Part shown: in pieces, positions 1 to 64,000 of the stretch
How positions within the stretch are numbered: the stretch's first letter is position 1
How the letters are laid out: each line of letters starts with the position of its first letter
The notes under the pieces: model-generated
The model's input: the letters and a program-made list of their open reading frames with translations, nothing else
What the model was told of the DNA's origin: nothing
The model's database searches: none
DNA from: Oscillospiraceae bacterium
GTDB lineage: Bacteria; Bacillota; Clostridia; Oscillospirales; CAG-272
Direction of reading: 5' to 3'
Length of the DNA: 64,000 bases
Assembly: GCA_015064555.1 (NCBI GenBank)
Contig: SVRZ01000006.1
Coordinates: forward strand, 13,043-77,042
Translations under genes and position numbers: made by a program

Positions 1-706
1 CAAATGGGCATCGGAGATGCAGGAGGATACCGTTCGTCTCGGACTTGATAAGCAGGATGCATCCGTCGAGGAATCGGGCGAGAAGCGCTCGCTTTCCAAG
101 GCAGAGTTCAGATCGCTTATGCTCATCCTTGCGTCGGTCGCGCTCTGGTATATCGGCTACAATTCCATAACCAGTAAGTACTCGGTATACGCGATGAACG
201 TTCTTTACTTCGACTTCAACTTCACTCTCATAGTGGCACAGGCTGCGGCTATAGTTTCCTACATTCCCGTCGGTATCGTTGCTTCAAAGATAGGAAGAAG
301 AAAGACTATTCTCGCGGGTATCGTCATGCTTGCATCCGCATTCCTTCTCGGTAACTTTATAAACTTCTCCACTCCCGAATTCGTTATGTATCCCATCTTC
401 GTCCTTGCAGGCATGGGCTGGGCTACGATAAACGTAAACTCCTTCCCGATGGTAGTTGAGCTTGCCAAGGGCGGCGAGGTAGGAAAGTACACAGGCTACT
501 ACTATACCGCATCCATGGCGGCACAGATAGTTGCCCCCATCCTCTCGGGCTTCCTTTACGATATATTCGGAATGAGAGTTATGTTCTTCTCGTTCGGTAC
601 TCTCTTCGTAACGCTTTCCTTCGTCACGATGTTCTTCGTTAAGCACGGAGATTCAACTCCCGAGGCGCAGGGTGCGCTTGAGAGTCTTGCGGGAGCAGAC
701 GACTGA
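1..706 (+). CDS. MFS transporter, C-terminal part (probably 5'-truncated by the window)
   Basis: Multiple TM segments and an MFS motif-A-like GIVASKIGRRK; only about half of a 12-TM MFS is present and the frame is open to the window edge. Confidence 0.8.
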   Translation, partial: KWASEMQEDTVRLGLDKQDASVEESGEKRSLSKAEFRSLMLILASVALWYIGYNSITSKYSVYAMNVLYFDFNFTLIVAQAAAIVSYIPVGIVASKIGRRKTILAGIVMLASAFLLGNFINFSTPEFVMYPIFVLAGMGWATINVNSFPMVVELAKGGEVGKYTGYYYTASMAAQIVAPILSGFLYDIFGMRVMFFSFGTLFVTLSFVTMFFVKHGDSTPEAQGALESLAGADD

Positions 707-723
707 TAACGGAGAATAAGATA

Positions 724-1557
724 ATGCCGATACTTTATATTGCAATACCCGTTCTCCTTCTTCTTGTGGGCTGGATGCTTCTGATAGCTCCGTCAAACAA
801 GAAGGAAATGGAGAGCTTTAAAAAGATAAGATATGCCCACAGAGGTCTGCACGGTGAGGCGGACGGTGTCTTTGCGGCGGAGAATTCGATGACCGCCTTC
901 GCACGCGCCGCCGATGCAGGCTTCGGCATAGAGCTTGACGTCCGCGCATCCAAGGATGGCGTGCTTATGGTGTTCCATGATGCGACGCTTGACAGGGTGA
1001 CAGGGGTGACCGGAAAGGTCGGGGATAAGACTGCGGATGAGCTCCGCGCGCTTTCTCTGCTCGGCACGTCCGACGGTGTACCCACCTTTGCTGACGTTCT
1101 TGAGCTCGTTGACGGTCGCGTTCCGCTTCTCGTTGAGATAAAGCCGGAGGGGGCAGGGCAGCTTGCCGCCGAGCTTACCGCAGAGGCGCTCGCATCCTAC
1201 AGCGGTCCTTACATCGTTGAATCCTTCAATCCGCTCGCTCTCGGAGTTATTAAGAAGAAGCTTCCCGGCGCTATGCGCGGATTCCTCTCGGATAAGCTTA
1301 CCGCAAATGAAAAATATCGTTCCTTCAAGCATAGAATAGCGCAGAGATGCCTTTTGAATTTCATAGCACGTCCTGCGTTCATTTCGGCGAATAAGGATAG
1401 GATAAGGCTGTTTCCTCTCCCTATCATTCGCCACCTCTTCCGCACTCCTTTTATCGCCTGGACGGTCAAGTCCGCCGAGGAGGAGAGGGCTGCATACGAG
1501 AACGGCTTTGATGGAGTTATATTCGAGGATTACATCCCGGGAGAGACCGAAAAATGA
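724..1557 (+). CDS. Glycerophosphodiester phosphodiesterase family protein
   Basis: AHRGL, ENS, GIELDV..SKDG..MVFHD motifs; N-terminal TM anchor. Confidence 0.9.
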   Translation: MPILYIAIPVLLLLVGWMLLIAPSNKKEMESFKKIRYAHRGLHGEADGVFAAENSMTAFARAADAGFGIELDVRASKDGVLMVFHDATLDRVTGVTGKVGDKTADELRALSLLGTSDGVPTFADVLELVDGRVPLLVEIKPEGAGQLAAELTAEALASYSGPYIVESFNPLALGVIKKKLPGAMRGFLSDKLTANEKYRSFKHRIAQRCLLNFIARPAFISANKDRIRLFPLPIIRHLFRTPFIAWTVKSAEEERAAYENGFDGVIFEDYIPGETEK

Positions 1558-2681
1558 AGCTACAGCTCGTTGCAACCTGTCTTTTCGGACTTGAAAAGCT
1601 CCTCGGAGAGGAAATAGATGCGCTCGGCTATGAGCGAATCAGCACCATAGACGGCAGAGTGACCTTCCTCGGCGATGAGGAGGCGATAGCCCTCTCAAAC
1701 GTATTCCTGAGGTACGCCGAGCGAGTGCTCATAAAGGTCGGCTCATTCAGAGCAGAGAGCTTTACCGAGCTTTTTGACGGCACGTACGCGCTCCCGTGGG
1801 GCGATTTCATAGGCAAGCTCGATGCCTTCCCCGTAAAGGGACATTCGATAAAATCCGAGCTTCATTTCATTCCCGACTGTCAGGCAATAATCAAAAAGGC
1901 TATAGTTAAAAAGCTATCCTCGATATACGGAATATCGCTATTCCCCGAGGAGGGTGTTAAATATCAGATAGAGTTCTTCATTCTCAATAACGAGGCGTCG
2001 CTTATGATAGACACCTCGGGTATGCCGCTCCATAAGCGCGGCTACCGCCGTGAGTCAAACGATGCTCCGATAAGAGAAACGCTCGCCGCGGCTATAGCAA
2101 AGACCTCAAGACCGCGCGAGGAGGTTCTTCTTTGGGATCCTATGTGCGGCAGCGGAACGATAGCTATCGAGGCGGCTATGCTTATGAATAACATAGCCCC
2201 CGGAAAAAGCCGTGCCTTCTCTGCAGAGGCGTATCCGTTCATCTCCCGTGAGCATTGGAAAAATGCGAGGGAGGAGGCTCGGGATGGCGAGATAAAAAGC
2301 GGCTTCGAGGTGTTTGCCTCGGATATAGATGCCGCAGCTGTTGCGCTCACCGAAAAAAATGCCGCGAGAGCCGGAGTCGCTGACACGGTCAAGGCTTTCC
2401 GTATGGATGCGCTCGCAATAAGCGCGCCCGGCAGACGTGCCACGATAGTGACCAACCCACCGTATGGAGAAAGACTGCTTGATATCAGGGAGGCGGAGGA
2501 GCTTTACCGCCGTATGGGACGTCATTTCAGGACGCTCGAGCCATGGCAAGCATATATCATAACCTCTCACAAGGGCTTTGAGGCGCTTTACGGCAGACGC
2601 GCCGATAAGGTCAAAAAGCTTTATAACGGTATGATACCCTGCTATCTTTATCAATTCTTCAAAAACACCAAAATCAAGTAA
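1554..2681 (+). CDS. THUMP-domain class I SAM-dependent RNA methyltransferase (RlmL/YpsC-like)
   Basis: LHKRGYR, APIRETLAA, DPMCGSGTIAIE and NPPYG motifs; ATGA overlap with upstream gene. Confidence 0.9.
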   Translation: MKLQLVATCLFGLEKLLGEEIDALGYERISTIDGRVTFLGDEEAIALSNVFLRYAERVLIKVGSFRAESFTELFDGTYALPWGDFIGKLDAFPVKGHSIKSELHFIPDCQAIIKKAIVKKLSSIYGISLFPEEGVKYQIEFFILNNEASLMIDTSGMPLHKRGYRRESNDAPIRETLAAAIAKTSRPREEVLLWDPMCGSGTIAIEAAMLMNNIAPGKSRAFSAEAYPFISREHWKNAREEARDGEIKSGFEVFASDIDAAAVALTEKNAARAGVADTVKAFRMDALAISAPGRRATIVTNPPYGERLLDIREAEELYRRMGRHFRTLEPWQAYIITSHKGFEALYGRRADKVKKLYNGMIPCYLYQFFKNTKIK

Positions 2682-2735
2682 AACCGCATACCCGTGTTAA
2701 CGGGAGAACAAAATATACATCAGGGAGAAAAGAAA

Positions 2736-4523
2736 ATGAATACTGAAAAACACATTCCGAGAAACGAATATCCCCGTCCGAATCTTGTGCGTAGCGAGTG
2801 GCTCTGTCTGAACGGCGAGTGGGATTTTAAGATCGATAACTCTCTTTCCGGAGAGGCGCTTGACTATAAGCTTTCTCACAAATTTGACCGGAAAATAATC
2901 CTTCCGTTCTGTCCCGAAAGCTCTCTTTCCGGCATCGGAAATATTGATTATATGAACTGCGTCTGGTATAAAAGAGAGGTGCAGATACCCGAAGGCTGGG
3001 CAGACAAGAGAGTAATACTTCATATAGGCGCATCCGATTGGGAAACCAAGGTCTTTGTGAACGGAAGGCAGGTTACCATGCACAGAGGCGGATATACTCC
3101 CATAAGAGTCGATATCACCTCCTCTCTGAAGCCCGAGGGCAACGTGATCGCTATCGAGGCGAAGGACGACGTCCGCTCCGGGAAGCAGCTCGCGGGTAAG
3201 CAGTCGGTGGAATATGCATCGCGTGGATGCAAGTACACAAGAACCACCGGTATCTGGCAGACTGTTTGGCTTGAGTCGGTAGATGCGGCACATATTGTAA
3301 ACTATGGTGTGCAAACCAACATAGATATTCCTTCTGTTTCATTTGATGTGACCGTGAGTGAGGCGGCATTCGGTAAGACACTTCTTGCTGAAATTTCTTA
3401 CGAGGGTAAAAAGGTAGGAAGCGTTGCATCCACCGTTTGCTCCGAGCAGGTGAACCTTAGCACATCACTCGATGAGAAGCACCTTTGGGAGGTTGGCTGC
3501 GGCAGACTTTATGACGTGAAGTTCACCCTGTCGGACGGTGAGACGGTGCTTGATTTTGCAGATGCTTACTTCGGTCTTCGCTCGTTTGCGGTAACCAAGG
3601 AGGGCTTCTTCCTTAACGGTAAGTACGTATTCGGCAGATTTGTTCTTGATCAGGGCTTCTATCCCGACGGTATATACACGGCACCCACCGATGAGGCTCT
3701 TCGCCGCGATATCGAGGATTCGATGGCACTCGGCTTCAACGGTGCAAGACTCCATCAGAAGGTATTCGAGCCGAGATTCCTCTATCACGCAGATAAGCTC
3801 GGATATATGCTCTGGGGCGAGAACGGCAACTGGGGCTGGGATCATTCGGATGACATGAACGTATATAACTTTATCCCCGAGTGGCTTGAGGAGATAGAGC
3901 GTGATAAGGCACATCCCTCCGTCATCGGCTGGTGTCCTCTCAACGAGACCTGGGACAGACCGAACGGTGCCCGTATGAGCGATACGCTTGCTTCTATGAT
4001 ATATGAGGTCACCCGTGCGAAGGATCCCACAAGACCTGTTATAATGAACAGCGGCTCGGTAGCATCCTTCAACGTTGCGGGCGAGATGCTCGGATGCCTC
4101 TTTGATATCCACGATTATCAGCAGGAGCCCGAAAAATTCGCTACTGTATTCGAGGACATCGACAAAGGACTTGTAAAGGATCAGCTTTACAGGAATTCCA
4201 TCTACAGCAAGCGTCATAAGTTCGATCCCTCCAAGACTATATTTGTCAGCGAATACGGCGGAATAGGCTGGGTAGAGGACGGAACCGGCTGGGGCTACGG
4301 TGCCTCGGTAAAGACCAAGGAGGAGTTCCTTGAAAGACTTGAGGGGCTTACCGCGGTCATCAGAGAGGACGCGCATCTTTGCGGATTCTGCTACACCCAG
4401 CTTTACGACGTTGAGCAGGAGCAGAACGGAATTCTTACATACTCAAGAAAGTTCAAGTTCGAGAAGGAAAAGATAGCGGCTATTTTCGGAGCTCCCTCGG
4501 TAAAGGAAAGAGAATCGAAATAA
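2736..4523 (+). CDS. Glycoside hydrolase family 2 (beta-galactosidase/glucuronidase-like)
   Basis: YPRP..VR..W..LNG.W.F, TGIWQTVWLE, LDQG.YPDG, W.PLNE (acid/base) and SEYGG (nucleophile) motifs; start set to the ATG after the GGGAG RBS. Confidence 0.9.
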   Translation: MNTEKHIPRNEYPRPNLVRSEWLCLNGEWDFKIDNSLSGEALDYKLSHKFDRKIILPFCPESSLSGIGNIDYMNCVWYKREVQIPEGWADKRVILHIGASDWETKVFVNGRQVTMHRGGYTPIRVDITSSLKPEGNVIAIEAKDDVRSGKQLAGKQSVEYASRGCKYTRTTGIWQTVWLESVDAAHIVNYGVQTNIDIPSVSFDVTVSEAAFGKTLLAEISYEGKKVGSVASTVCSEQVNLSTSLDEKHLWEVGCGRLYDVKFTLSDGETVLDFADAYFGLRSFAVTKEGFFLNGKYVFGRFVLDQGFYPDGIYTAPTDEALRRDIEDSMALGFNGARLHQKVFEPRFLYHADKLGYMLWGENGNWGWDHSDDMNVYNFIPEWLEEIERDKAHPSVIGWCPLNETWDRPNGARMSDTLASMIYEVTRAKDPTRPVIMNSGSVASFNVAGEMLGCLFDIHDYQQEPEKFATVFEDIDKGLVKDQLYRNSIYSKRHKFDPSKTIFVSEYGGIGWVEDGTGWGYGASVKTKEEFLERLEGLTAVIREDAHLCGFCYTQLYDVEQEQNGILTYSRKFKFEKEKIAAIFGAPSVKERESK

Positions 4524-4572
4524 ATTGTTTCAAAGTTATTTTGCGTTTGTTAATAGCTTTTTCACAAAAGGA

Positions 4573-4581
4573 TGCTATAAT
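4573..4581 (+). promoter_or_regulatory. Extended -10 promoter of the htrA-like gene
   Basis: TGcTATAAT; no canonical -35. Confidence 0.5.
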
Positions 4582-4594
4582 AACATCGTAAATC

Positions 4595-4688
4595 AGCGCA
4601 GGAGAATTCGGCATCATCCATACCGAGGATATCTCTGTTAAGACAAGAAATCTTCGGTATCACGGTGCTTTTGCCGGTCTTCCGCGCT
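4595..4688 (+). other. Long irregular RNA hairpin in the htrA 5' UTR
   Basis: Nested pairings AGCGC/GCGCT, GGAGA/TCTTCC, CGGCA/TGCCG, ATACCGAGGAT/ATCTTCGGTAT. Confidence 0.6.
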
Positions 4689-4724
4689 AAATAAACTGTG
4701 AGGCTTTTACATAACGGAGGAATT

Positions 4725-6017
4725 ATGAAACTTAAATTCAAACTAATAATATCGGCGGTGCTGCTGATATCCGTCCTGACACTCAGCTCGTGCGGTCTTG
4801 TGAACATGGGCTCATCCGTCAATTCGGAAAAATATCTCACCGAGGATGACGTAAACAAGCTTATGAGCGGCATCAATCAGAACGTGACCGTCAACGGCGG
4901 TGACAGCTATGATATAACGATAGAGTCACAGCATAGCGAAACGGTGCATGCTGCAAGCAAGGCTCTGCTTTCTGCGGTCAGTATCAAATCCGAATTTGAG
5001 ATAACCAAAACGCAGTATCCTATATTCGGACTTCCGGGCAACACCTATCAGGACGTTCAGACGGGCTACGGCTCGGGTGTTATTTATTCGCTTGATAAGA
5101 ATGCCGGAAATGCGTATATAATCACCAATTATCACGTGGTATACTATCCGGGCTGTGATACCGAGAATGACATCAGCGATAATATCACCGTCTATCTTTA
5201 CGGTCAGGAATATGAAAAATATGCTATCCACGCAGAGTATGTCGGCGGTTCTATGAACTACGATATCGCAGTCCTCCGCGTGAAGAACAGTAACGTTTTG
5301 CGCGAGAGCAATGCCGTAGCCGCTACCTTCGCCGATTCAAATGACGTCAGCGTGCTCGATACGGCGATAGCGATAGGAAATGCCGAGGCACTCGGTATTT
5401 CGGCAACCGTAGGTGCGGTAAACGTTGAGAGTGAGGCACTCTCTATGCTCGGAGCCGACGGTGCAACTGTAGTCAATCTGCGCGTTATCAGAATAGATGC
5501 GGCGGTAAACGGCGGTAACTCGGGCGGCGGTCTTTTCAATGACCGCGGTGAGATAATAGGAATAGTCAATGCCAAGATCACTCACAGCAGCATTGATAAT
5601 ATAGGCTATGCGATCCCATCGAACGTTGCAAAGTACGTTGCCGACAATATCATCTATTACGATAATCAGGATGCAAAGAACGACAGCGTTTACAGAATGA
5701 TGATAGGAATAACCGTAGGTGTTGAATCTGCGGGCACCGTATACGATACCGAGGAAGGCAAGCTGCATAAGTATGAGAAGGTAAAGGTCGAGAGCATGAC
5801 CGATGGCGGCCCCGCAAGCGGAAAGCTCATGGCAGGTGATATAATAAACAAGGTCATAGTTGACGGTGTTGAGTATGATATTGTAAGAACCTTCAACGTG
5901 GTGGACGTTATGCTTACCGCAAGGCAGAACAGTGTGGTCGTTTTCGAGGTAACGCGCGGCACGGAAAACCTCAGGATCGAAATAGATCTTTCCGGTATAA
6001 CACCCGCTCCGTATTGA
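4725..6017 (+). CDS. HtrA/DegP-family trypsin-like serine protease with PDZ domain, predicted lipoprotein
   Basis: Triad motifs TNYHVV, DIAVL and GGNSGG; C-terminal PDZ-like region; LSSC lipobox; GGAGG RBS at 4716. Confidence 0.9.
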   Translation: MKLKFKLIISAVLLISVLTLSSCGLVNMGSSVNSEKYLTEDDVNKLMSGINQNVTVNGGDSYDITIESQHSETVHAASKALLSAVSIKSEFEITKTQYPIFGLPGNTYQDVQTGYGSGVIYSLDKNAGNAYIITNYHVVYYPGCDTENDISDNITVYLYGQEYEKYAIHAEYVGGSMNYDIAVLRVKNSNVLRESNAVAATFADSNDVSVLDTAIAIGNAEALGISATVGAVNVESEALSMLGADGATVVNLRVIRIDAAVNGGNSGGGLFNDRGEIIGIVNAKITHSSIDNIGYAIPSNVAKYVADNIIYYDNQDAKNDSVYRMMIGITVGVESAGTVYDTEEGKLHKYEKVKVESMTDGGPASGKLMAGDIINKVIVDGVEYDIVRTFNVVDVMLTARQNSVVVFEVTRGTENLRIEIDLSGITPAPY

Positions 6018-6043
6018 TAACGGCATTGTCACCGTTAAACCCG

Positions 6044-6099
6044 ATAAAAGCAAATTCCCGAAGCTCCGGAATGGAAGCTTTTAGGGAATTTGCTTTTAT
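6044..6099 (+). terminator. Intrinsic terminator
   Basis: ATAAAAGCAAATTCCC...GGGAATTTGCTTTTAT inverted repeat. Confidence 0.8.
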
Positions 6100-6126
6100 T
6101 TTATAAAATAAAAATCTCAAAAGCAC

Positions 6127-6155
6127 TTGACTGGGCGCGCAATTTGTGGCATACT
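6127..6155 (+). promoter_or_regulatory. Sigma-A promoter of the glpA-like operon
   Basis: TTGACT-17-CATACT with TG extension. Confidence 0.6.
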
Positions 6156-6200
6156 ATAGGGGTGATTTAAAGTATTACCAAAAACAAGGAGATAAGGGCA

Positions 6201-7631
6201 ATGAAGAATGTTGTCATAATCGGTGCCGGCGTTATCGGCGGTGCTGTGGCAAGAGAGCTTTCAAAATATGAGCTTGAAATTTGTATTCTTGAAAAGGAAT
6301 CGGACGTTGCTATGGGTGCAACGCGTGCCAACAGCGCTATAGTCCATGCGGGCTTTGATGCCAAGGAGGGAACGCTCAAGGCTAAAATGAACGTCCGCGG
6401 CTCTGAGATGATGGAGGATTACGCCGCCGAGCTCGGAGTCAAGTATAAAAGAAACGGCTCTCTTGTAGTCGGATTTTCGGATGAGGATAAGGCTACTCTT
6501 GAGGAGCTTCGCGTAAGAGGTGAGAAGAACGGTGTGCCGGGGCTTCGCGTTCTTGACCGTGAGCAGATACTCGAGCTCGAGCCGAATATAGGAGAGGGAG
6601 TTACCTGCGCGCTCCACGCGCCTACGGGTGCTATCATATGCCCCTATGAGCTTTGCATGGCAGAGATAGGAAACGCTATGGATAACGGTGCTGCTCTCAA
6701 GCTTAATTTTGAGGTAAAGAGCATCGAGAAATGCGACGGCGGATACAAGATATCCTCGGATAAAGAGAGTGTTTATGCCGATTACGTTATAAACTGTGCC
6801 GGTGTTTATTCTGATGTGGTCGCGGCAATGGCGGGTAACGGCGGATTTGAAGTTATCCCCAGGCGCGGAGAATATATGCTGCTTGATAAGGAATGCGGCT
6901 CGCTCGTTTCGCACACAATATTCCGTTGTCCCTCCAAGATGGGAAAGGGAATACTCGTTTCTCCCACCGTGGACGGAAACCTTCTTCTCGGTCCTACTGC
7001 GGAGAATATTGAGGACAAGACGGATAAGTCGACTACTGCAGCAGGTCTTGCAAAGGTAAGGATGCAGGCAGGCGAGCAGGTTAAGGGAATCAATTTCGGT
7101 AAGATCATAACCTCCTTCACAGGTCTCAGAAGCGTCGGCTCTACCGGTGACTTTATAATAACCGAGAAGGACGGATTTGTAAACTGCGCGGGTATCGAGA
7201 GTCCCGGTCTTTCATCGGCTCCCGCAATAGGCGAGTATGTAAGAGATCTTCTTTCGGGAGCAGGACTTGAGCTTGTAAAGAAGGAGAGCTTCGACGGAAG
7301 CCGCCGTCCTATGCACTATTTCAAGGAATGTACCGATGAGGAGAAAAACGCGATAATCGCACGCGATCCCTCCTATGCGCACATAATATGCCGCTGTGAG
7401 ATGACCAGCGAGGGCGAGATAGTCGAGGCGATACGCACCAATCCCGGTGCCACCGACCTTGACGGTGTCAAGAGAAGAACGAGATCGGGAATGGGAAGAT
7501 GTCAGGGCGGCTTCTGCTCACCTTACGTTGTTGAGATATTGGCGCGCGAGCTCGGATGCGATTATACCGAGATAACCAAATTCGGCGGCGAGTCCTATAT
7601 AAATATAGGAAAGACCAAGGAGGTCAGATGA
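6201..7631 (+). CDS. FAD-dependent oxidoreductase, glycerol-3-phosphate dehydrogenase/LhgO-like, with C-terminal BFD-like [2Fe-2S] domain
   Basis: GAGVIG, ANSAIVHAG, GIESPGLS, CRCE...RTRSGMGRCQGGFC motifs. Confidence 0.88.
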   Translation: MKNVVIIGAGVIGGAVARELSKYELEICILEKESDVAMGATRANSAIVHAGFDAKEGTLKAKMNVRGSEMMEDYAAELGVKYKRNGSLVVGFSDEDKATLEELRVRGEKNGVPGLRVLDREQILELEPNIGEGVTCALHAPTGAIICPYELCMAEIGNAMDNGAALKLNFEVKSIEKCDGGYKISSDKESVYADYVINCAGVYSDVVAAMAGNGGFEVIPRRGEYMLLDKECGSLVSHTIFRCPSKMGKGILVSPTVDGNLLLGPTAENIEDKTDKSTTAAGLAKVRMQAGEQVKGINFGKIITSFTGLRSVGSTGDFIITEKDGFVNCAGIESPGLSSAPAIGEYVRDLLSGAGLELVKKESFDGSRRPMHYFKECTDEEKNAIIARDPSYAHIICRCEMTSEGEIVEAIRTNPGATDLDGVKRRTRSGMGRCQGGFCSPYVVEILARELGCDYTEITKFGGESYINIGKTKEVR

Positions 7632-8899
7632 TGAATAGTAAGACTGTGAATGAATTCAACTGCGAGCTCGTCATTATAGGCGGCGGCCCTGCAGGTATGG
7701 CGGCGGCTGTTGCCGCATATGAGGACGGTCTTCGTGACATACTTATTCTTGAGCGCGATGACAATCTCGGCGGTATTCTCCGTCAGTGCATACATAACGG
7801 CTTCGGTCTTCACCGCTTCGGTGAGGAGCTTACAGGTCCCGAGTATGCCTACAGATATGAGAAGATGGTAAGGGAGTACGGAATTCCCTTTATGACCGAC
7901 ACTATGGTAACCTCCGTGTCATCCGACAGAGTAGTTACCGCGCAGAACTGTGAGCGAGGAATCTTTAAGGTTCGTGCGGGTGCGATCATCCTGGCTATGG
8001 GCTGCAGAGAGCGTCCGAAGGGAGCACTCAATATTGCAGGACACCGCCCCGCAGGTATATATACTGCCGGAACGGCTCAGAAATTCGTCAATATGAAGGG
8101 CTATATGCCGGGTAAGGAGGTCGTTATCCTCGGCTCGGGCGATATAGGACTTATCATGGCAAGAAGAATGACGCTTGAGGGTGCAAATGTAAAGGCGGTA
8201 TGCGAGCTTATGCCGTATTCGGGCGGTCTTGCAAGAAATATCGAGCAGTGTCTTAAAGACTACGGCATTCCGCTTATGCTCAGCCACACCGTAGTCGAAA
8301 TACACGGTAAGGACAGACTTACGGGTGTTACCATCGCCAAGGTAGACGAGAATCGCAGACCTATCCCCGAAACATTTGAATATATCGCGTGCGATACTCT
8401 CCTTCTTTCCTGCGGACTCATTCCCGAAAACGAGCTTACTAAGGCGGCGGGAATAGCTCTTGACAGAATTACGAACGGTGCTGTGGTGAACGGCAACCGT
8501 GAAACAGCGGCAGAGGGCATATTCGCCTGCGGAAACGTTCTTCACGTTCACGATCTTGTTGACTACGTTTCGGAGGAGGCGGCGATCGCGGGACACGCGG
8601 CCGTGCGCTTCATAAGAGGCGAGGTCGATAAAAGCCTTTCTTTATCGCTTGAAACCGATGGCAAGGTACGCTACACCGTTCCGCAGAGAATAACCGAGCT
8701 TGCCGATACCAAGATATACTTCCGCGTTGCAGACGTTTACCGCGATATGAAGGTTACCGTAAAGGCAGGCGATAAGGTTCTTTATCAGAAGAAAAAGCAG
8801 AAGCTTGCTCCCGGTGAGATGGAGACCGTTCTTCTGACAGAGGATATGTTAAGGGAAGCGGCGGCGCTTTCCGATAAGCTTGAGATAAGTCTTGTATAA
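7628..8899 (+). CDS. Pyridine nucleotide-disulfide family FAD/NAD oxidoreductase (usual GlpA-like partner)
   Basis: GGGPAG, GGILRQCIHNGFG, GSGDIG and GNVLHVHDLVD motifs; ATG overlaps the upstream stop. Confidence 0.88.
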   Translation: MMNSKTVNEFNCELVIIGGGPAGMAAAVAAYEDGLRDILILERDDNLGGILRQCIHNGFGLHRFGEELTGPEYAYRYEKMVREYGIPFMTDTMVTSVSSDRVVTAQNCERGIFKVRAGAIILAMGCRERPKGALNIAGHRPAGIYTAGTAQKFVNMKGYMPGKEVVILGSGDIGLIMARRMTLEGANVKAVCELMPYSGGLARNIEQCLKDYGIPLMLSHTVVEIHGKDRLTGVTIAKVDENRRPIPETFEYIACDTLLLSCGLIPENELTKAAGIALDRITNGAVVNGNRETAAEGIFACGNVLHVHDLVDYVSEEAAIAGHAAVRFIRGEVDKSLSLSLETDGKVRYTVPQRITELADTKIYFRVADVYRDMKVTVKAGDKVLYQKKKQKLAPGEMETVLLTEDMLREAAALSDKLEISLV

Positions 8900-8913
8900 C
8901 GGAGGTTACGTAA

Positions 8914-9273
8914 ATGAAAACAAGAGAGCTTACATGTATAGTTTGCCCCAGGGGCTGTGATCTTATAGCAGAGCTTGACGATAACGGAACTCCGATACGT
9001 GTCACGGGAAATCTCTGCCCAAGAGGAAAGACCTACGCAGAAAACGAATGCACAAATCCTCAGCGTGTTGTTACCACCACCGTAAGATGCGAGGACGGAT
9101 GCGTCGTGAGCTGCAAGACGAATACCACCATTCCGAAGTCGCTCGTTCTCGAGGCGATGAAGGTCATAAACTCAACAGTCGCTCCGGCGGAGTTAGCCAT
9201 AGGTGATGTGATAATTGAGAATATTCTGGGCACGGGTGCTGACGTTGTTGCAACCGGCCGTAAATCGATATGA
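8914..9273 (+). CDS. DUF1667 family Cys-rich protein
   Basis: CIVCPRGC...GNLCPRG..YA..E...P.R; typical third gene of this cluster. Confidence 0.85.
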   Translation: MKTRELTCIVCPRGCDLIAELDDNGTPIRVTGNLCPRGKTYAENECTNPQRVVTTTVRCEDGCVVSCKTNTTIPKSLVLEAMKVINSTVAPAELAIGDVIIENILGTGADVVATGRKSI

Positions 9274-9290
9274 TTTTTGAAAGGGAAAAT

Positions 9291-10163
9291 ATGTCAAAGG
9301 TATATTTCACAAAAGAAATAACTCCCGAATCTGTTCTTCGTCTTTACGAGAAGCTGATGGAGGAAAGAGGCGCGGAGCTTACCGCTCCCGTAGCTGTAAA
9401 GGTCCATTCGGGTGAGGTCGGAAATCAGAACTTCCTTCGTCCGGAATTCTTTGCGCCCGTGATTGAAAGATGCGGCGGTGTCGTTACCGAGTGTAATACG
9501 GCGTATGACGGCGGCAGAGATACCACCGCAAAGCACGTTAAGACGCTTAAAAAGCATGGCTGGAGCGAGATGTTCGAGGTCGATCTTCTCGATGCCGAGG
9601 GGCCGGATCTTTGCCTTCCTATAGATGGCGGTAAGGTTATAGATAAGAACTACGTCGGAAAGAATATAACGAAGTATGAATCGGTGCTTATCCTTTCGCA
9701 CTTCAAGGGACATCCTATGGGCGGCTTCGGCGGTGCGCTCAAGCAGCTTTCGATAGGTTTTGCATCCTCCTACGGAAAGAAGTATATCCACGGCTCGGGC
9801 GACCCTGTGACCTCCTTTGCGGGCGATCACGATAGCTTCCTTGCATCCATGGCGGATGCGGCAAGCTCTGTTGTCGATATGTTTTGGGGAAATGCCGCGT
9901 ATATAAACGTTATGAAGAATATGTCGGTCGATTGCGACTGCTGTGCGGTTGCCGAGGATCCTTGCATCGCTGATATAGGTGTTCTTGCAAGTCTTGATCC
10001 CGTCGCTCTTGATAAGGCGTGCGTTGACCTTGTCTACGCGTGCGACGATAAGGGTAAGGGACATCTTATCGAGCGCATAGAATCGAGAAATGGAAAGTAC
10101 ACTATTGAATGCGCGGAAGCACTTGGTATAGGAACTACCGAGTATGAGATTATCGAAATCTGA
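9291..10163 (+). CDS. DUF362 family putative Fe-S protein
   Basis: VAVKVHSGE, SHFKGH.MGGFGGALK, DCDC and DPVALDKAC motifs. Confidence 0.8.
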   Translation: MSKVYFTKEITPESVLRLYEKLMEERGAELTAPVAVKVHSGEVGNQNFLRPEFFAPVIERCGGVVTECNTAYDGGRDTTAKHVKTLKKHGWSEMFEVDLLDAEGPDLCLPIDGGKVIDKNYVGKNITKYESVLILSHFKGHPMGGFGGALKQLSIGFASSYGKKYIHGSGDPVTSFAGDHDSFLASMADAASSVVDMFWGNAAYINVMKNMSVDCDCCAVAEDPCIADIGVLASLDPVALDKACVDLVYACDDKGKGHLIERIESRNGKYTIECAEALGIGTTEYEIIEI

Positions 10164-10249
10164 CAACTATTGTTAGCAAATACGCGTTGTTTTGCCGTGT
10201 TTCATAGACAAAACAGCGCGTATTGTGTTTCTCCGAAGGAGGAGTATAT

Positions 10250-12367
10250 ATGAAAAGAAGACAGGCCCTTCCGGAGCTTCTGGCGCCGGCGGGGAATATG
10301 GAATGTCTTATCGCCGCGATTCTCGGCGGCGCCGATGCGGTATATGTCGGCGGTGTGCGCTTCGGAGCGCGCGCCTTTGCAAAGAACTTTGAATTGTGTG
10401 AGCTCGGGGATGCTGTCAGGCTTTGCCACCTTTGGGGTGTAAGGCTCTACGTTACCCTTAACACGCTTATATTTGATAAAGAGATAGATGATGCTCTGTC
10501 ATATGCGAAAGATCTGCACGCTATAGGGGTAGACGCGGTTATAGTTACCGATCCTGGGCTTATTTCGCTTATAAGAAAAGAGGTCCCCGGGCTTGAATTG
10601 CACGCATCGACACAGATGGGAGTACATAACCGTGAGGGTGCCGATTTTGCTTACAGCCTTGGGTGCAAGCGCGTGGTGCTTGCAAGAGAGTGCTCCGACA
10701 AGGATATAGCCGCGATCACAGCCTCCGCCCATCCCGAGTGTGAGGTGTTCGTTCACGGCGCGCTCTGTGTCTGCCATTCGGGGCAGTGCCTGTTCTCATC
10801 TATGGTAGGCGGCAGGAGCGGAAACCGCGGCGAATGCGCACAACCCTGCAGACTTCCTTATAACGGAAAGCATCCGCTCTCGCTTAAGGATCTGTCGCTT
10901 TCGAAGCATATAAACGAGCTTATAGACTCGGGCGTGTCCTCGCTTAAGATAGAAGGAAGAATGAAGTCCCCCTCATACGTGTACGAGGTAACCTCAATAT
11001 ACAGGAGGCTTCTCGATGAGCGCCGCAATTCGGATAAGGGCGAGGAAAGGCGACTTTTGGAGGTCTTCTCCCGCGGTGGATTTACCGACGGATATTTCAC
11101 ACGGCATATCTCCTCTCCAATGACGGGGATGCGTAGCGAGGAGGATAAAAGGATATCGCGCGAGCTTGAGGAGTCTTATTCTTTGCCCAAGGTAAGAATT
11201 TCCGCCAAGGCGTCATTTCTTATAGGAGAGCCTGCCCGTCTTTCGCTGAGTATGAATGCCACCTCTCGCTGGGATAGCCGAACAGGTGAACCTGTGTCCT
11301 TGAATGTAGCTGTTACCGTAGAGGGTGCCGTGCCTTCGGAGGCGATAAATTCGCCTCTTGACAGATCAACTCTTGCGGCAAGGCTCTCCAAGATGGGAAA
11401 TACGCCGTTTGAGCTTCCCGCCGAAGCTATTGATATAGAGCTTGACGAGGGTATAAATCTTCCTCCCTCTGCGATAAACGCGCTTCGCCGCAATGCTTCG
11501 GATGCGCTTCTTGAGTCCTTCTCGCGCCCTGTGTCTGTAATATGCGACACAGATGACCGGGATTTGCCGAAAAAAGAGCCTCCGGATATTACACGGGCGT
11601 CGGCATCCGTCGATCCTGTCGGTGTAAGTGCTATATTCTTCAAGCCCGAGGTCGCACAGGCTTTGCTTCTTAAACACCCCGATGCGTGTCGGGAATTAGA
11701 CAGGATCTTTGTTCCGTTGTTTTCGTATTCAGCTTTGCCGAAGCAGACTCGGGAAAGCATCGGGGGAGTATACCTGCCTCCTGTGATAGCCGAGTCCGAG
11801 TGGGACGAGGTGCGCCGCGAGCTTGATGCTGCGATCGCATCCGGTGCGAGGTATGCTCTGATAGGAAATATCTCACACATAGCTCTTGCTGAATCTGCAG
11901 GGATCATGCCTGTCGGTGATTTTCGTCTTAATATTGCAAATAAATACACGGCAAGCCTCTACCGAGCACTCGGAGTGACGGACATTATTCTTTCCCCCGA
12001 GCTCACGCTGCCTCAGGTGCGTGATATAGGCGGCAGAGTTATAACGCTCGGCAGAATACCGCTGATGCTCACCGAGAGATGCTTTGTGCGTGAGAATTTC
12101 GGATGTGATGCCTGCGGCAAGGCGGTCTTCCGTGACAGGCGCGGTGCCGAATTCCCGATCTTACGCGAATACGATCATCGCAACATCATATTCAATTCCG
12201 CGGTGACCTATATGGGTGACAGAGGCGAGGAGCTTCGTGCAATGCGCGTATGTGCGGTGCATTACGTGTTCTCAACCGAAACCGAGGACGAGTGTGTAAG
12301 GCTTATCAATTCATATAAAAACGGCAGGCAGCTTGCCGTACCTCACAGAAGAATAGGAAAGAGATAA
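10250..12367 (+). CDS. U32 peptidase family protein with C-terminal extension (RlhA-like RNA hydroxylation family)
   Basis: ELLAPAG, HGALC..HSGQC, SGNRG.CAQPCR and SLKIEGRMK motifs; RBS AGGAGG before the ATG at 10250. Confidence 0.88.
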   Translation: MKRRQALPELLAPAGNMECLIAAILGGADAVYVGGVRFGARAFAKNFELCELGDAVRLCHLWGVRLYVTLNTLIFDKEIDDALSYAKDLHAIGVDAVIVTDPGLISLIRKEVPGLELHASTQMGVHNREGADFAYSLGCKRVVLARECSDKDIAAITASAHPECEVFVHGALCVCHSGQCLFSSMVGGRSGNRGECAQPCRLPYNGKHPLSLKDLSLSKHINELIDSGVSSLKIEGRMKSPSYVYEVTSIYRRLLDERRNSDKGEERRLLEVFSRGGFTDGYFTRHISSPMTGMRSEEDKRISRELEESYSLPKVRISAKASFLIGEPARLSLSMNATSRWDSRTGEPVSLNVAVTVEGAVPSEAINSPLDRSTLAARLSKMGNTPFELPAEAIDIELDEGINLPPSAINALRRNASDALLESFSRPVSVICDTDDRDLPKKEPPDITRASASVDPVGVSAIFFKPEVAQALLLKHPDACRELDRIFVPLFSYSALPKQTRESIGGVYLPPVIAESEWDEVRRELDAAIASGARYALIGNISHIALAESAGIMPVGDFRLNIANKYTASLYRALGVTDIILSPELTLPQVRDIGGRVITLGRIPLMLTERCFVRENFGCDACGKAVFRDRRGAEFPILREYDHRNIIFNSAVTYMGDRGEELRAMRVCAVHYVFSTETEDECVRLINSYKNGRQLAVPHRRIGKR

Positions 12368-12376
12368 GGTGTTTTT

Positions 12377-13054
12377 ATGGAAAGAAAAGAATTTGTAAAG
12401 ACTATAAAATATGCTATCTTTGATATGGACGGAACGCTTGCCGATTCTCTCGGCTTCTGGGAGGCGTTCTGGCCCGAGCTCGGAAAGCAGTATATGAATA
12501 ACCCGTCCTTCCGTGCTGATGCGGAGGTAGACCGTGCGGTAAGGACTGTAACTATGAATGCCTCGGCGGTGATGATACAAAAGGCTTATCTCAATGACGT
12601 GAGCCCCGAGGAGATCTATTCATTCTGCAATAAAATGATAGATTACTATTACAACAATAAGGTGGATATGAAGACAGGCGTGCCCGAATTTCTCGAATAT
12701 ATGAGATCGCGCGGAGTCAAAATGTGTATCGCAAGCGCGACCGAGCCGCGATTCCTTCACGCTCTTCTGAAAAAATGCGCACTTGCCGAATATTTTGAGG
12801 ACGTCGTGTCCTGCACCGACGTCGGAGCGGGCAAGGAAAAGCCCGATGTGTTTCTTGAGGCGCTTCGCAGACTCGGTGGAAATATCGAGGATGCGTGCGT
12901 GTTTGAGGACTCCTTTGTAGCTCTTGAAACGGCGAAGAAGGCAGGCTTCAAAACCGTTGGAATCTACGATAAAAACAATTACGGCCAGGATAGATTGAAG
13001 GCGGCGGCAGACGTATATATGGGTGAGGGCGACGTCTACTACGATCTCTTCTGA
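12377..13054 (+). CDS. HAD family phosphatase (subfamily IA)
   Basis: FDMDGTL, K.KPD and FEDS motifs. Confidence 0.9.
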   Translation: MERKEFVKTIKYAIFDMDGTLADSLGFWEAFWPELGKQYMNNPSFRADAEVDRAVRTVTMNASAVMIQKAYLNDVSPEEIYSFCNKMIDYYYNNKVDMKTGVPEFLEYMRSRGVKMCIASATEPRFLHALLKKCALAEYFEDVVSCTDVGAGKEKPDVFLEALRRLGGNIEDACVFEDSFVALETAKKAGFKTVGIYDKNNYGQDRLKAAADVYMGEGDVYYDLF

Positions 13055-13122
13055 TCGGAATATCCATTAACGAACTAAAGGATCCCGGCATCGGCCAAAA
13101 CCGAAATCGGATATCTCTGCAT

Positions 13123-13179
13123 ACAACCGAACAGCACCGACCTTGAATTTTCGGAAGGCGATGCCGTTCGGTTGTTTTA
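13123..13179 (+). terminator. Probable intrinsic terminator
   Basis: ACAACCGAAC...GTTCGGTTGT followed by TTTAT. Confidence 0.6.
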
Positions 13180-13208
13180 TTGTGTGCATGAAAAAGTTTT
13201 AAAAGCTA

Positions 13209-13267
13209 TTGACAAAAAGCAAAAAATAAGATACAATTACAATTGTAAAATCAATTTACATTTGTAA
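13209..13267 (+). promoter_or_regulatory. Sigma-A promoter with tandem palindromic operators
   Basis: TTGACA(13209)-17-TACAAT(13232); TTACAATTGTAA (13237-13248) and TTACATTTGTAA (13256-13267). Confidence 0.75.
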
Positions 13268-13277
13268 GGAGATTTTT

Positions 13278-14210
13278 ATGGACAGAAATCTGAAAAGTAA
13301 AATAGCATTTATGTACTATACCTGCGATATGACGCAGGAGGAGATCGCCTCAAGGCTATCGCTGACGAGGCAGAAGGTGAATTCTGTGATAGGCTCGCTT
13401 CGGGCTGACGGTATAGTTTCGATCAGTATTTGCGACAGCGCGGGTGACAGTACGGGCAGAGAGGTGGAGCTGGAGAAGCGCTTCGGGCTTAAAAGGGTTG
13501 TGATATCGCCGTCATACGGCGAGCCGCGCCTGGATTTTCTGAAGCTGGCAAGCACTGCCGCCGAATATATCGAGGGTGAGATATCGAACGGAGATATCGT
13601 AGGCGTTTCCTGGGGTAGGACGCTTAGCGCCGCGGTCTCCGAGATGCGCTTTTTAAATAAGAAGGACTGCTGTGTCGTTCAGCTTCTCGGAGCGCAGAGT
13701 ATGGACGGCTTCGGAGCAAAATCGGACGATATAGTCCGCTCGCTTGCAGAGAAGCTGAATTGCGGAAGCTATCTCTTATATGCACCTATGGTCGTTTCCA
13801 CGGGAGAGCTCAAAGATCTGCTCGTGAAGGAAAAGCCGATACAGAGATCGCTTGATATTATGCGCAGCTGCAATATTGCGCTCTTCGGAATAGGCGAGAT
13901 AAACGAGGATGCCGCCATGCACCGTATGGGATATCTTTCGGATGAGGATATCGCGCGTCTTGGGCGCGAGGGCTTTGTCGCGGATATCGCGCTCAATCCG
14001 ATAAGGTCGGACGGAGGGGCAGACGGGTGCTTCCTTACAGAGCGGCTCTTGAATGCCGACATAGAGTGCATAAGAAGCATTGAAAACACGGTCGGAATCG
14101 CCGCAGGAGCGGCAAAGGCAGAGGCGGTGCTTGCCGTTCTGCGCTCGCGCCTTCTCAGGACGCTGATAATAGACAGCGCGCTCGCAGATGAAATCATTTC
14201 AAGAATATAA
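13278..14210 (+). CDS. SorC/DeoR-family sugar-binding transcriptional regulator
   Basis: N-terminal YY...MTQ.EIA..L HTH; GVSWGRTL; C-terminal sugar-binding domain. Confidence 0.9.
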   Translation: MDRNLKSKIAFMYYTCDMTQEEIASRLSLTRQKVNSVIGSLRADGIVSISICDSAGDSTGREVELEKRFGLKRVVISPSYGEPRLDFLKLASTAAEYIEGEISNGDIVGVSWGRTLSAAVSEMRFLNKKDCCVVQLLGAQSMDGFGAKSDDIVRSLAEKLNCGSYLLYAPMVVSTGELKDLLVKEKPIQRSLDIMRSCNIALFGIGEINEDAAMHRMGYLSDEDIARLGREGFVADIALNPIRSDGGADGCFLTERLLNADIECIRSIENTVGIAAGAAKAEAVLAVLRSRLLRTLIIDSALADEIISRI

Positions 14211-14229
14211 AAAGGAAGGGTAATAAATT

Positions 14230-15264
14230 ATGAAGATCTTTTTCACAGCAGAATACGATCCGCGTGAGCTTGAGCCTCTTTATGAGCTGGGCGAGGTCGT
14301 TATCGACGGATGGGCAAAGGGACTCCCGAATCTTACCGAGGAGGAGCTTCTTCTGCGCTCGCGTGATGCCGATATCATCATCACTACCTTTGACGAGATA
14401 ACCAGAGCGGTCATCGAAAATGCAAAAAACCTGAAGCTTATCGCCTGCACCCGTGCGACTCCTGTAAATATCGACGTCAAGGCGGCGAAGGAGAGGGGAA
14501 TTCCGGTGCTCTTTACGCCCGGCAGAAATTCGGATGCCACAGCAGAGCTTACTATCGGTCTTATGCTCTCGATAGCAAGGAAGATACCTATGGCTCATGC
14601 CGCACTGAAGGCGGGAATGTATACCGCCGCTCCCGATAACGAAAAGCAGACTAAGGAAGGACTCAGGAAGGACGTATTCTGGGGTGTCGGAGAGGATGCT
14701 CCGTATTCGGTATTCAAGGGCTGCGAGCTGAAGGGCAAGACTCTCGGCATAATCGGCTACGGCAGTATCGGAAAGCGCGTCGGCAGAATAGCAAGAGCCT
14801 TCGGTATGGAGCTTCTTATTTTCGATCCCTATATAGGTGAGATAGATATCGAGGAGATAGGTGTCAGAAAGGCATTGACACTTCGCCAGGCCATGTCGGA
14901 ATCGGATTTCGTTACCTGTCACCTGAAGGTCACGCCCGAAACCGAGGGCTGCATAAGCAGAGAAATGCTTTCTCTTATGAAGCCTACCGCATACTTCATC
15001 AATGCGTCGAGAAGTGCGGTGGTCGATGAGGCGGCTCTTATAGATGCCCTCCGTGAGAGAAGGATAGCGGGAGCGGCTCTGGACGTTTATGAAAAGGAGC
15101 CCATTCCCTCGAATCATCCTTATCTTACCGAGCTTGATAACGTTGTTGTTACACCTCACATAGCGGGCGCAAGCCGCGAGGTGCTTACCAATCACACTAA
15201 AATGATAGTCGGAGAGGTAAGAAGATTTGTGAACGGCGAGCATCTTCTCTACAGATACTGCTGA
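14230..15264 (+). CDS. D-isomer-specific 2-hydroxyacid dehydrogenase (YoaD-like)
   Basis: TPGRN, GIIGYGSIG, INASR, ALDVYEKEP and TPHIAG motifs. Confidence 0.9.
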   Translation: MKIFFTAEYDPRELEPLYELGEVVIDGWAKGLPNLTEEELLLRSRDADIIITTFDEITRAVIENAKNLKLIACTRATPVNIDVKAAKERGIPVLFTPGRNSDATAELTIGLMLSIARKIPMAHAALKAGMYTAAPDNEKQTKEGLRKDVFWGVGEDAPYSVFKGCELKGKTLGIIGYGSIGKRVGRIARAFGMELLIFDPYIGEIDIEEIGVRKALTLRQAMSESDFVTCHLKVTPETEGCISREMLSLMKPTAYFINASRSAVVDEAALIDALRERRIAGAALDVYEKEPIPSNHPYLTELDNVVVTPHIAGASREVLTNHTKMIVGEVRRFVNGEHLLYRYC

Positions 15265-15297
15265 TAGGATCAAAATAATAAACTAAGGAGAAAGAAT

Positions 15298-15954
15298 ATG
15301 GATATCGAAAAGGCTAAAGAGGTGCAGGCAGAGGTCTGCAAAACCGCAAAGGCTATGGCAGATGCCGGACTTACCGCAGGAACGTGGGGAAATATATCCG
15401 GCAGAATAGACGACACGTATATGGCGATAACCCCCTCGGGAATGGATTATTCAAGGCTCGTTCCGGACCAGATGGTTATAGTAAATATGCACACGGGTGA
15501 GTACGAAGGCGATCTGAAGCCCTCTATTGAGGTACCGATCCATTCGAAAATACTGCTCAATAAGCCGAGCATCAACGGCATAGTTCACGTTCATTCCTCA
15601 AAGGCACTCGCGGTAGCGACTACCAGGAAAGGCATTCCTCCCATCTGCGACGATCAGGTGCAGATACTCGGCGGCGATATAAGATGCGCGGCATACACAT
15701 ATCCCGGCACTCCCGAGATGGCAGAGAGCGTACTTGAGGCTCTTGATGAAAGAAACGGAGCCCTGATCGCAAACCACGGCTCTATAGCAATAGGAAGAAC
15801 GCTTAAGGAGGCGCTCGTCGGCGTTACCGTTCTTGAGAAAACGGCGCAGATATACATCGACGTTCAGGCTCTCGGCGGCGCGGTCGAGATATCACGTGAG
15901 GACTGCGAATACTATCACGATTTCTTTATGAATAAGTATGGTCAGAAGAAGTAA
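15298..15954 (+). CDS. Class II aldolase/adducin family protein (FucA-like)
   Basis: GTWGNIS, ITPSG, PSIE..IH, HVHS and NHG motifs. Confidence 0.9.
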   Translation: MDIEKAKEVQAEVCKTAKAMADAGLTAGTWGNISGRIDDTYMAITPSGMDYSRLVPDQMVIVNMHTGEYEGDLKPSIEVPIHSKILLNKPSINGIVHVHSSKALAVATTRKGIPPICDDQVQILGGDIRCAAYTYPGTPEMAESVLEALDERNGALIANHGSIAIGRTLKEALVGVTVLEKTAQIYIDVQALGGAVEISREDCEYYHDFFMNKYGQKK

Positions 15955-15990
15955 AACGGTAAAAACGTCGAGTATGACAACATAAGTTTG

Positions 15991-16043
15991 CAAATAAAAG
16001 AGGTTGACTCAAATTTTTTATTTGAGTCAACCTCTTTTATTTG
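15991..16043. terminator. Bidirectional terminator
   Basis: Perfect 24-bp inverted repeat between convergent genes. Confidence 0.85.
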
Positions 16044-16080
16044 GGATTTTTGGTCTCGCCGAATGTGACAGCCTCTTTGA

Positions 16081-16992
16081 TTAGAGCACTCCTCTGAGAA
16101 AATCGAGCGCGTTTTCGCCGGCTATCCGCTCAACTACGGATGTGGGGTAACGGGACAGAAGCATATCGAGGATCCGGTCGTGTATTGACGAATCGGTGGT
16201 TATTCCGCGCGGATATACACCTCCCGTACCGTCTATATCAAGCCCAAGACTCAGAACGTTGTCACCGAATTTTTCAAGGCAGTAGTCCACGTGCGGAAGG
16301 ATGGCATCCGCCTTTACATCCTCAGGGCTCTCCGATAAGAATTCGGGATAAAGGTTGAGACCTATCACTCCACCGCGCATGGCTATCTCCTTTGCCATAT
16401 CGTAGGTGAGATTTCTTTTATGAGGGCAAACGTCGCGGAAGTTGGAATGAGTTGCGATAAGAGGCAGAGGATAAGCATCGCAAAGATGCCAGAAGCTTCG
16501 GTCGGAAAGATGCGAAACATCCAGTGTGATGCCGAGCTCGGCGCATCTTTTTGCCATTCTTCTGCCCTCGTGTGTAAGCCCCTCGTCCGCCTCGTCACGC
16601 GAGGAGGATGCCAGCTCGTTTGAATCCCAGCACAGACTCATTATGCGCAGCCCCATTTTATGAAGTGTAAAAAGCTCCTCGGAGTCGGCAAGCAGTCCTC
16701 CGCCGCCCTCCACCGAGAGCATAGCCGCATTGGAAAGATTATCGGTTGCCGAATAGAGCTTGCGCACGTCGTCTATGTGCGAGAGCCCAAGGCGGTCCAC
16801 CTCGTAAAGATATACGTTCACGTATTTCATAAGCTCCCTGCGCCGAGCCTCGGGTGATCTGCCGCGGAATGGTATATATGCGGCAAACACCTGAAGAAAT
16901 GGATTCGCATAGGGAACGTTATATTCGGTAATCAGTCCTCGCTCGCTGTTAGTCAGCGAAAGGCTGTCGTTATGAAGATCGACTATATACAT
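16081..16992 (-). CDS. Membrane dipeptidase (peptidase M19) family
   Basis: DLHND, SVEGG, DVSHL, ATHSN and G.DIDG motifs. Confidence 0.88.
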   Translation of the reverse strand: MYIVDLHNDSLSLTNSERGLITEYNVPYANPFLQVFAAYIPFRGRSPEARRRELMKYVNVYLYEVDRLGLSHIDDVRKLYSATDNLSNAAMLSVEGGGGLLADSEELFTLHKMGLRIMSLCWDSNELASSSRDEADEGLTHEGRRMAKRCAELGITLDVSHLSDRSFWHLCDAYPLPLIATHSNFRDVCPHKRNLTYDMAKEIAMRGGVIGLNLYPEFLSESPEDVKADAILPHVDYCLEKFGDNVLSLGLDIDGTGGVYPRGITTDSSIHDRILDMLLSRYPTSVVERIAGENALDFLRGVL

Positions 16993-17024
16993 ATCGGTAC
17001 CGTTCCTTAATTCAAGTATAATTT

Positions 17025-17111
17025 ATTTTACCCGAAGATAAAGGTCTTGTCAACAGGATTATATGAATTTATAGCTTATCTCTTGACAAAACGGGCGTAA
17101 TTTAGTAAAAT
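17025..17111. promoter_or_regulatory. Divergent sigma-A promoters
   Basis: TTGACA(17083)-17-TAAAAT on +; TTGACA(17053)-17-TAAAAT on -. Confidence 0.65.
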
Positions 17112-17145
17112 AATTCTATAAAATTTACATCCCGAGGGAGATATA

Positions 17146-17637
17146 ATGATGGATAAGATTGACAGGAAAATACTTAAGCTTCTCGCAGAGAACGCACGCA
17201 TGGAGAATGCGGATATAGCCGCTATCACCGATATTTCCGAAAAGGAGGTCTGCCGGAGAATTGCCGCGCTTGAAAAAGAGGGCATAATATGTGCCTACAA
17301 GAGCGTTATAGATTGGGAGAAGGTGGATTCGGACAGTGTAAGCGCTATAATAGAGCTGAAGGTCACTCCCAAGGCGGGCTATGGCTTTGAGGAGGTTGCG
17401 GCAAGAGTCGCAAGCTATCCCGAGGTAGAGTCGGTATATCTTATGTCGGGAGCATATGATCTGAACGTGGTGGTGAAGGGAAGGACCTTCCATGAGGTGT
17501 CAAACTTCGTTTCAAGAGAGCTTGCCATGATAGAGTCGGTGACCTCTACGGGAACTCAGTTCGTTATGCGCAGATATAAGGAGTATAACGTCGAGCTGCT
17601 CGGTGAGGAGGACGGAAGGAGTAAGATATCCCTATGA
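17146..17637 (+). CDS. Lrp/AsnC family transcriptional regulator (YugG-like)
   Basis: D.IDRKIL..L..NAR HTH; YLMSG.YD RAM domain; coupled to an aminotransferase gene. Confidence 0.92.
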   Translation: MMDKIDRKILKLLAENARMENADIAAITDISEKEVCRRIAALEKEGIICAYKSVIDWEKVDSDSVSAIIELKVTPKAGYGFEEVAARVASYPEVESVYLMSGAYDLNVVVKGRTFHEVSNFVSRELAMIESVTSTGTQFVMRRYKEYNVELLGEEDGRSKISL

Positions 17638-18824
17638 TAGATTATTCCAAGGTGCTTACCGCTGCCGTTAAGGATATTAAGCCCTCGGGAATCCGGAAAT
17701 TCTTCGATATTGCAAACACAATGGAGGACGTCATTTCGCTCGGAGTAGGAGAACCCGATTTCAGGACACCCTGGCAGGTGCGCTCTGCGGGCATACATTC
17801 GCTCGAGATAGGCGCAACCAGATACACCTCAAACAGAGGTCTTGAGGAGCTGCGAGCTGAAATATCCCGCTACGTGCAGAGAAAATACGGAGTTGAATAC
17901 GATCCTCTGAAGGAGATACTTGTAACCGTCGGTGGCAGTGAAGCTATAGATATGGCTATAAGAGCCATAACCGAGCCGGGCGACGAGGTTATAATACCTC
18001 AGCCGAGCTACGTATGCTATGAGCCTATAGTAAGGCTTGCGGGCGGTGTCCCCGTGATAATTGATACCAAGGCAGAAAACGATTTCAAGCTTACCCGCGC
18101 CGAGCTTGCGGCGGCTATGAGCCCAAAAACAAAGGCGCTGATACTTCCGTACCCCTGCAATCCCACGGGCGCGATAATGGAGTATGACGATATACTCGCT
18201 CTTTCCGAGGAGCTTTCGGATACCAACGTTATAGTTATATCCGACGAGATATACGCAGAGCTCACCTTCGGCGGAAGGCGGCACGTCAGCGTTCCCTCCG
18301 TTCCCGGGATGAAGGAGCGCACACTCCTTATAAATGGATTTTCCAAGACCTTCGCCATGACAGGCTGGCGCCTCGGTTATGCCTGCGGCCCGTCGGAGCT
18401 TATGGCGATGATAACCAAGATACATCAGTATGCGATAATGTGTGCGCCTACAACCGCGCAGTATGCGGCAGTAGAGGCGCTCAGAAGCTGTGACGGCGAG
18501 GTCGCAAAGATGCTGGAGGAATACGATATAAGGCGTAAGATAATAGTATCCGGCTTTAACCGTCTTGGGCTTACCTGCCGTGAGCCTAAGGGTGCGTTCT
18601 ATGCCTTCCCATCGATAAAGAGCACAGGTCTTTCCAGCGAGGAGTTCTGCACAAGACTCCTCGAGTCCAAGCACGTTGCCGCCGTTCCCGGTACGGCATT
18701 CGGAGATAGCGGAGAGGGCTTCATCAGGACCTCGTATTGCTATTCAACCGCCCATATCAAGGAGGCACTCCGCCGCATTGGAGAGTTCCTTCGGGAGCTT
18801 CGTGAGGAAGCAGAAAGCAACTGA
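17634..18824 (+). CDS. Aminotransferase class I/II (YugH/AlaT-like)
   Basis: SGIRKFFD, GVGEPDF, NPTG, SDEIY and GFSKTFAMTGWRLGY (PLP lysine) motifs. Confidence 0.92.
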   Translation: MIDYSKVLTAAVKDIKPSGIRKFFDIANTMEDVISLGVGEPDFRTPWQVRSAGIHSLEIGATRYTSNRGLEELRAEISRYVQRKYGVEYDPLKEILVTVGGSEAIDMAIRAITEPGDEVIIPQPSYVCYEPIVRLAGGVPVIIDTKAENDFKLTRAELAAAMSPKTKALILPYPCNPTGAIMEYDDILALSEELSDTNVIVISDEIYAELTFGGRRHVSVPSVPGMKERTLLINGFSKTFAMTGWRLGYACGPSELMAMITKIHQYAIMCAPTTAQYAAVEALRSCDGEVAKMLEEYDIRRKIIVSGFNRLGLTCREPKGAFYAFPSIKSTGLSSEEFCTRLLESKHVAAVPGTAFGDSGEGFIRTSYCYSTAHIKEALRRIGEFLRELREEAESN

Positions 18825-18867
18825 CGGTCACTGCGATCATCAGCTTGACGGTCACGGTCATTATAAA

Positions 18868-18915
18868 ATAAAAGCGGTGTTGATTCGCTGAAGCGCGAAT
18901 TGACACCGCTTTTGT
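18868..18915. terminator. Bidirectional terminator
   Basis: AAAAGCGGTGTTGATTCGC...GCGAATTGACACCGCTTTT between convergent genes. Confidence 0.8.
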
Positions 18916-18931
18916 AAATAATTATAGTCAA

Positions 18932-20107
18932 TCAAATCGAATTTAACGTATCCATAACATAATTTCCGAATTGCTCGCAGGTGGAGCCGGTATCTCTTCC
19001 CGTGATAGTGAGCTTCTTCTCCTCAAAGGAACAGATATCAAGAGCGCGCTCGAGCCTTTTGGATTCCTTGGCATAGCCTATATGGTCAAGGAGCATAACG
19101 CAGGCGCGGAGCATAGAGGATGGATCGGCATATATCGCTCTGCCCTCTCTTACCATGCGGGGCGCTGAGCCGTGGATCGCCTCGAACATAGCATATTTCT
19201 TTCCTATATTCGCGCAGCCCGCAGTTCCGACACCGCCCTGAAATTCCGCAGCCTCGTCGGATATGATATCTCCGTAGAGGTTGGGAAGCAGAAGCACCTG
19301 GAAATCGCGGCGGCGCTTCTTATCGACAAGCTTTGCCGTCATAATATCGGCATACCACTCATCGGTGGTTATCTCGGGGTAAAGATCGGCTACCTTGTGG
19401 CAGTCCTCAAGGAAGTTGCCGTCGGTGGTCTTTATGACGTTTGCCTTAGTGACAAGCGATACACGGGTCATACCGTTACGCCTCGCGTAGTCGTATGCCA
19501 GGCGGGCTATTCTGTCCGAGCCCTGCTTGGTTGTTATGGTGAAATCGACAGCCAGGTCCTCGGTGACGTTGAAGCCCGACGAGCCTACTGCATAGCCGCC
19601 CTCGGTGTTTTCTCTGAATATTACCCAGTTTATTCTCTCGTCGGGAACCTTAACCGGTCGTATGTTTGCAAAGAGGTCGAGTGCCTTTCTCATAGCAACG
19701 TTTGCCGATTCGATATTCGGCATACCGTCGCCCTTCTGGGGAGTGGTGGTAGGACCTTTAAGTATAACGTCACAGGAAAGAAGCATCTCCATAACGTCAT
19801 CGGGAATTGCCTTGTTGCAGGCTATTCTGTTTTCTATAGTAAGTCCGTCTATGTTTATAAACTTAACACGTCCACGTGCTTCCTCGTCCTTAAGAATGAA
19901 TTTCAGCACTCTCGCCGCTTCCTTTGTTATAGTGGGGCCGATACCGTCACCGCCGCAGATGCCTATCTTTATAGTATCGAGCGCGGCATAGTCGGTGAAA
20001 TCTCCCTGCGCCTTCATGTTCTCAACGCGGACAAGCTGCTTTTCAAGTATAGCTCTGAACTTTTCGCAGGCGAGCTCAAGATTTTCGTTGTAGCTGTTAT
20101 TTTTCAT
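18932..20107 (-). CDS. icd: Isocitrate/isopropylmalate dehydrogenase family, probably isocitrate dehydrogenase
   Basis: GDGIGP, LKGPTTTP, RENTEG, NLYGDIISD and FEAIHGSAP motifs; follows aconitase. Confidence 0.8.
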   Translation of the reverse strand: MKNNSYNENLELACEKFRAILEKQLVRVENMKAQGDFTDYAALDTIKIGICGGDGIGPTITKEAARVLKFILKDEEARGRVKFINIDGLTIENRIACNKAIPDDVMEMLLSCDVILKGPTTTPQKGDGMPNIESANVAMRKALDLFANIRPVKVPDERINWVIFRENTEGGYAVGSSGFNVTEDLAVDFTITTKQGSDRIARLAYDYARRNGMTRVSLVTKANVIKTTDGNFLEDCHKVADLYPEITTDEWYADIMTAKLVDKKRRRDFQVLLLPNLYGDIISDEAAEFQGGVGTAGCANIGKKYAMFEAIHGSAPRMVREGRAIYADPSSMLRACVMLLDHIGYAKESKRLERALDICSFEEKKLTITGRDTGSTCEQFGNYVMDTLNSI

Positions 20108-20122
20108 GATTTTCTTTTTCCT

Positions 20123-22054
20123 TTAAGTATTTAAATTAGCACGGGTATGATTGAGCAGTCCGCCTGCAAGAAGTATCTCGCGCTGTCTTTCGGTGAGTGA
20201 AAGATTGAGAAATATCTCTTTATCCCCGACACGTGCCGGTAGTCTGTCCGAGCCTTTCAGCAGAGATATCAGATCGGGTACAACGATTTCGTCACCCTCT
20301 GCGACAACGTCGTAATCATCCTCGTTTTCAAGCGTCAGAGGAAGTATGCCGAAGTTTATAAGATTTGCGGCGTGTATTCTCGCAAAGCTCTTTGCTATCA
20401 CGGCACGGATGCCGAGATAGAGAGGAACGAGCGCGGCATGCTCACGCGAGGAGCCTTGTCCGTAATTGTGACCTCCCAGTATTATTCCGCCTCCCTCGCG
20501 CTTTGCGCGCTCGGGGAAGTCGGGATCGCATACGGTGAAGCAGAATTCGGAGAGCTTCGGCACGTTCGAGCGATAGGGAAGTATTTTGGTGCCCGCAGGC
20601 ATAATGTGGTCTGTTGTGATATTGTCCCCAACCTTCAGCACGATCCTTCCCGAGAGAATTTCGTCCGGGCGAGGTCCTATGGGAATGGGTTTTATGTTAG
20701 GTCCTCTTTCGACCGCGGCATCGACTGCCGCCTCTTCGGAAAGAGGCATTTCTATAAGATTATCATTTATGAGGAATTTATCCGGAAGGGTGATCGTGGG
20801 AGCCACGCCGAGCGTGCGCGGATCGGTGAATACTCCCGATATTGCCGATGCCGCGGCGGTTTCGGGAGAAACGAGATAGACGCTTGCATCCTTCGTGCCG
20901 CTCCTGCCGAGGAAATTACGGTTGAAGGTGCGAAGGCTGATGCCGCCCGTTCCGGGAGAAAAGCCCATACCTATACACGGTCCGCACGCGCATTCGAGTA
21001 TTCTCGCTCCTGCGGCTATAAGATCGGCAAGAGCACCGCACTCGGCGAGCATCGTGTATACCTGCTTTGAGCCGGGGGAGATGGAAAGGCTGACGTCCGG
21101 ATGGACGGTCTTGCCCTTGAGCATCGCGGCTACCGTAAGAAGATCTCTGAGAGATGAATTGGTGCATGAGCCTATGCATACCTGATTTATTTTCATACCG
21201 ACAAGCTCAGATGCGCGCTTTACGTTATCGGGGGAGTGGGGGCAGGCGGCAAGCGGTTCGAGAGCCGAAAGATCAACCGTGTATTCGGCATCGTAGACTG
21301 CATCCTCGTCTGGAGAAAGCGGTATGTAATCCTGCTCTCTGCCCTCGGCACAGAGGAAGGCGCGTGTCGTTTCATCCGAGGGGAATACAGAGGTTGTCGC
21401 GCCGAGCTCTGCACCCATGTTTGTGATGGTAGCTCGCTGGGGTACCGAAAGAGATTTAACGCCCTCTCCGCCGTATTCGATTATACTGCCGACACCGCCC
21501 TTTACCGAAAGCAGTCTGAGCACCTCGAGGATCACGTCCTTTGCACTCACGTACTCGCTGAGCTTGCCGATAAGGTTCACCCTTATCATTTTCGGCATCG
21601 TTATGTAGTATGCACCGCCTCCCATGGCAACTGCCACGTCAAGACCGCCCGCACCCATGGCGAGCATTCCTATACCGCCTGCGGTGGGTGTGTGGCTGTC
21701 CGATCCGATAAGCGTCTTGCCGGGGGCAGAGAAGCGCTCGAGGTGGACCTGATGGCAGATACCGTTACCCGGACGGGAGAATCTTATACCGTGCTTTGCC
21801 GCAACCGTCTGTATGTATCTGTGGTCGTCTGCATTCTCAAAGCCTGCCTGAAGCGTATTATGGTCTATGTAAGCCACCGAGAGCTCGGTCTTTACACGGT
21901 CTATTCCCATAGCCTCAAGCTCGAGGTATGCCATAGTGCCCGTCGCATCCTGTGTGAGAGTCTGATCTATTCTGATTCCTATTTCCTCGCCGCGTACCAT
22001 TTTTCCCGATACCAGGTGGGAGGATATTATTTTTTCGGCAATGGTGTATCCCAT
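20123..22054 (-). CDS. Aconitate hydratase
   Basis: TQDATG, GICHQVH.E, DSHT, IGSCTN, CGPCIG, NRNF, TTDHI.PAG and GSSREHA motifs; start set to MGYTIAEK. Confidence 0.93.
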   Translation of the reverse strand: MGYTIAEKIISSHLVSGKMVRGEEIGIRIDQTLTQDATGTMAYLELEAMGIDRVKTELSVAYIDHNTLQAGFENADDHRYIQTVAAKHGIRFSRPGNGICHQVHLERFSAPGKTLIGSDSHTPTAGGIGMLAMGAGGLDVAVAMGGGAYYITMPKMIRVNLIGKLSEYVSAKDVILEVLRLLSVKGGVGSIIEYGGEGVKSLSVPQRATITNMGAELGATTSVFPSDETTRAFLCAEGREQDYIPLSPDEDAVYDAEYTVDLSALEPLAACPHSPDNVKRASELVGMKINQVCIGSCTNSSLRDLLTVAAMLKGKTVHPDVSLSISPGSKQVYTMLAECGALADLIAAGARILECACGPCIGMGFSPGTGGISLRTFNRNFLGRSGTKDASVYLVSPETAAASAISGVFTDPRTLGVAPTITLPDKFLINDNLIEMPLSEEAAVDAAVERGPNIKPIPIGPRPDEILSGRIVLKVGDNITTDHIMPAGTKILPYRSNVPKLSEFCFTVCDPDFPERAKREGGGIILGGHNYGQGSSREHAALVPLYLGIRAVIAKSFARIHAANLINFGILPLTLENEDDYDVVAEGDEIVVPDLISLLKGSDRLPARVGDKEIFLNLSLTERQREILLAGGLLNHTRANLNT

Positions 22055-22088
22055 ATTGCAGCTCCTTTGCCGCCGATTTTGGCGTCGT

Positions 22089-22745
22089 TTATATTTTCTT
22101 TGTTTGCGCCTTGAAGTTTTCAAGCGCGCGTCTTACGTGGATCTCGGTGAGCTTTTCCGCCTCATCGCCATCTCTGGCAAGAATGGCATCGAGTATCTCC
22201 CGATGCTCGCAGAGAGCCTCTCTTGCTCTTCGGATATTCGAGAGCGAAAAGCCGCGATATGCCTTTATATTATGGTGCAGCTCGCTGAGTATCCTGCAAA
22301 GATATCGGCTTCCCGCCGATTTGAAGATAATGCTGTGAAATTCCGAGTCCAGACGGCCGTTCATCTCGTCGTTGCTCTTTGTCAGATAAAATTCGGAGAG
22401 CTCAACGGTGGAGGTAAGCTCGCGGCGGTCATCCTCACTCATACGCTCTGCGGCGAGCCTTGCGGCAAGTCCCTCGAGCTTTATTCTTATTTCGTATATA
22501 TCCTCGATATCATCCTTTGATATACCGAGTACGGTAGCACCCTTGTTTGCCTGAAGCTCAACGAGCCCCTCCTCTGCGAGCCTGTGAAGCGCGCCCCTGA
22601 TGGGGGTACGGCTTGCATCCAGACGTTGTGATAAGGCTATCTCGCGGAGAACAGTGCCACATTCGAGCTTTCCTGTCAGTATCTCCTCCTTGAGTGTTGC
22701 GTAAACCTTATCTTCGAGCGAAAGTGTTGCCGAGTCGATTATCAT
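22089..22745 (-). CDS. GntR family (FCD domain) transcriptional regulator
   Basis: SRTPIR.AL..L..EGLV wHTH; FH and EH..I..AI FCD motifs. Confidence 0.92.
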   Translation of the reverse strand: MIIDSATLSLEDKVYATLKEEILTGKLECGTVLREIALSQRLDASRTPIRGALHRLAEEGLVELQANKGATVLGISKDDIEDIYEIRIKLEGLAARLAAERMSEDDRRELTSTVELSEFYLTKSNDEMNGRLDSEFHSIIFKSAGSRYLCRILSELHHNIKAYRGFSLSNIRRAREALCEHREILDAILARDGDEAEKLTEIHVRRALENFKAQTKKI

Positions 22746-22760
22746 AGTATATCCCTTCCT

Positions 22761-24131
22761 TTAACTGAAATATCCGTTGGAGAGTCTTGATGCTATTGTT
22801 ACAAGCTCGTCATCACCCATGACGGTATTGCGTCCGTCCGCATAGGCATGGTCGATCTCTTTTTTCATAAGCTGAATAATGCCGTCGTGCTTCGTGAGCA
22901 TTCTTTCACCCGTAAGACCGTAGTGTGTGTTCATCCAATATGCAATTCCCGCAAGGCCCGAGGTGTTTGATATTGAAACCTCCGCAGGGCGTGCAAGTAT
23001 CTTTTCGGTATCGAAGATATTGTATATCTCTGCATCCTTCATAAGTCCGTCTGCGTGTATTCCCGCGCGTGTCATATTGAAGCTTGAGCCGACGTAGGGA
23101 GTCATTGGCGGAATATCATAGTGAAGAACGTTTTTGTAGTATTCGGCTATCTCTGTAATGACCGTCGGCTCCATACCGTCAAAGCTGCCTCTTAAGGATG
23201 CGTATTCTATTACCATAGCCTCAAGCGGAACGTTTCCTGTCCTCTCGCCTATTCCGAGCAACGAGCAGTTTACTGCCGATGCGCCGTAGAGCCATGCCGA
23301 GCTTGCGTTTGCGACCGCTTTGTAGAAGTCGTTGTGGCCGTGCCACTCAAGCATCTCCGAGGTAACGTCGGAATAGTGGTGCAGTCCGTAAACTATGCCG
23401 GGCACGCTTCGCGGAAGTGCAACTCCCGTGAAGGGTACGCCGTATCCCATAGTGTCGCACATTCTGATCTTTACGGGGATGCCCGCCGAGCGCGAGAGCT
23501 CGGTCAGCTCGTTTACGAAGGGAACGACAAAGCCGTAGAAGTCGGCTCTTGTTATATCCTCGAGATGGCATCTCGGACGTATGCCTGCATCGAATGCCGA
23601 GTGCACTACCTTCAGGTAATGCTCAAGCGCCTGAGAGCGCGACATTCCGAGCTTTTTGAATATATGATAATCCGAGCAGGATACAAGGATACCCGTTTCC
23701 TTTATTCCGATATCACGAACGAGGGCGAAGTCCTCCTTCTTTGCTCTTATCCAGGTGGTTATCTCGGGAAACTTGTATCCGAGATCCATGCACATTTCGA
23801 CAGCGCGGCGATCCTTCTCCGAGTAGACGAAGAACTCGCTCTGCCTTATAATTCCGTTCGGGCCTCCGAGTCTTGCAAGCATCTTATAAAGATCGAGAAT
23901 CTCCTCGGAGGTATAGGGCGCGCGCGATTGCTGACCGTCGCGGAAGGTAGTATCTGTTATCCATATCTCGGCAGGCATATTGAGAGGAACGCGTCTGTGG
24001 TTGAACGCGATCTTGGGTATCTCATCGTAGGGGTAGATATCCCTGTAGAGATTAGGCTCAGCTACGTCCTGAAGAGAATATTTGTACTGAGATTGCTCAA
24101 GCAAGTTGCTGTATGGGCTTTTGGTGATCAT
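22761..24131 (-). CDS. Re-citrate synthase (DRE-TIM, isopropylmalate synthase superfamily)
   Basis: ITDTTFRDGQQ, LEDITRAD, HGHNDF and GERTGN motifs; operon with aconitase and IDH. Confidence 0.85.
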   Translation of the reverse strand: MITKSPYSNLLEQSQYKYSLQDVAEPNLYRDIYPYDEIPKIAFNHRRVPLNMPAEIWITDTTFRDGQQSRAPYTSEEILDLYKMLARLGGPNGIIRQSEFFVYSEKDRRAVEMCMDLGYKFPEITTWIRAKKEDFALVRDIGIKETGILVSCSDYHIFKKLGMSRSQALEHYLKVVHSAFDAGIRPRCHLEDITRADFYGFVVPFVNELTELSRSAGIPVKIRMCDTMGYGVPFTGVALPRSVPGIVYGLHHYSDVTSEMLEWHGHNDFYKAVANASSAWLYGASAVNCSLLGIGERTGNVPLEAMVIEYASLRGSFDGMEPTVITEIAEYYKNVLHYDIPPMTPYVGSSFNMTRAGIHADGLMKDAEIYNIFDTEKILARPAEVSISNTSGLAGIAYWMNTHYGLTGERMLTKHDGIIQLMKKEIDHAYADGRNTVMGDDELVTIASRLSNGYFS

Positions 24132-24235
24132 ATGGTACCTCCTGTGTATTAGCCTCGGCGGCAGAATGCGCTGAGCGTAAAAACATCCCCGGGATAGCTT
24201 GCCCGCAGACGGTCTGCGCTCCTGCTTTTTACAAA

Positions 24236-24298
24236 TTGTATTCTTGTATACAATTTACATTCTGCAAAAATTATACTACATAATTTTGTATTTGTCAA
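24236..24298 (-). promoter_or_regulatory. Consensus sigma-A promoter and putative GntR operator
   Basis: TTGACA(24298)-17-TATAAT(24275) on -; palindrome TTGTATACAA at 24244-24253. Confidence 0.7.
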
Positions 24299-24429
24299 TA
24301 GATTTTTATCAAATTGTAACTTTATTTCTTTTAAAGGATTATATATTGAAAAAAGGATTAAAATGATTTAATATTATCTTATAGGGAAAAAATTATCAGA
24401 AACCCTTCATCAAAGACTGTGACTTCATT

Positions 24430-24463
24430 GGGATCCGACGCTTCAAGGCGCGGATCTTTTTTT
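24430..24463 (+). terminator. Terminator-like hairpin in the cls leader
   Basis: GGGATCCG...CGGATCTT plus T-run, ending about 10 nt before the GGAGG RBS. Confidence 0.5.
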
Positions 24464-24482
24464 GGTTGTTTGGGAGGTAAAA

Positions 24483-26042
24483 ATGAAAAGAATACTAAAG
24501 GTCCTTTTTTCAAGATATATGCTTTGCGCCGTCTTTATACTTGCCGAGGTACTCCTTCTTTCATACCTGGTATTTTATGCATATACCTATTCGCTTATAT
24601 TCGTGCTTCTCAGCGCTATTGTGAACTTCAGCGTTCTGATAAGCCTTATAAACCGCGACACCAATCCGGAATTTAAGCTGACCTGGCTGAGTGTCGTGAC
24701 CTTCATCCCGGTGCTCGGGGGAATACTTTATCTCATATTTTATTCGCGCAAGCTCCGCAGGGGAGAGGCGAAATTCCTTGAAGATATGTATTCGGCGATC
24801 CTTGAAAACGAACAGAGCTGCGGAGAGCATGAGCGCTCGCTTTCCCGTCTTGCCGAGCTTTCTGCAATCTCGCGCCCCGATGCCGGATGCGCGCTTGCCC
24901 TGATGCGGGACGATGCCCTTTCCTGCCTGTATCACTCGTCGGGGCTTGAATATTATCCATCAGGCGAGGAGCTTTACTCTGCTATGCTTGCTGAAATGGA
25001 GAGCGCGGAGAAATATATTTTCCTTGAGTATTTCATACTTTCCTCGGGCGTTATGTGGCGAAAGATAGAGGACGTGCTTGTGAGGAAGGCGGAGGAAGGC
25101 GTGGACGTCAGACTTCTTTATGATGACTTCGGCTCGATAGGTAAGCTTCCCAAGCGCTTTTGCCGCGATATGAGGCAGAAGGGGATCAAGTGTTATGCCT
25201 TCTCGAGAATAACGCCGACTCTTTCCTCATCCCATAATAATCGCGATCATCGGAAGATATGCATCGTGGACGGCAGAACTGCCTTCACGGGAGGTATGAA
25301 CATTGCGGACGAGTATATAAATGAGCACATTCGCTTCGGGCATTGGAAGGACGGCGGAATAAAGGTCGAGGGTGAGGCAGTCCGCGGCTTTGTCCGACTG
25401 TTTCTGGCGCTCTATGACCTGACACAGCGTAAAATGAGCGATTATAAGAGCCTGTTACCTCCCGTGTCCGAGGTTGACGTGAAATCTGATGGAGGCTTTG
25501 TTATCCCATTCGGCTCCGGTCCTGCTCCTACCTATCCCGAGCCTGTGGGAAAAAATCTTCTTGTAAACGTCATATCCTCATCCGATTCCTACCTTTATAT
25601 AACGACTCCCTACCTGATAATCGACTACGATATCACCGAGGCGCTTCGGAATGCGGCAAAAAGAGGAGTGGACGTCAGGATCATTACCCCCGGCATAGCC
25701 GATAAGCGGCTGATAAAGATAATGACAAAAAGCGCCTACCCTTATCTCATAAAGGCAGGCGTAAGAATATTCGAGTATACACCCGGCTTCATACATGAGA
25801 AAATGCTCGTGTCGGATGACAGGTGCGCGCTTGTCAGCACTATAAATATGGATTACCGCAGTCTTGTGCATCACTTTGAGGACGGAGTTATGATCTACGG
25901 AGATAGGGTGATCCCAAGGATGCGTGACAGCTTTCTGAAAACAGAAGGCGCATCCTCGGAGATAACTCCCCGGGATGCGCACCTTGGATTTGCAGAAAGG
26001 ATATGCAGAGATCTTATAAGAGTATTTGCACCGCTTCTGTAG
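24483..26042 (+). CDS. cls: Cardiolipin synthase
   Basis: Two HKD motifs (HRKICIVD, HEKMLVSD); N-terminal TM helices. Confidence 0.92.
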   Translation: MKRILKVLFSRYMLCAVFILAEVLLLSYLVFYAYTYSLIFVLLSAIVNFSVLISLINRDTNPEFKLTWLSVVTFIPVLGGILYLIFYSRKLRRGEAKFLEDMYSAILENEQSCGEHERSLSRLAELSAISRPDAGCALALMRDDALSCLYHSSGLEYYPSGEELYSAMLAEMESAEKYIFLEYFILSSGVMWRKIEDVLVRKAEEGVDVRLLYDDFGSIGKLPKRFCRDMRQKGIKCYAFSRITPTLSSSHNNRDHRKICIVDGRTAFTGGMNIADEYINEHIRFGHWKDGGIKVEGEAVRGFVRLFLALYDLTQRKMSDYKSLLPPVSEVDVKSDGGFVIPFGSGPAPTYPEPVGKNLLVNVISSSDSYLYITTPYLIIDYDITEALRNAAKRGVDVRIITPGIADKRLIKIMTKSAYPYLIKAGVRIFEYTPGFIHEKMLVSDDRCALVSTINMDYRSLVHHFEDGVMIYGDRVIPRMRDSFLKTEGASSEITPRDAHLGFAERICRDLIRVFAPLL

Positions 26043-26044
26043 GA

Positions 26045-26785
26045 TCATAGCGACTCTATTGCAAATATAACGTAATCAAGCTCCTGAAGCTTATCTACCA
26101 CCTCATCGAGAACTACCTTATGCTTCTTGGATGAGATTATACTTACCTCGATGCCTATGTTGCCCGTAATACCGCTTCTCGGAACGGTTACCTGAACGTC
26201 GTGTGCACGGTATGAATCCTTCATAAAGGTTATGAATTCATTGACCTTTTTATCCGAGTTTATCTCGGTGTAAACACCGAAGCTCAGGTGGTTTGCGTTT
26301 ATTTTGCGCTCGAGCTTGTGAAGGACGAGGATAGTGAATACGGTTACCGCAAGCGCGACAAGCGCACCCTCGTAGAAGCCCGCGCCGAGAGATATACCGA
26401 TAGCGGCTGTAACCCAGAGTCCCGCCGCGGTGGTAAGACCGACTATCTGGAAACGGCCCTTGATCATTATTGATCCTACACCGAGGAAGCCTATGCCCGA
26501 AATAACCTGCGCGCTGACTCTGAGAGGATCGGAAACCGACACGTTCAGAAGATTTGCAAGAGCGGTGCTCGTAAAGATACCGAGCGTTGCTGTAAGGGCA
26601 GAGCCGAGACATACGAGCGTATGCGTTCTGAGTCCTGCCGCACGGCGCTGGCGGCCTCTCTCAAGACCTATCACCGCGCCGAAGAGCGCCGCGAGTATAA
26701 GTCTTATGATTACGGTTATTATGTTGAGATCACGCATGAATTTAATGAATTCAAGCGATTCGTATGATTCTAAAATAGCACTCAT
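26045..26785 (-). CDS. MgtC/SapB family membrane protein
   Basis: IGLER....AGLRTH.LV, AQVISGIGFLG and GLTTAAGLW motifs. Confidence 0.92.
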   Translation of the reverse strand: MSAILESYESLEFIKFMRDLNIITVIIRLILAALFGAVIGLERGRQRRAAGLRTHTLVCLGSALTATLGIFTSTALANLLNVSVSDPLRVSAQVISGIGFLGVGSIMIKGRFQIVGLTTAAGLWVTAAIGISLGAGFYEGALVALAVTVFTILVLHKLERKINANHLSFGVYTEINSDKKVNEFITFMKDSYRAHDVQVTVPRSGITGNIGIEVSIISSKKHKVVLDEVVDKLQELDYVIFAIESL

Positions 26786-26938
26786 TTTATCTTTTCCTGT
26801 CTGTATGTTTTTGTATTAATATTATACAACGAAATGTTGATTTTGTCAACATATATTATAAAAATAACTAAAAAGACTTGAAAATCGGAGAGAAAACTGC
26901 TATTATATTTCTGTAAACGTTGAAAAAGGAGAACGAAG

Positions 26939-27598
26939 ATGATAAGCTATGACGTTATAAGAAAAGATAGCGCCGTCAATGCCTATATAGCCGCCGCGGA
27001 TTCTGCGCTTGCAGCCCTTGGATACACCGAGCACAATATACCGCATCTGACCACGGTTGCCGAGAGGGCGGCGGATATACTGAAGGGGCTCGGCTATGAC
27101 GGGCACACGGTTGAGCTTGCGAGGATAGCGGGATATCTGCATGATATAGGAAATGTGGTGAACCGTGTCAATCACTCGCAGTCGGGAGCACTTATCGCCT
27201 TTGATATATTGAACAGATATAATATGCCTCCCGAGGATATAGCCGAAATCATTTCGGCTATCGGAAATCACGATGAGGGAACCGGCGTTCCGATAAGCCC
27301 TATCGCCGCCGCGCTCATCATAGCGGATAAGTCGGACGTAAGAAAATCGAGAGTCAGAAATCCCGATGCAAGAAGCTTTGATATCCATGACCGTGTAAAC
27401 TTTTCGGTAATGGAATCGGCGTTAGCCCTCTCGCGTGATCGTTCTGAGATAACGCTCGTCCTCGCGGTCGATACCGCTGTGAGCCCTATTATGGATTATT
27501 TCGAGATATTCCTTGAGCGTATGAAATTATGCCGTGCCGCCGCTATACACCTCGGAATTGCATTCCATCTTTTTATGAACGGTCAGCAGTTTGCATAA
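26939..27598 (+). CDS. HD domain phosphohydrolase
   Basis: GYTEH..H, LHDIGN, NHDE and IIADKSD motifs. Confidence 0.9.
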   Translation: MISYDVIRKDSAVNAYIAAADSALAALGYTEHNIPHLTTVAERAADILKGLGYDGHTVELARIAGYLHDIGNVVNRVNHSQSGALIAFDILNRYNMPPEDIAEIISAIGNHDEGTGVPISPIAAALIIADKSDVRKSRVRNPDARSFDIHDRVNFSVMESALALSRDRSEITLVLAVDTAVSPIMDYFEIFLERMKLCRAAAIHLGIAFHLFMNGQQFA

Positions 27599-27685
27599 GG
27601 ATGCGGCTTGCCTTGATGAAGGTGCTTGCGCATTCGGGGGCAGCTCGGTTTTTTTGAACTTCAGCTACTCTCTTTTGATACAATA

Positions 27686-27736
27686 AAGCACAGCCCGATT
27701 CGTTTGAAGCGGATCGGTGCTGTGTTTGCTTTTTTT
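27686..27736. terminator. Terminator between convergent genes
   Basis: AAGCACAGCCCGATTCG...CGGATCGGTGCTGTGTTT plus T-run. Confidence 0.7.
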
Positions 27737-27812
27737 GTCAGGCTACGCTCGGATCACTCGGCTGCTTTTCGTGTGCCGTTTACCGATCGCGGCCGAGCTT
27801 TTTTGCGAGATA

Positions 27813-28289
27813 TCAGTCATCCCGGCTCTCGTTTACGCTTCCATAAGGGTGCTCGGGCGGCGCGTAGATGCTGACAAGCTTAAGCGGCTCGCGCCCTGTG
27901 TTTCTGATATTGTGAAGAGTGCCGGACGGTATCATAATTCCGCTTCCTTCGCCCGCGGTCTTTTTTACTGCCGGCGCGTTTTCCTTACCCCCTAGGAATA
28001 CCTCGGCGGTGCCGTCGGTTATCAGGACGAGCTGATCTCCGCCGTTATGAACCTCCCAGCCGATATCCTCATCTGCGGGGATGTGCATAAGTGCGATTTG
28101 CATATGCTTTCCTGTCCAGATCACGCGCCTGTATGCGAGGTTCGCCCTACCGAGCGTCTCGAGATCAAAAACGTAAGGTGCATTACCCTTGTCATCTGTA
28201 ATTCCGCCCTGCGAGCAGGGCGTGCCCTTGGTAGCTGTGCTGCTTTTCAGATTTATAATGCGGCTGAGATCCGGCCGTTTGAATTTCAT
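27813..28289 (-). CDS. Cupin domain protein
   Basis: IG.EVH...DQ, IP.GT.HNI.N.G..PLKL.SIYAPP.H motifs. Confidence 0.88.
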   Translation of the reverse strand: MKFKRPDLSRIINLKSSTATKGTPCSQGGITDDKGNAPYVFDLETLGRANLAYRRVIWTGKHMQIALMHIPADEDIGWEVHNGGDQLVLITDGTAEVFLGGKENAPAVKKTAGEGSGIMIPSGTLHNIRNTGREPLKLVSIYAPPEHPYGSVNESRDD

Positions 28290-28415
28290 GTATATCCACC
28301 TCTCTGTAAGTATAATTCGCTTGTGCTATATTCATAATACGCACAGAAAGGATAGAGTGTGAAAAATATTCGCCGTTTATTCGAATACGTTTGCATATTT
28401 TTGTTATAATGCAAT

Positions 28416-28460
28416 AAAAGACGGTAGCTCAAGTTCAAAAAACTTGAGCTACCGTCTTTT
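28416..28460 (-). terminator. Intrinsic terminator of the nagA-tcdA-GDPD operon
   Basis: Perfect 20-bp inverted repeat AAAAGACGGTAGCTCAAGTT/AACTTGAGCTACCGTCTTTT. Confidence 0.85.
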
Positions 28461-28510
28461 TGCCTTTTCTCGCAAAAAAATCTGTAATTCTTACCTGAAG
28501 CGGATATAAA

Positions 28511-29350
28511 TTATTTTTTGCGGTAGAGAAGGCCGTTTTTATCCAGATGATCGATGAGCATACCCGTCCAGTCGGTTTGTATAAAGTCAAATCCGCGCCT
28601 TGCCAGCCAGCTCCATCCGCGATCGGGATCGCCCCAGAGAGCCGTGTCATCCGAATGACCTGCGGTGAGCTGTGCTTTCGAGTTGTAAATTATGGCATTC
28701 GCCCAGACGAGCTTTCCGTCGCGGTGCATCATTCCGATGAATTTCTCGCTTGCGACCTCGTCATCCTCTGTATCAAAGATAACCTCGGCACCGATATAAT
28801 TTATCCCGGATGCCATAAGCTCCTTATGCTTCGGATGAGTCTTGTTCACTATCGGCATATAGGGGACGTCGGGCGCGAGCTCGCGGAGCACCGAGAGCAC
28901 CTTTTCGGTGGGAGTGGATTTGACAAGCACGTTATCGGTTATGCCGTGTCGCTTTATGGAGCGATATATTTCGGTAGGGTGATCCCAGAATTTATCAACG
29001 TTTATAAGGCACCTTCTGCCGAACTGCTCAAAGACCTCGTCGAGGGTGCAGAGCCCGTAAGGTGTCGGAGTGCGGTCGCAGTTAAGGTATCGGAGCTGCT
29101 TTACCTCCTCTGCGGTCATTTCGGGGATGCGTACATCCTGACCGAGGTGAGGCTTTTCCATGCCGGGATGGAATATGAACAATTCTCCGTCGCGGCTCAT
29201 GCTGACGTCGATCTCTATCATATCCGCTCCCTGTGTCAGAGCGGCATTGTATGCCGCGATAGTGTTGCAGGGGATATTACCTCCCGCCACGCCTCTGTGC
29301 GCTACGATTATTATCTTTTCCTTCGCTTTTTCAAATATAGGTGATGCCAT
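28511..29350 (-). CDS. Glycerophosphodiester phosphodiesterase family protein
   Basis: VAHRG, GADMIEIDV..S.DG...IFH and G.D.IQTD motifs; GGAGG upstream of the ATG at 29350. Confidence 0.85.
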   Translation of the reverse strand: MASPIFEKAKEKIIIVAHRGVAGGNIPCNTIAAYNAALTQGADMIEIDVSMSRDGELFIFHPGMEKPHLGQDVRIPEMTAEEVKQLRYLNCDRTPTPYGLCTLDEVFEQFGRRCLINVDKFWDHPTEIYRSIKRHGITDNVLVKSTPTEKVLSVLRELAPDVPYMPIVNKTHPKHKELMASGINYIGAEVIFDTEDDEVASEKFIGMMHRDGKLVWANAIIYNSKAQLTAGHSDDTALWGDPDRGWSWLARRGFDFIQTDWTGMLIDHLDKNGLLYRKK

Positions 29351-29375
29351 GATCCTATCCTCCGAGATTTGAATT

Positions 29376-30104
29376 TCAGTTTTCGCTCTTGGGTACATAT
29401 TCTCTTGTGAGATCCTTTATGACCTCACCCGCTATTATAAGCCCTGCAACCGAGGGCACGAATGATATGCTTGCGGGTGGGATGCGTCCGTCCTCGGGGG
29501 CTTCCGTTACTATCGGGCGGCGCGCCTTCTCGCGTGAGTAGACTACCTTCAGGTGCTTGATCCCGCGCTTTTTCAGCTCGGTACGCATTACCCGTGCTAA
29601 GGGACAAACCGATGTTTCATAGATATCAGCCACCTCAAAGGCGGTGGGATCAAGCTTGTTTCCTGCTCCCATAGCCGCAATCAGCGGAACTTTCGCGCTT
29701 TGACACAGCTCGGCGAGAGCGAGCTTGCCCTTGACAAAATCTATAGCATCAATGACGTAAGAATAATCGGAGAAATTAAATTCCTTTGCGCTTGAATCAT
29801 CGAAGAAAATGGGGTACTTTTTTACACGGCACAGGGGATTTATTGAAAGTATGCGCTCTTCTGCCGCATCGGTCTTAAGCATTCCCACAGTCTTCTCTGT
29901 TGCGATTATCTGCCTGTTGATGTTGGATATCGAAACTCTGTCCGCATCGATCAGGTCTACGGCGCCGACACCGGCTCTTACAAGCGCCTCAACGGCATAT
30001 CCGCCGACTCCGCCCACACCGAAAACGGCAACCCTCGCTTTCTTTAGAGCATTGACGGCATCCTCGCCGATAAGCATAGCCGTTCTTGAATTCTTTTCTT
30101 CCAT
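29376..30104 (-). CDS. tcdA: tRNA threonylcarbamoyladenosine dehydratase (ThiF family)
   Basis: GVGGVG, SNINRQ, MGAGNKLDP and CPLARVMR motifs. Confidence 0.88.
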   Translation of the reverse strand: MEEKNSRTAMLIGEDAVNALKKARVAVFGVGGVGGYAVEALVRAGVGAVDLIDADRVSISNINRQIIATEKTVGMLKTDAAEERILSINPLCRVKKYPIFFDDSSAKEFNFSDYSYVIDAIDFVKGKLALAELCQSAKVPLIAAMGAGNKLDPTAFEVADIYETSVCPLARVMRTELKKRGIKHLKVVYSREKARRPIVTEAPEDGRIPPASISFVPSVAGLIIAGEVIKDLTREYVPKSEN

Positions 30105-30135
30105 AATATTTCCTTTTTGGTGATTTTGTAAACGA

Positions 30136-31203
30136 TTATTTGTAAAATCTGCCGTTTTTCATAACCTTCACAAGATTATTATCGTTATCGACCGCGATGA
30201 GGTCTGCATCGTATCCGACTTCTATTTTACCTTTATTGAGTCCCATCATACGTGCGGGGACCTCGCTTGCCATCCTGAATGCCGAATCGGCGGATATACC
30301 GTGTGCGGCGAGATATCTTACGCAATCCAAGAGGGTAGAGGTTGAGCCTGCCAATCTGCCGTCCTCGCACCTGGCAACGCCCCCCTTGACGAATACAGCC
30401 TCGCCTCCGAGCGTGTACTCTCCGTCCTCCATACCAGTAGCACGCATCGAGTCGCTTATCAGCACTATACGCTCTTCTCCGAGGATACGTATTATCATTC
30501 GGAGCACAGATTCGTGGATATGATTTCCGTCTGCTATTATCTGCGCGTAAATGCCATCCGTGTCAAATGCGGCGGCTATGGGACCGGGCATACGGTGGTG
30601 AATACCCGGCATCGCATTGAACGTGTGAGTCAGGCATCTGACGCCTGCGCGGAAGGCACCTCTTGCGGTGTCGTAATCTGCATCCGAGTGACCGAGGCAG
30701 ATGAGGGCAGGGCATTCCTCGATGAAACGGCGGCTTCCGGGAAGCTCGGGGGCTATAGTCACGAGCTTCACACTGTTAAGCTCGCGTATTTTTGAATAAT
30801 CGGGCTTGAATATATGTTTTTCGCTCTGAGCTCCCTTGTGCTTGGGATTTATGAAGGGGCCCTCCATATGAAATCCCGGGATACTTGCCCCGTTTTCAAA
30901 ATCGGTCTTACGAGTAACCGCACGAGTTATATCGTCGAAGCTCATGGTCATAGTGGTGGGGTACCAGGTAGTCGTTCCGTTGCTGAGCTGAAACTCCGCC
31001 ATCTCCCGAAGATGATCCTCGGCATCCATCGTGTCGTAGCCTATGCATCCGTGACTGTGAACGTCCACAAGACCGGGGTATACCCTCATACCGCAAAGAT
31101 CGGTTCCGTCCTCGTCGGTTTTCCCTATGAAGGCTATTTTTCCTTCTTCTATTCCTATATCGCATATACTGCCGTAGACTGCGGCATTCTTCAAGTATTC
31201 CAT
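30136..31203 (-). CDS. nagA: N-acetylglucosamine-6-phosphate deacetylase
   Basis: PGLVDVHSHG, HMEGPF, GHS, THTFNAM, DG.H and LAGS motifs. Confidence 0.93.
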   Translation of the reverse strand: MEYLKNAAVYGSICDIGIEEGKIAFIGKTDEDGTDLCGMRVYPGLVDVHSHGCIGYDTMDAEDHLREMAEFQLSNGTTTWYPTTMTMSFDDITRAVTRKTDFENGASIPGFHMEGPFINPKHKGAQSEKHIFKPDYSKIRELNSVKLVTIAPELPGSRRFIEECPALICLGHSDADYDTARGAFRAGVRCLTHTFNAMPGIHHRMPGPIAAAFDTDGIYAQIIADGNHIHESVLRMIIRILGEERIVLISDSMRATGMEDGEYTLGGEAVFVKGGVARCEDGRLAGSTSTLLDCVRYLAAHGISADSAFRMASEVPARMMGLNKGKIEVGYDADLIAVDNDNNLVKVMKNGRFYK

Positions 31204-31344
31204 TTTTATTCTCCTGGCGATTGTTTTTTGTTGATGTCAACGATATTTTATCACTTTGATGCGACAATGTCAATAAATCGGGTTGATTTATTTATTCCGA
31301 TGTGATAATATATATTCATAAATGTCAATTGGAGGATCTGCGGA

Positions 31345-32889
31345 ATGCTTTCAAGAGTATTGAGCGCCGGGGTTATCGGTATAAACGGCTTTGAGATAAC
31401 CGTCGAGTGCTGCAGCTGGAACAGGCTGCCTAAATTTGAGCTGGTAGGATTACCGGATGCTGCCGTCAAGGAGGCGAAAAACCGTGTTCAGAGCGCGTGC
31501 GAGAACAGCGGAATAAAATTCCCATCTCTTGATATAATGATAAATCTCGCTCCCGCGGACCTCAAAAAAGAGGGAACTGCACTCGATCTTGCGATAATAT
31601 GCTCAATTTTGCAGAGTGACGGGATCCTTCCATCCACCTGCGATTTTTCGGATAAATACCTTGTTGGAGAGCTCTCGCTTTCAGGCGAGCTCCGCGCTGT
31701 CCGCGGTATCCTTCCCATGACTGTTTGTGCCAGAGATATGGGAAGGCGCGAGATATACGTGCCGAGGGAAAATGCAGGCGAGGCAGCTGTTGTGGACGGT
31801 ATAGCCGTCTATGCTGTGGACGATTTGCGTCAGCTCATAGATCACTTTAAGGGGATATCGAGGCTGACTCCCGAAAATCCCGAATCCTCCTGCTTTGATT
31901 TCACCAAGCGCTCGGTCTGCGGAGATTTCTCCGAGGTGCGCGGACAGTATAAGGCGAAGCGCGCTCTTGAGATAGCGGCGGCGGGCGGACATAACGTTCT
32001 TATGATAGGACCTCCCGGTGCGGGAAAATCAATGCTCGCCAAGAGGCTACCCTCCATACTGCCCGATATGACGCTTTCCGAGGCGATAGAAACGACCAAG
32101 ATCCATTCGGTAACAGGAACGCTTACCAAGCATCTTATAACAGAAAGACCGTTCAGATCTCCGCACCATACGGTAACGGCAGTGGGCTTTACGGGCGGAG
32201 GCTCGAATCCGCGCCCCGGCGAGATATCCCTCGCTCATAACGGAATACTTTTCCTTGACGAGCTGCCCGAGTTTCCAAAATCGGTTACCGAGGCTATGCG
32301 TCAGCCACTGGAGGACGGTAAGGTGACCGTCACCCGTGCCGCGGCAAAGATAACCTATCCGTCAAACTTTATGCTGGTATGCGCGATGAATCCCTGCAAG
32401 TGCGGATACTTCGGCTCGTCGGACAAGGTCTGCACCTGCTCTCCTGCCGCGAGAAAGCAGTATCTCGACCGTATAAGCGGTCCGCTTCTTGACAGAATAG
32501 ATATCGAAATAGAGCTGCCCGCCGTTTCATACGATGAAATATCGGGAAAGACTCAGGAGGGCGAGCCCTCGGAAAAGATACGGGAGCGTGTCAACTTTGC
32601 GCGCAGATTTGCCGCAAAAAGACTTGAAGCCATCGGTGCTGACAGCGGTATTCTGAACGGTAGCCTTACGGGAAGCATCTTCAGAAGGTGCTGTACCCCG
32701 AATAAGGATGGCGAGGATCTTATGCGCCAGGCGTTTGAATCGCTCGGTCTTTCCGCGAGAGGACATGACCGTGTGCTGAGAGTCGCAAGGACTATAGCCG
32801 ATCTCGAGGGCTCGGCTGAGATAAATGCCGATCATATTGCAGAGGCTATAATGTATCGGTCGCTGGACCGCAAATACTGGAGACGTTGA
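31345..32889 (+). CDS. comM: ComM/YifB Mg-chelatase-like AAA+ ATPase
   Basis: VGLPD.AVKE, NLAPAD..K.G, GPPGAGKS, PFRSPHH, FLDELPEF and RVARTIADL motifs. Confidence 0.93.
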   Translation: MLSRVLSAGVIGINGFEITVECCSWNRLPKFELVGLPDAAVKEAKNRVQSACENSGIKFPSLDIMINLAPADLKKEGTALDLAIICSILQSDGILPSTCDFSDKYLVGELSLSGELRAVRGILPMTVCARDMGRREIYVPRENAGEAAVVDGIAVYAVDDLRQLIDHFKGISRLTPENPESSCFDFTKRSVCGDFSEVRGQYKAKRALEIAAAGGHNVLMIGPPGAGKSMLAKRLPSILPDMTLSEAIETTKIHSVTGTLTKHLITERPFRSPHHTVTAVGFTGGGSNPRPGEISLAHNGILFLDELPEFPKSVTEAMRQPLEDGKVTVTRAAAKITYPSNFMLVCAMNPCKCGYFGSSDKVCTCSPAARKQYLDRISGPLLDRIDIEIELPAVSYDEISGKTQEGEPSEKIRERVNFARRFAAKRLEAIGADSGILNGSLTGSIFRRCCTPNKDGEDLMRQAFESLGLSARGHDRVLRVARTIADLEGSAEINADHIAEAIMYRSLDRKYWRR

Positions 32890-32983
32890 CACAGATACGC
32901 ATATCGTCCCCAAAAAGCAGGCATATCCCAAAACCGGTGAATCAATTGATTGAAAACTTTTAAAAACCGATTTATTTCCGGTT

Positions 32984-33035
32984 AAAATGCGAGGATGTAA
33001 CGGACATTTCGGCTCCGATGCATCCTCGTATTTTT
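32984..33035 (+). terminator. Probable terminator after comM
   Basis: AAAATGCGAGGATGTA...TGCATCCTCGTATTTT. Confidence 0.65.
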
Positions 33036-33140
33036 CATTAAAGCGTCTTTTTTCATCATTTACCGTCCCGGGAATGTATTTTTGCTTTGTGCTAAAAGTA
33101 GAAAATTATAGACAAAATACACAAAATTACAAAAAGTATA

Positions 33141-33169
33141 TTGCTTACATATTTTAATAATGTTATAAT
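33141..33169 (+). promoter_or_regulatory. Sigma-A promoter of the large secreted-protein operon
   Basis: TTGCTT-17-TATAAT with TG extension; AAGGAGG RBS before 33212. Confidence 0.7.
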
Positions 33170-33211
33170 AGGCTAGTCAAATTAATTTTGAGAATTTTCT
33201 AAGGAGGATTT

Positions 33212-36200
33212 ATGAAAAACACCAAAAGAATTTTGATTTTCATCGGTGCGGTAGTTTTACTGGCTTCTATGGTATTTGCTACAGTATCCGCAGCTGCTAC
33301 CGACTCGGTAATCGCCGGCGCCGATACTTCCTACGATGAGTACCTTAATATGAAGCTCATCGTATCGCACGGCTTTGAGCAGTTGGCGAACGGCCACATT
33401 TATTACCTTGGTAACATGAAGAAGTCGCTCGGCGTTGCAAATGCCGGCGAATCATTTGATTCAACCAAGGTCGGAGTGGTCACTCCTGTCAATAACTTCT
33501 GGCAGGGTGTCTCAAGCGTTTACAACAGCGCATTTTCCGGTCAGTTCTATATGATGGACTACAACTGGAATAACCCCGAGGGTCACACTAATGATGACGG
33601 AAGCAAAAGACCGGGTGACCTTTACATTCAGCCTTGGTTCGGTGTTCTTGACGACGTTGAGAAAACGCCTCAGAACGGTTTCGTTTCCGAGTTTGATATC
33701 GCCTTCTTCAGCGAGGTCGTATACGTTATGACCGAGAAGCTCGATGACGAGGGTAACGTCGTTATGGTCGACAAGCGCGATGAGAACGGCAGGATCATCT
33801 ACGAGATCGAAGTTGATGAGTACGGTGACGTTATCTATGAGCTTGCAAAGGATGATCAGGGATTCTATATTCAGGTTCCCGAGACCGATTCCAATGGTAA
33901 TATCATCTACGAAAAGGACGAGAACGGCGACGATATCGAGGACGAGAACGGCAACAAGACTCCCGTTTACCTCTATAAGAAGGATGCCGACGGAAATTAC
34001 ATCCGTGACGAGAGGGGAAAGCTTATCCCTGTGTATGAGCCTCTTAAGGATTCTCAGGGAAATCCCATACCCAAGTACGTATGCGAGCTTGATGAAGAGG
34101 GCAATCCTAAGTACGAGATGGACGGCGAAGCGGTAAAGACCTATTCAAATGGCAGCCCCATTCCCGTAAAGGTTTCCGTCAAGGTTCCCGAGATGACCTA
34201 TGCTATGGAGGACCTTCTTGTTCCCCTTACAGATGAAAACGGTAAGATAGTCTTCAATGAAGACGGCAGTATGAAGTATCTGCCCGAATATGAGGAGATC
34301 AAGGATACAGAAGGCAACGTAGTAAAGGTTGAGAAGAAGGATGAGAACGGAAACGTTATCTACGTAAAGCAGCTTGATGCAAACGGCGAGCCTATCAAGG
34401 TAAGAAAGGTGGATCGCGAAAAATCCGGCGAGTTCAAGGGCCTCAATAAGAGCTTTGGTATCGGTATGTATAACACTCATACATACAATGACGGTAAGAT
34501 CGATCTTATGCACTTCTCTACCAATGCGGCAACCAGAACGGTTACTCTGCATGCAGGCGGCAAAGAGGTCCATACCTTCCGTGCGGATGAATGGGAGCAC
34601 ATTTCGGTTTCCTATGATGCCGAGACCATGCTTACCACCGTATACGTAGGCAAGGACGAGAGAAAGCCCGTTTATGAGATAAAGGCTATTGACCAGGCGG
34701 AAAACTATAACATGGCATACGTTAACGTATACCCCCTTCAGTTCCGTATGGGATGCCAGAGTACTACCGGTCGCGTAGGTATCGACAATATGCTTGCATA
34801 TCAGGGTACCACCATCCACGACCCCGAGCATCTTACCAAGATGACCGATGATGAGAAGTTCATCTACAGTAGCATTGACACTCTCGGTAACAATGAGATG
34901 TCTGCTACCAACCGTCTTCAGGCATATAACGAGATAGAGAGAAACATTATCTCCAACTACTATGATATGGCTGCGGGTAAGAACCTCTTCCCCCGTGAGA
35001 ATCCTAACTATGCGGATCTCGTAAAGAGTATCGAAATCTTCCTTGAATACTATAATAACAGCAAGCCCGAGGGTGAAAGCCGCGGTGTGTATGATCTTCT
35101 TATCGATGCGGTTAAGACGGAAAACGTTCTTGCATTCCAGGGACTTGTAAATAACGTCGGATCGGTAGAAAGGACCTTCGCTAACTCCTCTGAGATAATC
35201 ACTAAGATCAATCTTGCCGACAACTTTGTAACCAAGTCGGGAGAGTATATCGATTTCACATCCGCTGTATATCTTCAGGCAAATGCCAGCCTTATGCAGT
35301 ATAAGGATAACTACAACAGAGATATGGCATCTCAGCAGTTCATAACTTATATGAACGTATTCAAGTCGAGCTATGAGGGCGGTGCATCCGCTGCAAGACT
35401 TCAGGCGCACTACGACGTTGCGGCGGCTATCCGCGATTCGATCTCCAATCCCGCCGACCTTAAGGGTTCCGATAAAACGAATCTCAGTAATGCTATCAAC
35501 AGATTTGACGGCGGTATCGGCGTTGTCGGTGCGGCAGAGCTTATCCGTCTTAAGACCTTTGAGCACAACAGCTCTCGCTTCGTTGGTATGATGTCGCTCC
35601 TTTCCTCCACCTCCAACGGTGACTGGGCAAACAGCGATGCATCCGCACGTAAGCTCTGGGAGCTTGCTCTTGATATCATAAACGAGAATATGTATGATCC
35701 CGAGTATGAGGGCTTCAGAGCGGCTAAGTCTGTATTTGATTCGGCAAATGCATACTTCTGGGATGTTCTCCAGAAGGAGCATCTTGACGTTATCAGAGGT
35801 AAGCTTGATGCATTCAACGATCCCTCCGCATCCTACGTGTACAAAGCAGGTATATGCCTCTTCGTTGAAAATTACATCAATGATAATATCAAGACCATTG
35901 ACGTAGAGAATAAAGAAATAGCGGCAGAGATAGCAAAGAATCAGAGCTACAAGGCTCAGCTTGATACTCTCAAGGACGACTATAAGAACCTTTTGCTCCA
36001 GAATGCTACCAAGTTCATCAATACGATGAAGTATGCATCCGAGTTTAACACCTATGCAGATCTTAAGCCCCTTTACGACGAAGCTACAGAGTATTACTAT
36101 GCTATGGACCTCGTAGGAGAGGGAATGGATGATTACGTAGTTAAGTATGAGCAGATCCGCGAATATATAATCGCTACCGAGCGTGCATGCGAGCTCTTCC

Positions 36201-36472
36201 TCGTAGCATCCGGAGCGCTTGAAAACGAGACTGATGACGATAAGATCTACGGACTTCTCGTTCAGTGCTATTCCTGCTATGACGATCTTGATGCGACCTA
36301 TAGCGGAATAAAGGAAGCAAAGACTGTTTACAATGCCGCTTGCGATGAGTATATCTCTACCTCCAATGCGATCAACGCTGAGATAGAGGATACCGTAAAG
36401 CTTGTAGGTGCAGTGCGCGGAAACTGGGATATAGACAGTATCGTTGCATTCTTCGTAAACCTTTTTAACTAA
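33212..36472 (+). CDS. Large secreted hypothetical protein (1086 aa): possible LamG-like domain with D-x-x-G repeat insertion and helical repeats
   Basis: Sec signal peptide; SEFDIAFF...EWEHISVSYD...GIDNMLAY beta-sandwich-like motifs; about 17 DxxG turns; long helical C-terminal half; the CDS is secure, the domain calls are tentative. Confidence 0.75.
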   Translation: MKNTKRILIFIGAVVLLASMVFATVSAAATDSVIAGADTSYDEYLNMKLIVSHGFEQLANGHIYYLGNMKKSLGVANAGESFDSTKVGVVTPVNNFWQGVSSVYNSAFSGQFYMMDYNWNNPEGHTNDDGSKRPGDLYIQPWFGVLDDVEKTPQNGFVSEFDIAFFSEVVYVMTEKLDDEGNVVMVDKRDENGRIIYEIEVDEYGDVIYELAKDDQGFYIQVPETDSNGNIIYEKDENGDDIEDENGNKTPVYLYKKDADGNYIRDERGKLIPVYEPLKDSQGNPIPKYVCELDEEGNPKYEMDGEAVKTYSNGSPIPVKVSVKVPEMTYAMEDLLVPLTDENGKIVFNEDGSMKYLPEYEEIKDTEGNVVKVEKKDENGNVIYVKQLDANGEPIKVRKVDREKSGEFKGLNKSFGIGMYNTHTYNDGKIDLMHFSTNAATRTVTLHAGGKEVHTFRADEWEHISVSYDAETMLTTVYVGKDERKPVYEIKAIDQAENYNMAYVNVYPLQFRMGCQSTTGRVGIDNMLAYQGTTIHDPEHLTKMTDDEKFIYSSIDTLGNNEMSATNRLQAYNEIERNIISNYYDMAAGKNLFPRENPNYADLVKSIEIFLEYYNNSKPEGESRGVYDLLIDAVKTENVLAFQGLVNNVGSVERTFANSSEIITKINLADNFVTKSGEYIDFTSAVYLQANASLMQYKDNYNRDMASQQFITYMNVFKSSYEGGASAARLQAHYDVAAAIRDSISNPADLKGSDKTNLSNAINRFDGGIGVVGAAELIRLKTFEHNSSRFVGMMSLLSSTSNGDWANSDASARKLWELALDIINENMYDPEYEGFRAAKSVFDSANAYFWDVLQKEHLDVIRGKLDAFNDPSASYVYKAGICLFVENYINDNIKTIDVENKEIAAEIAKNQSYKAQLDTLKDDYKNLLLQNATKFINTMKYASEFNTYADLKPLYDEATEYYYAMDLVGEGMDDYVVKYEQIREYIIATERACELFLVASGALENETDDDKIYGLLVQCYSCYDDLDATYSGIKEAKTVYNAACDEYISTSNAINAEIEDTVKLVGAVRGNWDIDSIVAFFVNLFN
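33731..34435 (+). repeat. Intragenic degenerate D-x-x-G beta-turn repeats
   Basis: DDEG, DENG, DEYG, DDQG, DSNG, DENG, DENG, DADG, DERG, DSQG, DEEG, DENG, NEDG, DTEG, DENG, DANG. Confidence 0.85.
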
Positions 36473-36490
36473 AGAATAAGGAGTAAAAGA

Positions 36491-39400
36491 ATGAAAAATA
36501 AATTTTCAAGAATCGTATCTTTGGTGCTGATTCTCGCATTCCTTGTTTCATCTCTCGCGGTATTCGTGTATGCGGATAATGGGACTGCGGCATCCGGTTC
36601 AAAGGCGGCCGACACCGATGATATAGTTCTTCTTGTAAACAGAACTTATCATGAGGGCTGGAATTACGCAAACGGATTCACCACCAAGGCAAACGGAAAT
36701 AACTTCCTTGTTGAGTATGAGGAAACCGATAATTACGATTATAACTACTACCTGAGAGTCTCCGCTTCCGGAGACTCCGCGGGATACATGATAATGGATT
36801 ACGGTGCAGACAAGGCTGTATACGGTCATTCTATCGTTGAGTTCGATATCAAGACCGACGACCTTTCGAAGATCGGAACCATTATGGAGTTCACAAGCCA
36901 GGTTGGAAGCAAGGTTCATACCTACCCCGTTTTAAGCGTGCTTGACGGTAAGCTCGGAACTCTTAACGACAATCTTAACAGCAACGGTGTCGTTCAGTAC
37001 AATATTTCTTCGAACCCCGTTGATATTGAGGATACCTGGCATAAGGTTGCTGCAGTCTTCTACGTTAACCAGAGAGTATGTCCTGCCTGCGGCACCATCC
37101 ATAGCATTACCGGCGCTATGCTTGAGTCCGATATAATCTGCTGTAAGGGCAATGATGCGGATGGCAATCCCTTGGGCGGTGTTGCACTCGGTCAGATGGA
37201 TGCTCTTATGACCGTTCGCGTTTACTTCGGTAATAGCGAGACCTTCGATTATGACAATGCTGTAGATGCAGAGACCGTCGAGGTCCTCGATCCCACCAAG
37301 ACCTACTACAACGAGGTTCGTCTCGATGACAGAACCGAGCTCAACCTTGTAAGAATAGGTCTCCCCGGCGGTACCAACCAGACCGGTCACGGATATCTTC
37401 TTGATAACGTAAAGTTCTACCACGGCTCCGAAAAGCCTGTTGACGTTTCAAAGCTCGGCTACGGTAAGAGAGTTAATGAGGCGGCTGCAAAGACCGAAGA
37501 GATACTCATTCCCGGCGCAGAAAAGACCGTGCTTCAGTACATAAACAGCGGTCTTGTTATGAAGGTTGGCGTTGATAAGTGCCTCAATGCGGGTACCAAG
37601 AGCAACATATTCTCGAATGAGAACGGTGTGGCATACGGCGCACCTGTAAAGATCGACGGTACCGTTTACGTACCCCTTCAGACTGTACTTGATTGGATAG
37701 GCTATCCCATGTTTGAGCATGAAGATGGCAGGTCCTACGATATCTCCACCGAAAACGGATCTACCTTTATTACTATAGGAAGAACTACCGCGACAGCGGA
37801 CGGAGTGGTTATCGAGCTTTCCGCAGCCCCCGGCATTGCAACCGATAAGGTTACCGGAGAGGAATATGTAGTTGTTGCAATAGACGATATATCCAAGCTC
37901 TTCAACGGTTATTTCGTAACCTACGACGATATGGGACTTATCGTAGTTTCTACCGGTGAGAATCTTCTCGACAGAGAGACCGATCTTGATGTTATGCTTG
38001 ACATAATGAGAGATCTCGTCTTCGATTACAAGACCGGTGAAGACTTCTATGAAACTGTAAAGGCAAATACCAATAATTTCACTCACCCCTATCTTGTGGC
38101 AGATCAGACTCAGTTTGATCTTCTTAACGAGGCTTATATGTCCGAGACTGCTGATGCTAATCTCAAGGGCTATATTGCTTCGATGCTCGAGGATGCTGAA
38201 GAGGTATACGCTCAGTATGTAGCTGAGGACGTTACCACCGGTAAGTATCTCAAGGGCGCTATCGTCAATCCTCACGTTCTTACCAAGGAGCAGGAGGATG
38301 CAGGCGTTAAGGGTAACAACGGTTATTCGACAAAGACCGGACGTCTTGACGAGGCTGTTGAGCACAATGAAAACATAAGAACGCTCGCGCTTGCATATCA
38401 GATCACTCGCGAGGATAGATACGCAAGACTTGCATATGAAATGGCTCTTTCGATGGGTGAATGGACTCACTGGGGTCCCGCACACTTCGTAAACTGTGCC
38501 GATGCTACTTCCGCATACGCGCTCGCGTATGACTGGCTCTACAACATCTGGAAGGATCTCGGCTATAACGTAGAGTTGATCGAAGCAGAACTCTTCAGCA
38601 ACGGTGTACATATGGGATATCTTGCATCGGGTAACGGTGCATTCGAGACCAAGTACTCCCGTAACCAGGGCGATGATTTCGATTATGCATCCAAGACCAA
38701 TAGCTGGAACGTTGCGGGTACCTCCGGTATGGCAATAGCTTCTCTTGCTCTTCTCGGCTCGGAGTACATCTTCAATATCAACAATCCCTCCGATGATGAA
38801 GAAAATTCAATCACCGTTTATACTCAGTACGTAACCGAGGCAAAGTGGCTTCTTGAGAACAATCTCAAGTCGCTCACTAAGATCGGACTTGATATGTACG
38901 CACCTGACGGCTCTTACTTCGATTCTCCCAGCGCCTGGAGCTATGCTACCGAAAAGCTTGTTCTTCTTTCCTGGGCACTCAGCACGTCGGTAGGTAACGA
39001 TCTCGGTATAATAAATACCTGGGGCATCGACAAGACCTTCTACTTCGCACTTCAGACCGAATATGCTTCCGCAATATTCGAAAAGGTTCCCTCCGGTCCC
39101 TACAACGAGATCAACCATCTCGTAGGCTATGAGTACAAGTATTGGATGTTCAACGACAGTATCGGTGACGTTCTTGATACAAGCATGCTCTTCTATGCCG
39201 CATCGGCACTTGAGGATTACGACCTTGCCGCTATCCGTATCAAGCAGGCGGCTACCAAGAAGATCAGCCTTTGGGACGTTCTCGGCTACAACGTTGAATA
39301 TGCAGATCTCGATCCCGATTCGGTTGAGCTTGCTCTTGATTATGAATTTGAAAACTGCGATGGTGTTATAAGCCGTTCCGATTGGTCCGGCGACGGTATC

Positions 39401-40570
39401 TTCGTAGGTATCATGGGTAACCAGAACGGTGGCGAAACAGGTCACATTGACGCAGGCAACTTCGTATATGCAAACAAGGGTATTCTTTGGTTCGGCGACT
39501 TCGGCTCTGAGGATCCCGACGTATACGGATACAACTCCGAGGAGCACCGTTACGGATACTACAGAGTAACCGCAGAGGGCTCTAACGTAGTTATCGTAAC
39601 CTCCAACACGTTGGCTATGCCTAACGGTCAGTCTATTACAGGTAGCGGAACTATCACCGATTACTATACCTCCGAGTACGGTATGTATACTATTGTAGAC
39701 AATACCAACGCATATTCCGGTAATATCATCAGAGCACTCCGCGGAGTTCTCTTTACCAACGACCGTAACACCGTTGTTCTTCAGGATGAGATATCTTATC
39801 TCCGTCCTCAGTCCTACGTCTGGGTTGCGAACACTCCTCTTTCTTCGGCATTCATAAACGTTTCCGATGAGGATGGTGGAAAGACCGCTACTCTTACTCA
39901 GGAGATAGACGGCGTTTACTACAAGCTTCGTCTCAGCATAGTATCTTCATCCGGCAACCTTTCGTTCGAGGTCGTTGATGCTTACAAGTTCCTTATGAAC
40001 AGCACTCACGGAAGCGGATATGCTACCACTCAGGGAATGAACCCCGAGCTTGACAGAAGCGGATATCAGCGTCTTATCATCCGTTGCAACGATTCGACTC
40101 AGTTCAACTGCGCTGTTGTTATGGAGCTTCTCACCTCCGAGACTCTTGACGCAGAGGTTCAGTATGAGTACACCGAGATAGTTGACTGGAATGAGGATAC
40201 CGTTACCAAGACCTTCGTTCCTACCGTTGTCAATACCGACAGAATCGGTAACTCGGATATCACCGATATCCAGAACTACGGTGCAAAAATGCGTCAGCTT
40301 CTTGCTAACAAGACGATTGATGAAGGTTTAAGCTATGCATTCTATTCTCAGTTTAACGATTTCTACCGTTCTATGGTTCTTGTAGCGGCTGCGGTTTGTA
40401 CCTTCAAGCCCTCGGGAAAGGTTGACGGTACTGACGCTATACGTGAGGTAAGAGAGGCATATTATAATTATCTTGATGATCTGCAGCTGTACAATAATTT
40501 CAGAAATGAAATTAATTCTTACATGACAGAGTTCAATGATATGAGCATATACCTTTGCGGATATAACTGA
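36491..40570 (+). CDS. Large secreted protein (1359 aa) with copper amine oxidase N-terminal (stalk)-like domain and heparinase II/III-like polysaccharide lyase fold
   Basis: Signal peptide; APVKIDGTVYVPL stalk motif; HPYL, LALAYQIT, W.P.HF...ALAYDWLY, YAPDG and GHIDAGNF motifs. Confidence 0.78.
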   Translation: MKNKFSRIVSLVLILAFLVSSLAVFVYADNGTAASGSKAADTDDIVLLVNRTYHEGWNYANGFTTKANGNNFLVEYEETDNYDYNYYLRVSASGDSAGYMIMDYGADKAVYGHSIVEFDIKTDDLSKIGTIMEFTSQVGSKVHTYPVLSVLDGKLGTLNDNLNSNGVVQYNISSNPVDIEDTWHKVAAVFYVNQRVCPACGTIHSITGAMLESDIICCKGNDADGNPLGGVALGQMDALMTVRVYFGNSETFDYDNAVDAETVEVLDPTKTYYNEVRLDDRTELNLVRIGLPGGTNQTGHGYLLDNVKFYHGSEKPVDVSKLGYGKRVNEAAAKTEEILIPGAEKTVLQYINSGLVMKVGVDKCLNAGTKSNIFSNENGVAYGAPVKIDGTVYVPLQTVLDWIGYPMFEHEDGRSYDISTENGSTFITIGRTTATADGVVIELSAAPGIATDKVTGEEYVVVAIDDISKLFNGYFVTYDDMGLIVVSTGENLLDRETDLDVMLDIMRDLVFDYKTGEDFYETVKANTNNFTHPYLVADQTQFDLLNEAYMSETADANLKGYIASMLEDAEEVYAQYVAEDVTTGKYLKGAIVNPHVLTKEQEDAGVKGNNGYSTKTGRLDEAVEHNENIRTLALAYQITREDRYARLAYEMALSMGEWTHWGPAHFVNCADATSAYALAYDWLYNIWKDLGYNVELIEAELFSNGVHMGYLASGNGAFETKYSRNQGDDFDYASKTNSWNVAGTSGMAIASLALLGSEYIFNINNPSDDEENSITVYTQYVTEAKWLLENNLKSLTKIGLDMYAPDGSYFDSPSAWSYATEKLVLLSWALSTSVGNDLGIINTWGIDKTFYFALQTEYASAIFEKVPSGPYNEINHLVGYEYKYWMFNDSIGDVLDTSMLFYAASALEDYDLAAIRIKQAATKKISLWDVLGYNVEYADLDPDSVELALDYEFENCDGVISRSDWSGDGIFVGIMGNQNGGETGHIDAGNFVYANKGILWFGDFGSEDPDVYGYNSEEHRYGYYRVTAEGSNVVIVTSNTLAMPNGQSITGSGTITDYYTSEYGMYTIVDNTNAYSGNIIRALRGVLFTNDRNTVVLQDEISYLRPQSYVWVANTPLSSAFINVSDEDGGKTATLTQEIDGVYYKLRLSIVSSSGNLSFEVVDAYKFLMNSTHGSGYATTQGMNPELDRSGYQRLIIRCNDSTQFNCAVVMELLTSETLDAEVQYEYTEIVDWNEDTVTKTFVPTVVNTDRIGNSDITDIQNYGAKMRQLLANKTIDEGLSYAFYSQFNDFYRSMVLVAAAVCTFKPSGKVDGTDAIREVREAYYNYLDDLQLYNNFRNEINSYMTEFNDMSIYLCGYN

Positions 40571-40579
40571 TTCGCTTAA

Positions 40580-40634
40580 ATCAAACAAGCTACCGGCTCG
40601 AGCTTCAAAGGCTCGGGCCGGTAGCTTGTTTGAT
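40580..40634 (+). terminator. Long hairpin/terminator after the two-gene operon
   Basis: 24-bp near-perfect inverted repeat. Confidence 0.75.
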
Positions 40635-40787
40635 GTGGCTGTAGGCGGCTTGTTAAGGTGTGAGTATTTTTTTATCCAATAAGCTATATATGATATATTG
40701 AAGGGTATAGCTTTTTATTTTTGTTAAGTAATTACCTGAACATTTATATAGAACCCTTTATTAAACGATCCATTTATTGCAGAAGCA

Positions 40788-40836
40788 AAAAGAGTCAGCC
40801 TGAAGTGCGAAAAATACACTTCAGGCTGACTCTTTT
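40788..40836 (-). terminator. Terminator of kdgK
   Basis: Perfect 20-bp inverted repeat AAAAGAGTCAGCCTGAAGTG/CACTTCAGGCTGACTCTTTT. Confidence 0.85.
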
Positions 40837-40871
40837 AGGGAGAGCCCCCTGTTTTTATTTGATTTTTGTGA

Positions 40872-41897
40872 TCAGCGCTGGATTCTTCCGGTGCCGTTTC
40901 CGCCTGCGAGAGCCTTTACCTCATCAACGGAAACCATATTGAAGTCACCCTCGATGGTGTGCTTCAGGCAGGAAGCCGCAACTGCGAATTCAACAGCATC
41001 CTGAGTGGAATATCCGTTGAGGCAGGAATAGATAAGTCCGCCGCCGAAGCTATCGCCGCCGCCAACACGGTCAACGATATGCATATGATAGGACTTGGAG
41101 AAGCAGTACTCGCCGCTTGCTACATCGTAAAGAAGAGCTGCCCAGTCATTATCGTTTGCGCTGATGGAGGATCTGAGGGTTATAGCAACCTTCTCGAATC
41201 CGAACTTCTCAGCGAGCTGACGCGCAACCGACTTGTAGCCCTCGTGATTGAGCTTACCGCCTGCGATATCGGTGTTCTCAGCATCGATACCGAATACGTC
41301 GTGTGCATCCTCCTCGTTGGAGATGCAAACGTCAACGTACTTGCAAAGCTCGGTCATAGTCTTGCATGCTTCCTCTCTGGACCAGAGCTTCTTACGGAAG
41401 TTGAGGTCACAGGAGATCTTAACGCCTTTTGCCTTAGCAGCCTTACAAGCATCAAGGCAGATGCCTGCAACCGTGGGATTAAGAGCGGGAGTGATTCCGG
41501 TGAAGTGGAACCAATCTGCTCCGTCAAATATCTTCTCCCAATCGAAATCGGAGGGGCTTGCCATAGAGATAGCAGAATATGCTCTGTCGTAGATAACCTT
41601 GGAGGGACGCTGAGAAGCACCCTTTTCGTTATAGTAGATACCAACTCTGTCGCCGCCTCTTACGATCATAGAGGTGTCAACGCCGAACTTGCGCAGAGAA
41701 TTAACTGCTGCCTGTCCGATCTCGTGCTTGGGGAGCTTGGTTACAAACGCGGAATCGATTCCGTAATTTGCAAGAGAAACCGATACGTTTGCTTCGCCTC
41801 CTCCGTAAACCGCACCGAATTTCTCTGCCTGTGCAAAGCGGAGATATCCCTCAGGCGCAAGTCTGAGCATAATTTCGCCAAATGTTACAACTTTCAT
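40872..41897 (-). CDS. kdgK: 2-keto-3-deoxygluconate kinase (PfkB family)
   Basis: FGEIMLRL, GGGEANV, YDR..SA, HFTGITPAL and DRVGGGDSF motifs. Confidence 0.88.
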   Translation of the reverse strand: MKVVTFGEIMLRLAPEGYLRFAQAEKFGAVYGGGEANVSVSLANYGIDSAFVTKLPKHEIGQAAVNSLRKFGVDTSMIVRGGDRVGIYYNEKGASQRPSKVIYDRAYSAISMASPSDFDWEKIFDGADWFHFTGITPALNPTVAGICLDACKAAKAKGVKISCDLNFRKKLWSREEACKTMTELCKYVDVCISNEEDAHDVFGIDAENTDIAGGKLNHEGYKSVARQLAEKFGFEKVAITLRSSISANDNDWAALLYDVASGEYCFSKSYHMHIVDRVGGGDSFGGGLIYSCLNGYSTQDAVEFAVAASCLKHTIEGDFNMVSVDEVKALAGGNGTGRIQR

Positions 41898-41962
41898 TTT
41901 TATTTCCTTTCGAATATAATTATTTCAAAATGTTTTGCATATAGTTAAGTATCGATCGGGAT

Positions 41963-42205
41963 TTAAAGTGCAGACAGCTCCTCGATACAAGCGCGGCATA
42001 CCTTTTTATCCTTGTGATCCACAAGCGCATCGGTGCTTCCGCAGAAATGACAGCCTGTGTAGTAGCGCGAGAGCATGATCCGATTACCCTCCACAGATAT
42101 TTCTATTGCGGAGCCGACGGGCATATCAAGCTTTTTACGAAGCTCCTTGGGTATTACAAGACGGCCAAGCTCATCAATATTGCGAACTATTCCTGTTGCT
42201 TTCAT
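41963..42205 (-). CDS. abrB: AbrB family transition-state regulator
   Basis: MKATGIVRNIDELGRLVIPKELR; C-terminal CxxC...CxxC. Confidence 0.9.
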   Translation of the reverse strand: MKATGIVRNIDELGRLVIPKELRKKLDMPVGSAIEISVEGNRIMLSRYYTGCHFCGSTDALVDHKDKKVCRACIEELSAL

Positions 42206-42278
42206 AAAACCTCCTTATAGGGCGTAATGTTAAGCGGCAGTGATGTGACCTTTGCGAGGTCATTCGCTCCCAAATACG

Positions 42279-42307
42279 ATTTTATCATAAAATACCTTGA
42301 ATGTCAA
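42279..42307 (-). promoter_or_regulatory. Sigma-A promoter of abrB
   Basis: TTGACA-17-TAAAAT with TG extension on the - strand. Confidence 0.7.
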
Positions 42308-42428
42308 GGTTAAGATAATAACTCATAAGAAGAATTTTTGTATATTTTGGAAAATAAAACAGTAAAAAAGACGTATTTTGCACAAACTCGCAAAGCTTTG
42401 GGCAAAAGTATTCATCAGGAGGAAAAAT

Positions 42429-43322
42429 ATGAGTGTTTTACTGGCAAAAAACGGTGCACGTGAGGCAATTCTTTGTCGCCTTTCCGAGCTTATATCGCCC
42501 TTGGTATATGCCGAGATCGAAAGGATCGGAGCATCCAGAGCCGATTTTCCGATCGGACTCACCGAGCTGCGCCTCAGGCGCTTCGGCAGGAGCAGTATGG
42601 TTCTTTCGGGGGAGAATATCCTTCTTTCATACCGGCCCGGCGAGAAGGATATGGAGAGACTTTTGGATAAATTGACCGGAGGCTCGCTCTACGCTCATTC
42701 GTCGCAGCTGAAGGACGGGTTCATCTCGGTCGGTGACGGGATACGCGTTGGCGTTTATGGGGACAGCGAGCTTGTGAGCGCATCCGATGTCAGCGGTGTA
42801 GTAATACGTCTGCCGCTCGGTCGATGCAGCTGTATCGAAGGAATTTTCAATGAGTGGCAGCGCCATTGTAAGCGCGGAATGCTGATATATTCTTTGCCCG
42901 GAGGCGGTAAAACAACTGCCTTGCGCGCGCTTGCGGGGAAGCTTGGCGGTGAATGCGGAATGCGTGTCGCGGTGATAGACGAGAGACGCGAGTTCATAAG
43001 GGAGGAGTATATCGATGCCACAGTGGACATAGTATGCGGCTCCTCTAAGGCAAGAGGTATAGAGATGGCGATACGAACACTCTCTCCCGAGGTTCTGATA
43101 GTGGACGAGATAGGAGCGGAAGAGGAATGCCGGGCTTTGCTCGGTGTGGGAAGAGGAGGCGTGCCGATCATCGCCACCTCGCACGCGGGCGGTATAGACG
43201 AGCTTCTTGAAAAAAGATCGGTAGCTCCGCTTATCCGTGCAGGGTATTTTGATAGGTTCGTAGGTCTTTATCGCGATAGAGGCGGATTCCGATTCTGCTC
43301 ATCGGGGCTTGGTGAGGGCTGA
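42429..43322 (+). CDS. spoIIIAA: Stage III sporulation ATPase SpoIIIAA
   Basis: ELRLR, LYAH..QL..GFI...G.RVGV.G, PGGGKTT.LR, IDER.E and IRTLSPE..IVDEIG motifs. Confidence 0.88.
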   Translation: MSVLLAKNGAREAILCRLSELISPLVYAEIERIGASRADFPIGLTELRLRRFGRSSMVLSGENILLSYRPGEKDMERLLDKLTGGSLYAHSSQLKDGFISVGDGIRVGVYGDSELVSASDVSGVVIRLPLGRCSCIEGIFNEWQRHCKRGMLIYSLPGGGKTTALRALAGKLGGECGMRVAVIDERREFIREEYIDATVDIVCGSSKARGIEMAIRTLSPEVLIVDEIGAEEECRALLGVGRGGVPIIATSHAGGIDELLEKRSVAPLIRAGYFDRFVGLYRDRGGFRFCSSGLGEG

Positions 43323-43804
43323 TGCGCTTGCTCTTGTTCATCTTGATAGCATCGGGCTTGGTCGCTTATTTTTACCTCGAGGTGCAAGACGTTCGGCGAA
43401 GAGCGCTGGAATACGAGGACGTCGGCAGACTTATTTCTGCGATCAGGCGCGGTATCGCAGGGGGCAGAGAGCTCTGCGATCTTATCGGCGGTGCTGAGGT
43501 GCGGTCTGAGGGCGGCAAACGTTTGAAAAAGGCTATAGAGAAAAGCAGATACGAAAACGGTTGGCGCGAGGGTGTGTCTTTTTGCGGCATCGGCCTCGAT
43601 GAAGAGGATATGAGAAGACTCTGTGTCTATTTTTCGGATTTCGGCAAGGGAACAGACGGAGCAGAGCTTCGCGGTGCGGCAGAGCTTCAGGAGCATTTTT
43701 GCAAAAAGGAAAAGCAGATCGCCGCATCCGCAGAGAGCACCGTAAGGAGCGGTGCGGTAATGCTCGCGGCGGCAGTGCTCGGACTTTTAATACTTATATA
43801 CTAG
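43322..43804 (+). CDS. spoIIIAB: Stage III sporulation protein AB
   Basis: Position, size, N- and C-terminal TM segments, F..FG..D motif. Confidence 0.7.
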   Translation: MRLLLFILIASGLVAYFYLEVQDVRRRALEYEDVGRLISAIRRGIAGGRELCDLIGGAEVRSEGGKRLKKAIEKSRYENGWREGVSFCGIGLDEEDMRRLCVYFSDFGKGTDGAELRGAAELQEHFCKKEKQIAASAESTVRSGAVMLAAAVLGLLILIY

Positions 43805-43864
43805 CGTGCTATGCCGAATGAGGTGTAACAGACCTTTACAATAAAGATAAAGTTAGGAAGAAAA

Positions 43865-44059
43865 ATGGATTTCGATTTTGTTATAAAGGCGGCGGGCATA
43901 GGAATGCTTGTGGCTGTCACGTGTCAGATATTATCGAGAATAGGTCGTGAGGATCAGTCATCCCTTGTTTCGCTTGCGGGAATAGTCGCCCTTCTGCTCA
44001 TGCTGATAAATGAGATAGCATCACTCGTTGAGGCCGTGCGCGGTATTTTTGGTATTTGA
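43865..44059 (+). CDS. spoIIIAC: Stage III sporulation protein AC
   Basis: MD...IKAAGIG.LVAV..QIL...GRE.Q..LV.LAG; 64 aa. Confidence 0.9.
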   Translation: MDFDFVIKAAGIGMLVAVTCQILSRIGREDQSSLVSLAGIVALLLMLINEIASLVEAVRGIFGI

Positions 44060-44060
44060 T

Positions 44061-44492
44061 ATGCCGTTGCCCTTTAATTTTTGTCTTGAGATATACACGG
44101 GTGAGGGGCAAAGCTTTAATGGAACTCTGCTTATTCTCATCCTCTCTGCCGTGCTCGCAGTAATAATGAAGGGCCTCGGCTTTCGCGGAGCGAGCATTTT
44201 TACAGCTCTTATCTATCTCGTTCTTGTGAGAAATGCCGTGGCTATGTTATCGGAGATATCGGGTGTTATGAGGCTCTTCGCCTCCGAAAGCGGAGCGGAA
44301 AAATATATCACGGCGGCGGCAAGAGTCATAGGCGTGGGCTATCTTGGATATGCCGCCTCCGAGGTCTGCCGTGAGCTTGGAGAGAACGGAATATCGGGAG
44401 CGATACTCACCGCCACGAGAATGGAGATGATCCTCTCTTCGTTGCCCTTCATAAAAGAGATCTTCAATATAGCTGTGGATCTTATCGGGTAG
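44061..44492 (+). CDS. spoIIIAD: Stage III sporulation protein AD (start uncertain)
   Basis: YI....RVIGVGYL....SEVCRELGE..I motif; position. Confidence 0.75.
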   Translation: MPLPFNFCLEIYTGEGQSFNGTLLILILSAVLAVIMKGLGFRGASIFTALIYLVLVRNAVAMLSEISGVMRLFASESGAEKYITAAARVIGVGYLGYAASEVCRELGENGISGAILTATRMEMILSSLPFIKEIFNIAVDLIG

Positions 44493-44501
44493 GGGGCTGT
44501 T

Positions 44502-45671
44502 ATGAATCGTAAAAGCTGCAAAAGAGGATTGAAAATAGTCCTGTTTTTTGTGTTCATATTTACTTTTGTTCTCTCGGCTTGTTCATTTACATTCGATGCG
44601 GAAAACGAGAAATATGAAAATGATAGTTTACAAAACACCGATGAAAATGATAAAGGCGCACCCGAGGATGCCGAGCTTTTAAGAATATGGAATGAGTTCT
44701 TAAGCATACTGCCGGAAGGATTTTTCGACAAAGATGATCCTCTTGGTGACACGGACGGAATAAGCGACGTCTTGAGTTTTCTTCGCGAAAATGCATTCGG
44801 CGCGGATTTCGGGAAAAGGTTCTTCCTGTTTTTGGGGATATGTATTCTCCTCTGTCTTGCCGACGTTTTGTGCGCGGACTCGGCAGAGCTTTCCGGCGTG
44901 ATGGGTGCGGCGGTAAGGATATGTCTTTCGATACCCATACTCATATCCTCCGGCGAGATGATATCAAACGCCGTGGAGGGGATAATCTCGGGCGGCGAAT
45001 TCTTTGCGCTCCTTGTGCCGATAGCTACCTCTGTGTCTGCTATTGCATCGGGCGCCTCGCTCTCTTATGCCTCTGCCGCGGGTATGAGTCTTGCGCTTTC
45101 ATTCGTTTCCGGGATAGCGGTAAAGATACTTATGCCGCTGGCGGCACTGATATTTGCCGCCTCTCTTGTATCGACCGTAGACGGCGGCGGTGCGGTCGAT
45201 GAGGTGATAAAGGGGATACGCGGAGCTTTCTCCTTCTTTATGGGACTCGTCACGCTCCTTATTCTTGCTGTAGTTACGTTTAACACGGTAATAGCCGCGA
45301 GCTCTGATTCTCTGGTGCTCCGAGGAGCAAAGTACGCGATCGCAAATATGCTGCCCGTAGTCGGAAACGTCATCTCGGGAACCTTGGCGTCCATATCCTC
45401 GGGGGTAAAGCTTCTTTCCTCCAGCATAGGGGCTCTGTCGGTAATAACCCTCCTTTCGTTTATAGGAGCGCCGCTTTTTTCCTTGCTCGGAATAAGATTA
45501 TGCCTGGGGGCGTGTATAGCCTTGTCCTCATTTTCGGGCTCAGGCTTTTCGAAGGGCTTTTATTTATCCCTGCGCTCGTCGCTCGATTGCCTTATATCGG
45601 TGGTAGGTGCGTGCGGAGTTGTGTACGTTTTTGAGGTGATAATGTTTTTTGGCGCATTGCCCGGAGGTTAA
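44502..45671 (+). CDS. spoIIIAE: Stage III sporulation protein AE
   Basis: Polytopic; D....R.AKY......PVVG..ISG motif; position. Confidence 0.82.
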   Translation: MNRKSCKRGLKIVLFFVFIFTFVLSACSFTFDAENEKYENDSLQNTDENDKGAPEDAELLRIWNEFLSILPEGFFDKDDPLGDTDGISDVLSFLRENAFGADFGKRFFLFLGICILLCLADVLCADSAELSGVMGAAVRICLSIPILISSGEMISNAVEGIISGGEFFALLVPIATSVSAIASGASLSYASAAGMSLALSFVSGIAVKILMPLAALIFAASLVSTVDGGGAVDEVIKGIRGAFSFFMGLVTLLILAVVTFNTVIAASSDSLVLRGAKYAIANMLPVVGNVISGTLASISSGVKLLSSSIGALSVITLLSFIGAPLFSLLGIRLCLGACIALSSFSGSGFSKGFYLSLRSSLDCLISVVGACGVVYVFEVIMFFGALPGG

Positions 45672-45672
45672 A

Positions 45673-46125
45673 ATGGAGCAAACAGCGATCTACGTTATAT
45701 CGACCGTTGCTGCGGTCGCTCTTGCCTCCTTTTCATCATTGAATAATAGGATGCGGGAGGCAATAAAGCCGACTCTGGGGATTATCCTTCTTGCCGCCCT
45801 GTTGGCACCCCTGCCGGACATAATAGCCGCCATCGGCGACATGGAGGTAAACCTTCCGTCCGATGAGCTTTCGCAGAGTGTGACCGAGGATGCCGCAGAG
45901 GATGCATTTTGTCGCGGTATATGCTCGGCAATTGCGGAAAAATTCGACCTCGATGCCGATTCTCTGACGGTGGAATGTATAGGCTTTTCCTTTTCGGAAA
46001 TGCGCGCAGAGCTTATCCGTGTCGAGCTATCCGGACGCGCGGTCCTTGCCGACCGCATCGGCATAGAAGGTTATATAGAAAAGGCGGGACTCGGTAATTG
46101 TGAGGTGGTGATACTAATTGAATAA
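45673..46125 (+). CDS. spoIIIAF: Stage III sporulation protein AF
   Basis: Two N-terminal TM segments then an RBM-like alpha/beta domain; position. Confidence 0.65.
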   Translation: MEQTAIYVISTVAAVALASFSSLNNRMREAIKPTLGIILLAALLAPLPDIIAAIGDMEVNLPSDELSQSVTEDAAEDAFCRGICSAIAEKFDLDADSLTVECIGFSFSEMRAELIRVELSGRAVLADRIGIEGYIEKAGLGNCEVVILIE

Positions 46126-46531
46126 TGTTACGGATGTTATAAAGAGGATATTGGGGGATAAGAAGAAAATACTTCTGCTTCTGCTCGCTCTTATGGCGGC
46201 TCTGCTTATATTCATTCCTCAGGACAAAGGAAAGAGCATCGAGGAGACTACTCTCAGCGAATATAAGCAAACCTTTGAAAAGGAGCTTGCCGAGCTATGC
46301 TCATCTATTGACGGTGTCGGCAGATGCCGTGTCAGCGTCAGCTTTGCCGAGGGCGAGAGCTTCAAATACAACGGTGGCAAGATAGTATCATCCTCGCCTC
46401 CGAGGGTCCAGGGGATCACCGTCATATGCGACGGCGGTGACGATGATCGTGTGCGCGCAGAGCTGTGTGACTGTATGACTGCTCTATTTGATATAGGAAG
46501 CAACCGTGTCTGCGTGCTCAGGCTGAAATAA
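46118..46531 (+). CDS. spoIIIAG: Stage III sporulation protein AG (short variant)
   Basis: Y....E..L.....IDGVG...V.V, P.VQG..V.C.GG, LF.I...RV.V motifs; TTG start. Confidence 0.85.
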   Translation: MNNVTDVIKRILGDKKKILLLLLALMAALLIFIPQDKGKSIEETTLSEYKQTFEKELAELCSSIDGVGRCRVSVSFAEGESFKYNGGKIVSSSPPRVQGITVICDGGDDDRVRAELCDCMTALFDIGSNRVCVLRLK

Positions 46532-46569
46532 AAGACCGAAAATGAGAAAAAAAGAGCTGCGATTTTGTA

Positions 46570-46596
46570 ATATAGCCGATTCGGCGGGCATATGCT
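46570..46596 (+). promoter_or_regulatory. Putative sigma-E promoter for spoIIIAH
   Basis: ATA-N16-CATATGCT in the AG-AH intergenic gap. Confidence 0.5.
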
Positions 46597-46628
46597 TAAT
46601 CAGTAACAAAAAAAGGAGAATTGCATAA

Positions 46629-47180
46629 ATGAAAACCGAAAAGCTCAAAAAAATCTTTTCCACCAAAACGGCAAGAAGCGTCGTTGTGATCGCTGCCGTG
46701 CTTCTCGTCGGACTTGCGGTATATCTCAATTACCGTTGGTTCTATGATCCCTCTGCCTCCATCGGATACGGCGATAATAATATGGAGGACAATTTCGATG
46801 ATTCTGCCGAGACGAATATGAATGCTCAGCAGGCAAACGATTACTTCACCTCTGCCGCGCTTGCCCGTCGCCAGTCAAGGGATGAGGCGCTCGACGTTCT
46901 CGGCATCGTTTCATCCTCCGAGGATGCGGATGAGCAGACACGTGCCGATGCTCAGGCAAAAATGTCTAAAATAGCATCGGATATCCAGAATGAGGCGAAT
47001 ATCGAGGCTCTTGTCAAGGCAAAGGGCTTTGACGAGTGCGTTGCCGTCATAGGTGAGGATACGGTCAGTGTTATAGTCAAGGCAGAGACTCTGCAGGCGA
47101 AGGATACCGCGCAGATACTTGCGATAGTCTATGAAACGACCGGAATCAGCCCCGAGAAGATAAGCATAATCAACAAATAA
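46629..47180 (+). CDS. spoIIIAH: Stage III sporulation protein AH
   Basis: AVYLNY TM, DYF..A.L.R...R and E..IE.LVKAKGF.ECV motifs. Confidence 0.92.
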   Translation: MKTEKLKKIFSTKTARSVVVIAAVLLVGLAVYLNYRWFYDPSASIGYGDNNMEDNFDDSAETNMNAQQANDYFTSAALARRQSRDEALDVLGIVSSSEDADEQTRADAQAKMSKIASDIQNEANIEALVKAKGFDECVAVIGEDTVSVIVKAETLQAKDTAQILAIVYETTGISPEKISIINK

Positions 47181-47194
47181 AGCGTATTGAACCC

Positions 47195-47274
47195 AGGCAG
47201 AGATAGGACTTATGGGAACCGAGCGGAGAATACCGCATCCTTCACCCCGAGCGTCCGATATCTCTGCCTTTTTT
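47195..47274 (+). terminator. Long hairpin with T-run ending the spoIIIA operon
   Basis: AGGCAGAGATA/TATCTCTGCCT plus GGAC/GTCC, followed by T-run. Confidence 0.6.
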
Positions 47275-47348
47275 CGGTCGGGGAGCACGTCCGACCTTCG
47301 GTATGCCGACCTTTTGAGTATTTTTCGTCCGATGAAGGGAATAAAATA

Positions 47349-47377
47349 TTGACAACGGTGCTTTTATGTGCTAAAAT
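47349..47377 (+). promoter_or_regulatory. Sigma-A promoter of asd
   Basis: TTGACA-17-TAAAAT with TG extension. Confidence 0.7.
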
Positions 47378-47414
47378 ACATCATATATATTTTAAAAAGC
47401 GGAGGCAGAAGCAG

Positions 47415-48500
47415 ATGAAAAAGCTCAGAGTTGGTATCATAGGTGCTACAGGTATGGTAGGCCAGAGATTTATTATGCTCTTATCCGAGCACCCTTATTT
47501 TGAAATTACCGCATTGATAGCAGGCCCCAGATCTATGGGCAAAAGCTATCGTGAGGCGGTTTCGGGAAGGTGGAAGATGACCGCAGAATGTCCCGAGCGT
47601 ATTGCGGAAATGAAGGTAATATCCTCGGAGGATATAGAGGGAGTGAAGGAGCTTGTCGATTTTGTCTTCTGCGCTGTCAATATGCCAAAGGACGAAACGA
47701 AGAAGCTCGAGGAGGCATATGCATCGGCAGAGATCCCCGTTGTTTCCAATAATTCCGCAAACAGATGGACGCCCGACGTTCCCATGGTCATCCCGGAGGT
47801 AAACGATGCTCATCTTGCGGTCATTCCCTCTCAGAGAAAAAGACTTGGAACAAAGAAGGGCTTCATAGCCGTCAAGCCGAATTGCTCCATTCAGTCGTAC
47901 GTCGGAGCGCTGGCACCCCTGCGTAAGTACGGAATAAGAGAGGTCGTTGCCACCACCTATCAGGCGATAAGCGGAGCAGGCAAGACCTTCAACGAGTGGC
48001 CCGAAATGATAGATAACCTGATTCCGTATATCGGCGGCGAGGAGGAGAAGAGCGAGCGCGAGCCGCTACGCGTCTTCGGTGATGTGAAGGACGGTGTGAT
48101 AGTACCCGCAGAGGAGCCTGTGATAACCACTCAGTGTCTGAGAGTCCCCGTAACCGACGGACATATGGCTGCCGTTTTCGTAAAGTTCGATAATCCTCCC
48201 ACTAAGGAGCAGATACTCGATGATTGGAGAAGCTATGAGGGAAAGCCTCAGCTCCTCGGTCTGCCCTCGGCTCCCGAGCATTTTCTCACTTATTTTGAGG
48301 AGGACAACAGACCTCAGACGGGGCTTGACAGGGATCTTTACGGCGGAATGGGTGTTTCTCTCGGCAGACTCAGAGAGGACACCGTATACGATTTTAAATT
48401 TGTCGGTCTTTCTCACAATACGCTTCGCGGAGCGGCAGGCGGTGCGGTGCTTATCGCAGAGCTTCTTTACCGCGAGGGCTATCTTACGGGTGAAAAATGA
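47415..48500 (+). CDS. asd: Aspartate-semialdehyde dehydrogenase
   Basis: GATGMVGQ, KPNCS, QAISGAG, RVPV.DGH and SHNT.RGAAG motifs; start at the ATG after GGAGG. Confidence 0.95.
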   Translation: MKKLRVGIIGATGMVGQRFIMLLSEHPYFEITALIAGPRSMGKSYREAVSGRWKMTAECPERIAEMKVISSEDIEGVKELVDFVFCAVNMPKDETKKLEEAYASAEIPVVSNNSANRWTPDVPMVIPEVNDAHLAVIPSQRKRLGTKKGFIAVKPNCSIQSYVGALAPLRKYGIREVVATTYQAISGAGKTFNEWPEMIDNLIPYIGGEEEKSEREPLRVFGDVKDGVIVPAEEPVITTQCLRVPVTDGHMAAVFVKFDNPPTKEQILDDWRSYEGKPQLLGLPSAPEHFLTYFEEDNRPQTGLDRDLYGGMGVSLGRLREDTVYDFKFVGLSHNTLRGAAGGAVLIAELLYREGYLTGEK

Positions 48501-49399
48501 ACATAAGCAAATATAAGGCGCTTCTTACCGCGGTGGATATGGGCTCGTTTTCCGCCGCGGCATCCGCGCTCGGATATACCCAGTCGGGTATGACGCATAT
48601 GATGAACAGCCTCGAGGAGGAGATCGGCTTTCCGATACTTCAGCGAGGCTATTTCGGTGTGAAGCTTACGGCGGCGGGCGAGAAAATAATCCCAAGGATA
48701 AGAGAGCTCGTCAACTGCGAGGACGCCCTCTATAACGAAATAGAGCTTGTGCGCTCCTATGGCGGTAACGTAATAAGGATAGGCGCATATTCAAGCCTTG
48801 CCACACATTGGCTGCCCAGCATCATCGAAAGATTCAATAACGAGTTTCCGGATATAACCGTCAATATCCAGACAGGCACGGTGGACGAGCTCTATTCGGG
48901 GCTTGAAACGGGCAGATTCGATATGGTATTCGGAAGCAGAAACAACAAGTACGATTTCAAATGGATACATCTTGCAAAGGACCGCTTCTATGCCGTTTTG
49001 CCGAAGGACTATCCCTTGGAGAACCCGAATGAGTTCCGCCTCGCGGGCTTCAACGGCACAAAGTTCCTTATGCCCGGACTCGGCTTTGATGCGGATATAA
49101 GCCTTGTATTCTCCGAGAACTCGGTGAAGCCATTCGTAACCCAGACTTACGTTGACGATCCTGCGATAATTTCTATGGTAGAGCACAGGTACGGAATAAG
49201 CATGCTCTCGGCGCTGATCATTTCGGACAGGCTGAACGACAATGTGAGCTTCGTGCCCATCGTCCCCGAGGTCAACCGTTATCTCTCGATAGCATACAGA
49301 CACGATTATATGCTCTCCTCGGTGGCAAAACGGCTGATTTCTATTACAAAGGAGTACGTCAGCAGCTATAAAACGGTGTATTTTGGTGATTTTGAATAA
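48497..49399 (+). CDS. LysR family transcriptional regulator
   Basis: GSFSAAA..LGYTQS..TH...SLE.E.G HTH; LT.AG; substrate-binding domain. Confidence 0.93.
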   Translation: MNISKYKALLTAVDMGSFSAAASALGYTQSGMTHMMNSLEEEIGFPILQRGYFGVKLTAAGEKIIPRIRELVNCEDALYNEIELVRSYGGNVIRIGAYSSLATHWLPSIIERFNNEFPDITVNIQTGTVDELYSGLETGRFDMVFGSRNNKYDFKWIHLAKDRFYAVLPKDYPLENPNEFRLAGFNGTKFLMPGLGFDADISLVFSENSVKPFVTQTYVDDPAIISMVEHRYGISMLSALIISDRLNDNVSFVPIVPEVNRYLSIAYRHDYMLSSVAKRLISITKEYVSSYKTVYFGDFE

Positions 49400-49452
49400 A
49401 ATACAGCCGTCATTTTTGGCACATCCGAAGCCATCATTCGGCTTATATCCTC

Positions 49453-49481
49453 TTGACTTTTCATATAATAAAATGTATAAT
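49453..49481 (+). promoter_or_regulatory. Sigma-A promoter of the lipoprotein operon
   Basis: TTGACT-17-TATAAT. Confidence 0.65.
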
Positions 49482-49524
49482 TATAATAGTTAACCATATT
49501 TATACTAAATTTACGAGGTGTGAT

Positions 49525-50181
49525 ATGAAAAAAATTATTTGCCTGTTAATGGTTTTTGCATGCATGTTCTCCATGGCATCCTGCAATCTGTTTAACAAAG
49601 ATAACGGCGATGGCGAGGTTAAATCCGACGTTGCAAAGATCTCCGACATCATCGCTGAATCTCAACCCACAAGGATCGTTTCTCACTCTGATTATCAGAT
49701 TACCGGCGGAAAGCTTCTCAAGGGTATCTACACCACTCAGGTGGACAGAGTAAGCGGAAAGTCTCAGTTTGATTTCTCTTACGTAAAGAGAGCTGATGTT
49801 GCCGATATGAATCCTGCAGGAAGCTACGTGTCCGTTGAGGGTACTGTATGCTACAATGCGGACGGAAGTGTTTCCTCCGAGATCGGCGATGCATGGCTGA
49901 GCAGCGGAACCGGATATCTTCCCTATAGCCTTTCCATAGCAGAGGTAAGATTTGAATCCTACACTGTATCCGAGGATAAGAATACGCTCACCGCAGAGAT
50001 AACCTCCGCGGAGTCCAGAAGAGTATTCGGTGTGCAGATAGAGTCAGAGGGAAATATAACCCTTACCATTGAGACCGACGGCACGTATCTCCATTACGTT
50101 ACCGTTTCTTATGCCACCGAAAATGCAACCGTTACTGTAAAGACCTCTTATGATTACGGTCTCGTAACGCTTGATTTTTAA
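49525..50181 (+). CDS. Hypothetical lipoprotein (paralog 1 of 3)
   Basis: MKKII...MASC lipobox; beta-rich body. Confidence 0.8.
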   Translation: MKKIICLLMVFACMFSMASCNLFNKDNGDGEVKSDVAKISDIIAESQPTRIVSHSDYQITGGKLLKGIYTTQVDRVSGKSQFDFSYVKRADVADMNPAGSYVSVEGTVCYNADGSVSSEIGDAWLSSGTGYLPYSLSIAEVRFESYTVSEDKNTLTAEITSAESRRVFGVQIESEGNITLTIETDGTYLHYVTVSYATENATVTVKTSYDYGLVTLDF

Positions 50182-50214
50182 CGCCAGCAATTGATTTTTG
50201 AAAGGAATAGAAAA

Positions 50215-50991
50215 ATGAAGAAGATCTTAGCTATTTTTCTGATGCTCGCTTGCGTGCTCTCTTTTGCCTCCTGCAATATCACCAATATCTTTAACAAGAA
50301 TAACGGTAATGGCGGCGGCAATGGCGGACAGACAAATACCGATGTTATTTCCAATTACAAAAATATGTACGCAGCAAGCGTACCCACCAAGTCGGTAACC
50401 ACTATTACCGAGGCTTATGAGAAGAACACTCTTGTGAGTGTTCACAGCCTTACCACCGGTCAGATCGACGGCAAGGTAGCAACCCGTCTTGACAGCACCG
50501 TTCAGACGCTTAATGACGTTTCGCTCGATGATGCTAACAAGCTTACCCTTAACCCCATCCGCACTCAGAAGTCCAGCCAGTGGTACTATGAGGGCAAGGG
50601 CGTTTCCTACAACAGCGGTAAAACCTGGGATGAAAATGGCGTTAACTTTGCTCCCGTAGCAGGCTCTATATCTATAAACCTTGACGAATCCAACTTCAAG
50701 TCTGTTAACCACACCGTTGAGGGTGGAGTCGAGACTCTCGTTCTTGAGGTCGATGCAGACAAGATGGACGTAGTTCTCAGCAACTTTATGTATGAGGGCC
50801 AGACCTTTGGATACGATGCTACCGTAACTATAGTATCGGCAGGCGGACGTATTTCTTCTATCCTTATCGAGTACGTTGTTGAGCAGTACGAGATAGGCGA
50901 AATGGATACCGAGGTCGTTATAAGCGAGATAAATATGTCCATAAGAGTTGATTATTCATACGACCTTCAGGACATAAGCTTCGATAACTGA
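50215..50991 (+). CDS. Hypothetical lipoprotein (paralog 2 of 3)
   Basis: MKKIL...FASC lipobox; N/G-rich linker; beta-rich body. Confidence 0.8.
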   Translation: MKKILAIFLMLACVLSFASCNITNIFNKNNGNGGGNGGQTNTDVISNYKNMYAASVPTKSVTTITEAYEKNTLVSVHSLTTGQIDGKVATRLDSTVQTLNDVSLDDANKLTLNPIRTQKSSQWYYEGKGVSYNSGKTWDENGVNFAPVAGSISINLDESNFKSVNHTVEGGVETLVLEVDADKMDVVLSNFMYEGQTFGYDATVTIVSAGGRISSILIEYVVEQYEIGEMDTEVVISEINMSIRVDYSYDLQDISFDN

Positions 50992-51029
50992 GATTCTGTC
51001 CAATGCTATAGATTGAAAGGAATGAAAAA

Positions 51030-51635
51030 ATGAAAAAGATATTTTCTGTAATTCTTGTTCTTACATGCATGCTTGCACTCTTCTCTTGTGAGCTTCCGTT
51101 TGGTATCGGCGGCGGTAACAATAACGGTGGCGATACTCCCACAGGTGTTGCGGCATTCAATGAGGCTATTGCAAATACCAATGCTTCCAACGTTGTAGTT
51201 GAAACTGTAGTAAACAGTGATCTCGGTGAGCTTAACTCCAGATACGAGATAGTTTACAAGGAGGATGGCTCCGCAACCATCACCTATCATTATGAGAAGT
51301 TCAATCTTATCGGCGAGGGCGCTGATAATGAGATAAAGAGCGAGTTCGACGGAACTGTTACCCGTAATGCAGACGGTACTTATACCGGCGATATGGGTGA
51401 CGTTGATCTCAGCGGCGTTACCGCAGGCTTCAAGGTTGATCTCTCCTCTCTTGAGGTCACTATCAACGAGGCAGGTGACGTTCTTACAGCAACCGTTCCC
51501 GCAGCAAGCACCGAGGCAGTTCTCGGCTCTGCATTCTCGGAGGACGTTGCACTCGAGGTAAGCATTGCAGGCGGCGCTGTTAAGCAGATCGCTCTTACCT
51601 TCGCAAGCGGAAGCGCTACCTATACATACGATTAA
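51030..51635 (+). CDS. Hypothetical lipoprotein (paralog 3 of 3)
   Basis: MKKIF...LFSC lipobox; G/N-rich linker; beta-rich body. Confidence 0.8.
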   Translation: MKKIFSVILVLTCMLALFSCELPFGIGGGNNNGGDTPTGVAAFNEAIANTNASNVVVETVVNSDLGELNSRYEIVYKEDGSATITYHYEKFNLIGEGADNEIKSEFDGTVTRNADGTYTGDMGDVDLSGVTAGFKVDLSSLEVTINEAGDVLTATVPAASTEAVLGSAFSEDVALEVSIAGGAVKQIALTFASGSATYTYD

Positions 51636-51671
51636 TTGCGTCCGGAGCCTTTCGGCAAAAACGGATAAAAA

Positions 51672-51715
51672 TAAAACAAGCGAGCGAGCAGTTTTTTGCT
51701 CGCTCGCTTGTTTTA
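51672..51715 (+). terminator. Terminator of the lipoprotein operon
   Basis: Perfect 19-bp inverted repeat TAAAACAAGCGAGCGAGCA/TGCTCGCTCGCTTGTTTTA. Confidence 0.85.
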
Positions 51716-51748
51716 CCTCGTGCCTCCTTACATATTTTATAAAAGCTC

Positions 51749-51777
51749 TTGATTTTTTACTTCGATTGTGATAACAT
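51749..51777 (+). promoter_or_regulatory. Sigma-A promoter upstream of the structured leader
   Basis: TTGATT-17-TAACAT with TG extension. Confidence 0.5.
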
Positions 51778-51781
51778 AATA

Positions 51782-51999
51782 TTGCCAAACAATCTCAATA
51801 TTCGCAGTTATAGTTTTTCTCTTAAAAAAGAGAAGCTATAGCTTTTTTCGTCATACTTCCGGGAATAATCGTTTTGGTAAAAACGCGGCTCCTGCTCCCG
51901 GGTGTATGCTAAGCCTATACTGCGAAGAGATTGTTTGGCGACAATTGGAGTTCTGCGTTTTTCAGTGCGGCAACTTCGGTTGTCGCACTTTTATATTTA
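51782..51999 (+). ncRNA. Candidate structured cis-regulatory leader RNA or attenuator (family not identified)
   Basis: 15-bp closing stem 51782-51796/51927-51941, 8-bp stem 51801-51808/51919-51926, inner stems, then a UUCG-loop hairpin 51964-51989 plus U-rich tail just before the RBS. Confidence 0.6.
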
Positions 52000-52010
52000 A
52001 GGAGGAAACT

Positions 52011-54395
52011 ATGAAAAAAAGAATTCTTTTTGCCTCGGTATGCTTGGCTATGCTTTTGGTCCTTGCCTCATGCGATTTCTTTAAGCACAAGCACGCACCG
52101 AGCGATGCGGTGAGAGAAAACGAGGTCGCCGCCACCTGTCAATCGAGCGGCAGTTATGATGAAGTTGTCTATTGTTCTTCATGCGGTGAAGAAATGAGCA
52201 GAACTCAACAAACGGTGGATCGGATATCCGAGCATAAGCCTGCAGAACCTGTCAGAGAAAACGAGGTCGCCGCGACCTGTAACTCGTTTGGCAGCTATGA
52301 TAAGGTGATTTATTGCGCTTTCTCTGATTGCGGTGCCGAACTCAGCAGAGAAGTGAAGGTGATAGAGAAGAACGATCATTCGCCCGATGATCCGGTAATT
52401 GAAAATAAGATCGATGCCACCTGCACCGAGGGCGGTAGCTATAATGAGGTTGTTTATTGCGCTGTTTGCGAGGAGGAGCTATCGCATAGCAGCAAGACAA
52501 TAGAAAAGTACGGGCACGATTACGTTGACGGAAAATGCCTCGGATGCGGAGAAAATAAAGAAAATCTTGATCTGGAATTTATCTTGAATAGCGACAGCAT
52601 GGGATATAGCATTAGCGGTATTGGTAAAAGCACAGTATCGCATATAGCTATTCCTTCGGTTTATGAGGACCTTCCTGTGACGACAATTTTGAGCGGTGCC
52701 TTTTCCGAGGGAACGTATATCAAGAGTATAACAGTTCCTTCAAGCATAACCTTAATTGAGGGAGGTGCATTTTCCGGATGCTCATCTCTCGAAAGCATAG
52801 TTCTTCCGTTTGTTGGAGAAAGAATAAAAACCTCGGCAGACAAGTATCAGTATCCGCTGGGGTATATATTCGGAACAACCGAGTATGAAGGATCTGTCGC
52901 TACAGCGCAACGCTATAGAGGAAGCTCTGCAAGTACTACTCAATATACCGAGACGACATTTTATATCCCAAAAGCTTTAAAGAACGTGACTGTTACGGGT
53001 GGAGATATTCTTTACGGCGCTTTTTACGGCTGTAATCATCTTGTAACCGTTAAAATTCCCAATGTTACTTCGATAGGTCGCTCTGCGTTTAATAGGTGCA
53101 CGGCACTCAGAGATTTTGTTATCCCTGAGAGCGTTACCGATATCGGTGTTTATGCGTTTTTATATTGCTCTTCGTTGAAAGAGATCGTTATACCGGATGC
53201 GGTAAGTGTGATCTGTGACAATGCATTTGAATATTGCACAAATCTTAAAAGCATATCGCTGGGCAAGGGGATTAAGGATATAGGCAGTTATGCTTTTTCG
53301 AATTGCACCAATATTCAATACATATATTTCAATGGCTCGAATATGAATAATTCATACAAGAATAATTATATTTTCCAGTGCATTGGTCAGAGCGGTCCCG
53401 GCATAAATCTTGTTATAGGGTCTGACGCAACCGTAATTCCGGCGTATTTATTCGCTCCGTCCAATTCCGTTGCTGTTGCACCTAAAATAGTCAGCGTGGA
53501 ATTTGAGGAAAAAAGCATATGCCAGTCGATTGGAGTGTGCTCATTCTGGTCTTGCGCTTTTCTTGAAAATATAACGATCCCCGAATCTGTAACACAAATC
53601 GGGGAATGGGCATTCAGATATTGCACGGGACTTCAAAGCATCACAATTCCAGGTAACGTGTTAAGCATAGGCGATGCGGCATTTTATCACTGTGTTAGTC
53701 TGGAAAGTGTAACAATGGAAAAGGGAATTAAAAGCATCGGCAGCTCGGCATTTTACGAATGCTATAGACTGGCAACCATAACAATTCCCGAAGGAATCGT
53801 TACTATTAATGCTTCGGCATTTACCTCTTGCTATAAGCTTTTAGAGGTGATAAATAAGTCATCGCTGGCGATAACGGCAGGCTCTGAGGATTTTGGAGGA
53901 GTAGCATATTATGCCATGGAGGTACACTCCGGAGATAGCAAAATAGTCAACAGAAACGGATATTTGTTCTATAAATATCAGGATCGTAACTATCTTATCG
54001 ATTATGTTGGTGAAGATACAGAGCTGTTGCTTCCCGAAAGCTTTGATGGCGAGTGCTATGAAATTTATGATTATGCATTTTATCTGCGCAGTGATATAAA
54101 GAATGTGGTTATCTCAAAAGGGGTAACCGGCATTGGAAGAATGGCGTTCTTGGGATGCACGGGATTAACCAATATAACAATACCCGAGAGTGTGACTTAT
54201 ATCGGAGCTTATGCTTTTCAGAATTGCAGTAATTTGAAATATGTTACGTTCGCTATAGTAAACGGTTGGTGGATAAACACCGTATCAGATGCATCGAACG
54301 GAACGTATATTTTCTCCGATTACAATGGAAACACATCCCAAGCTGCAGAATGTCTGAAATCAACTTACTGTAAATATTACTGGTATCGTGATTGA
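52011..54395 (+). CDS. BspA-type leucine-rich repeat (LRR_5) surface lipoprotein with N-terminal Cys/His repeats
   Basis: LASC lipobox; many IP.SVT.IG..AF..C..L repeats; three ATC...G.Y..V.YC..C repeats; AAGGAGG RBS. Confidence 0.9.
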   Translation: MKKRILFASVCLAMLLVLASCDFFKHKHAPSDAVRENEVAATCQSSGSYDEVVYCSSCGEEMSRTQQTVDRISEHKPAEPVRENEVAATCNSFGSYDKVIYCAFSDCGAELSREVKVIEKNDHSPDDPVIENKIDATCTEGGSYNEVVYCAVCEEELSHSSKTIEKYGHDYVDGKCLGCGENKENLDLEFILNSDSMGYSISGIGKSTVSHIAIPSVYEDLPVTTILSGAFSEGTYIKSITVPSSITLIEGGAFSGCSSLESIVLPFVGERIKTSADKYQYPLGYIFGTTEYEGSVATAQRYRGSSASTTQYTETTFYIPKALKNVTVTGGDILYGAFYGCNHLVTVKIPNVTSIGRSAFNRCTALRDFVIPESVTDIGVYAFLYCSSLKEIVIPDAVSVICDNAFEYCTNLKSISLGKGIKDIGSYAFSNCTNIQYIYFNGSNMNNSYKNNYIFQCIGQSGPGINLVIGSDATVIPAYLFAPSNSVAVAPKIVSVEFEEKSICQSIGVCSFWSCAFLENITIPESVTQIGEWAFRYCTGLQSITIPGNVLSIGDAAFYHCVSLESVTMEKGIKSIGSSAFYECYRLATITIPEGIVTINASAFTSCYKLLEVINKSSLAITAGSEDFGGVAYYAMEVHSGDSKIVNRNGYLFYKYQDRNYLIDYVGEDTELLLPESFDGECYEIYDYAFYLRSDIKNVVISKGVTGIGRMAFLGCTGLTNITIPESVTYIGAYAFQNCSNLKYVTFAIVNGWWINTVSDASNGTYIFSDYNGNTSQAAECLKSTYCKYYWYRD
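52092..52550 (+). repeat. Three ~47-aa Cys/His repeats plus a partial unit
   Basis: H.P...V.EN...ATC...G.Y..V.YC..C..E.S x3, then HDYVDGKCLGCG. Confidence 0.85.
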
Positions 54396-54417
54396 CCCGC
54401 GTTAAGAAATGAAAGCC

Positions 54418-54463
54418 GTCAAGAGGCTAGCCAAGATTTTTAAAACTTGGCTAGCCTCTTGAC
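54418..54463. terminator. Bidirectional terminator/hairpin
   Basis: Perfect 18-bp inverted repeat GTCAAGAGGCTAGCCAAG/CTTGGCTAGCCTCTTGAC between convergent genes. Confidence 0.75.
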
Positions 54464-54511
54464 TCGTTTTAATAGTGAAATACGGTGATATTGGACGTAT
54501 TGGGATGGCAG

Positions 54512-55243
54512 TCATTGAGCACCATTGAGATAAATAAGCTCTTTGTAAGCATTTTCGTCAACTCTGTTAAGAGTTATAGGAGTAACCGAGATGTATCCCG
54601 CTTCGACTGCGACAACGTCGCGCGAAAGATCGTCCGGGAAAAGATCGGGAACTCTGTCGCCCGTCTGAATGTAGAGGTTATCGGACAGATGCTCAAAGCC
54701 GTCGTTGAAGTAGGGCGAGCCCTGCCTCGTTATACGTATGCCCTCTGCCGAGTTAGGGATATTCACGTTGTAGATAAGAGCTTTATCGAAGAGGCTGCCG
54801 CCCTCGAAGAATGAATAGATCCGATCGAGCTGCGCGGAGGCGTATTCAAGATTGTCGGGATAGGTGGATATCGCTATTGCTCTGTGATCCCAGTATGCCG
54901 CCTCGAATGCCGCGGCAACAGTGCCCGAGTAAACTATATCAACTCCCATATTAACGCCGCGGTTGATGCCGGAGAGCACAAGATCGTAGTCTTCCTTCAG
55001 CCCCATTATTCCGAAGCGGACGCAGTCCGCAGGAGTGGAATCCATAGAAAAGGCGCGCACTCCGGGGAAGACATCCACCTCTTGTATCTCGATGGGGGTA
55101 GTGAAATTTATTCCGTGGCTTTTTCCGCTTTGCTCGGTCTTAGGTGCAACGACGGTGACCTCGCCTTTAGTCTTAGCCCATTCCACAAGTGGAATGATAC
55201 CGGGGGCAAATATGCCGTCATCGTTGGTTATGAGTATCTTCAT
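54512..55243 (-). CDS. surE: 5'/3'-nucleotidase SurE
   Basis: ILITNDDGI.APGI, VVAP..EQSG, TPADCV and SGINRG.N.G....YSGTVAAA motifs. Confidence 0.95.
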   Translation of the reverse strand: MKILITNDDGIFAPGIIPLVEWAKTKGEVTVVAPKTEQSGKSHGINFTTPIEIQEVDVFPGVRAFSMDSTPADCVRFGIMGLKEDYDLVLSGINRGVNMGVDIVYSGTVAAAFEAAYWDHRAIAISTYPDNLEYASAQLDRIYSFFEGGSLFDKALIYNVNIPNSAEGIRITRQGSPYFNDGFEHLSDNLYIQTGDRVPDLFPDDLSRDVVAVEAGYISVTPITLNRVDENAYKELIYLNGAQ

Positions 55244-56217
55244 ATCCAGCCCTCATTCTCGTTTTTGTACTTACCGAGCAGCTCGTCTGCCTCGGCGAGA
55301 AGAGCCTTCATTTCTTTTTTGGAGTATACGGTTGCGCCTGCCGCACAGGCATGACCACCGCCGTTATATCTGTTTGCAAGCTCGCTCACGGTGACAAAGC
55401 GCGAGCGAAGACGCACGCGTATCTCGTCATCTCCCTCTATAAACGCTATCCATATAAGACAGCCGCGGAGAGAGTCGAGATGCGATACCACAGCGGATGC
55501 ATCCTCCTTCGAGAGCTTGAATTTCTTCTGCATTCTTTTGCTGACGAATATTGAAACGACGCCGTTTTCGGAAATAACAGCCTTTGATTTTGCATATGCT
55601 TCGAATTTGAATGCCTTTATCGAATCGGTGTAAAGATTCGAGTAAAGAGAGTCGGTATCTATTCCGACGTCGAGAAGCATTCCCGCAAGGCGCATAGTGT
55701 CACCCGAGACCTCACGGTATCTGAATCTTCCGGAATCGGTTACCATACCGCAGTAGATATAGGTTGCCGCCTCGGAGGTGATCTTAAGCTCATCGCGGAA
55801 GCATTCGTAGAATGCGGCTATCATTTCGCAGGAGGAGGAGCGATGCTCCTCTATCCATTCAAGATCGGCATAGCTGCTTCCGTCCGGAATGTGATGGTCT
55901 ATCTTTATGATCTTCTCGCAGAGCTCGAATTTCTTATTCGATATGCGCTTTGCCACGGACGTGTCGATAACTATTCCGAGCGCATCCTTGTAGTATTCGT
56001 CCTCCTGCGGTGCATCCTCACCGCCGAAAAAGGCGAGGTAATCCGAATAATCGGCATTGAGGAGCATTATTTCCTTCTCGGGATAGGTCGCTCTGAGGAT
56101 CGCCTGTAGTCCCTTTGTTGAGCCGATGGCATCTCCATCGGGGCGAAAATGCCTGAATATAATTATCTTTTTATATTCCTTGATAGTATCAAGGATCTGT
56201 CTCATTTCTTCCTTCAT
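55240..56217 (-). CDS. DHH/DHHA1 phosphoesterase (NrnA-like)
   Basis: RH.RPDGDA, DHH, TDSGRF and GGGHA.A.G motifs. Confidence 0.92.
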   Translation of the reverse strand: MKEEMRQILDTIKEYKKIIIFRHFRPDGDAIGSTKGLQAILRATYPEKEIMLLNADYSDYLAFFGGEDAPQEDEYYKDALGIVIDTSVAKRISNKKFELCEKIIKIDHHIPDGSSYADLEWIEEHRSSSCEMIAAFYECFRDELKITSEAATYIYCGMVTDSGRFRYREVSGDTMRLAGMLLDVGIDTDSLYSNLYTDSIKAFKFEAYAKSKAVISENGVVSIFVSKRMQKKFKLSKEDASAVVSHLDSLRGCLIWIAFIEGDDEIRVRLRSRFVTVSELANRYNGGGHACAAGATVYSKKEMKALLAEADELLGKYKNENEGWI

Positions 56218-56239
56218 ATTATATATACCCTGTCTTTAT

Positions 56240-57178
56240 TTAATTTCCCCTCGAAAGAGCGCAAAGCTCTGCGAGCATTTCCATAGCCTCAGCCTTGTCC
56301 TTGAGCGTAGCACCGCTTGCCTTTGCGTGACCGCCGCCGCCGTGCTTTACCGCGATCGGATTGATGTTATATTTGTTAGACCTAAGCTCTGCAAGCACTC
56401 CGTTCTCGGTCTCGGTAAAGTTCACCCAGGTGTCAACACCGCGTATCTCGCCCATAGTGTTCACCATTCCGCGCGAGATCGTGAAGCTGTCAACTCCGTA
56501 GCTTTTGAATTCGTCGTAGGGCGTGTATATGTACGCCACACCCGCCTCGGCAAACTGGATCTTCAGGACAAACATAGCACGAAGTCTTATAAATTTGTAA
56601 TCATCGGCATACAGACCGGTGAATATATCGGCAGTATCGAATTTCTGCTCCATAAGTCTTGATGCAAGGCGGAATGTGTTGGAATTCACCGAATCGTAGC
56701 GGAATCTGCCCGAGTCGGTGATCATTCCTGTATAAAGAGCCTTGGATGCGGCAGCTCCCAATGACAGTCCGCACTCTATAGCAAGCTCGGTTATAAGACC
56801 GCAGCAGCTCTCATAGCTCGTATCGGTAACCTCTGTGTCACATATATTTTCACAGAAAATGTGGTGGTCTATGCGCGCCGTTGCGGCGGCAGTCTTGTAT
56901 CTTTCATCCGATATGAGGGCGGATGCAGATGTGTCAAGCACTATGGCAAGGGCATTCTCATAGTAGCTGTCGGGGATGATATCCATTACGGAGCCTTCCA
57001 TAAATGAAAATCTGCCTGCCGCATCGCCTACCGCGTACACCTCTTTTTCGGGAAAGCTGTCCTTAAGAATGTTCTTTAATCCTATCTGGCTTCCGAGCGC
57101 ATCGCCGTCCGGATTCTTGTGTCTGTGTATAATTATTCTGTCATATTCCTTAATCTTTTCCAATATACTCTCAAACAT
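56240..57178 (-). CDS. DHH/DHHA1 phosphoesterase (NrnA-like), second paralog
   Basis: RH.NPDGDA, DHH, TDSGRF and GGGHA.ASG motifs; start set to MFESILEK. Confidence 0.92.
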   Translation of the reverse strand: MFESILEKIKEYDRIIIHRHKNPDGDALGSQIGLKNILKDSFPEKEVYAVGDAAGRFSFMEGSVMDIIPDSYYENALAIVLDTSASALISDERYKTAAATARIDHHIFCENICDTEVTDTSYESCCGLITELAIECGLSLGAAASKALYTGMITDSGRFRYDSVNSNTFRLASRLMEQKFDTADIFTGLYADDYKFIRLRAMFVLKIQFAEAGVAYIYTPYDEFKSYGVDSFTISRGMVNTMGEIRGVDTWVNFTETENGVLAELRSNKYNINPIAVKHGGGGHAKASGATLKDKAEAMEMLAELCALSRGN

Positions 57179-57390
57179 ATTTTTTGATCTCCGTTCTTGT
57201 TTTACTATGTAATTATACAATACATTTAAAAATAATGCAATGTTTTTTTGCCGAAAAGAGGCTTTTTGAATAAAAAAATGACGTATATGTAACTTTTTTT
57301 ACCAAAAGGTTGAAAAAAACAAAAAAGTGTAGTACAATATACTCACAAGTATTGGTATATTTTTCCGATTGAAGAAAGGAATGGATAACT

Positions 57391-58398
57391 ATGATCAAAG
57401 AGGATAATATTTTCCAGGAGGAAATGGATTTTTACGTAGGAGAGAAGCGTCCCAAGATGGCTATATGCTATGATTTCGACCGCACTCTTTCTCCCGACGA
57501 TATGCAGACCTTCACCCTCATTCCGTCATTCGGAGTCGATAAGGAGGAATTCTGGCATGAGTCGGATATGCTCGCCGAGGAGAACCTTATGGATAATAAT
57601 CTCGCTTGGATGTATGAGCTTATCAAGTACTCGAAGTTCAAGGGTAAGTCCTTAAGGCGTGAATACTTCAAACAGATCGGAGCAGATGTTCAGCTTTACG
57701 AGGGTGTTGAAAGCTGGTTTGAAAACGTGAATGCTTATGCGGCGGAGCACGGCATTGAGGTTGAGCATTACATAATATCCTCGGGACTGAAGGAGATAAT
57801 CGAGGGCAGCAGGATAGCACCTTACATAAAGCGCGTATACGCATCCTCATATCTTTACACGGCAGACGGTGTTGCCGAATGGCCTGCTCAGGCAGTAAAT
57901 TATACCACAAAAACGCAGTTTATCTTCAGAATAGCCAAGGGCTTCCTCGAGGAATATGACCAGAGGGTAAACGATAGCCTTCCGCACGATAGCCGAAACG
58001 TGGATTATGAGAACATCGTTTATATAGGCGACAGCGCGACGGATATTCCTTGTATGACGCTCGTTAAGCAGAAGGGCGGTTACTCGATCGGAGTTTACGA
58101 TCCGGTATCGCAGAATAAAAAGAAGGTCTATAAGCTCTTCGGTGACGGACGCCTCAATTTCTATGCGCCGGCGAATTATTCGGAGGGAAGTCCCATATTC
58201 GAATATATGAAGACGGTGATAGATGAGATCTCGGCAAGAGAAAAGCAGAAGAAGGAGCAGACTGAGCTTGCAAGGTCTGCTGACAGATATAAGAAAAGGT
58301 CTATTCTTGAAAGAGTTCTTTCCTCATCCTGCGAGTGCTTGAGCGATGAGGAGAAGGAGATACTCAATTCGATGATAGTTCATCTTGATGAGCAATAA
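57391..58398 (+). CDS. HAD-like hydrolase
   Basis: YDFDRTL, IISSG, K and YIGDS.TDIPC motifs. Confidence 0.85.
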   Translation: MIKEDNIFQEEMDFYVGEKRPKMAICYDFDRTLSPDDMQTFTLIPSFGVDKEEFWHESDMLAEENLMDNNLAWMYELIKYSKFKGKSLRREYFKQIGADVQLYEGVESWFENVNAYAAEHGIEVEHYIISSGLKEIIEGSRIAPYIKRVYASSYLYTADGVAEWPAQAVNYTTKTQFIFRIAKGFLEEYDQRVNDSLPHDSRNVDYENIVYIGDSATDIPCMTLVKQKGGYSIGVYDPVSQNKKKVYKLFGDGRLNFYAPANYSEGSPIFEYMKTVIDEISAREKQKKEQTELARSADRYKKRSILERVLSSSCECLSDEEKEILNSMIVHLDEQ

Positions 58399-58448
58399 TC
58401 AATTGTGACAAAATTAAAAGAGCGGAGATACATGCAGGTATCTTCGCT

Positions 58449-58743
58449 CTCGGGGCAAAGGCACTGTGTTTTACAGTACTTTTGCCGTTTTTTATTGGTT
58501 ACGCCTAAATGACACAGCCCCTCGGGGCAAAGGGATTTTGAGCGGAAATTCTCGGCTGACGAACGATAAGCGTACAAGGGTACGCTGAGTGAGGAAACGA
58601 GGATAGAATAAAAAACTTTAATAAAGATGAGGAAAAACGGAGTTTTTCAACCTTTAAAATATTATAAAAGTACGGCAAAGGCACTGTGTTTTACAGTGCC
58701 TCTGTGGTTTTTTATTCGGTTACGCCTAAATGACACAGCCCCT
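58449..58743. mobile_element. MITE/REP-like non-autonomous repeat: one internally deleted copy plus one full copy
   Basis: ~70-bp imperfect direct repeats 58454-58522 and 58674-58743; CTCGGGGCAAAGG at 58449 and 58521; GGGGC...GCCCC ends. Confidence 0.6.
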
Positions 58744-58773
58744 TTTGATCCGGTGGCTTTGGCTGCCAAATAT

Positions 58774-59565
58774 TTATTTTGCGTCCTTAGCCGCCTTAAC
58801 GATATCTCCAACACCGTTCAGAATGTATCTTGGGCGGTAGGGGAAGTTATCTATGTCCTCTATCGCGGTAACACCGCTGAGAACAAGAACGGTATCAACG
58901 TTAGACTCTATGCCCGCAATTATGTCCGTATCCATTCTATCGCCTATAAAGGCAATATCCGCACTATGACAGCCGAGCTTTCGCAGACCGTGTCTGAGCA
59001 TAAGAGGGTTGGGCTTGCCGACAAAATAAGCCTTTTTTCCGGTAGCGATCTCTATAGGCGCGACCAGCGAGCCGGTAGCCGGCATGACACCCTTTTCGGT
59101 AACGCCGATTGTATCGGGATTTGCGCCGATCAGCTTAGCACCTTTATTGACAAGCTCGATAGCCTTTTCAAGCTTTTCAAAGCAATAGGTACGAGTCTCT
59201 CCAATAACAACGTAATCGGGGTTTATATCGTTCATGTATATCTTCTGATCGTAAAGCGCCTTGGCGAGAGCCGCCTCGCCTATAACGTATGCGGTGCATC
59301 CGGGTGCCTGGCTGTGGAGAAATTCGGCAGTTGCCATAGCGCTGGTATAGAAATGATCTGCCGAAACGGAAAGTCCCATCCGCTCGAGCTTCATGCTCAG
59401 CTCATGTGGAGTTCTCTCGGGACTGTTGGTAAGAAAAACAAACTTCTTGCCGCTTTCGATCATCCAGTTAACAAAATCTGATGCGCCGTCAAGAATTTTC
59501 TTTCCATGATATATAACGCCGTCCATATCGCATATGAAGCCCTCTTTATTCAGTATTCTATCCAT
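58774..59565 (-). CDS. HAD-IIA family hydrolase (NagD-like)
   Basis: DMDGV, LTNS, GKP and GDRMDTDI motifs; start set to MDRILNK. Confidence 0.92.
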   Translation of the reverse strand: MDRILNKEGFICDMDGVIYHGKKILDGASDFVNWMIESGKKFVFLTNSPERTPHELSMKLERMGLSVSADHFYTSAMATAEFLHSQAPGCTAYVIGEAALAKALYDQKIYMNDINPDYVVIGETRTYCFEKLEKAIELVNKGAKLIGANPDTIGVTEKGVMPATGSLVAPIEIATGKKAYFVGKPNPLMLRHGLRKLGCHSADIAFIGDRMDTDIIAGIESNVDTVLVLSGVTAIEDIDNFPYRPRYILNGVGDIVKAAKDAK

Positions 59566-59639
59566 TGATAACACCCTTCTTTCATGCGTTGGCAAAGGCA
59601 TACGAAAGCAGCCCTTTCCATATTTGTATCTTTGATGTA

Positions 59640-59668
59640 AGTATACCATCTTTAAACTCTTTTGTCAA
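59640..59668 (-). promoter_or_regulatory. Sigma-A promoter of the nagD-like gene
   Basis: TTGACA-17-TATACT with TG extension on -. Confidence 0.7.
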
Positions 59669-59850
59669 GAGCCGACTGCATGAAAGTCGGGTTTGATATA
59701 GGGCGGTAATAATGAAAAAATCTCTCATGTTCCGGAGTCTAACGGAAAATAATAGCAGTAATTCATACTAATACGCGCTTTTTTTGGAAACAAGCTTCGA
59801 AGATCAAATGCACCGAAATTAAGATTGAAAGACAACTATTATTTGCAAAA

Positions 59851-60819
59851 TTACGGATTTTCCACTAGTATATCGTCGTCGGTTCTCATTTTATAGCTTA
59901 CAAGGTTATCCGATTTAATATCATTGATCTTCATCTTTATTGCACTTATCCTGAAGCGGTTGTAGGTTTTATAGTAATAGACTCCGCCTCCGAGGTCCAT
60001 AATCGATGAATACTGAGTCATATCGAGGCCGTCATCACTTCTCTCGCATCCCTTTGTTTTAGCCGCAGAGTCCAGAATATGAAGGGCTTGGCAAACACCA
60101 TCCGCCTCGGATTTCGCTTCCGGTGAATTGAGAAGGTTGAAGGCAGCGCGGATAAATCGCGACGAGGATGAGCTGCCCCCGGGAAGTCCCATAGTGCCGG
60201 TTCCTCCGCTGAATGGGCTGAGTCTGAGTCTATCGGTAAAACGGTTTTCTACCGCGTCTGCCGTAAGGTTAAGATAGCATCTCAAGTTTTCCCGATGATA
60301 ATCAAATGGTGGGTTATTAGTCAGCACGCCTATGGGGTTATCATAGATTTTTATCCCATCCTCGCGCGGCTCAAGCACTATACATTCACGTTTGTCTGCA
60401 ACTATATAGTGAAGCTCCGCTGCAGGGTATTTATCCGAAAACGGCTCTGAGGTGAGCGAAATATCAGGAATAAGGCTGCGCACCTCGGCAACGCTTTTTA
60501 TATTGCAAAGAAGGTATGGGATAAGCTCGAATGAGGCGAGATTGATCCCGGTCGGCTTCGGGGCGGTATATTTGCAATATCCGACGAAGTTAAGGGCACA
60601 TACCCCGAGCCCGTGTTGATTAAATCCGTCATAATAAAGCGGATAACCGTCGACAACGGTTGCCATCCCCAAGACGGCGTTGTGCCGGCTGTTTTCTCCG
60701 AGATATCTGAACTTCAGGCGAAATTCGTTTGGCATAAGGGTAACACTCTCGCGGTATCTGTGGCAGAGATCGAGGTTTCTGCCGAGAAATCTTTCCGAAT
60801 AATAAATAGCGGTACACAT
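59851..60819 (-). CDS. Choloylglycine hydrolase family (bile salt hydrolase/penicillin V acylase)
   Basis: Ntn-hydrolase M-CT start, GRNLD, YPLYYDG.N..GL, VLTNNP.F and GLPG..SS.SRFIRA motifs. Confidence 0.9.
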   Translation of the reverse strand: MCTAIYYSERFLGRNLDLCHRYRESVTLMPNEFRLKFRYLGENSRHNAVLGMATVVDGYPLYYDGFNQHGLGVCALNFVGYCKYTAPKPTGINLASFELIPYLLCNIKSVAEVRSLIPDISLTSEPFSDKYPAAELHYIVADKRECIVLEPREDGIKIYDNPIGVLTNNPPFDYHRENLRCYLNLTADAVENRFTDRLRLSPFSGGTGTMGLPGGSSSSSRFIRAAFNLLNSPEAKSEADGVCQALHILDSAAKTKGCERSDDGLDMTQYSSIMDLGGGVYYYKTYNRFRISAIKMKINDIKSDNLVSYKMRTDDDILVENP

Positions 60820-60883
60820 GATCGGAAATTCTCCTTTTTCGATTAGTGTACCGCTTTGTTATGCTTTTATGTGCTGATGCGTG

Positions 60884-61831
60884 TCATAATTCAACCGTTA
60901 TAAACTTGAGATCTCCCTTGACGGTAAAGAATCTGTCTATCTTATCCGCAGGGATAAATACCGTATCCGTGTCGGAAAGCCCGACTGCCGCTTTCTCATC
61001 ACCGTCGGGGCAGATGACTCCTGCTCCCTCGATCACGGTCAGGCACAGGAAGGTGGCATCTCCTACCTTGAGCTTCTGCTCGCCGCCGCGGACCGTGTAT
61101 TCCGCTGCGGTGAAATAATCGCACTTTCCTATAAGTCTTGCATCCTTATATCTTCCATAAACATCCTTCGGCTCTGTCGGTCTGTAAACGTCGGGGATAA
61201 GAACGTCAAGCGCCTTTTCAACGTGGAGCTCGCGCTTGTTTCCGGATGCATCCCTTCGCCCGTAGTCATAAAGACGGTAGGTGAGAGTGCTGTTCTGCTG
61301 TATCTCGAATATACGTACTCCTGCCCCTATGGCGTGTATTGTTCCCGAGGGAATAAAGAATACGTCACCTGCCTTTACTTCTTTGAAGGATAGCAGCTCT
61401 TCAATGCTTTCGTCGGCTATTTTTTCCGCAACCTCTTCGGGGGTGGATCTGCGCTTGAGTCCCATATAGAGGCCTGCACCCTCGTCGGCACTCACAACGT
61501 ACCACATTTCGGTCTTTCCGTACTGCCCTTCGACATCAAGTGCGTAATCGTCATTCGGATGCACCTGTACCGATAGCTTCTCCCTCGCGTCGATAAACTT
61601 TGTGAGCACAGGGAAAAATTCAAATCGGCGCGCCCGTCTGCCTGTCATTGGCTTGGTTATTATTTCGCTTATGCTCTTGCCGTCGATTTTTGACTCGCTT
61701 CCGGGTACAAAAGAAAGCTCCCAGCTTTCGCCTATGCGGTCCATTCCGCCGTGGTCCTTGTATTTTTTTAGCCAATCTCCACCCCATATATTGGCGTGAA
61801 GACTGGGTGTAAGCTTGTAAATCTTATTCAT
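60884..61831 (-). CDS. manA: Mannose-6-phosphate isomerase, class I
   Basis: IWGG, GESW, FP.L.KFIDA...LSVQVHP, GKTEMWY, HAIG and EIQQNS..TYR.YDY motifs. Confidence 0.92.
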   Translation of the reverse strand: MNKIYKLTPSLHANIWGGDWLKKYKDHGGMDRIGESWELSFVPGSESKIDGKSISEIITKPMTGRRARRFEFFPVLTKFIDAREKLSVQVHPNDDYALDVEGQYGKTEMWYVVSADEGAGLYMGLKRRSTPEEVAEKIADESIEELLSFKEVKAGDVFFIPSGTIHAIGAGVRIFEIQQNSTLTYRLYDYGRRDASGNKRELHVEKALDVLIPDVYRPTEPKDVYGRYKDARLIGKCDYFTAAEYTVRGGEQKLKVGDATFLCLTVIEGAGVICPDGDEKAAVGLSDTDTVFIPADKIDRFFTVKGDLKFITVEL

Positions 61832-62024
61832 AATCGATCTCCTTTTCCTACATTTTACCATCTTACCGCCTTTGTGTCAATGATTTATTCATTTAAATAT
61901 TAATTTTGTGTAAAAACTATTTATTTTTTTTATTTTGTGTGCTATACTAATATGAACTATTATCGTCCCTGGCGATTTTTGTCGTAAAAACGCACAGTAT
62001 CCACAAAAAGAAAGAAGGTAAAAT

Positions 62025-63182
62025 ATGAAAAAGGAAAAAAAGGCACTCTGCGATGACGTGTCCTGCCGAATGGGCAAGGTTGGCGGTCAGGCTGTCATTG
62101 AGGGTGTTATGATGAAGGCAGGTAAGAGAACGGTCACTACCTGCAGAAAGGATAACGGCGAGCTCGTCGTTACCGATGACAGCTTTGTTTCCGTAAGAGA
62201 GAAGAATAAGCTTCTTAATTTTCCTCTTTTGCGCGGTATTATCAATTTTGTTGAAATGATGATCCTCAGCTTTAAGACTCTCGGTGCATCTGCCGATGCG
62301 CTCGGGCTTGAGGAGGAGGAGACAAAGTTTGAAAAATGGCTTAAAAAGCATCTCGGCATAGGAATAACAAGCGTGATCATGGCGATAGGACTTGTGCTTG
62401 GTCTTGCACTTTCTCTGGTGCTGTTTATGTTCTTACCCATATGGACGGCAGATTTTATAAACGGTCTTTCGGTCAGACTCCTTGATTTCGATCTGGGCAT
62501 ATGGAAAAGAGTTCTTGAGGGTATTCTGAAGGCGGCTATATTCGTACTTTACCTCTGGCTCATATCCTTTATGCGCGATATAAAGCGTACGTTCATGTAT
62601 CACGGTGCAGAGCATAAGACGATAGCCTGCTATGAGGCGGGCGATGAGCTGACACCCGAAAATGCTATGAAGCACAAGCGCTTCCATCCCCGTTGCGGAA
62701 CGAGCTTTATGTTCTTTATGATACTTCTCGGAATCCTCGCGGGCATACTTATCGACGTCATTATTCCCGGTCTTAAGGGCTGGCAGTATAAATGCATAAG
62801 ACTCCTTATCCTTCCGCTTATTGTCGGTGTCGGCTATGAGTTTATCAGATTTGCGGGCAAGCACGATAACGTGATCGTGAGGATACTTTCCGCGCCCGGT
62901 CTTTGGGTGCAGAGGCTCACCACGAAGGAGCCCACCGCCGATATGCTCGAGGTAGCCATCACGTCCACCAAGTGCGCTCTGCGCGATGAAAATCCCGAAT
63001 GGATGGCATTTTACGAGAGCCGCGCATGGGAGAAGAAGGAAGAGGAAGAATCGCACGTCGAATCGGATGATGAGCAAAAGACGGATGCCGATACCGTGGC
63101 AGAGTCCGATATCTCGGAGAAGACCTCGGAGCAGGAGAGCAGCGATATCGCGGGCAAGGCCGACGAATCGGAGGTCGGATAA
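62025..63182 (+). CDS. DUF1385 domain membrane protein
   Basis: GGQAVIEGVMM, YHGAEHK, RFHPRCGTSF and Q.LTT.EP motifs; acidic tail. Confidence 0.92.
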   Translation: MKKEKKALCDDVSCRMGKVGGQAVIEGVMMKAGKRTVTTCRKDNGELVVTDDSFVSVREKNKLLNFPLLRGIINFVEMMILSFKTLGASADALGLEEEETKFEKWLKKHLGIGITSVIMAIGLVLGLALSLVLFMFLPIWTADFINGLSVRLLDFDLGIWKRVLEGILKAAIFVLYLWLISFMRDIKRTFMYHGAEHKTIACYEAGDELTPENAMKHKRFHPRCGTSFMFFMILLGILAGILIDVIIPGLKGWQYKCIRLLILPLIVGVGYEFIRFAGKHDNVIVRILSAPGLWVQRLTTKEPTADMLEVAITSTKCALRDENPEWMAFYESRAWEKKEEEESHVESDDEQKTDADTVAESDISEKTSEQESSDIAGKADESEVG

Positions 63183-64000
63183 TGAAATTTTCGGAGGCGG
63201 TGCGTCTGCTCGCCGAATCGGGAGTTGACTCGCCGCGCTACGATGCCGCAGAAATATTCTCGGTGCTCGGAGGATGTGGGAGAGCTATGCTTTTTGCATC
63301 GGATCCCGAGTGCGATTCACCAAAGGTCAGCCTCGCGGTAATGCGCCGTGCCAAAAGAGAGCCGCTTCAGTATATACTCGGGGCAGTGGACTTCTTTCGC
63401 GAGAAATACGAGGTGAGCAGGGATTGTCTGATCCCCCGTCAGGATACCGAGCTTCTCGTTGAATATGCGATAGGACATATTCCGTCGGGCGCGAGGATAG
63501 CAGATCTTTGCACAGGCAGCGGCTGTGTCGGTATATCCATACTTGCAAATACCGAAAATACAAGCGCAGTTCTCTCGGATCTGTCAGATGGTGCGCTTGA
63601 GCTCGCGAGAAAAAATGCCGTCATAAACGGTGTCTGCGACCGCGCCGAATTCGTTGCCTGCGATCTTCTTCGCGAGGAGCTTCCGGGTGAATTTTTCGCG
63701 GTGGTCTCAAATCCGCCCTACGTCACGGAGGATGCATACCTATCTCTTGAAAGCGAGATATTCTTTGAGCCGAGATCGGCTTTTGTAGCCGATGAAAACG
63801 GCTTACAGTTTTATAAAAAATTTATCCCCACCTATAAGACGAAAATATCCCGAGAAGGCTTTCTGGCATTCGAGATCGGATATGATCAGGCAGAGTCGCT
63901 TCGGCGTATTGCCGAGTCCGAGGGGATGAAGTGTGAAATAATCAAGGATTATTCGGGCAACGACAGAGTTGCCGTCTTACGACCGATCGCGGATCGGTAA
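63182..64000 (+). CDS. prmC: Release factor glutamine methyltransferase
   Basis: RR..REPLQYILG, LIPR.DTE, DLCTGSG, SNPPY and EIG..Q motifs; TAA stop at 63998-64000. Confidence 0.93.
   Translation: MKFSEAVRLLAESGVDSPRYDAAEIFSVLGGCGRAMLFASDPECDSPKVSLAVMRRAKREPLQYILGAVDFFREKYEVSRDCLIPRQDTELLVEYAIGHIPSGARIADLCTGSGCVGISILANTENTSAVLSDLSDGALELARKNAVINGVCDRAEFVACDLLREELPGEFFAVVSNPPYVTEDAYLSLESEIFFEPRSAFVADENGLQFYKKFIPTYKTKISREGFLAFEIGYDQAESLRRIAESEGMKCEIIKDYSGNDRVAVLRPIADR

Follow-up and report, generated by a model that had tools for sequence, protein, structure and literature searches.

What do two large adjacent genes of an uncultured gut Clostridia bacterium make, and does the lyase fold carried by the second still serve catalysis? 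The pair lies in a window of 64,000 nucleotides, the whole stretch of DNA analysed, and all positions are counted from its first letter (Table 1). A sequence-only reading had described an operon of giant secreted proteins, forming either a complex that binds polyanionic glycans or a surface structure built from a repurposed lyase. The repurposed lyase is kept here as the most likely reading, with the catalytic residues lost and the pairing conserved: the gene pair together would specify a non-catalytic, fast-evolving and abundant surface coat, S-layer-like and not an enzyme, which we hold tentatively and at somewhat less than an even chance.

Table 1. Features of the two-gene unit and its surroundings (window coordinates; aa, residues of the encoded protein)
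Feature	Position	Strand	Remarks
Conserved non-coding element TTTGTGCTAAAAGTAGAAAATTATAGACAAAATACACAAAAT	33086..33127	+	upstream of -35; 19 invariant columns, 13 loci
Promoter, sigma-70-type	33141..33169	+	sequence and conservation; -35 TTGCTT 33141-33146, extended -10 TGTTATAAT
RBS of gene 1 AAGGAGGA	33201..33208	+	sequence; conserved in L003-L011
Gene 1	33212..36472	+	1086 aa
Gene 1 signal-like segment			aa 1-28
Gene 1 ConA-like sandwich			~aa 45-175 and 411-538; split by the aa 176-410 insertion
Gene 1 hairpin-repeat insertion	33737..34441	+	aa 176-410; ~15 units of ~12 residues
Gene 1 C-terminal domain	34844..36469	+	~540 aa, all-helical, aa 545-1086; pLDDT ~80-90
RBS of gene 2 AAGGAG	36478..36483	+	within the 18-nt spacer
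Gene 2	36491..40570	+	1359 aa
Gene 2 ConA-like lectin/glucanase sandwich	36626..37435	+	aa 46-315; pLDDT 87.2
Cu_amine_oxidN1 (PF07833)	37637..37849	+	gene 2 aa 383-453; 25.1 bits, gathering cut-off 24.2
PL35-like lyase core	38345..39880	+	gene 2 aa 619-1130
Gene 2 C-terminal helical module	40268..40567	+	~aa 1260-1359; helicity predicted from sequence
Closing hairpin	40580..40634	+	26-bp stem; terminator and/or 3' stabiliser
KDG-kinase-like gene	40872-41897	convergent to the pair	own terminator

The two co-oriented reading frames are separated by 18 nt, between the TAA stop of gene 1 (36470-36472) and the ATG of gene 2 at 36491, as originally described. The unit is real and is kept as a pair: co-occurrence of homologues had been proposed as a check, and in 12 of 12 related loci a gene 2 homologue was found 4-75 nt downstream of a gene 1 homologue, adjacent to it and with the pair always in one and the same place on the chromosome. 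The genome contains a single copy of each gene.

The expression signals agree with the strong promoter, single closing hairpin and high-expression codon usage noted from the sequence. The promoter has a 17-nt spacer, a TG at 33161-33162 and TATAAT at 33164-33169; TGnTATAAT was found in 12 of the 13 aligned upstream regions, where the relatives carry TTGAAA as -35 element. A generic promoter scan does not list the 33141-33169 site because its -35 matches at just three of six positions, and the scan returned 14 promoter-like sites against 13.6 in shuffles, no excess; it is accordingly conservation of the extended -10 and of the -35 among relatives on which the promoter is called. The invariant columns of the element upstream of it extend to loci whose proteins share only 20-36% identity; the element is a candidate for a regulator site, a UP element or a second promoter. 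The hairpin reaches -52.1 kcal/mol (z -9.97), a stability equalled by none of 200 shuffles. In a PCA of codon usage over 1342 long ORFs from the genome, gene 2 takes rank 23 and gene 1 rank 32 along the main axis; Pfam names were obtained for 18 of the 19 extreme ORFs scanned on that axis, among which are PPDK, GAPDH, EF-Tu, hydrogenase, ribosomal protein S3, trigger factor, EF-Ts, DnaK, GroEL, aldolase and PGK. From codon usage of this kind, together with the conserved strong promoter and the likewise strong RBS, we infer high abundance of both products.

In each protein strongly hydrophobic 19-residue windows occur only at the N-terminus, with a small-residue cleavage-like site after them. 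Of the earlier description as Sec-secreted acidic proteins, the signal-like N-termini and the acidity stand (mature pI 4.49 for gene 1 and 4.32 for gene 2), and secretion is putative, as predicted from these segments. Neither protein has a Pfam match to SLH, LPXTG or dockerin, and both signal segments are free of Cys, in line with the missing anchors reported before. Since a genome-wide search for SLH and CW_binding_2 (genome 82% complete) also gave no match, the classical coat anchors are not seen. The two proteins contain 7 and 11 cysteines, numbers that are unusual for classical S-layer proteins and count against the coat reading.

A place on the spore surface, in the coat or exosporium, is suggested by the spoIIIA genes and the AbrB/SpoVT-type gene located 1.4-2 kb downstream of the pair. 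This explanation is very improbable in view of the housekeeping sigma-70-type promoter with its extended -10, the codon usage as in vegetative high-expression genes and the Sec-type signal segments, which suggest that vegetative cells export the proteins; moreover, the neighbourhood of the pair is ordinary conserved chromosome. Mother-cell coat proteins usually have no signal peptide.

Gene 1 belongs to an undescribed family of 368 clusters at 50% identity, to which neither Pfam nor NCBIfam offers a match. What defines this family is the helical domain of about 540 residues; in most of the 150 matches listed, the best-matched stretch ends at or near the protein C-terminus, and the C-terminal tail of gene 1 is conserved. 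Comparison of structure models confirmed a ConA/LamG-like sandwich bearing an insertion at the start of each protein, the gene 1 sandwich matching 8hls_A (Z 14.1, rmsd 3.4, 197 aligned) and that of gene 2 matching 5mqs_A (Z 14.8, rmsd 2.9, 176 aligned); weak Laminin_G_3 matches occur in relatives. The gene 2 insertion carries cysteines (C197, C200, C217, C218). In gene 1 the inserted repeats are of the type D-x-x-G-N-x-I-Y-E, and DxxG occurs 15 times from aa 178 to aa 400; the number of repeats differs among homologues, and they are modelled as strand hairpins at low confidence (pLDDT mostly 30-57). As for the similar helices said to end both proteins, only a weak similarity was recovered, between gene 2 ~aa 1260-1359 and gene 1 aa 1007-1070 (hhalign probability 22%, E 9.7e-4, 64 columns).

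Both sandwiches find their best structural matches in the lectin-like modules of sialidases (5MQS, 2W68/1W0O, 8HLS), at an identity of 9-13% and with many unrelated ConA-like folds close behind in Z. Among these many folds stand calnexin and calreticulin, which resemble the gene 1 sandwich (8xvf_A, Z 10.5, rmsd 3.6, 188 aligned; 1jhn_A, Z 9.5, rmsd 3.8, 185 aligned) and likewise hold a long repeat insertion inside it. The likeness is one of layout only, with the arm of gene 1 modelled at low confidence; there is no sequence relation, and the gene 1 repeats are acidic, about 12 residues long and not proline-rich.

The core of gene 2 is homologous to PL35 lyases, as phmmer matched aa 619-1130 to 8khw (E 4.2e-23), 8khv (7.3e-22) and 9o3q (3.2e-19), and the alignment indicates a homologous (alpha/alpha)6 toroid with an antiparallel beta-sheet; the Pfam family DUF4962 stays below its cut-off in gene 2 (19.9 vs 28.7 bits). 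The toroid-and-sheet homology is common to gene 2 and the PL35 enzymes (GAGase II 8KHV, GAGase VII 8KHW and chondroitinase 9O3Q), of whose Mn-ligand positions gene 2 appears to keep two, whereas gene 2 is more than twice as long, adds a ConA-like head, Cu_amine_oxidN1 and a helical tail, and is always paired with a protein of the gene 1 family. GAGase II is described as relying on Tyr246 and His401, with Asn192 as neutraliser of the carboxylate, and changing any one of them to Ala is reported to abolish its activity (PMC12088678). At these positions gene 2 has Ala815 for the Tyr, Thr983 for the His (in both the 8khv and the 8khw alignment) and Ser738 for the Asn, which bears out a lyase fold with altered catalytic motifs. 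His985 and Asp987 of gene 2 align with His403 and Asp405 of the Mn2+ ligand set (His403, Asp405, Asp421, His457); the His403 column holds Gln in 59 of the 60 rows of gene 2's clade.

None of these 60 rows has the full triad: His occurs in 6 of them, Tyr in 30 and Asn in 4, and 5 have both Tyr and His. The substitutes vary from row to row (G, T, N, Y and S in the His column; K, N, R, A and F in the Tyr column), structural residues are invariant, and a tree of 129 rows requires at least five changes of triad state. Catalysis is thus not the property being conserved. At three loci of the same genus (L013-L015) the same gene pair has an intact Asn/Tyr/His triad, an observation that runs counter to the coat reading, since the pair may have started out as an enzyme system and may still work as one in some lineages. 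The genome of gene 2 also encodes two heparinase II/III-like proteins of the same broad superfamily, which match PL35 chains as well, have 8R73, 8R75 and 8R6Z as nearest solved chains, and are 561-616 aa long without a signal-like N-terminus. They keep the NNW, YW and HNHND motifs, and hence the motifs are retained where catalysis is needed; the two look like working enzymes and gene 2 does not.

Could gene 2 nevertheless be a still-active secreted lyase with non-canonical residues, assisted by gene 1 and feeding a KduI/KduD/KdgK pathway? PL35 homology over about 510 residues, the retained His985 and Asp987, the same-genus relatives with a full triad, the uronate pathway of the genome, a neighbouring kinase gene with high-expression codon usage, and the finding that neither PL1 nor PL8 has a match in the genome would all suit such an enzyme. 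However, gene 2 has none of the three residues whose single Ala replacements are reported to abolish GAGase II activity (PMC12088678), and replacement residues that differ from row to row are unlike a new conserved mechanism; continued activity is accordingly judged quite improbable.

The same metabolic setting bears on another explanation, in which the pair would be a non-catalytic glycan-capture complex: both ConA-like heads, along with the catalytically dead cleft of the lyase, would bind host or dietary polysaccharide at the cell surface, either to retain substrate or for adhesion, and other enzymes would cut. In its favour, the solved folds closest to the sandwiches are carbohydrate-binding modules of sialidases, lectins and lyases, the fold of the lyase persists without the triad, the genome encodes a full route for unsaturated uronates along with the two intact heparinase-like enzymes, and a KDG-kinase-like gene adjoins the pair. 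That gene had been named kdgK. It is convergent and KDG-kinase-like, but passes no NCBIfam equivalog cut-off for KdgK: its best match is the kinase half of a KHG/KDPG aldolase-kinase fusion model (599 bits, cut-off 700), and the KDG and KDGal kinase models give 245 vs 440 and 132 vs 400 bits. It stands beside the pair in only two of the five related loci with a visible downstream side, so that its link to the pair appears weak, and the two-gene unit itself includes no glycan transporter or regulator. In the PL35 enzyme Asn191 and Asn192 touch the uronate carboxylate, whereas the corresponding columns in the clade of gene 2 chiefly hold Asp (38/60) and Ser (47/60), respectively, which argues against canonical uronate binding; the lyase-site columns also vary within the clade, unlike a conserved binding site. 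Glycan capture is on balance unlikely. A full uronate route would suit a foraging role, an observation that counts against a coat.

The surface coat, our preferred reading, accords with the pace at which the pair changes. Over 78 locus pairs the mean distance is 0.25 for the flanking YifB, 0.66 for gene 1 and 0.58 for gene 2, about 2.5 times faster for the pair, and gene 1 is the least conserved protein at every locus. The divergence tracks YifB distance (r 0.92-0.94), which shows rapid evolution; surface exposure is not implied by divergence alone. S-layers are represented, for instance, by C. difficile SlpA with its variable locus, and by Sulfolobus SlaA/SlaB, a large lattice protein and a helical stalk protein in one operon. 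Such systems and the pair are alike in having a strong promoter and a terminator, codon usage typical of high expression, signal segments, large acidic proteins, fast divergence at a fixed locus and two co-encoded partners, while no sequence or fold relation to an S-layer protein has been found; in contrast to them, the pair is without SLH or CW_binding_2 and has more cysteines.

The arrangement that we infer, in which the pair would lie at the surface, have a tether to the wall, associate with each other and act as a coat, would be as follows. Both proteins would be secreted, become very abundant and together form a non-enzymatic outer coat, either a true S-layer or a looser layer. Gene 2 would be a former polysaccharide lyase retained as a rigid scaffold, with a ConA-like head and a toroid-plus-sheet core devoid of the triad, and its Cu_amine_oxidN1 domain may hold it to the wall; gene 1 would add another ConA-like head, borne on a repeat arm whose length varies, as well as the long helical domain and the conserved tail. 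Published accounts note that Cu_amine_oxidN1, which here reaches 29.6 bits in a six-frame search, is common among cell-wall hydrolases, and they predict that it binds the wall; in gene 2 it is a candidate cell-wall tether. As an observation counter to a coat, an established anchor domain is absent, and the wall-binding role of PF07833 is itself presented as a prediction in those accounts.

A more specific form of the coat reading, doubtful as a whole, would make the pair a new two-component bacterial surface layer, with the triad-losing lyase as main lattice or scaffold, a partner from an unmatched family bearing a lectin-like head on a variable arm and a tail serving as an anchoring or docking signal of a new type, and the promoter with its upstream element. 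Within the samples covered, such a layer would be limited to a single uncultured genus of gut Clostridia and its close relatives. If true, a lyase at the core of a surface layer would have lost its triad repeatedly, and the promoter driving the pair would have an upstream element better conserved than the proteins themselves.

The pair was confirmed as a two-gene unit of co-oriented open reading frames, gene 1 (P0001, 33212..36472, 1086 aa) and gene 2 (P0002, 36491..40570, 1359 aa), which are separated by 18 nt and closed by the hairpin that the sequence-only reading had pointed out, a 26-bp stem at 40580-40634 (-52.1 kcal/mol, z -9.97, 0 of 200 shuffles equally stable). The strong promoter claimed in that reading was unlisted in a generic promoter scan because its -35 matches the consensus at only 3 of 6 positions, and the promoter-like sites of the scan (14, against 13.6 in shuffles) show no excess; the promoter is credible since it is conserved across related loci. 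When the 135 nt 5' of gene 1 were aligned for the window and 12 related loci, the extended -10 TGnTATAAT was found in 12 of the 13 upstream regions, the stretch chosen for the thirteenth (L014, a same-genus locus) stopping short of the promoter, and the -35 of the relatives was TTGAAA. Just 5' of the -35 lies a 42-nt non-coding element (33086-33127) whose conservation exceeds that of the downstream proteins, with 19 invariant columns over 13 loci, including loci with proteins only 20-36% identical; judged from the alignment, its candidate roles are those of regulator site, UP element or second promoter. An Rfam scan of 32700-41000 returned chance hairpin matches to microRNA models only, far under thresholds. 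The 5' neighbour of the pair encodes a YifB-type Mg-chelatase-like ATPase, and on the 3' side stand a convergent PfkB kinase with its own terminator, an AbrB/SpoVT-like gene and then the spoIIIA operon. A role of the pair at the spore surface is considered highly improbable.

Features of the two-gene unit and of the gene 1 product (nucleotide positions in the window; aa positions in gene 1)
Feature	Position	Strand	Basis
Promoter of the pair	TTGCTT 33141-33146, 17-nt spacer, TG + TATAAT 33161-33169	+	sequence
Gene 1 ribosome-binding site, AAGGAGGA	ends 3 nt 5' of ATG	+	sequence
Gene 1 N-terminal helix (signal-like segment)		+	AlphaFold model
Gene 1 beta sandwich	aa ~45-175 and 411-538	+	AlphaFold model
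Gene 1 insertion splitting the sandwich	aa 176-410	+	low-confidence part of AlphaFold model
Gene 1 all-helical domain	aa 545-1086	+	AlphaFold model, block pLDDT about 80-90
Gene 1 conserved C-terminal ~45 residues	36335-36469	+	family alignment
Gene 2 ribosome-binding site, AAGGAG	inside 18-nt intergenic spacer	+	sequence

Codon usage, read by eye as that of highly expressed genes, was analyzed by principal component analysis of relative synonymous codon usage, and on the first axis (16.8% of variance) gene 2 ranks 23 and gene 1 ranks 32 of 1342 long ORFs, beside EF-Tu, GAPDH and GroEL. The 19 ORFs scanned at the biased end comprise these three along with PPDK, [FeFe] hydrogenase, ribosomal protein S3, PNPase, trigger factor, EF-Ts, DnaK, aldolase and PGK, and one is without any family. 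A 647-aa ORF elsewhere in the genome (G000:C25:42246-44192, L025), with no significant Pfam family, is probably another abundant unknown protein, since it belongs to the nine ORFs with the strongest codon bias among the 1342. The KDG-kinase-like PfkB kinase (40872-41897, - strand) stands at rank 16 of the 1342, with very biased codon usage, and two relatives share 89-96% identity with it. Over 27000-46500, contigs of four metagenome runs with 80-95% likeness were stacked on YifB and on the kinase and gave low depth on the operon, the pieces being short and contig depth unable to rank genes. Both products are acidic as claimed, with pI of 4.49 for gene 1 and 4.32 for gene 2 and mature masses of about 119 and 148 kDa; they hold 7 and 11 cysteines respectively, and neither has a hydrophobic segment beyond the N-terminal one.

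Searches of Pfam, NCBIfam and the sequences of solved structures with gene 1 gave no match. In its AlphaFold model, built on 26 homologues (mean pLDDT 73.7), the sandwich adopts the concanavalin A-like lectin/glucanase fold, with 8hls_A as the top structural match (Z 14.1, rmsd 3.4, 197 aligned); next come further lectin modules of sialidases, then legume lectins, calreticulin and numerous others. The insertion carries 15 D-x-x-G sites spaced about 12 residues, and its length differs widely between homologues, a few repeat units forming a second block in some of them. The helical domain had no convincing structural match when searched as part of the larger model; for its fold, Foldseek returned low-probability matches to long helical proteins only, Protein Atlas offered nothing usable for it, and the matches of a VIA-align wide search with gene 1 were filled by the sandwich. 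For the whole protein, named matches in Protein Atlas were all <0.9 and pointed to ConA-like modules only.

When 1.84 billion representatives were searched exhaustively with a profile, 368 clusters were recovered at E <= 1e-3, 219 of them at <= 1e-30, with members 800-2600 aa long; in most of the 150 matches listed, the best aligned region runs to the C-terminus or close to it. Pfam assigned no family to 22 of 27 family proteins; 4 of the others showed a weak Laminin_G_3 match directly preceding the helical domain, and the last one a coiled-coil match at chance level. Of 8 compared with NCBIfam, none had a credible family. Judged by its homologues, gene 1 is a member of a large, predicted secreted family outside Pfam and NCBIfam. 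In the family proteins of >= 700 aa (n=167), the start M-[KR]-x(1-3)-[KR] occurs in 148, commonly as MKNTKK or MKNLKK, and the last 45 residues contain near-invariant Tyr (160/167), Asn (155/167) and Arg (160/166), followed by a hydrophobic tail of ~18 residues with an end pattern of the K-K/N-L/I-F/I type; the C-terminal sorting models of NCBIfam gave no match. These terminal motifs may constitute a new sorting, anchoring or docking signal, and the helical domain and the tail, both conserved, may together be a new surface-anchoring or docking module. The MKNK start of gene 2 resembles the MK-x-x-KK type start of this family.

With gene 2, Pfam reports Cu_amine_oxidN1 (PF07833) at aa 383-453 (25.1 bits against a cut-off of 24.2) and DUF4962 below threshold. 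PF07833 is described as frequent among the cell-wall hydrolases in the surfaceome of a Gram-positive bacterium (PMC4137172) and is among the predicted wall-binding modules of a 2026 preprint (10.64898/2026.09.23.753664); it is for these reasons a candidate tether to the wall, with the conserved tail of gene 1 as a second candidate for anchoring or docking. In the window's genome (82% complete), PF07833 is found in one other protein, and SLH and CW_binding_2 have no match. The N-terminal 345 residues of gene 2 model well (pLDDT 87.2) as a ConA-like sandwich (5mqs_A, Z 14.8, rmsd 2.9, 176 aligned; 2w68_A, Z 13.8), and the top structural matches of the two sandwiches are largely the same chains, in agreement with the proposed LamG-like beta-sandwich at the start of both proteins. 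An insertion of the gene 2 sandwich holds a C-x-x-C ... C-C cluster (C197, C200, C217, C218; aa 197-218, window 37079-37144), a possible metal or disulfide site, of which the Cys-x-x-Cys is also in the family consensus. BLASTP of gene 1 against gene 2 gave no significant match, and the supposed similarity of their C-terminal helices was reduced to a weak match in a profile-profile comparison of both families (gene 1 aa 1007-1070, gene 2 aa 1286-1357; probability 22%, E 9.7e-4). Complex prediction on fragments (aa 540-1086 of gene 1, aa 1130-1359 of gene 2) scored 0.00, a value that speaks neither for nor against a complex.

Residues 619-1130 of gene 2 match three PL35 lyases in the sequence search of solved structures (E 4.2e-23, 7.3e-22 and 3.2e-19). 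In the PL35 glycosaminoglycan lyase GAGase II, Tyr246 and His401 form the acid/base pair, Asn192 is the neutraliser, each of the three inactivates the enzyme when singly replaced by Ala, and His403, Asp405, Asp421 and His457 are the Mn2+ ligands (PMC12088678). After applying an offset of 22 between that numbering and the PDB chain, deduced from the aligned NNW and EGYSYW motifs, Ser738, Ala815 and Thr983 of gene 2 align with Asn192, Tyr246 and His401, and His985 and Asp987 occupy two of the Mn positions; the alignment with GAGase VII (8khw) agrees in placing Thr at the catalytic His. The lyase fold with altered catalytic motifs was thereby borne out.

The full triad is retained in 33 of 132 rows of the gene 2 family. 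In a midpoint-rooted FastTree of the lyase core (129 rows >= 1100 aa, three triad columns omitted), 32 rows are intact and the triad state changes at least 5 times, the starred branches forcing at least 4. Gene 2 falls, on a long branch (0.6) and by FastTree only, in a clade of 60 rows with none intact (support 94; inner 55-row set 98), of which 6 rows retain His, 30 Tyr, 4 Asn and 5 Tyr together with His, the remaining 69 rows having His in 44, Tyr in 56 and Asn in 36. Gene 2 is apparently a new, non-catalytic variant of a known lyase superfamily, in which selection, as read from the alignment, would keep the fold and not the chemistry. This leads to the reading of gene 2 as a lyase-derived scaffold and of the pair as a surface coat, which we put forward tentatively as plausible, somewhat short of probable. 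Glycan capture by the pair, which is rather unlikely, and residual lyase activity of gene 2, which is doubtful still further, would both suit the uronate pathway of the genome and the complete triad of the three relatives from the window's genus, but Asp/Ser replacements at the carboxylate-binding columns and the variety of the replacing residues argue against them.

That pathway includes a cluster of two GH88-like hydrolases, a KduD-like dehydrogenase and a 540-aa KduI fusion (G000:C9:35800-40700; L066:5744-10533), together with UxaC and KDPG aldolase on another contig (G000:C10; L067:5674-7164; aldolase C10:39348-39917), and by this gene content unsaturated uronates are apparently part of what the organism lives on. 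PL1 and PL8 have no match in the window's genome. Two signal-less heparinase II/III-like proteins of this genome (G000:C19:26410-28389, L068; G000:C11:14233-15927, L069), shorter than gene 2, keep the NNW, YW and HNHND motifs and are nearest to the solved chains 8R73/8R75 (E 1.6e-95 and 1.7e-43); they are probably cytoplasmic oligosaccharide lyases.

If the scaffold and surface-coat reading is true, a carbohydrate-active enzyme fold has been recruited as a structural or binding surface protein in widespread uncultured animal-gut Clostridia, and the annotation 'heparinase II/III family protein' would, in these genomes, be no guide to glycosaminoglycan degradation, with consequence for CAZyme-based predictions of gut metabolism. 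Literature searches, with subscription journals outside their reach, found nothing on such a gene pair or joining heparinase II/III, S-layer protein and Clostridia, and among the matches listed for polysaccharide lyase pseudoenzymes, as far as their visible text goes, none concerned bacteria.

A scan of one genome per species yielded 10 loci with a gene 1 relative, 9 of them full length; every locus comes from a MAG of animal-gut or faecal origin that bears the label Clostridia, Eubacteriales or Ruminococcus. In all 9 full-length loci the next gene, after 4-18 nt, is a gene 2 relative, and three genomes of the window's genus carry at this site a pair that has diverged far more, its genes 21-75 nt apart, so that the expected co-occurrence holds as adjacency in 12 of 12 loci. 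At least 15 further gene 1 and gene 2 homologues of the protein database agree in the length of their longest contig, an indirect sign that they are paired likewise. YifB is upstream in 13/13 related loci, ThiF in all 10 loci of the one-per-species scan, and amidohydrolase and GDPD genes in most of those 10. The convergent neighbour called kdgK is a KDG-kinase-like PfkB kinase, but it adjoins the pair in only two (L008, L015) of the five related loci with downstream sequence visible and is absent there from L003, L011 and L013. The contig ends ~150-1900 nt past gene 2 in 6 of 9 related loci (L004-L007, L009, L010), which hints at something difficult to assemble 3' of the pair in these genomes.

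In genome samples, where the first-look filter may lose weak matches, gene 1 was found in 0 of 300 other genomes of the order (single-protein query), in 4 of 400 other family genomes, all of the window's genus (4 of its 7 sampled genomes), and in 0 of 398 other class genomes scored (profile query). The gene 2 lyase core is wider spread, occurring within other large proteins in 18 of 399 other Clostridia genomes. Module profiles of both proteins, run against all ORFs of their own genome, matched only the two genes themselves and, weakly, C30:60951-63317 (E 3.9e-4), which has no Pfam family at E 1e-8 and just one chance-level match at 0.01.

Identity to the window is 53-96% for the flanking proteins, 21-38% for gene 1 and 28-47% for gene 2, and mean distances over 78 locus pairs are 0.25 for YifB, 0.66 for gene 1 and 0.58 for gene 2. 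Cassette swapping by recombination was rejected as the main cause of divergence because distances in gene 1 and in gene 2 rise together with those of YifB (r 0.94 and 0.92); judged from these comparisons, the divergence is fast and mostly vertical. With YifB removed, the partial correlation between gene 1 and gene 2 distances is 0.72 (0 of 2000 permutations as high, the loci being related and non-independent), which is expected from linkage and compatible with co-evolution. Taken together, the features of the unit are those that mark a major surface protein locus: expression signals of maximal strength, signals for export, acidic products of large size, one copy per genome, an unchanging position, and divergence faster than that of any neighbour. 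Abundant, fast-evolving surface proteins are the usual targets of phages and host immunity, which would make the pair an obvious choice of marker for typing strains and following the dynamics of phages and hosts in this clade.

Follow-up and report, generated by a model that had tools for sequence, protein, structure and literature searches.

The 5' leader of a BspA-type LRR lipoprotein mRNA is predicted from its sequence to be a cis-acting transcription attenuator belonging to an apparently undescribed Clostridia RNA family, and we regard this reading as probable. The leader lies at 51749..52010 of the window, the whole 64-kb stretch of DNA that was analysed; like every feature described below, it is on the forward (+) strand. 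It appears to be one copy of a leader RNA family that is widespread in gut and rumen Clostridia. Its helices covary among homologues, two of its pairings are mutually exclusive, its promoter holds a fixed position and it is associated with downstream genes.

The preliminary description had proposed a set of helices together with an alternative pairing of GCGACAA with TTGTCGC, and all of these are present in the letters where they had been placed. The leader folds with a minimum free energy of -86.8 kcal/mol, compared with -53.7 +/- 4.1 kcal/mol in 200 shuffled sequences, none of which is as low (z = -8.06).

The promoter (51749..51777) consists of a -35 box, TTGATT (51749-54), a 17-nt spacer and an extended -10 element, TG-n-TAACAT, with the -10 box itself at 51772-77. 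It occupies the same position as the promoters of the family. The window copy is the weaker one, scoring 8/12 and falling below what a consensus scan reports. Among homologous units, 138 of 169 have an upstream promoter scoring at least 10/12, a score that only eight of the 169 shuffled controls attain. The -10 box ends 6 nt ahead of the GCC that begins helix P1 in 126 of these 138 units, and 129 of the 138 carry the extended TG. The transcription start predicted earlier at about 51783 agrees with this family position. Judged by these sequences, the conserved promoter would put the start on the first base of the structure.

That first helix, P1, closes the domain. Its 5' arm (51782..51796), which begins at or adjoining the inferred transcription start, pairs with 51927-51941 through 13 perfect pairs, one G.U and one further pair. 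The perfect 13-bp part is 51784-96 with 51927-39, and the exact 13-mer occurs genome-wide only at its own two arms. At the boundary between P1 and P2 is an AAUA bulge (51797..51800), which reads AATA in 99 of the 118 units obtained by pattern and in 40 of the 59 divergent ones. P2 pairs TTCGCAGT (51801..51808) with ACTGCGAA (51919-51926), as read in the sequence; its 3' arm at 51919-26 runs directly into that of P1 at 51927-41, the two being supported by their pairing and by the covariation of P1.

The P1-P2 stalk encloses two hairpins. P3 (51806..51849) comprises a hairpin at 51806-51843 and a run of six U at 51844-49, a terminator-like or pause-like arrangement. Its energy in the window copy is about -14.0 to -15.7 kcal/mol; hairpins of this type are weaker across the family (median -6.0). 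A U-run of 4-7 begins 55-70 nt from the start of P1 in 81 of 140 main-class units by a strict motif. The hairpin with its T6 had been called terminator-like. The hairpin and U-run are indeed conserved, but the hairpin is usually weak, and in most copies pausing is a likelier role for the pair than termination. P4 (51852..51908) has a stem of 51852-64 with 51896-51908 (CATACTTCCGGGA/TCCCGGGTGTATG) topped by a conserved loop (51870-92). The consensus of this loop is ..UUGGUAAAAACGC..CUCC, with the A-run at 51879-83, and within it CGTTTT can pair with AAAACG (51870-85).

The 3' part of the element holds the competing structures. A predicted intrinsic terminator (51965..51992) has a stem of 51965-74 with 51979-88, the loop UUCG, four U at 51989-92 and an energy of -17.3 kcal/mol. 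Counted over 51964-89 the hairpin has 11 pairs, six of them G-C, and is followed by TTTTATATTT, as the sequence of an intrinsic terminator should be. It ends 7 nt ahead of the ribosome binding site (51999-52005); the ATG is at 52011. The loop and 3' half of this terminator can instead pair with an upstream linker, GCGACAAUUGGAGUU (51938..51952, partner 51972-51986). The GCGACAA/TTGTCGC pairing already recognized turns out to be the start of this longer antiterminator of 15 positions (51938-52 with 51972-86), and the antiterminator and terminator are mutually exclusive. The linker shares four nucleotides with the end of P1 and six with the tail, GGAGUUCUGCGUUUUU (51947..51962). The tail is complementary to the P4 loop (51879-92) over 14-15 nt, giving a loop-tail pseudoknot helix whose duplex energy in the window copy is -16.7 kcal/mol. 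This complementarity, 51879-92 with 51947-62, did not figure in the preliminary description. For the window copy, P1 plus the antiterminator amounts to -86.2 kcal/mol and the forced terminator to -83.3 kcal/mol, leaving out the -16.7 kcal/mol of the loop-tail duplex.

How might such a leader choose between stopping and reading through? Transcription would start at the first base of P1. The P1-P2 stalk would then fold, bearing P3, the small hairpin with a U-run that is likely to be a pause signal, and P4, which would display its A-rich loop. The tail, the 15 nt that follow the linker, could pair with that loop. In the OFF state, a complete P1 and the loop-tail helix would tie up both ends of the linker GCGACAAUUGGAGUU, allowing the terminator to form and transcription to stop ahead of the gene. 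In the ON state, formation of the loop-tail helix, or of the final P1 pairs, would be blocked; the linker could then pair with the terminator loop and 3' half, and polymerase would read through into the gene. The loop-tail helix is probably the deciding element. We infer both the assignment of the ON and OFF states and the existence of a signal that shifts the balance between them. We think that the signal would be a small molecule or ion, or a protein, acting on the conserved loop or the junction.

The pairings are maintained in evolution. In alignment A2, 98.5% of P1 cells pair and 185 cells show double changes, compared with 54.3 in shuffled alignments; none of 500 shuffles reaches the observed value, a count that, like the shuffle and permutation counts below, overstates significance because related sequences are not independent. 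Pair types in P1 are varied in the divergent set: position 3, for example, is CG in 32 units, UA in 15, GC in five and AU in two. At P1 positions 1-12, G.U outnumbers A.C by 42 to 4, and selection therefore acts on this RNA strand. The inner domain was aligned poorly by MAFFT, and P2, P4 and the loop-tail helix were examined free of alignment by comparing each unit's own partners with those of other units. Own partners of P2 pair at -13.68 kcal/mol and those of other units at -6.09 kcal/mol (n=140); for the P4 stem the values are -18.39 and -7.73 kcal/mol (n=140). In neither case does any of 2000 permutations reach the observed value.

The loop-tail helix behaves similarly, with -17.26 kcal/mol for own and -14.54 kcal/mol for foreign partners (n=177) and none of 2000 permutations reaching the observed mean. 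The divergent subset separates them further (-17.02 versus -12.35 kcal/mol, n=59). In the pattern-derived set alone this covariation is weak: the energies are -17.38 versus -15.75, and the central positions pair at 0.713 with their own partner and 0.651 with another. In the terminator, 97.8% of cells pair (109 sequences), double changes occur at six of 10 pairs and none of 500 shuffles reaches the observed value. The antiterminator pairs in 92.2% of cells; sliding the partner strand lowers this to 27-40%. Changes in the terminator loop are limited to those compatible with antiterminator pairing: column 55, opposite G, is U in 87 sequences and C in 22, and pair 28-52 is UA in 74, UG in 20 and CG in 12. 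RNAalifold, given 96 sequences, chooses P1 and the antiterminator. Conservation of the linker is biased in the pattern-derived set because the pattern that supplied this part of the homologues fixes 21 bases; the divergent set, which comes from a model search, is only a partial remedy for this bias.

The family is large. A model of the 3' part of the element, rather than its full length, finds 13 matches in the element's own genome. Searches with this model find matches in 29 of 41 relatives, among them 21 of the 24 from the genus and seven of the 16 from other families of the order, and, in a class-wide sample, in 35 of 151 genomes and 26 of 108 genera, with up to 15 per genome. A pattern scan of named MAGs yielded at least 120 stretches. 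The build common to the copies starts with the promoter and the P1-P2 stalk, continues with the small hairpin and its U-run and the long hairpin bearing an A-rich loop, and closes with a 15-nt tail and the terminator. A short class, 37 of 177 units, has no three-way junction, no P3 and no long P4 stem. Few conserved nucleotides are unpaired across the family. Complete units from promoter to terminator also follow one another in tandem at spacings of 209-282 nt, with no open reading frame (ORF) between them. One locus, C43, has the 3' part only, without P1 or promoter; one full unit sits on a putative phage scaffold. A search of plasmids gave no match to the element.

What genes follow these leaders? 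In the window, the ribosome binding site AAGGAGG (51999-52005) precedes a gene that runs from the ATG at 52011 to a stop at 54395 (feature 51999..54395) and encodes a 794-aa protein. The surface-protein gene expected here is thus a BspA-type LRR lipoprotein, with a match to PF13306 (E = 9e-88) and a lipobox at its N-terminus. A same-strand ORF with a Shine-Dalgarno-like site starts within 220 nt of 104 of 119 units. By a rough regular-expression count, 38 ORFs are lipobox-like and 28 others have an N-terminal hydrophobic span. Of the 104 predicted ORFs, 62 were scanned and 11 contain LRR_5; a single one is TnpV. The downstream genes encode mostly lipoproteins, BspA-LRR proteins and small membrane proteins, with no common metabolic theme that points to a ligand.

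No curated Rfam family accounts for the element. Rfam 15 gives no matches in the 64-kb window, and at E values up to 10 the stretch 51600-52100 yields only weak chance matches, the best scoring 22 bits where the gathering score is 119. The only Rfam matches at 20 homologous loci are to a tRNA and to part of an rRNA, both lying elsewhere in those loci. The leader had not been recognized as a T-box or a common riboswitch, and no Rfam model speaks against this: the T-box model, RF00230, has no match in the window, and none in the 500-nt search even with E values of up to 10. Downstream of the family, no aminoacyl-tRNA or amino-acid genes were found among those scanned, which encode surface and membrane proteins instead. 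Literature searches with four motif strings and with keywords gave no description of the element, within a coverage that takes in only part of the supplements. It is not described in the accessible portions of PMC8040213, PMC11109978, PMC5737381 and bioRxiv 10.64898/2026.10.21.760802; the motif strings are also absent from the searched content of the PMC8040213 supplement files. One LRR_5-linked candidate, HMP2_9823, is presented in that paper as an RNA of 89 nt that belongs mainly to Bacteroidetes, the source of 31 of its 33 classified copies (PMC8040213). Its size and its distribution led us to reject it as the same element.

The original suggestion, that the leader is an attenuator or antitermination element not yet characterised or else a stand-alone non-coding RNA, is supported by the absence of an Rfam match and by the conserved terminator/antiterminator alternative, to which such a function would correspond. 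Covariation among homologues is abundant, and the predicted transcription start lies at the structure rather than downstream of it.

Several candidate signals and regulators were considered. We reject c-di-GMP as the ligand: GGDEF (PF00990) is absent from the element's own genome (82% complete), and no c-di-GMP riboswitch model matches there. The models were RF01051 and RF01786, with no matches in this genome; the RF01051 search is a weak one because the control genomes gave nothing either, and RF01786 matched one control. GGDEF is likewise absent from five genomes that carry 14 (G007), eight (G019), six (G004), six (G010) and five (G014) copies, all of them 92-99% complete. ANTAR, CsrA and Hfq were rejected as trans-acting factors, each having no match in the own genome. 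Across the genus ANTAR occurs in two of 24 genomes and CsrA and Hfq in none of 24, whereas the RNA is present in 21 of 24; the usual RNA-binding regulators are thus unavailable. A diadenylate cyclase is encoded in the own genome. Searches of 41 genomes gave no match to the known c-di-AMP riboswitch; this is equally true of genomes with and without the motif, so that the absence carries no information.

Is the leader a true riboswitch? This would be a sharper version of the attenuator reading rather than an opposing one: P1-P4 and the pseudoknot would form an aptamer that recognizes an ion or a small molecule, for instance a nucleotide messenger such as c-di-AMP, and binding would either stabilise the pseudoknot or block it. 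We hold it as a tentative possibility. The layout is what one would expect of a riboswitch: P1 closes a domain of several helices, and a loop-tail pseudoknot stands immediately before a terminator/antiterminator platform. The generic hallmark of a covarying, structured 5' leader coupled to an expression platform is present. The many copies per genome recall the c-di-GMP riboswitches, which also occur in many copies per genome; in addition, the genus lacks Hfq, CsrA and mostly ANTAR, and a diadenylate cyclase is encoded in the own genome. Against this, c-di-GMP is excluded, the short class has neither P3 nor the long P4 stem, single-stranded positions are seldom conserved, unlike in most small-molecule aptamers, and a pseudoknot of 15 bp would be exceptional in length for a ligand pocket.

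The remaining readings dispense with sensing, with the downstream gene or with the RNA itself. A signal-independent leader, in which the 5' helix protects the mRNA and a leaky terminator serves as a brake that sets low expression or insulates, alternative pairings merely tuning the leak, seems to us unlikely. The first transcribed bases do lie inside P1, the near-consensus promoters would make a brake useful, the downstream genes are heterogeneous and no regulator was found; but the sequence of the terminator loop and 3' half is kept just as pairing with the linker requires, loop-tail complementarity would be costly to keep without switching, and the two states are nearly isoenergetic. We also think it unlikely that the unit is a stand-alone sRNA gene of about 210 nt acting in trans, for example through the A-rich loop or the tail, which are complementary between copies, with gene expression as secondary read-through. 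Each unit has its own promoter and terminator, and the tandem complete units with no intervening ORF, the partial copy at C43 and the full unit on the putative phage scaffold would suit it. Yet 104 of 119 units stand directly ahead of a same-strand ORF, the terminator ends a few to tens of nucleotides before the ribosome binding site, and a conserved antiterminator is sensible only where read-through matters. Finally, the repeat might work at the level of DNA, as an invertible switch of the cwpV kind or a miniature transposable or repeat element, which we consider very improbable. A 13-15 bp inverted repeat does flank about 130 bp between the promoter and a surface-protein gene, the inner hairpin with T6 is terminator-like in one orientation only, and the element is multi-copy. 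However, the inner orientation is the same in 96 of 96 aligned main-class units and in every unit inspected, the excess of G.U over A.C marks strand-specific selection, nested P2, P4 and a pseudoknot helix reaching beyond the repeats also covary, the orientation to promoter and gene is constant, and no recombinase is found among the 14 ORFs scanned at 47-63 kb of the window. With no inverted homologue, an inversion switch is close to refuted. Nor does a mobile or repeat element (MITE, REP) fit units that always lie behind their own promoter and mostly ahead of a same-strand ORF, with TnpV so rare downstream.

If the attenuator is indeed a riboswitch, its wider meaning might be put as follows, with the reserve due to a reading that is possible but has the odds against it. 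The family would be a new riboswitch class that takes a global physiological signal as its ligand and is the main regulator of the variable surface proteome (adhesin-like BspA-LRR proteins, lectin-like and repeat lipoproteins and small membrane proteins) in uncultured Clostridia of gut and rumen. The copies of one genome, up to 15 in number, would make up a single regulon, and the 15-bp loop-tail pseudoknot would act as an anti-antiterminator. The carriers have small genomes and are without c-di-GMP signalling, Hfq and CsrA. If the attenuator reading itself holds, a single conserved RNA controls many host-facing surface proteins in abundant uncultured gut and rumen Clostridia. It would be among the more widespread bacterial leader RNA families absent from Rfam, since roughly one in four of the genomes sampled in the class carry it, and would give a handle on how adhesin-like proteins are regulated in bacteria that lack the usual second-messenger and RNA-chaperone systems. 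It would offer, too, a compact model of three-way competition among a 5' helix, a loop-tail helix and an antiterminator/terminator pair, for which natural variants already provide compensatory mutants.

How does the proposed attenuator compare with known systems? Terminating riboswitches of the c-di-GMP-II, ZTP, preQ1 and fluoride classes have a pseudoknot between a loop and the 3' tail. The element resembles them as a 5' leader with a P1-closed domain, a loop that pairs with the 3' tail beside the expression platform, and competition between antiterminator and terminator; like the c-di-GMP riboswitches of Clostridia, it occurs in several copies per genome ahead of surface-related genes. It differs in its loop-tail helix of about 15 bp, in a P1 that is conserved in sequence and starts at +1, in its few conserved unpaired bases, in the junction-less short class and in having no Rfam match; a ligand may be absent altogether. 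Protein-dependent attenuators of Firmicutes include the trp leader with TRAP, pyr with PyrR, the RAT sites of bgl-sac with LicT-SacY, and eut with ANTAR. These share with it a single RNA target repeated across a regulon and a choice between terminator and antiterminator, and the hairpin with its U-run could be a pause that gives a factor time; unlike theirs, its targets are surface proteins rather than a metabolic pathway, and we recognized no known binding motif. In the cwpV switch of C. difficile, inverted repeats flank a segment of the leader whose terminator works in one orientation only. Here too, inverted repeats lie between a promoter and a surface-protein gene with a terminator-like hairpin inside, but homologues show no inverted form, covariation is strand-specific and none of the 14 neighbouring ORFs scanned is a recombinase. 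T-box leaders, lastly, are similar in being long Firmicutes leaders in which an antiterminator strand conserved in sequence competes with a terminator; the element is set apart from them by the lack of an RF00230 match and by downstream genes that encode surface and membrane proteins rather than aminoacyl-tRNA or amino-acid functions.

The leader RNA of the window begins behind a promoter-like site, TTGATT at 51749-54 and, 17 nt on, TG-n-TAACAT at 51772-77. Six bases past this site starts helix P1, whose 15-nt arms (51782-96 with 51927-41) enclose helix P2 (51801-08 paired to 51919-26), a long hairpin rich in A+U (51806-43) that is followed by U6, and the P4 hairpin, with its stem at 51852-64 paired to 51896-51908 and its loop (..UUGGUAAAAACGCGGCUCC) at 51870-92. 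Downstream of P1 the linker and tail occupy 51938-62, and a G+C-rich hairpin, capped by UUCG and ending in a U-run, spans 51965-92. The RBS follows at 51999-52005 and, from the ATG at 52011 to 54395, the gene for a lipoprotein with BspA-type LRR repeats. The pairings drawn in the preliminary description of 51749-52010 are present as described; what escaped it is a helix between the P4 loop and the tail. RNA from 51783-52010 folds at -86.8 kcal/mol, compared with -53.7 +/- 4.1 for shuffled sequences (z = -8.06). Three successive same-strand ORFs (242, 266 and 201 aa; 49453-51635) without a Pfam family lie directly 5' of the leader. Between the last of these, a gene of no known family (51030-51635), and the leader promoter is a perfect 19-bp hairpin flanked by an A-run and a T-run (51672-51715). 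This is a two-way terminator-like site, so the leader unit would be insulated from upstream transcription.

The leader belongs to a family. A BLAST search of its own genome returned a second full copy, 72% identical, in which both P1 arms have changed together, and six further copies of the 3' part. The order of parts is identical in all seven full copies in this genome, each behind a near-consensus promoter. A pattern built from the conserved 3' part found at least 120 stretches in named Clostridia MAGs from human, ruminant and other guts. These contain 121 matches, and among the matches listed 112 have a recognizable P1 5' arm and nine do not (L024, L031, L038, L057, L070, L089, L108, L111 and L129); at least one of the nine, from an Acidobacteriaceae record, appears to match by chance. 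R1, a covariance model of the 3' part, matches the leader's own genome 13 times, 10 of them at E <= 1.7e-15. It found the element in 29 of 41 relatives (own genome included): within the genus 21 of 24, each with 1-14 matches, and beyond it 7 of 16 other families of the order. Across the class, 35 of 151 evenly sampled genomes and 26 of 108 genera have matches, up to 15 per genome. Because some genomes lacking a match are incomplete, these tallies count only where the element was found.

Is the predicted fold maintained by selection? The analysis covered 118 units (S1: the seven own-genome copies and the pattern matches listed) and 70 more divergent model matches (S2: 60 regions from relatives and five extra own-genome loci). 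In 60 of the 70 S2 units, at least 12 of the 14 P1 pairs form. In a 96-sequence alignment that leaves out L022 (truncated) and L126 (terminator not found), 98.5% of P1 cells are paired, against 37-52% in slid controls, and both sides have changed in 185 cells, against 54.3 in shuffles, a count reached by none of 500. Even the sequence-conserved inner part of P1 covaries in S2: position 2 is CG in 43 units, UA in 10 and UG in 5; position 3 is CG in 32, UA in 15, GC in 5 and AU in 2; position 5 is CG in 32 and AU in 21. At positions 1-12, G.U or U.G occurs 42 times and A.C or C.A only 4 times. Selection therefore acts on RNA of this strand and not on a DNA repeat.

The variable inner domain cannot be aligned by MAFFT, so P2 and P4 were tested by comparing duplex energies within each unit to those with the windows of other units. 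For 140 main-class units the means are -13.68 versus -6.09 kcal/mol for P2 and -18.39 versus -7.73 kcal/mol for the P4 stem; none of 2000 permutations reached either observed mean. An unrelated pair of windows gave -7.50 versus -6.25 kcal/mol. Single-sequence folds agree, showing P1, an AAUA bulge, P2, a junction, P3 (a small hairpin ending ..UAUACC plus a U-run) and a long P4 capped by its conserved loop. In 37 of 177 units, a short class, P3 and the long P4 are missing, and the A-run is paired to a U-run immediately before it.

Of the 169 units with enough upstream sequence, 138 have a promoter that scores 10 or more out of 12 (8 of 169 when shuffled). In 126 of these 138 the end of the -10 box is 6 nt upstream of GCC, and in 129 there is an extended TG. 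Given this fixed distance, the transcript would begin with P1.

At the other end of the unit, two structures compete. The terminator is paired in 97.8% of cells, with double changes in 6 of 10 pairs (109 sequences). Alternatively, the linker GCGACAAUUGGAGUU can form an antiterminator with the loop and 3' half of the terminator, in which 92.2% of cells are paired (27-40% in slid controls); 104 of 109 sequences leave one position unpaired. Terminator loops are normally free to vary. Here the loop changes only in ways that preserve antiterminator pairing, and one pair shows 12 compensatory changes. As the search pattern fixed 12 of 15 linker positions in most rows of this alignment, it is chiefly the partner strand that supplies the evidence for the antiterminator. 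In divergent copies from the leader's own genome, the antiterminator strand is displaced into the P1 3' arm itself. RNAalifold, applied to the 96-sequence alignment, picks P1 and the antiterminator.

The loop-tail helix is a third partner. Over about 15 nt, the A-rich loop of P4 is complementary to the tail that separates linker and terminator. Each loop pairs better with its own tail (-17.26 kcal/mol) than with those of other units (-14.54; n = 177), and the difference is larger in S2 (-17.02 versus -12.35; n = 59); none of 2000 permutations reached the observed mean. A unit's own tail falls within the best tenth for its loop in 46% of units, and clearly compensatory variants occur. The signal is weak in S1 alone because both strands are nearly constant there.

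The linker is thus contested by P1, which uses its first four bases, the loop-tail helix, which uses its last six, and the antiterminator, which uses all. For the window copy, P1 with the antiterminator comes to -86.2 kcal/mol and the forced terminator to -83.3, a figure that excludes both the loop-tail duplex (-16.7) and the loss of small hairpins inside the loop; the two states are therefore close. We infer that termination would follow when the 5' domain is complete and the loop-tail helix has formed, and that preventing this helix, or fraying P1, would permit read-through. The order in which the RNA is made is consistent with this: the loop would fold on itself first, and immediately before synthesis of the terminator the tail would have to invade it, beginning at the single-stranded A-run. 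The conserved hairpin and U-run after P3 may serve as a pause. The P3 hairpin has a median energy of -6.0 kcal/mol; in 81 of 140 units, those located by a strict motif, the U-run begins 55-70 nt from the P1 start. Hairpin and U-rich pauses are known to act this way in Bacillus leaders. The P3 hairpin of the window copy is unusually strong (-14 to -15.7 kcal/mol) and could terminate some transcripts prematurely. As a set of competing structures, the proposed attenuator mechanism is well supported.

What does the leader precede? In 104 of 119 units an ORF of 45 codons or more, on the same strand and with a Shine-Dalgarno-like site, starts within 220 nt of the terminator; the others meet a contig end, no such ORF or another unit. 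A rough regular-expression count of the 104 found a lipobox-like signal in 38, an N-terminal hydrophobic span in a further 28, a CCCDECD motif in 9 small proteins and a zinc ribbon at the start of 5. Sixty-two were scanned against Pfam, those dropped being mainly ORFs cut by the 300-nt flanks. LRR_5 (BspA type) was found in 11 (one below the curated cut-off), Listeria-Bacteroides repeats in 5, SHOCT in 4, C-type lectin and zinc ribbons in 3 each, and collagen and WG repeats in 2 each; single cases include CHAP plus ricin, LiaF, MazE/AbrB, AMP-binding and TnpV, and 25 of the 62 matched no Pfam family. The most frequent gene behind the leader (9 of 104 ORFs: L017, L020, L026, L051, L082, L100, L110, L117 and L128) encodes a 52-73 aa protein with an invariant Cys-rich core (..CLGNGE..FECCCDECDYYLLCFPEFD..); L017, the only one of the nine scanned against Pfam, matched no family. 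Beyond the lipobox, the N-terminus of the window's lipoprotein (52011-52500) has several repeats of a short Cys-containing module (..ATC..GSY..V.YC..CG.E..), which recurs in many unrelated lipoproteins behind other leader copies.

Whole units, running from promoter through leader to terminator, also stand in tandem with no ORF between. At L173:90-720 (+) a short-class unit precedes a main-class unit, with a gene only after both; L020 has two units (matches at 1201 and 1525). R1 matches spaced 209-282 nt apart form pairs on, for example, G007:C18, G007:C32 and G037:C8, and three in a row on G122:C6. These could be stacked attenuators or independent small RNA genes. Elsewhere in the leader's own genome, C43:63295-63362 (-) holds a well-scoring tail and terminator (E = 1.7e-18). 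Upstream of this copy neither a promoter nor a P1 5' arm nor an A-rich loop is recognizable; apparently situated where a coding region ends, it may be a remnant. One 49-kb phage-like scaffold from human faeces (MT835503.1, unverified) carries, close to one of its ends (L210:230-640), a full unit comprising a promoter, a covarying P1, an A-rich loop with its matching tail, and a terminator, followed by an unannotated ORF. This unit was the sole match in a phage collection; a plasmid collection gave none.

Could the element be something already known? The preliminary description recognized no common riboswitch in it, and Rfam 15 agrees: the window has no match, with nothing of note at E up to 10, and the leader has none at 20 homologous loci, so a known Rfam family is rejected. 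A c-di-GMP riboswitch is rejected as well: GGDEF was not found in the leader's own genome (82% complete) or in five copy-rich genomes that are 92-99% complete (G007, G019, G004, G010 and G014). GGDEF is absent from 19 of 21 genus genomes with the leader (exceptions G006 and G013), and G002 and G022, two of the three without it, have four such genes each; leader and GGDEF may be either-or modes of surface regulation, in counts uncontrolled for kinship. A diadenylate cyclase is present in the leader's own genome, and the known c-di-AMP riboswitch matches in 0 of 41 genomes, whether or not they carry the leader. ANTAR, CsrA and Hfq, found in 2, 0 and 0 of 24 genus genomes, are rejected as regulators targeting the leader. 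A DNA inversion switch and a mobile repeat are both rejected, since the units keep one orientation, covary in a strand-specific way and have a helix of the pseudoknot type.

The family is real: no fewer than five of its helices covary, its promoter is fixed, and its place before genes is consistent. The preliminary proposal of an attenuator or antitermination element is supported and extended. The leader's motif strings occur in none of the papers searched, and keyword searches of the literature gave no fitting description. Nor did passages from a human-microbiome catalogue (PMC8040213), from papers covering 224 motifs (PMC5737381) and 50 genomes (PMC11109978), and from a preprint of 2026 about noncoding sequence space; an unnamed entry may exist in some catalogue. 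Almost all carriers are uncultured MAG lineages, which may explain why RefSeq-based motif searches missed the leader. The element is widespread, multi-copy, linked to host-facing surface proteins and missing from the curated library. We class it as a new family operating on a known principle.
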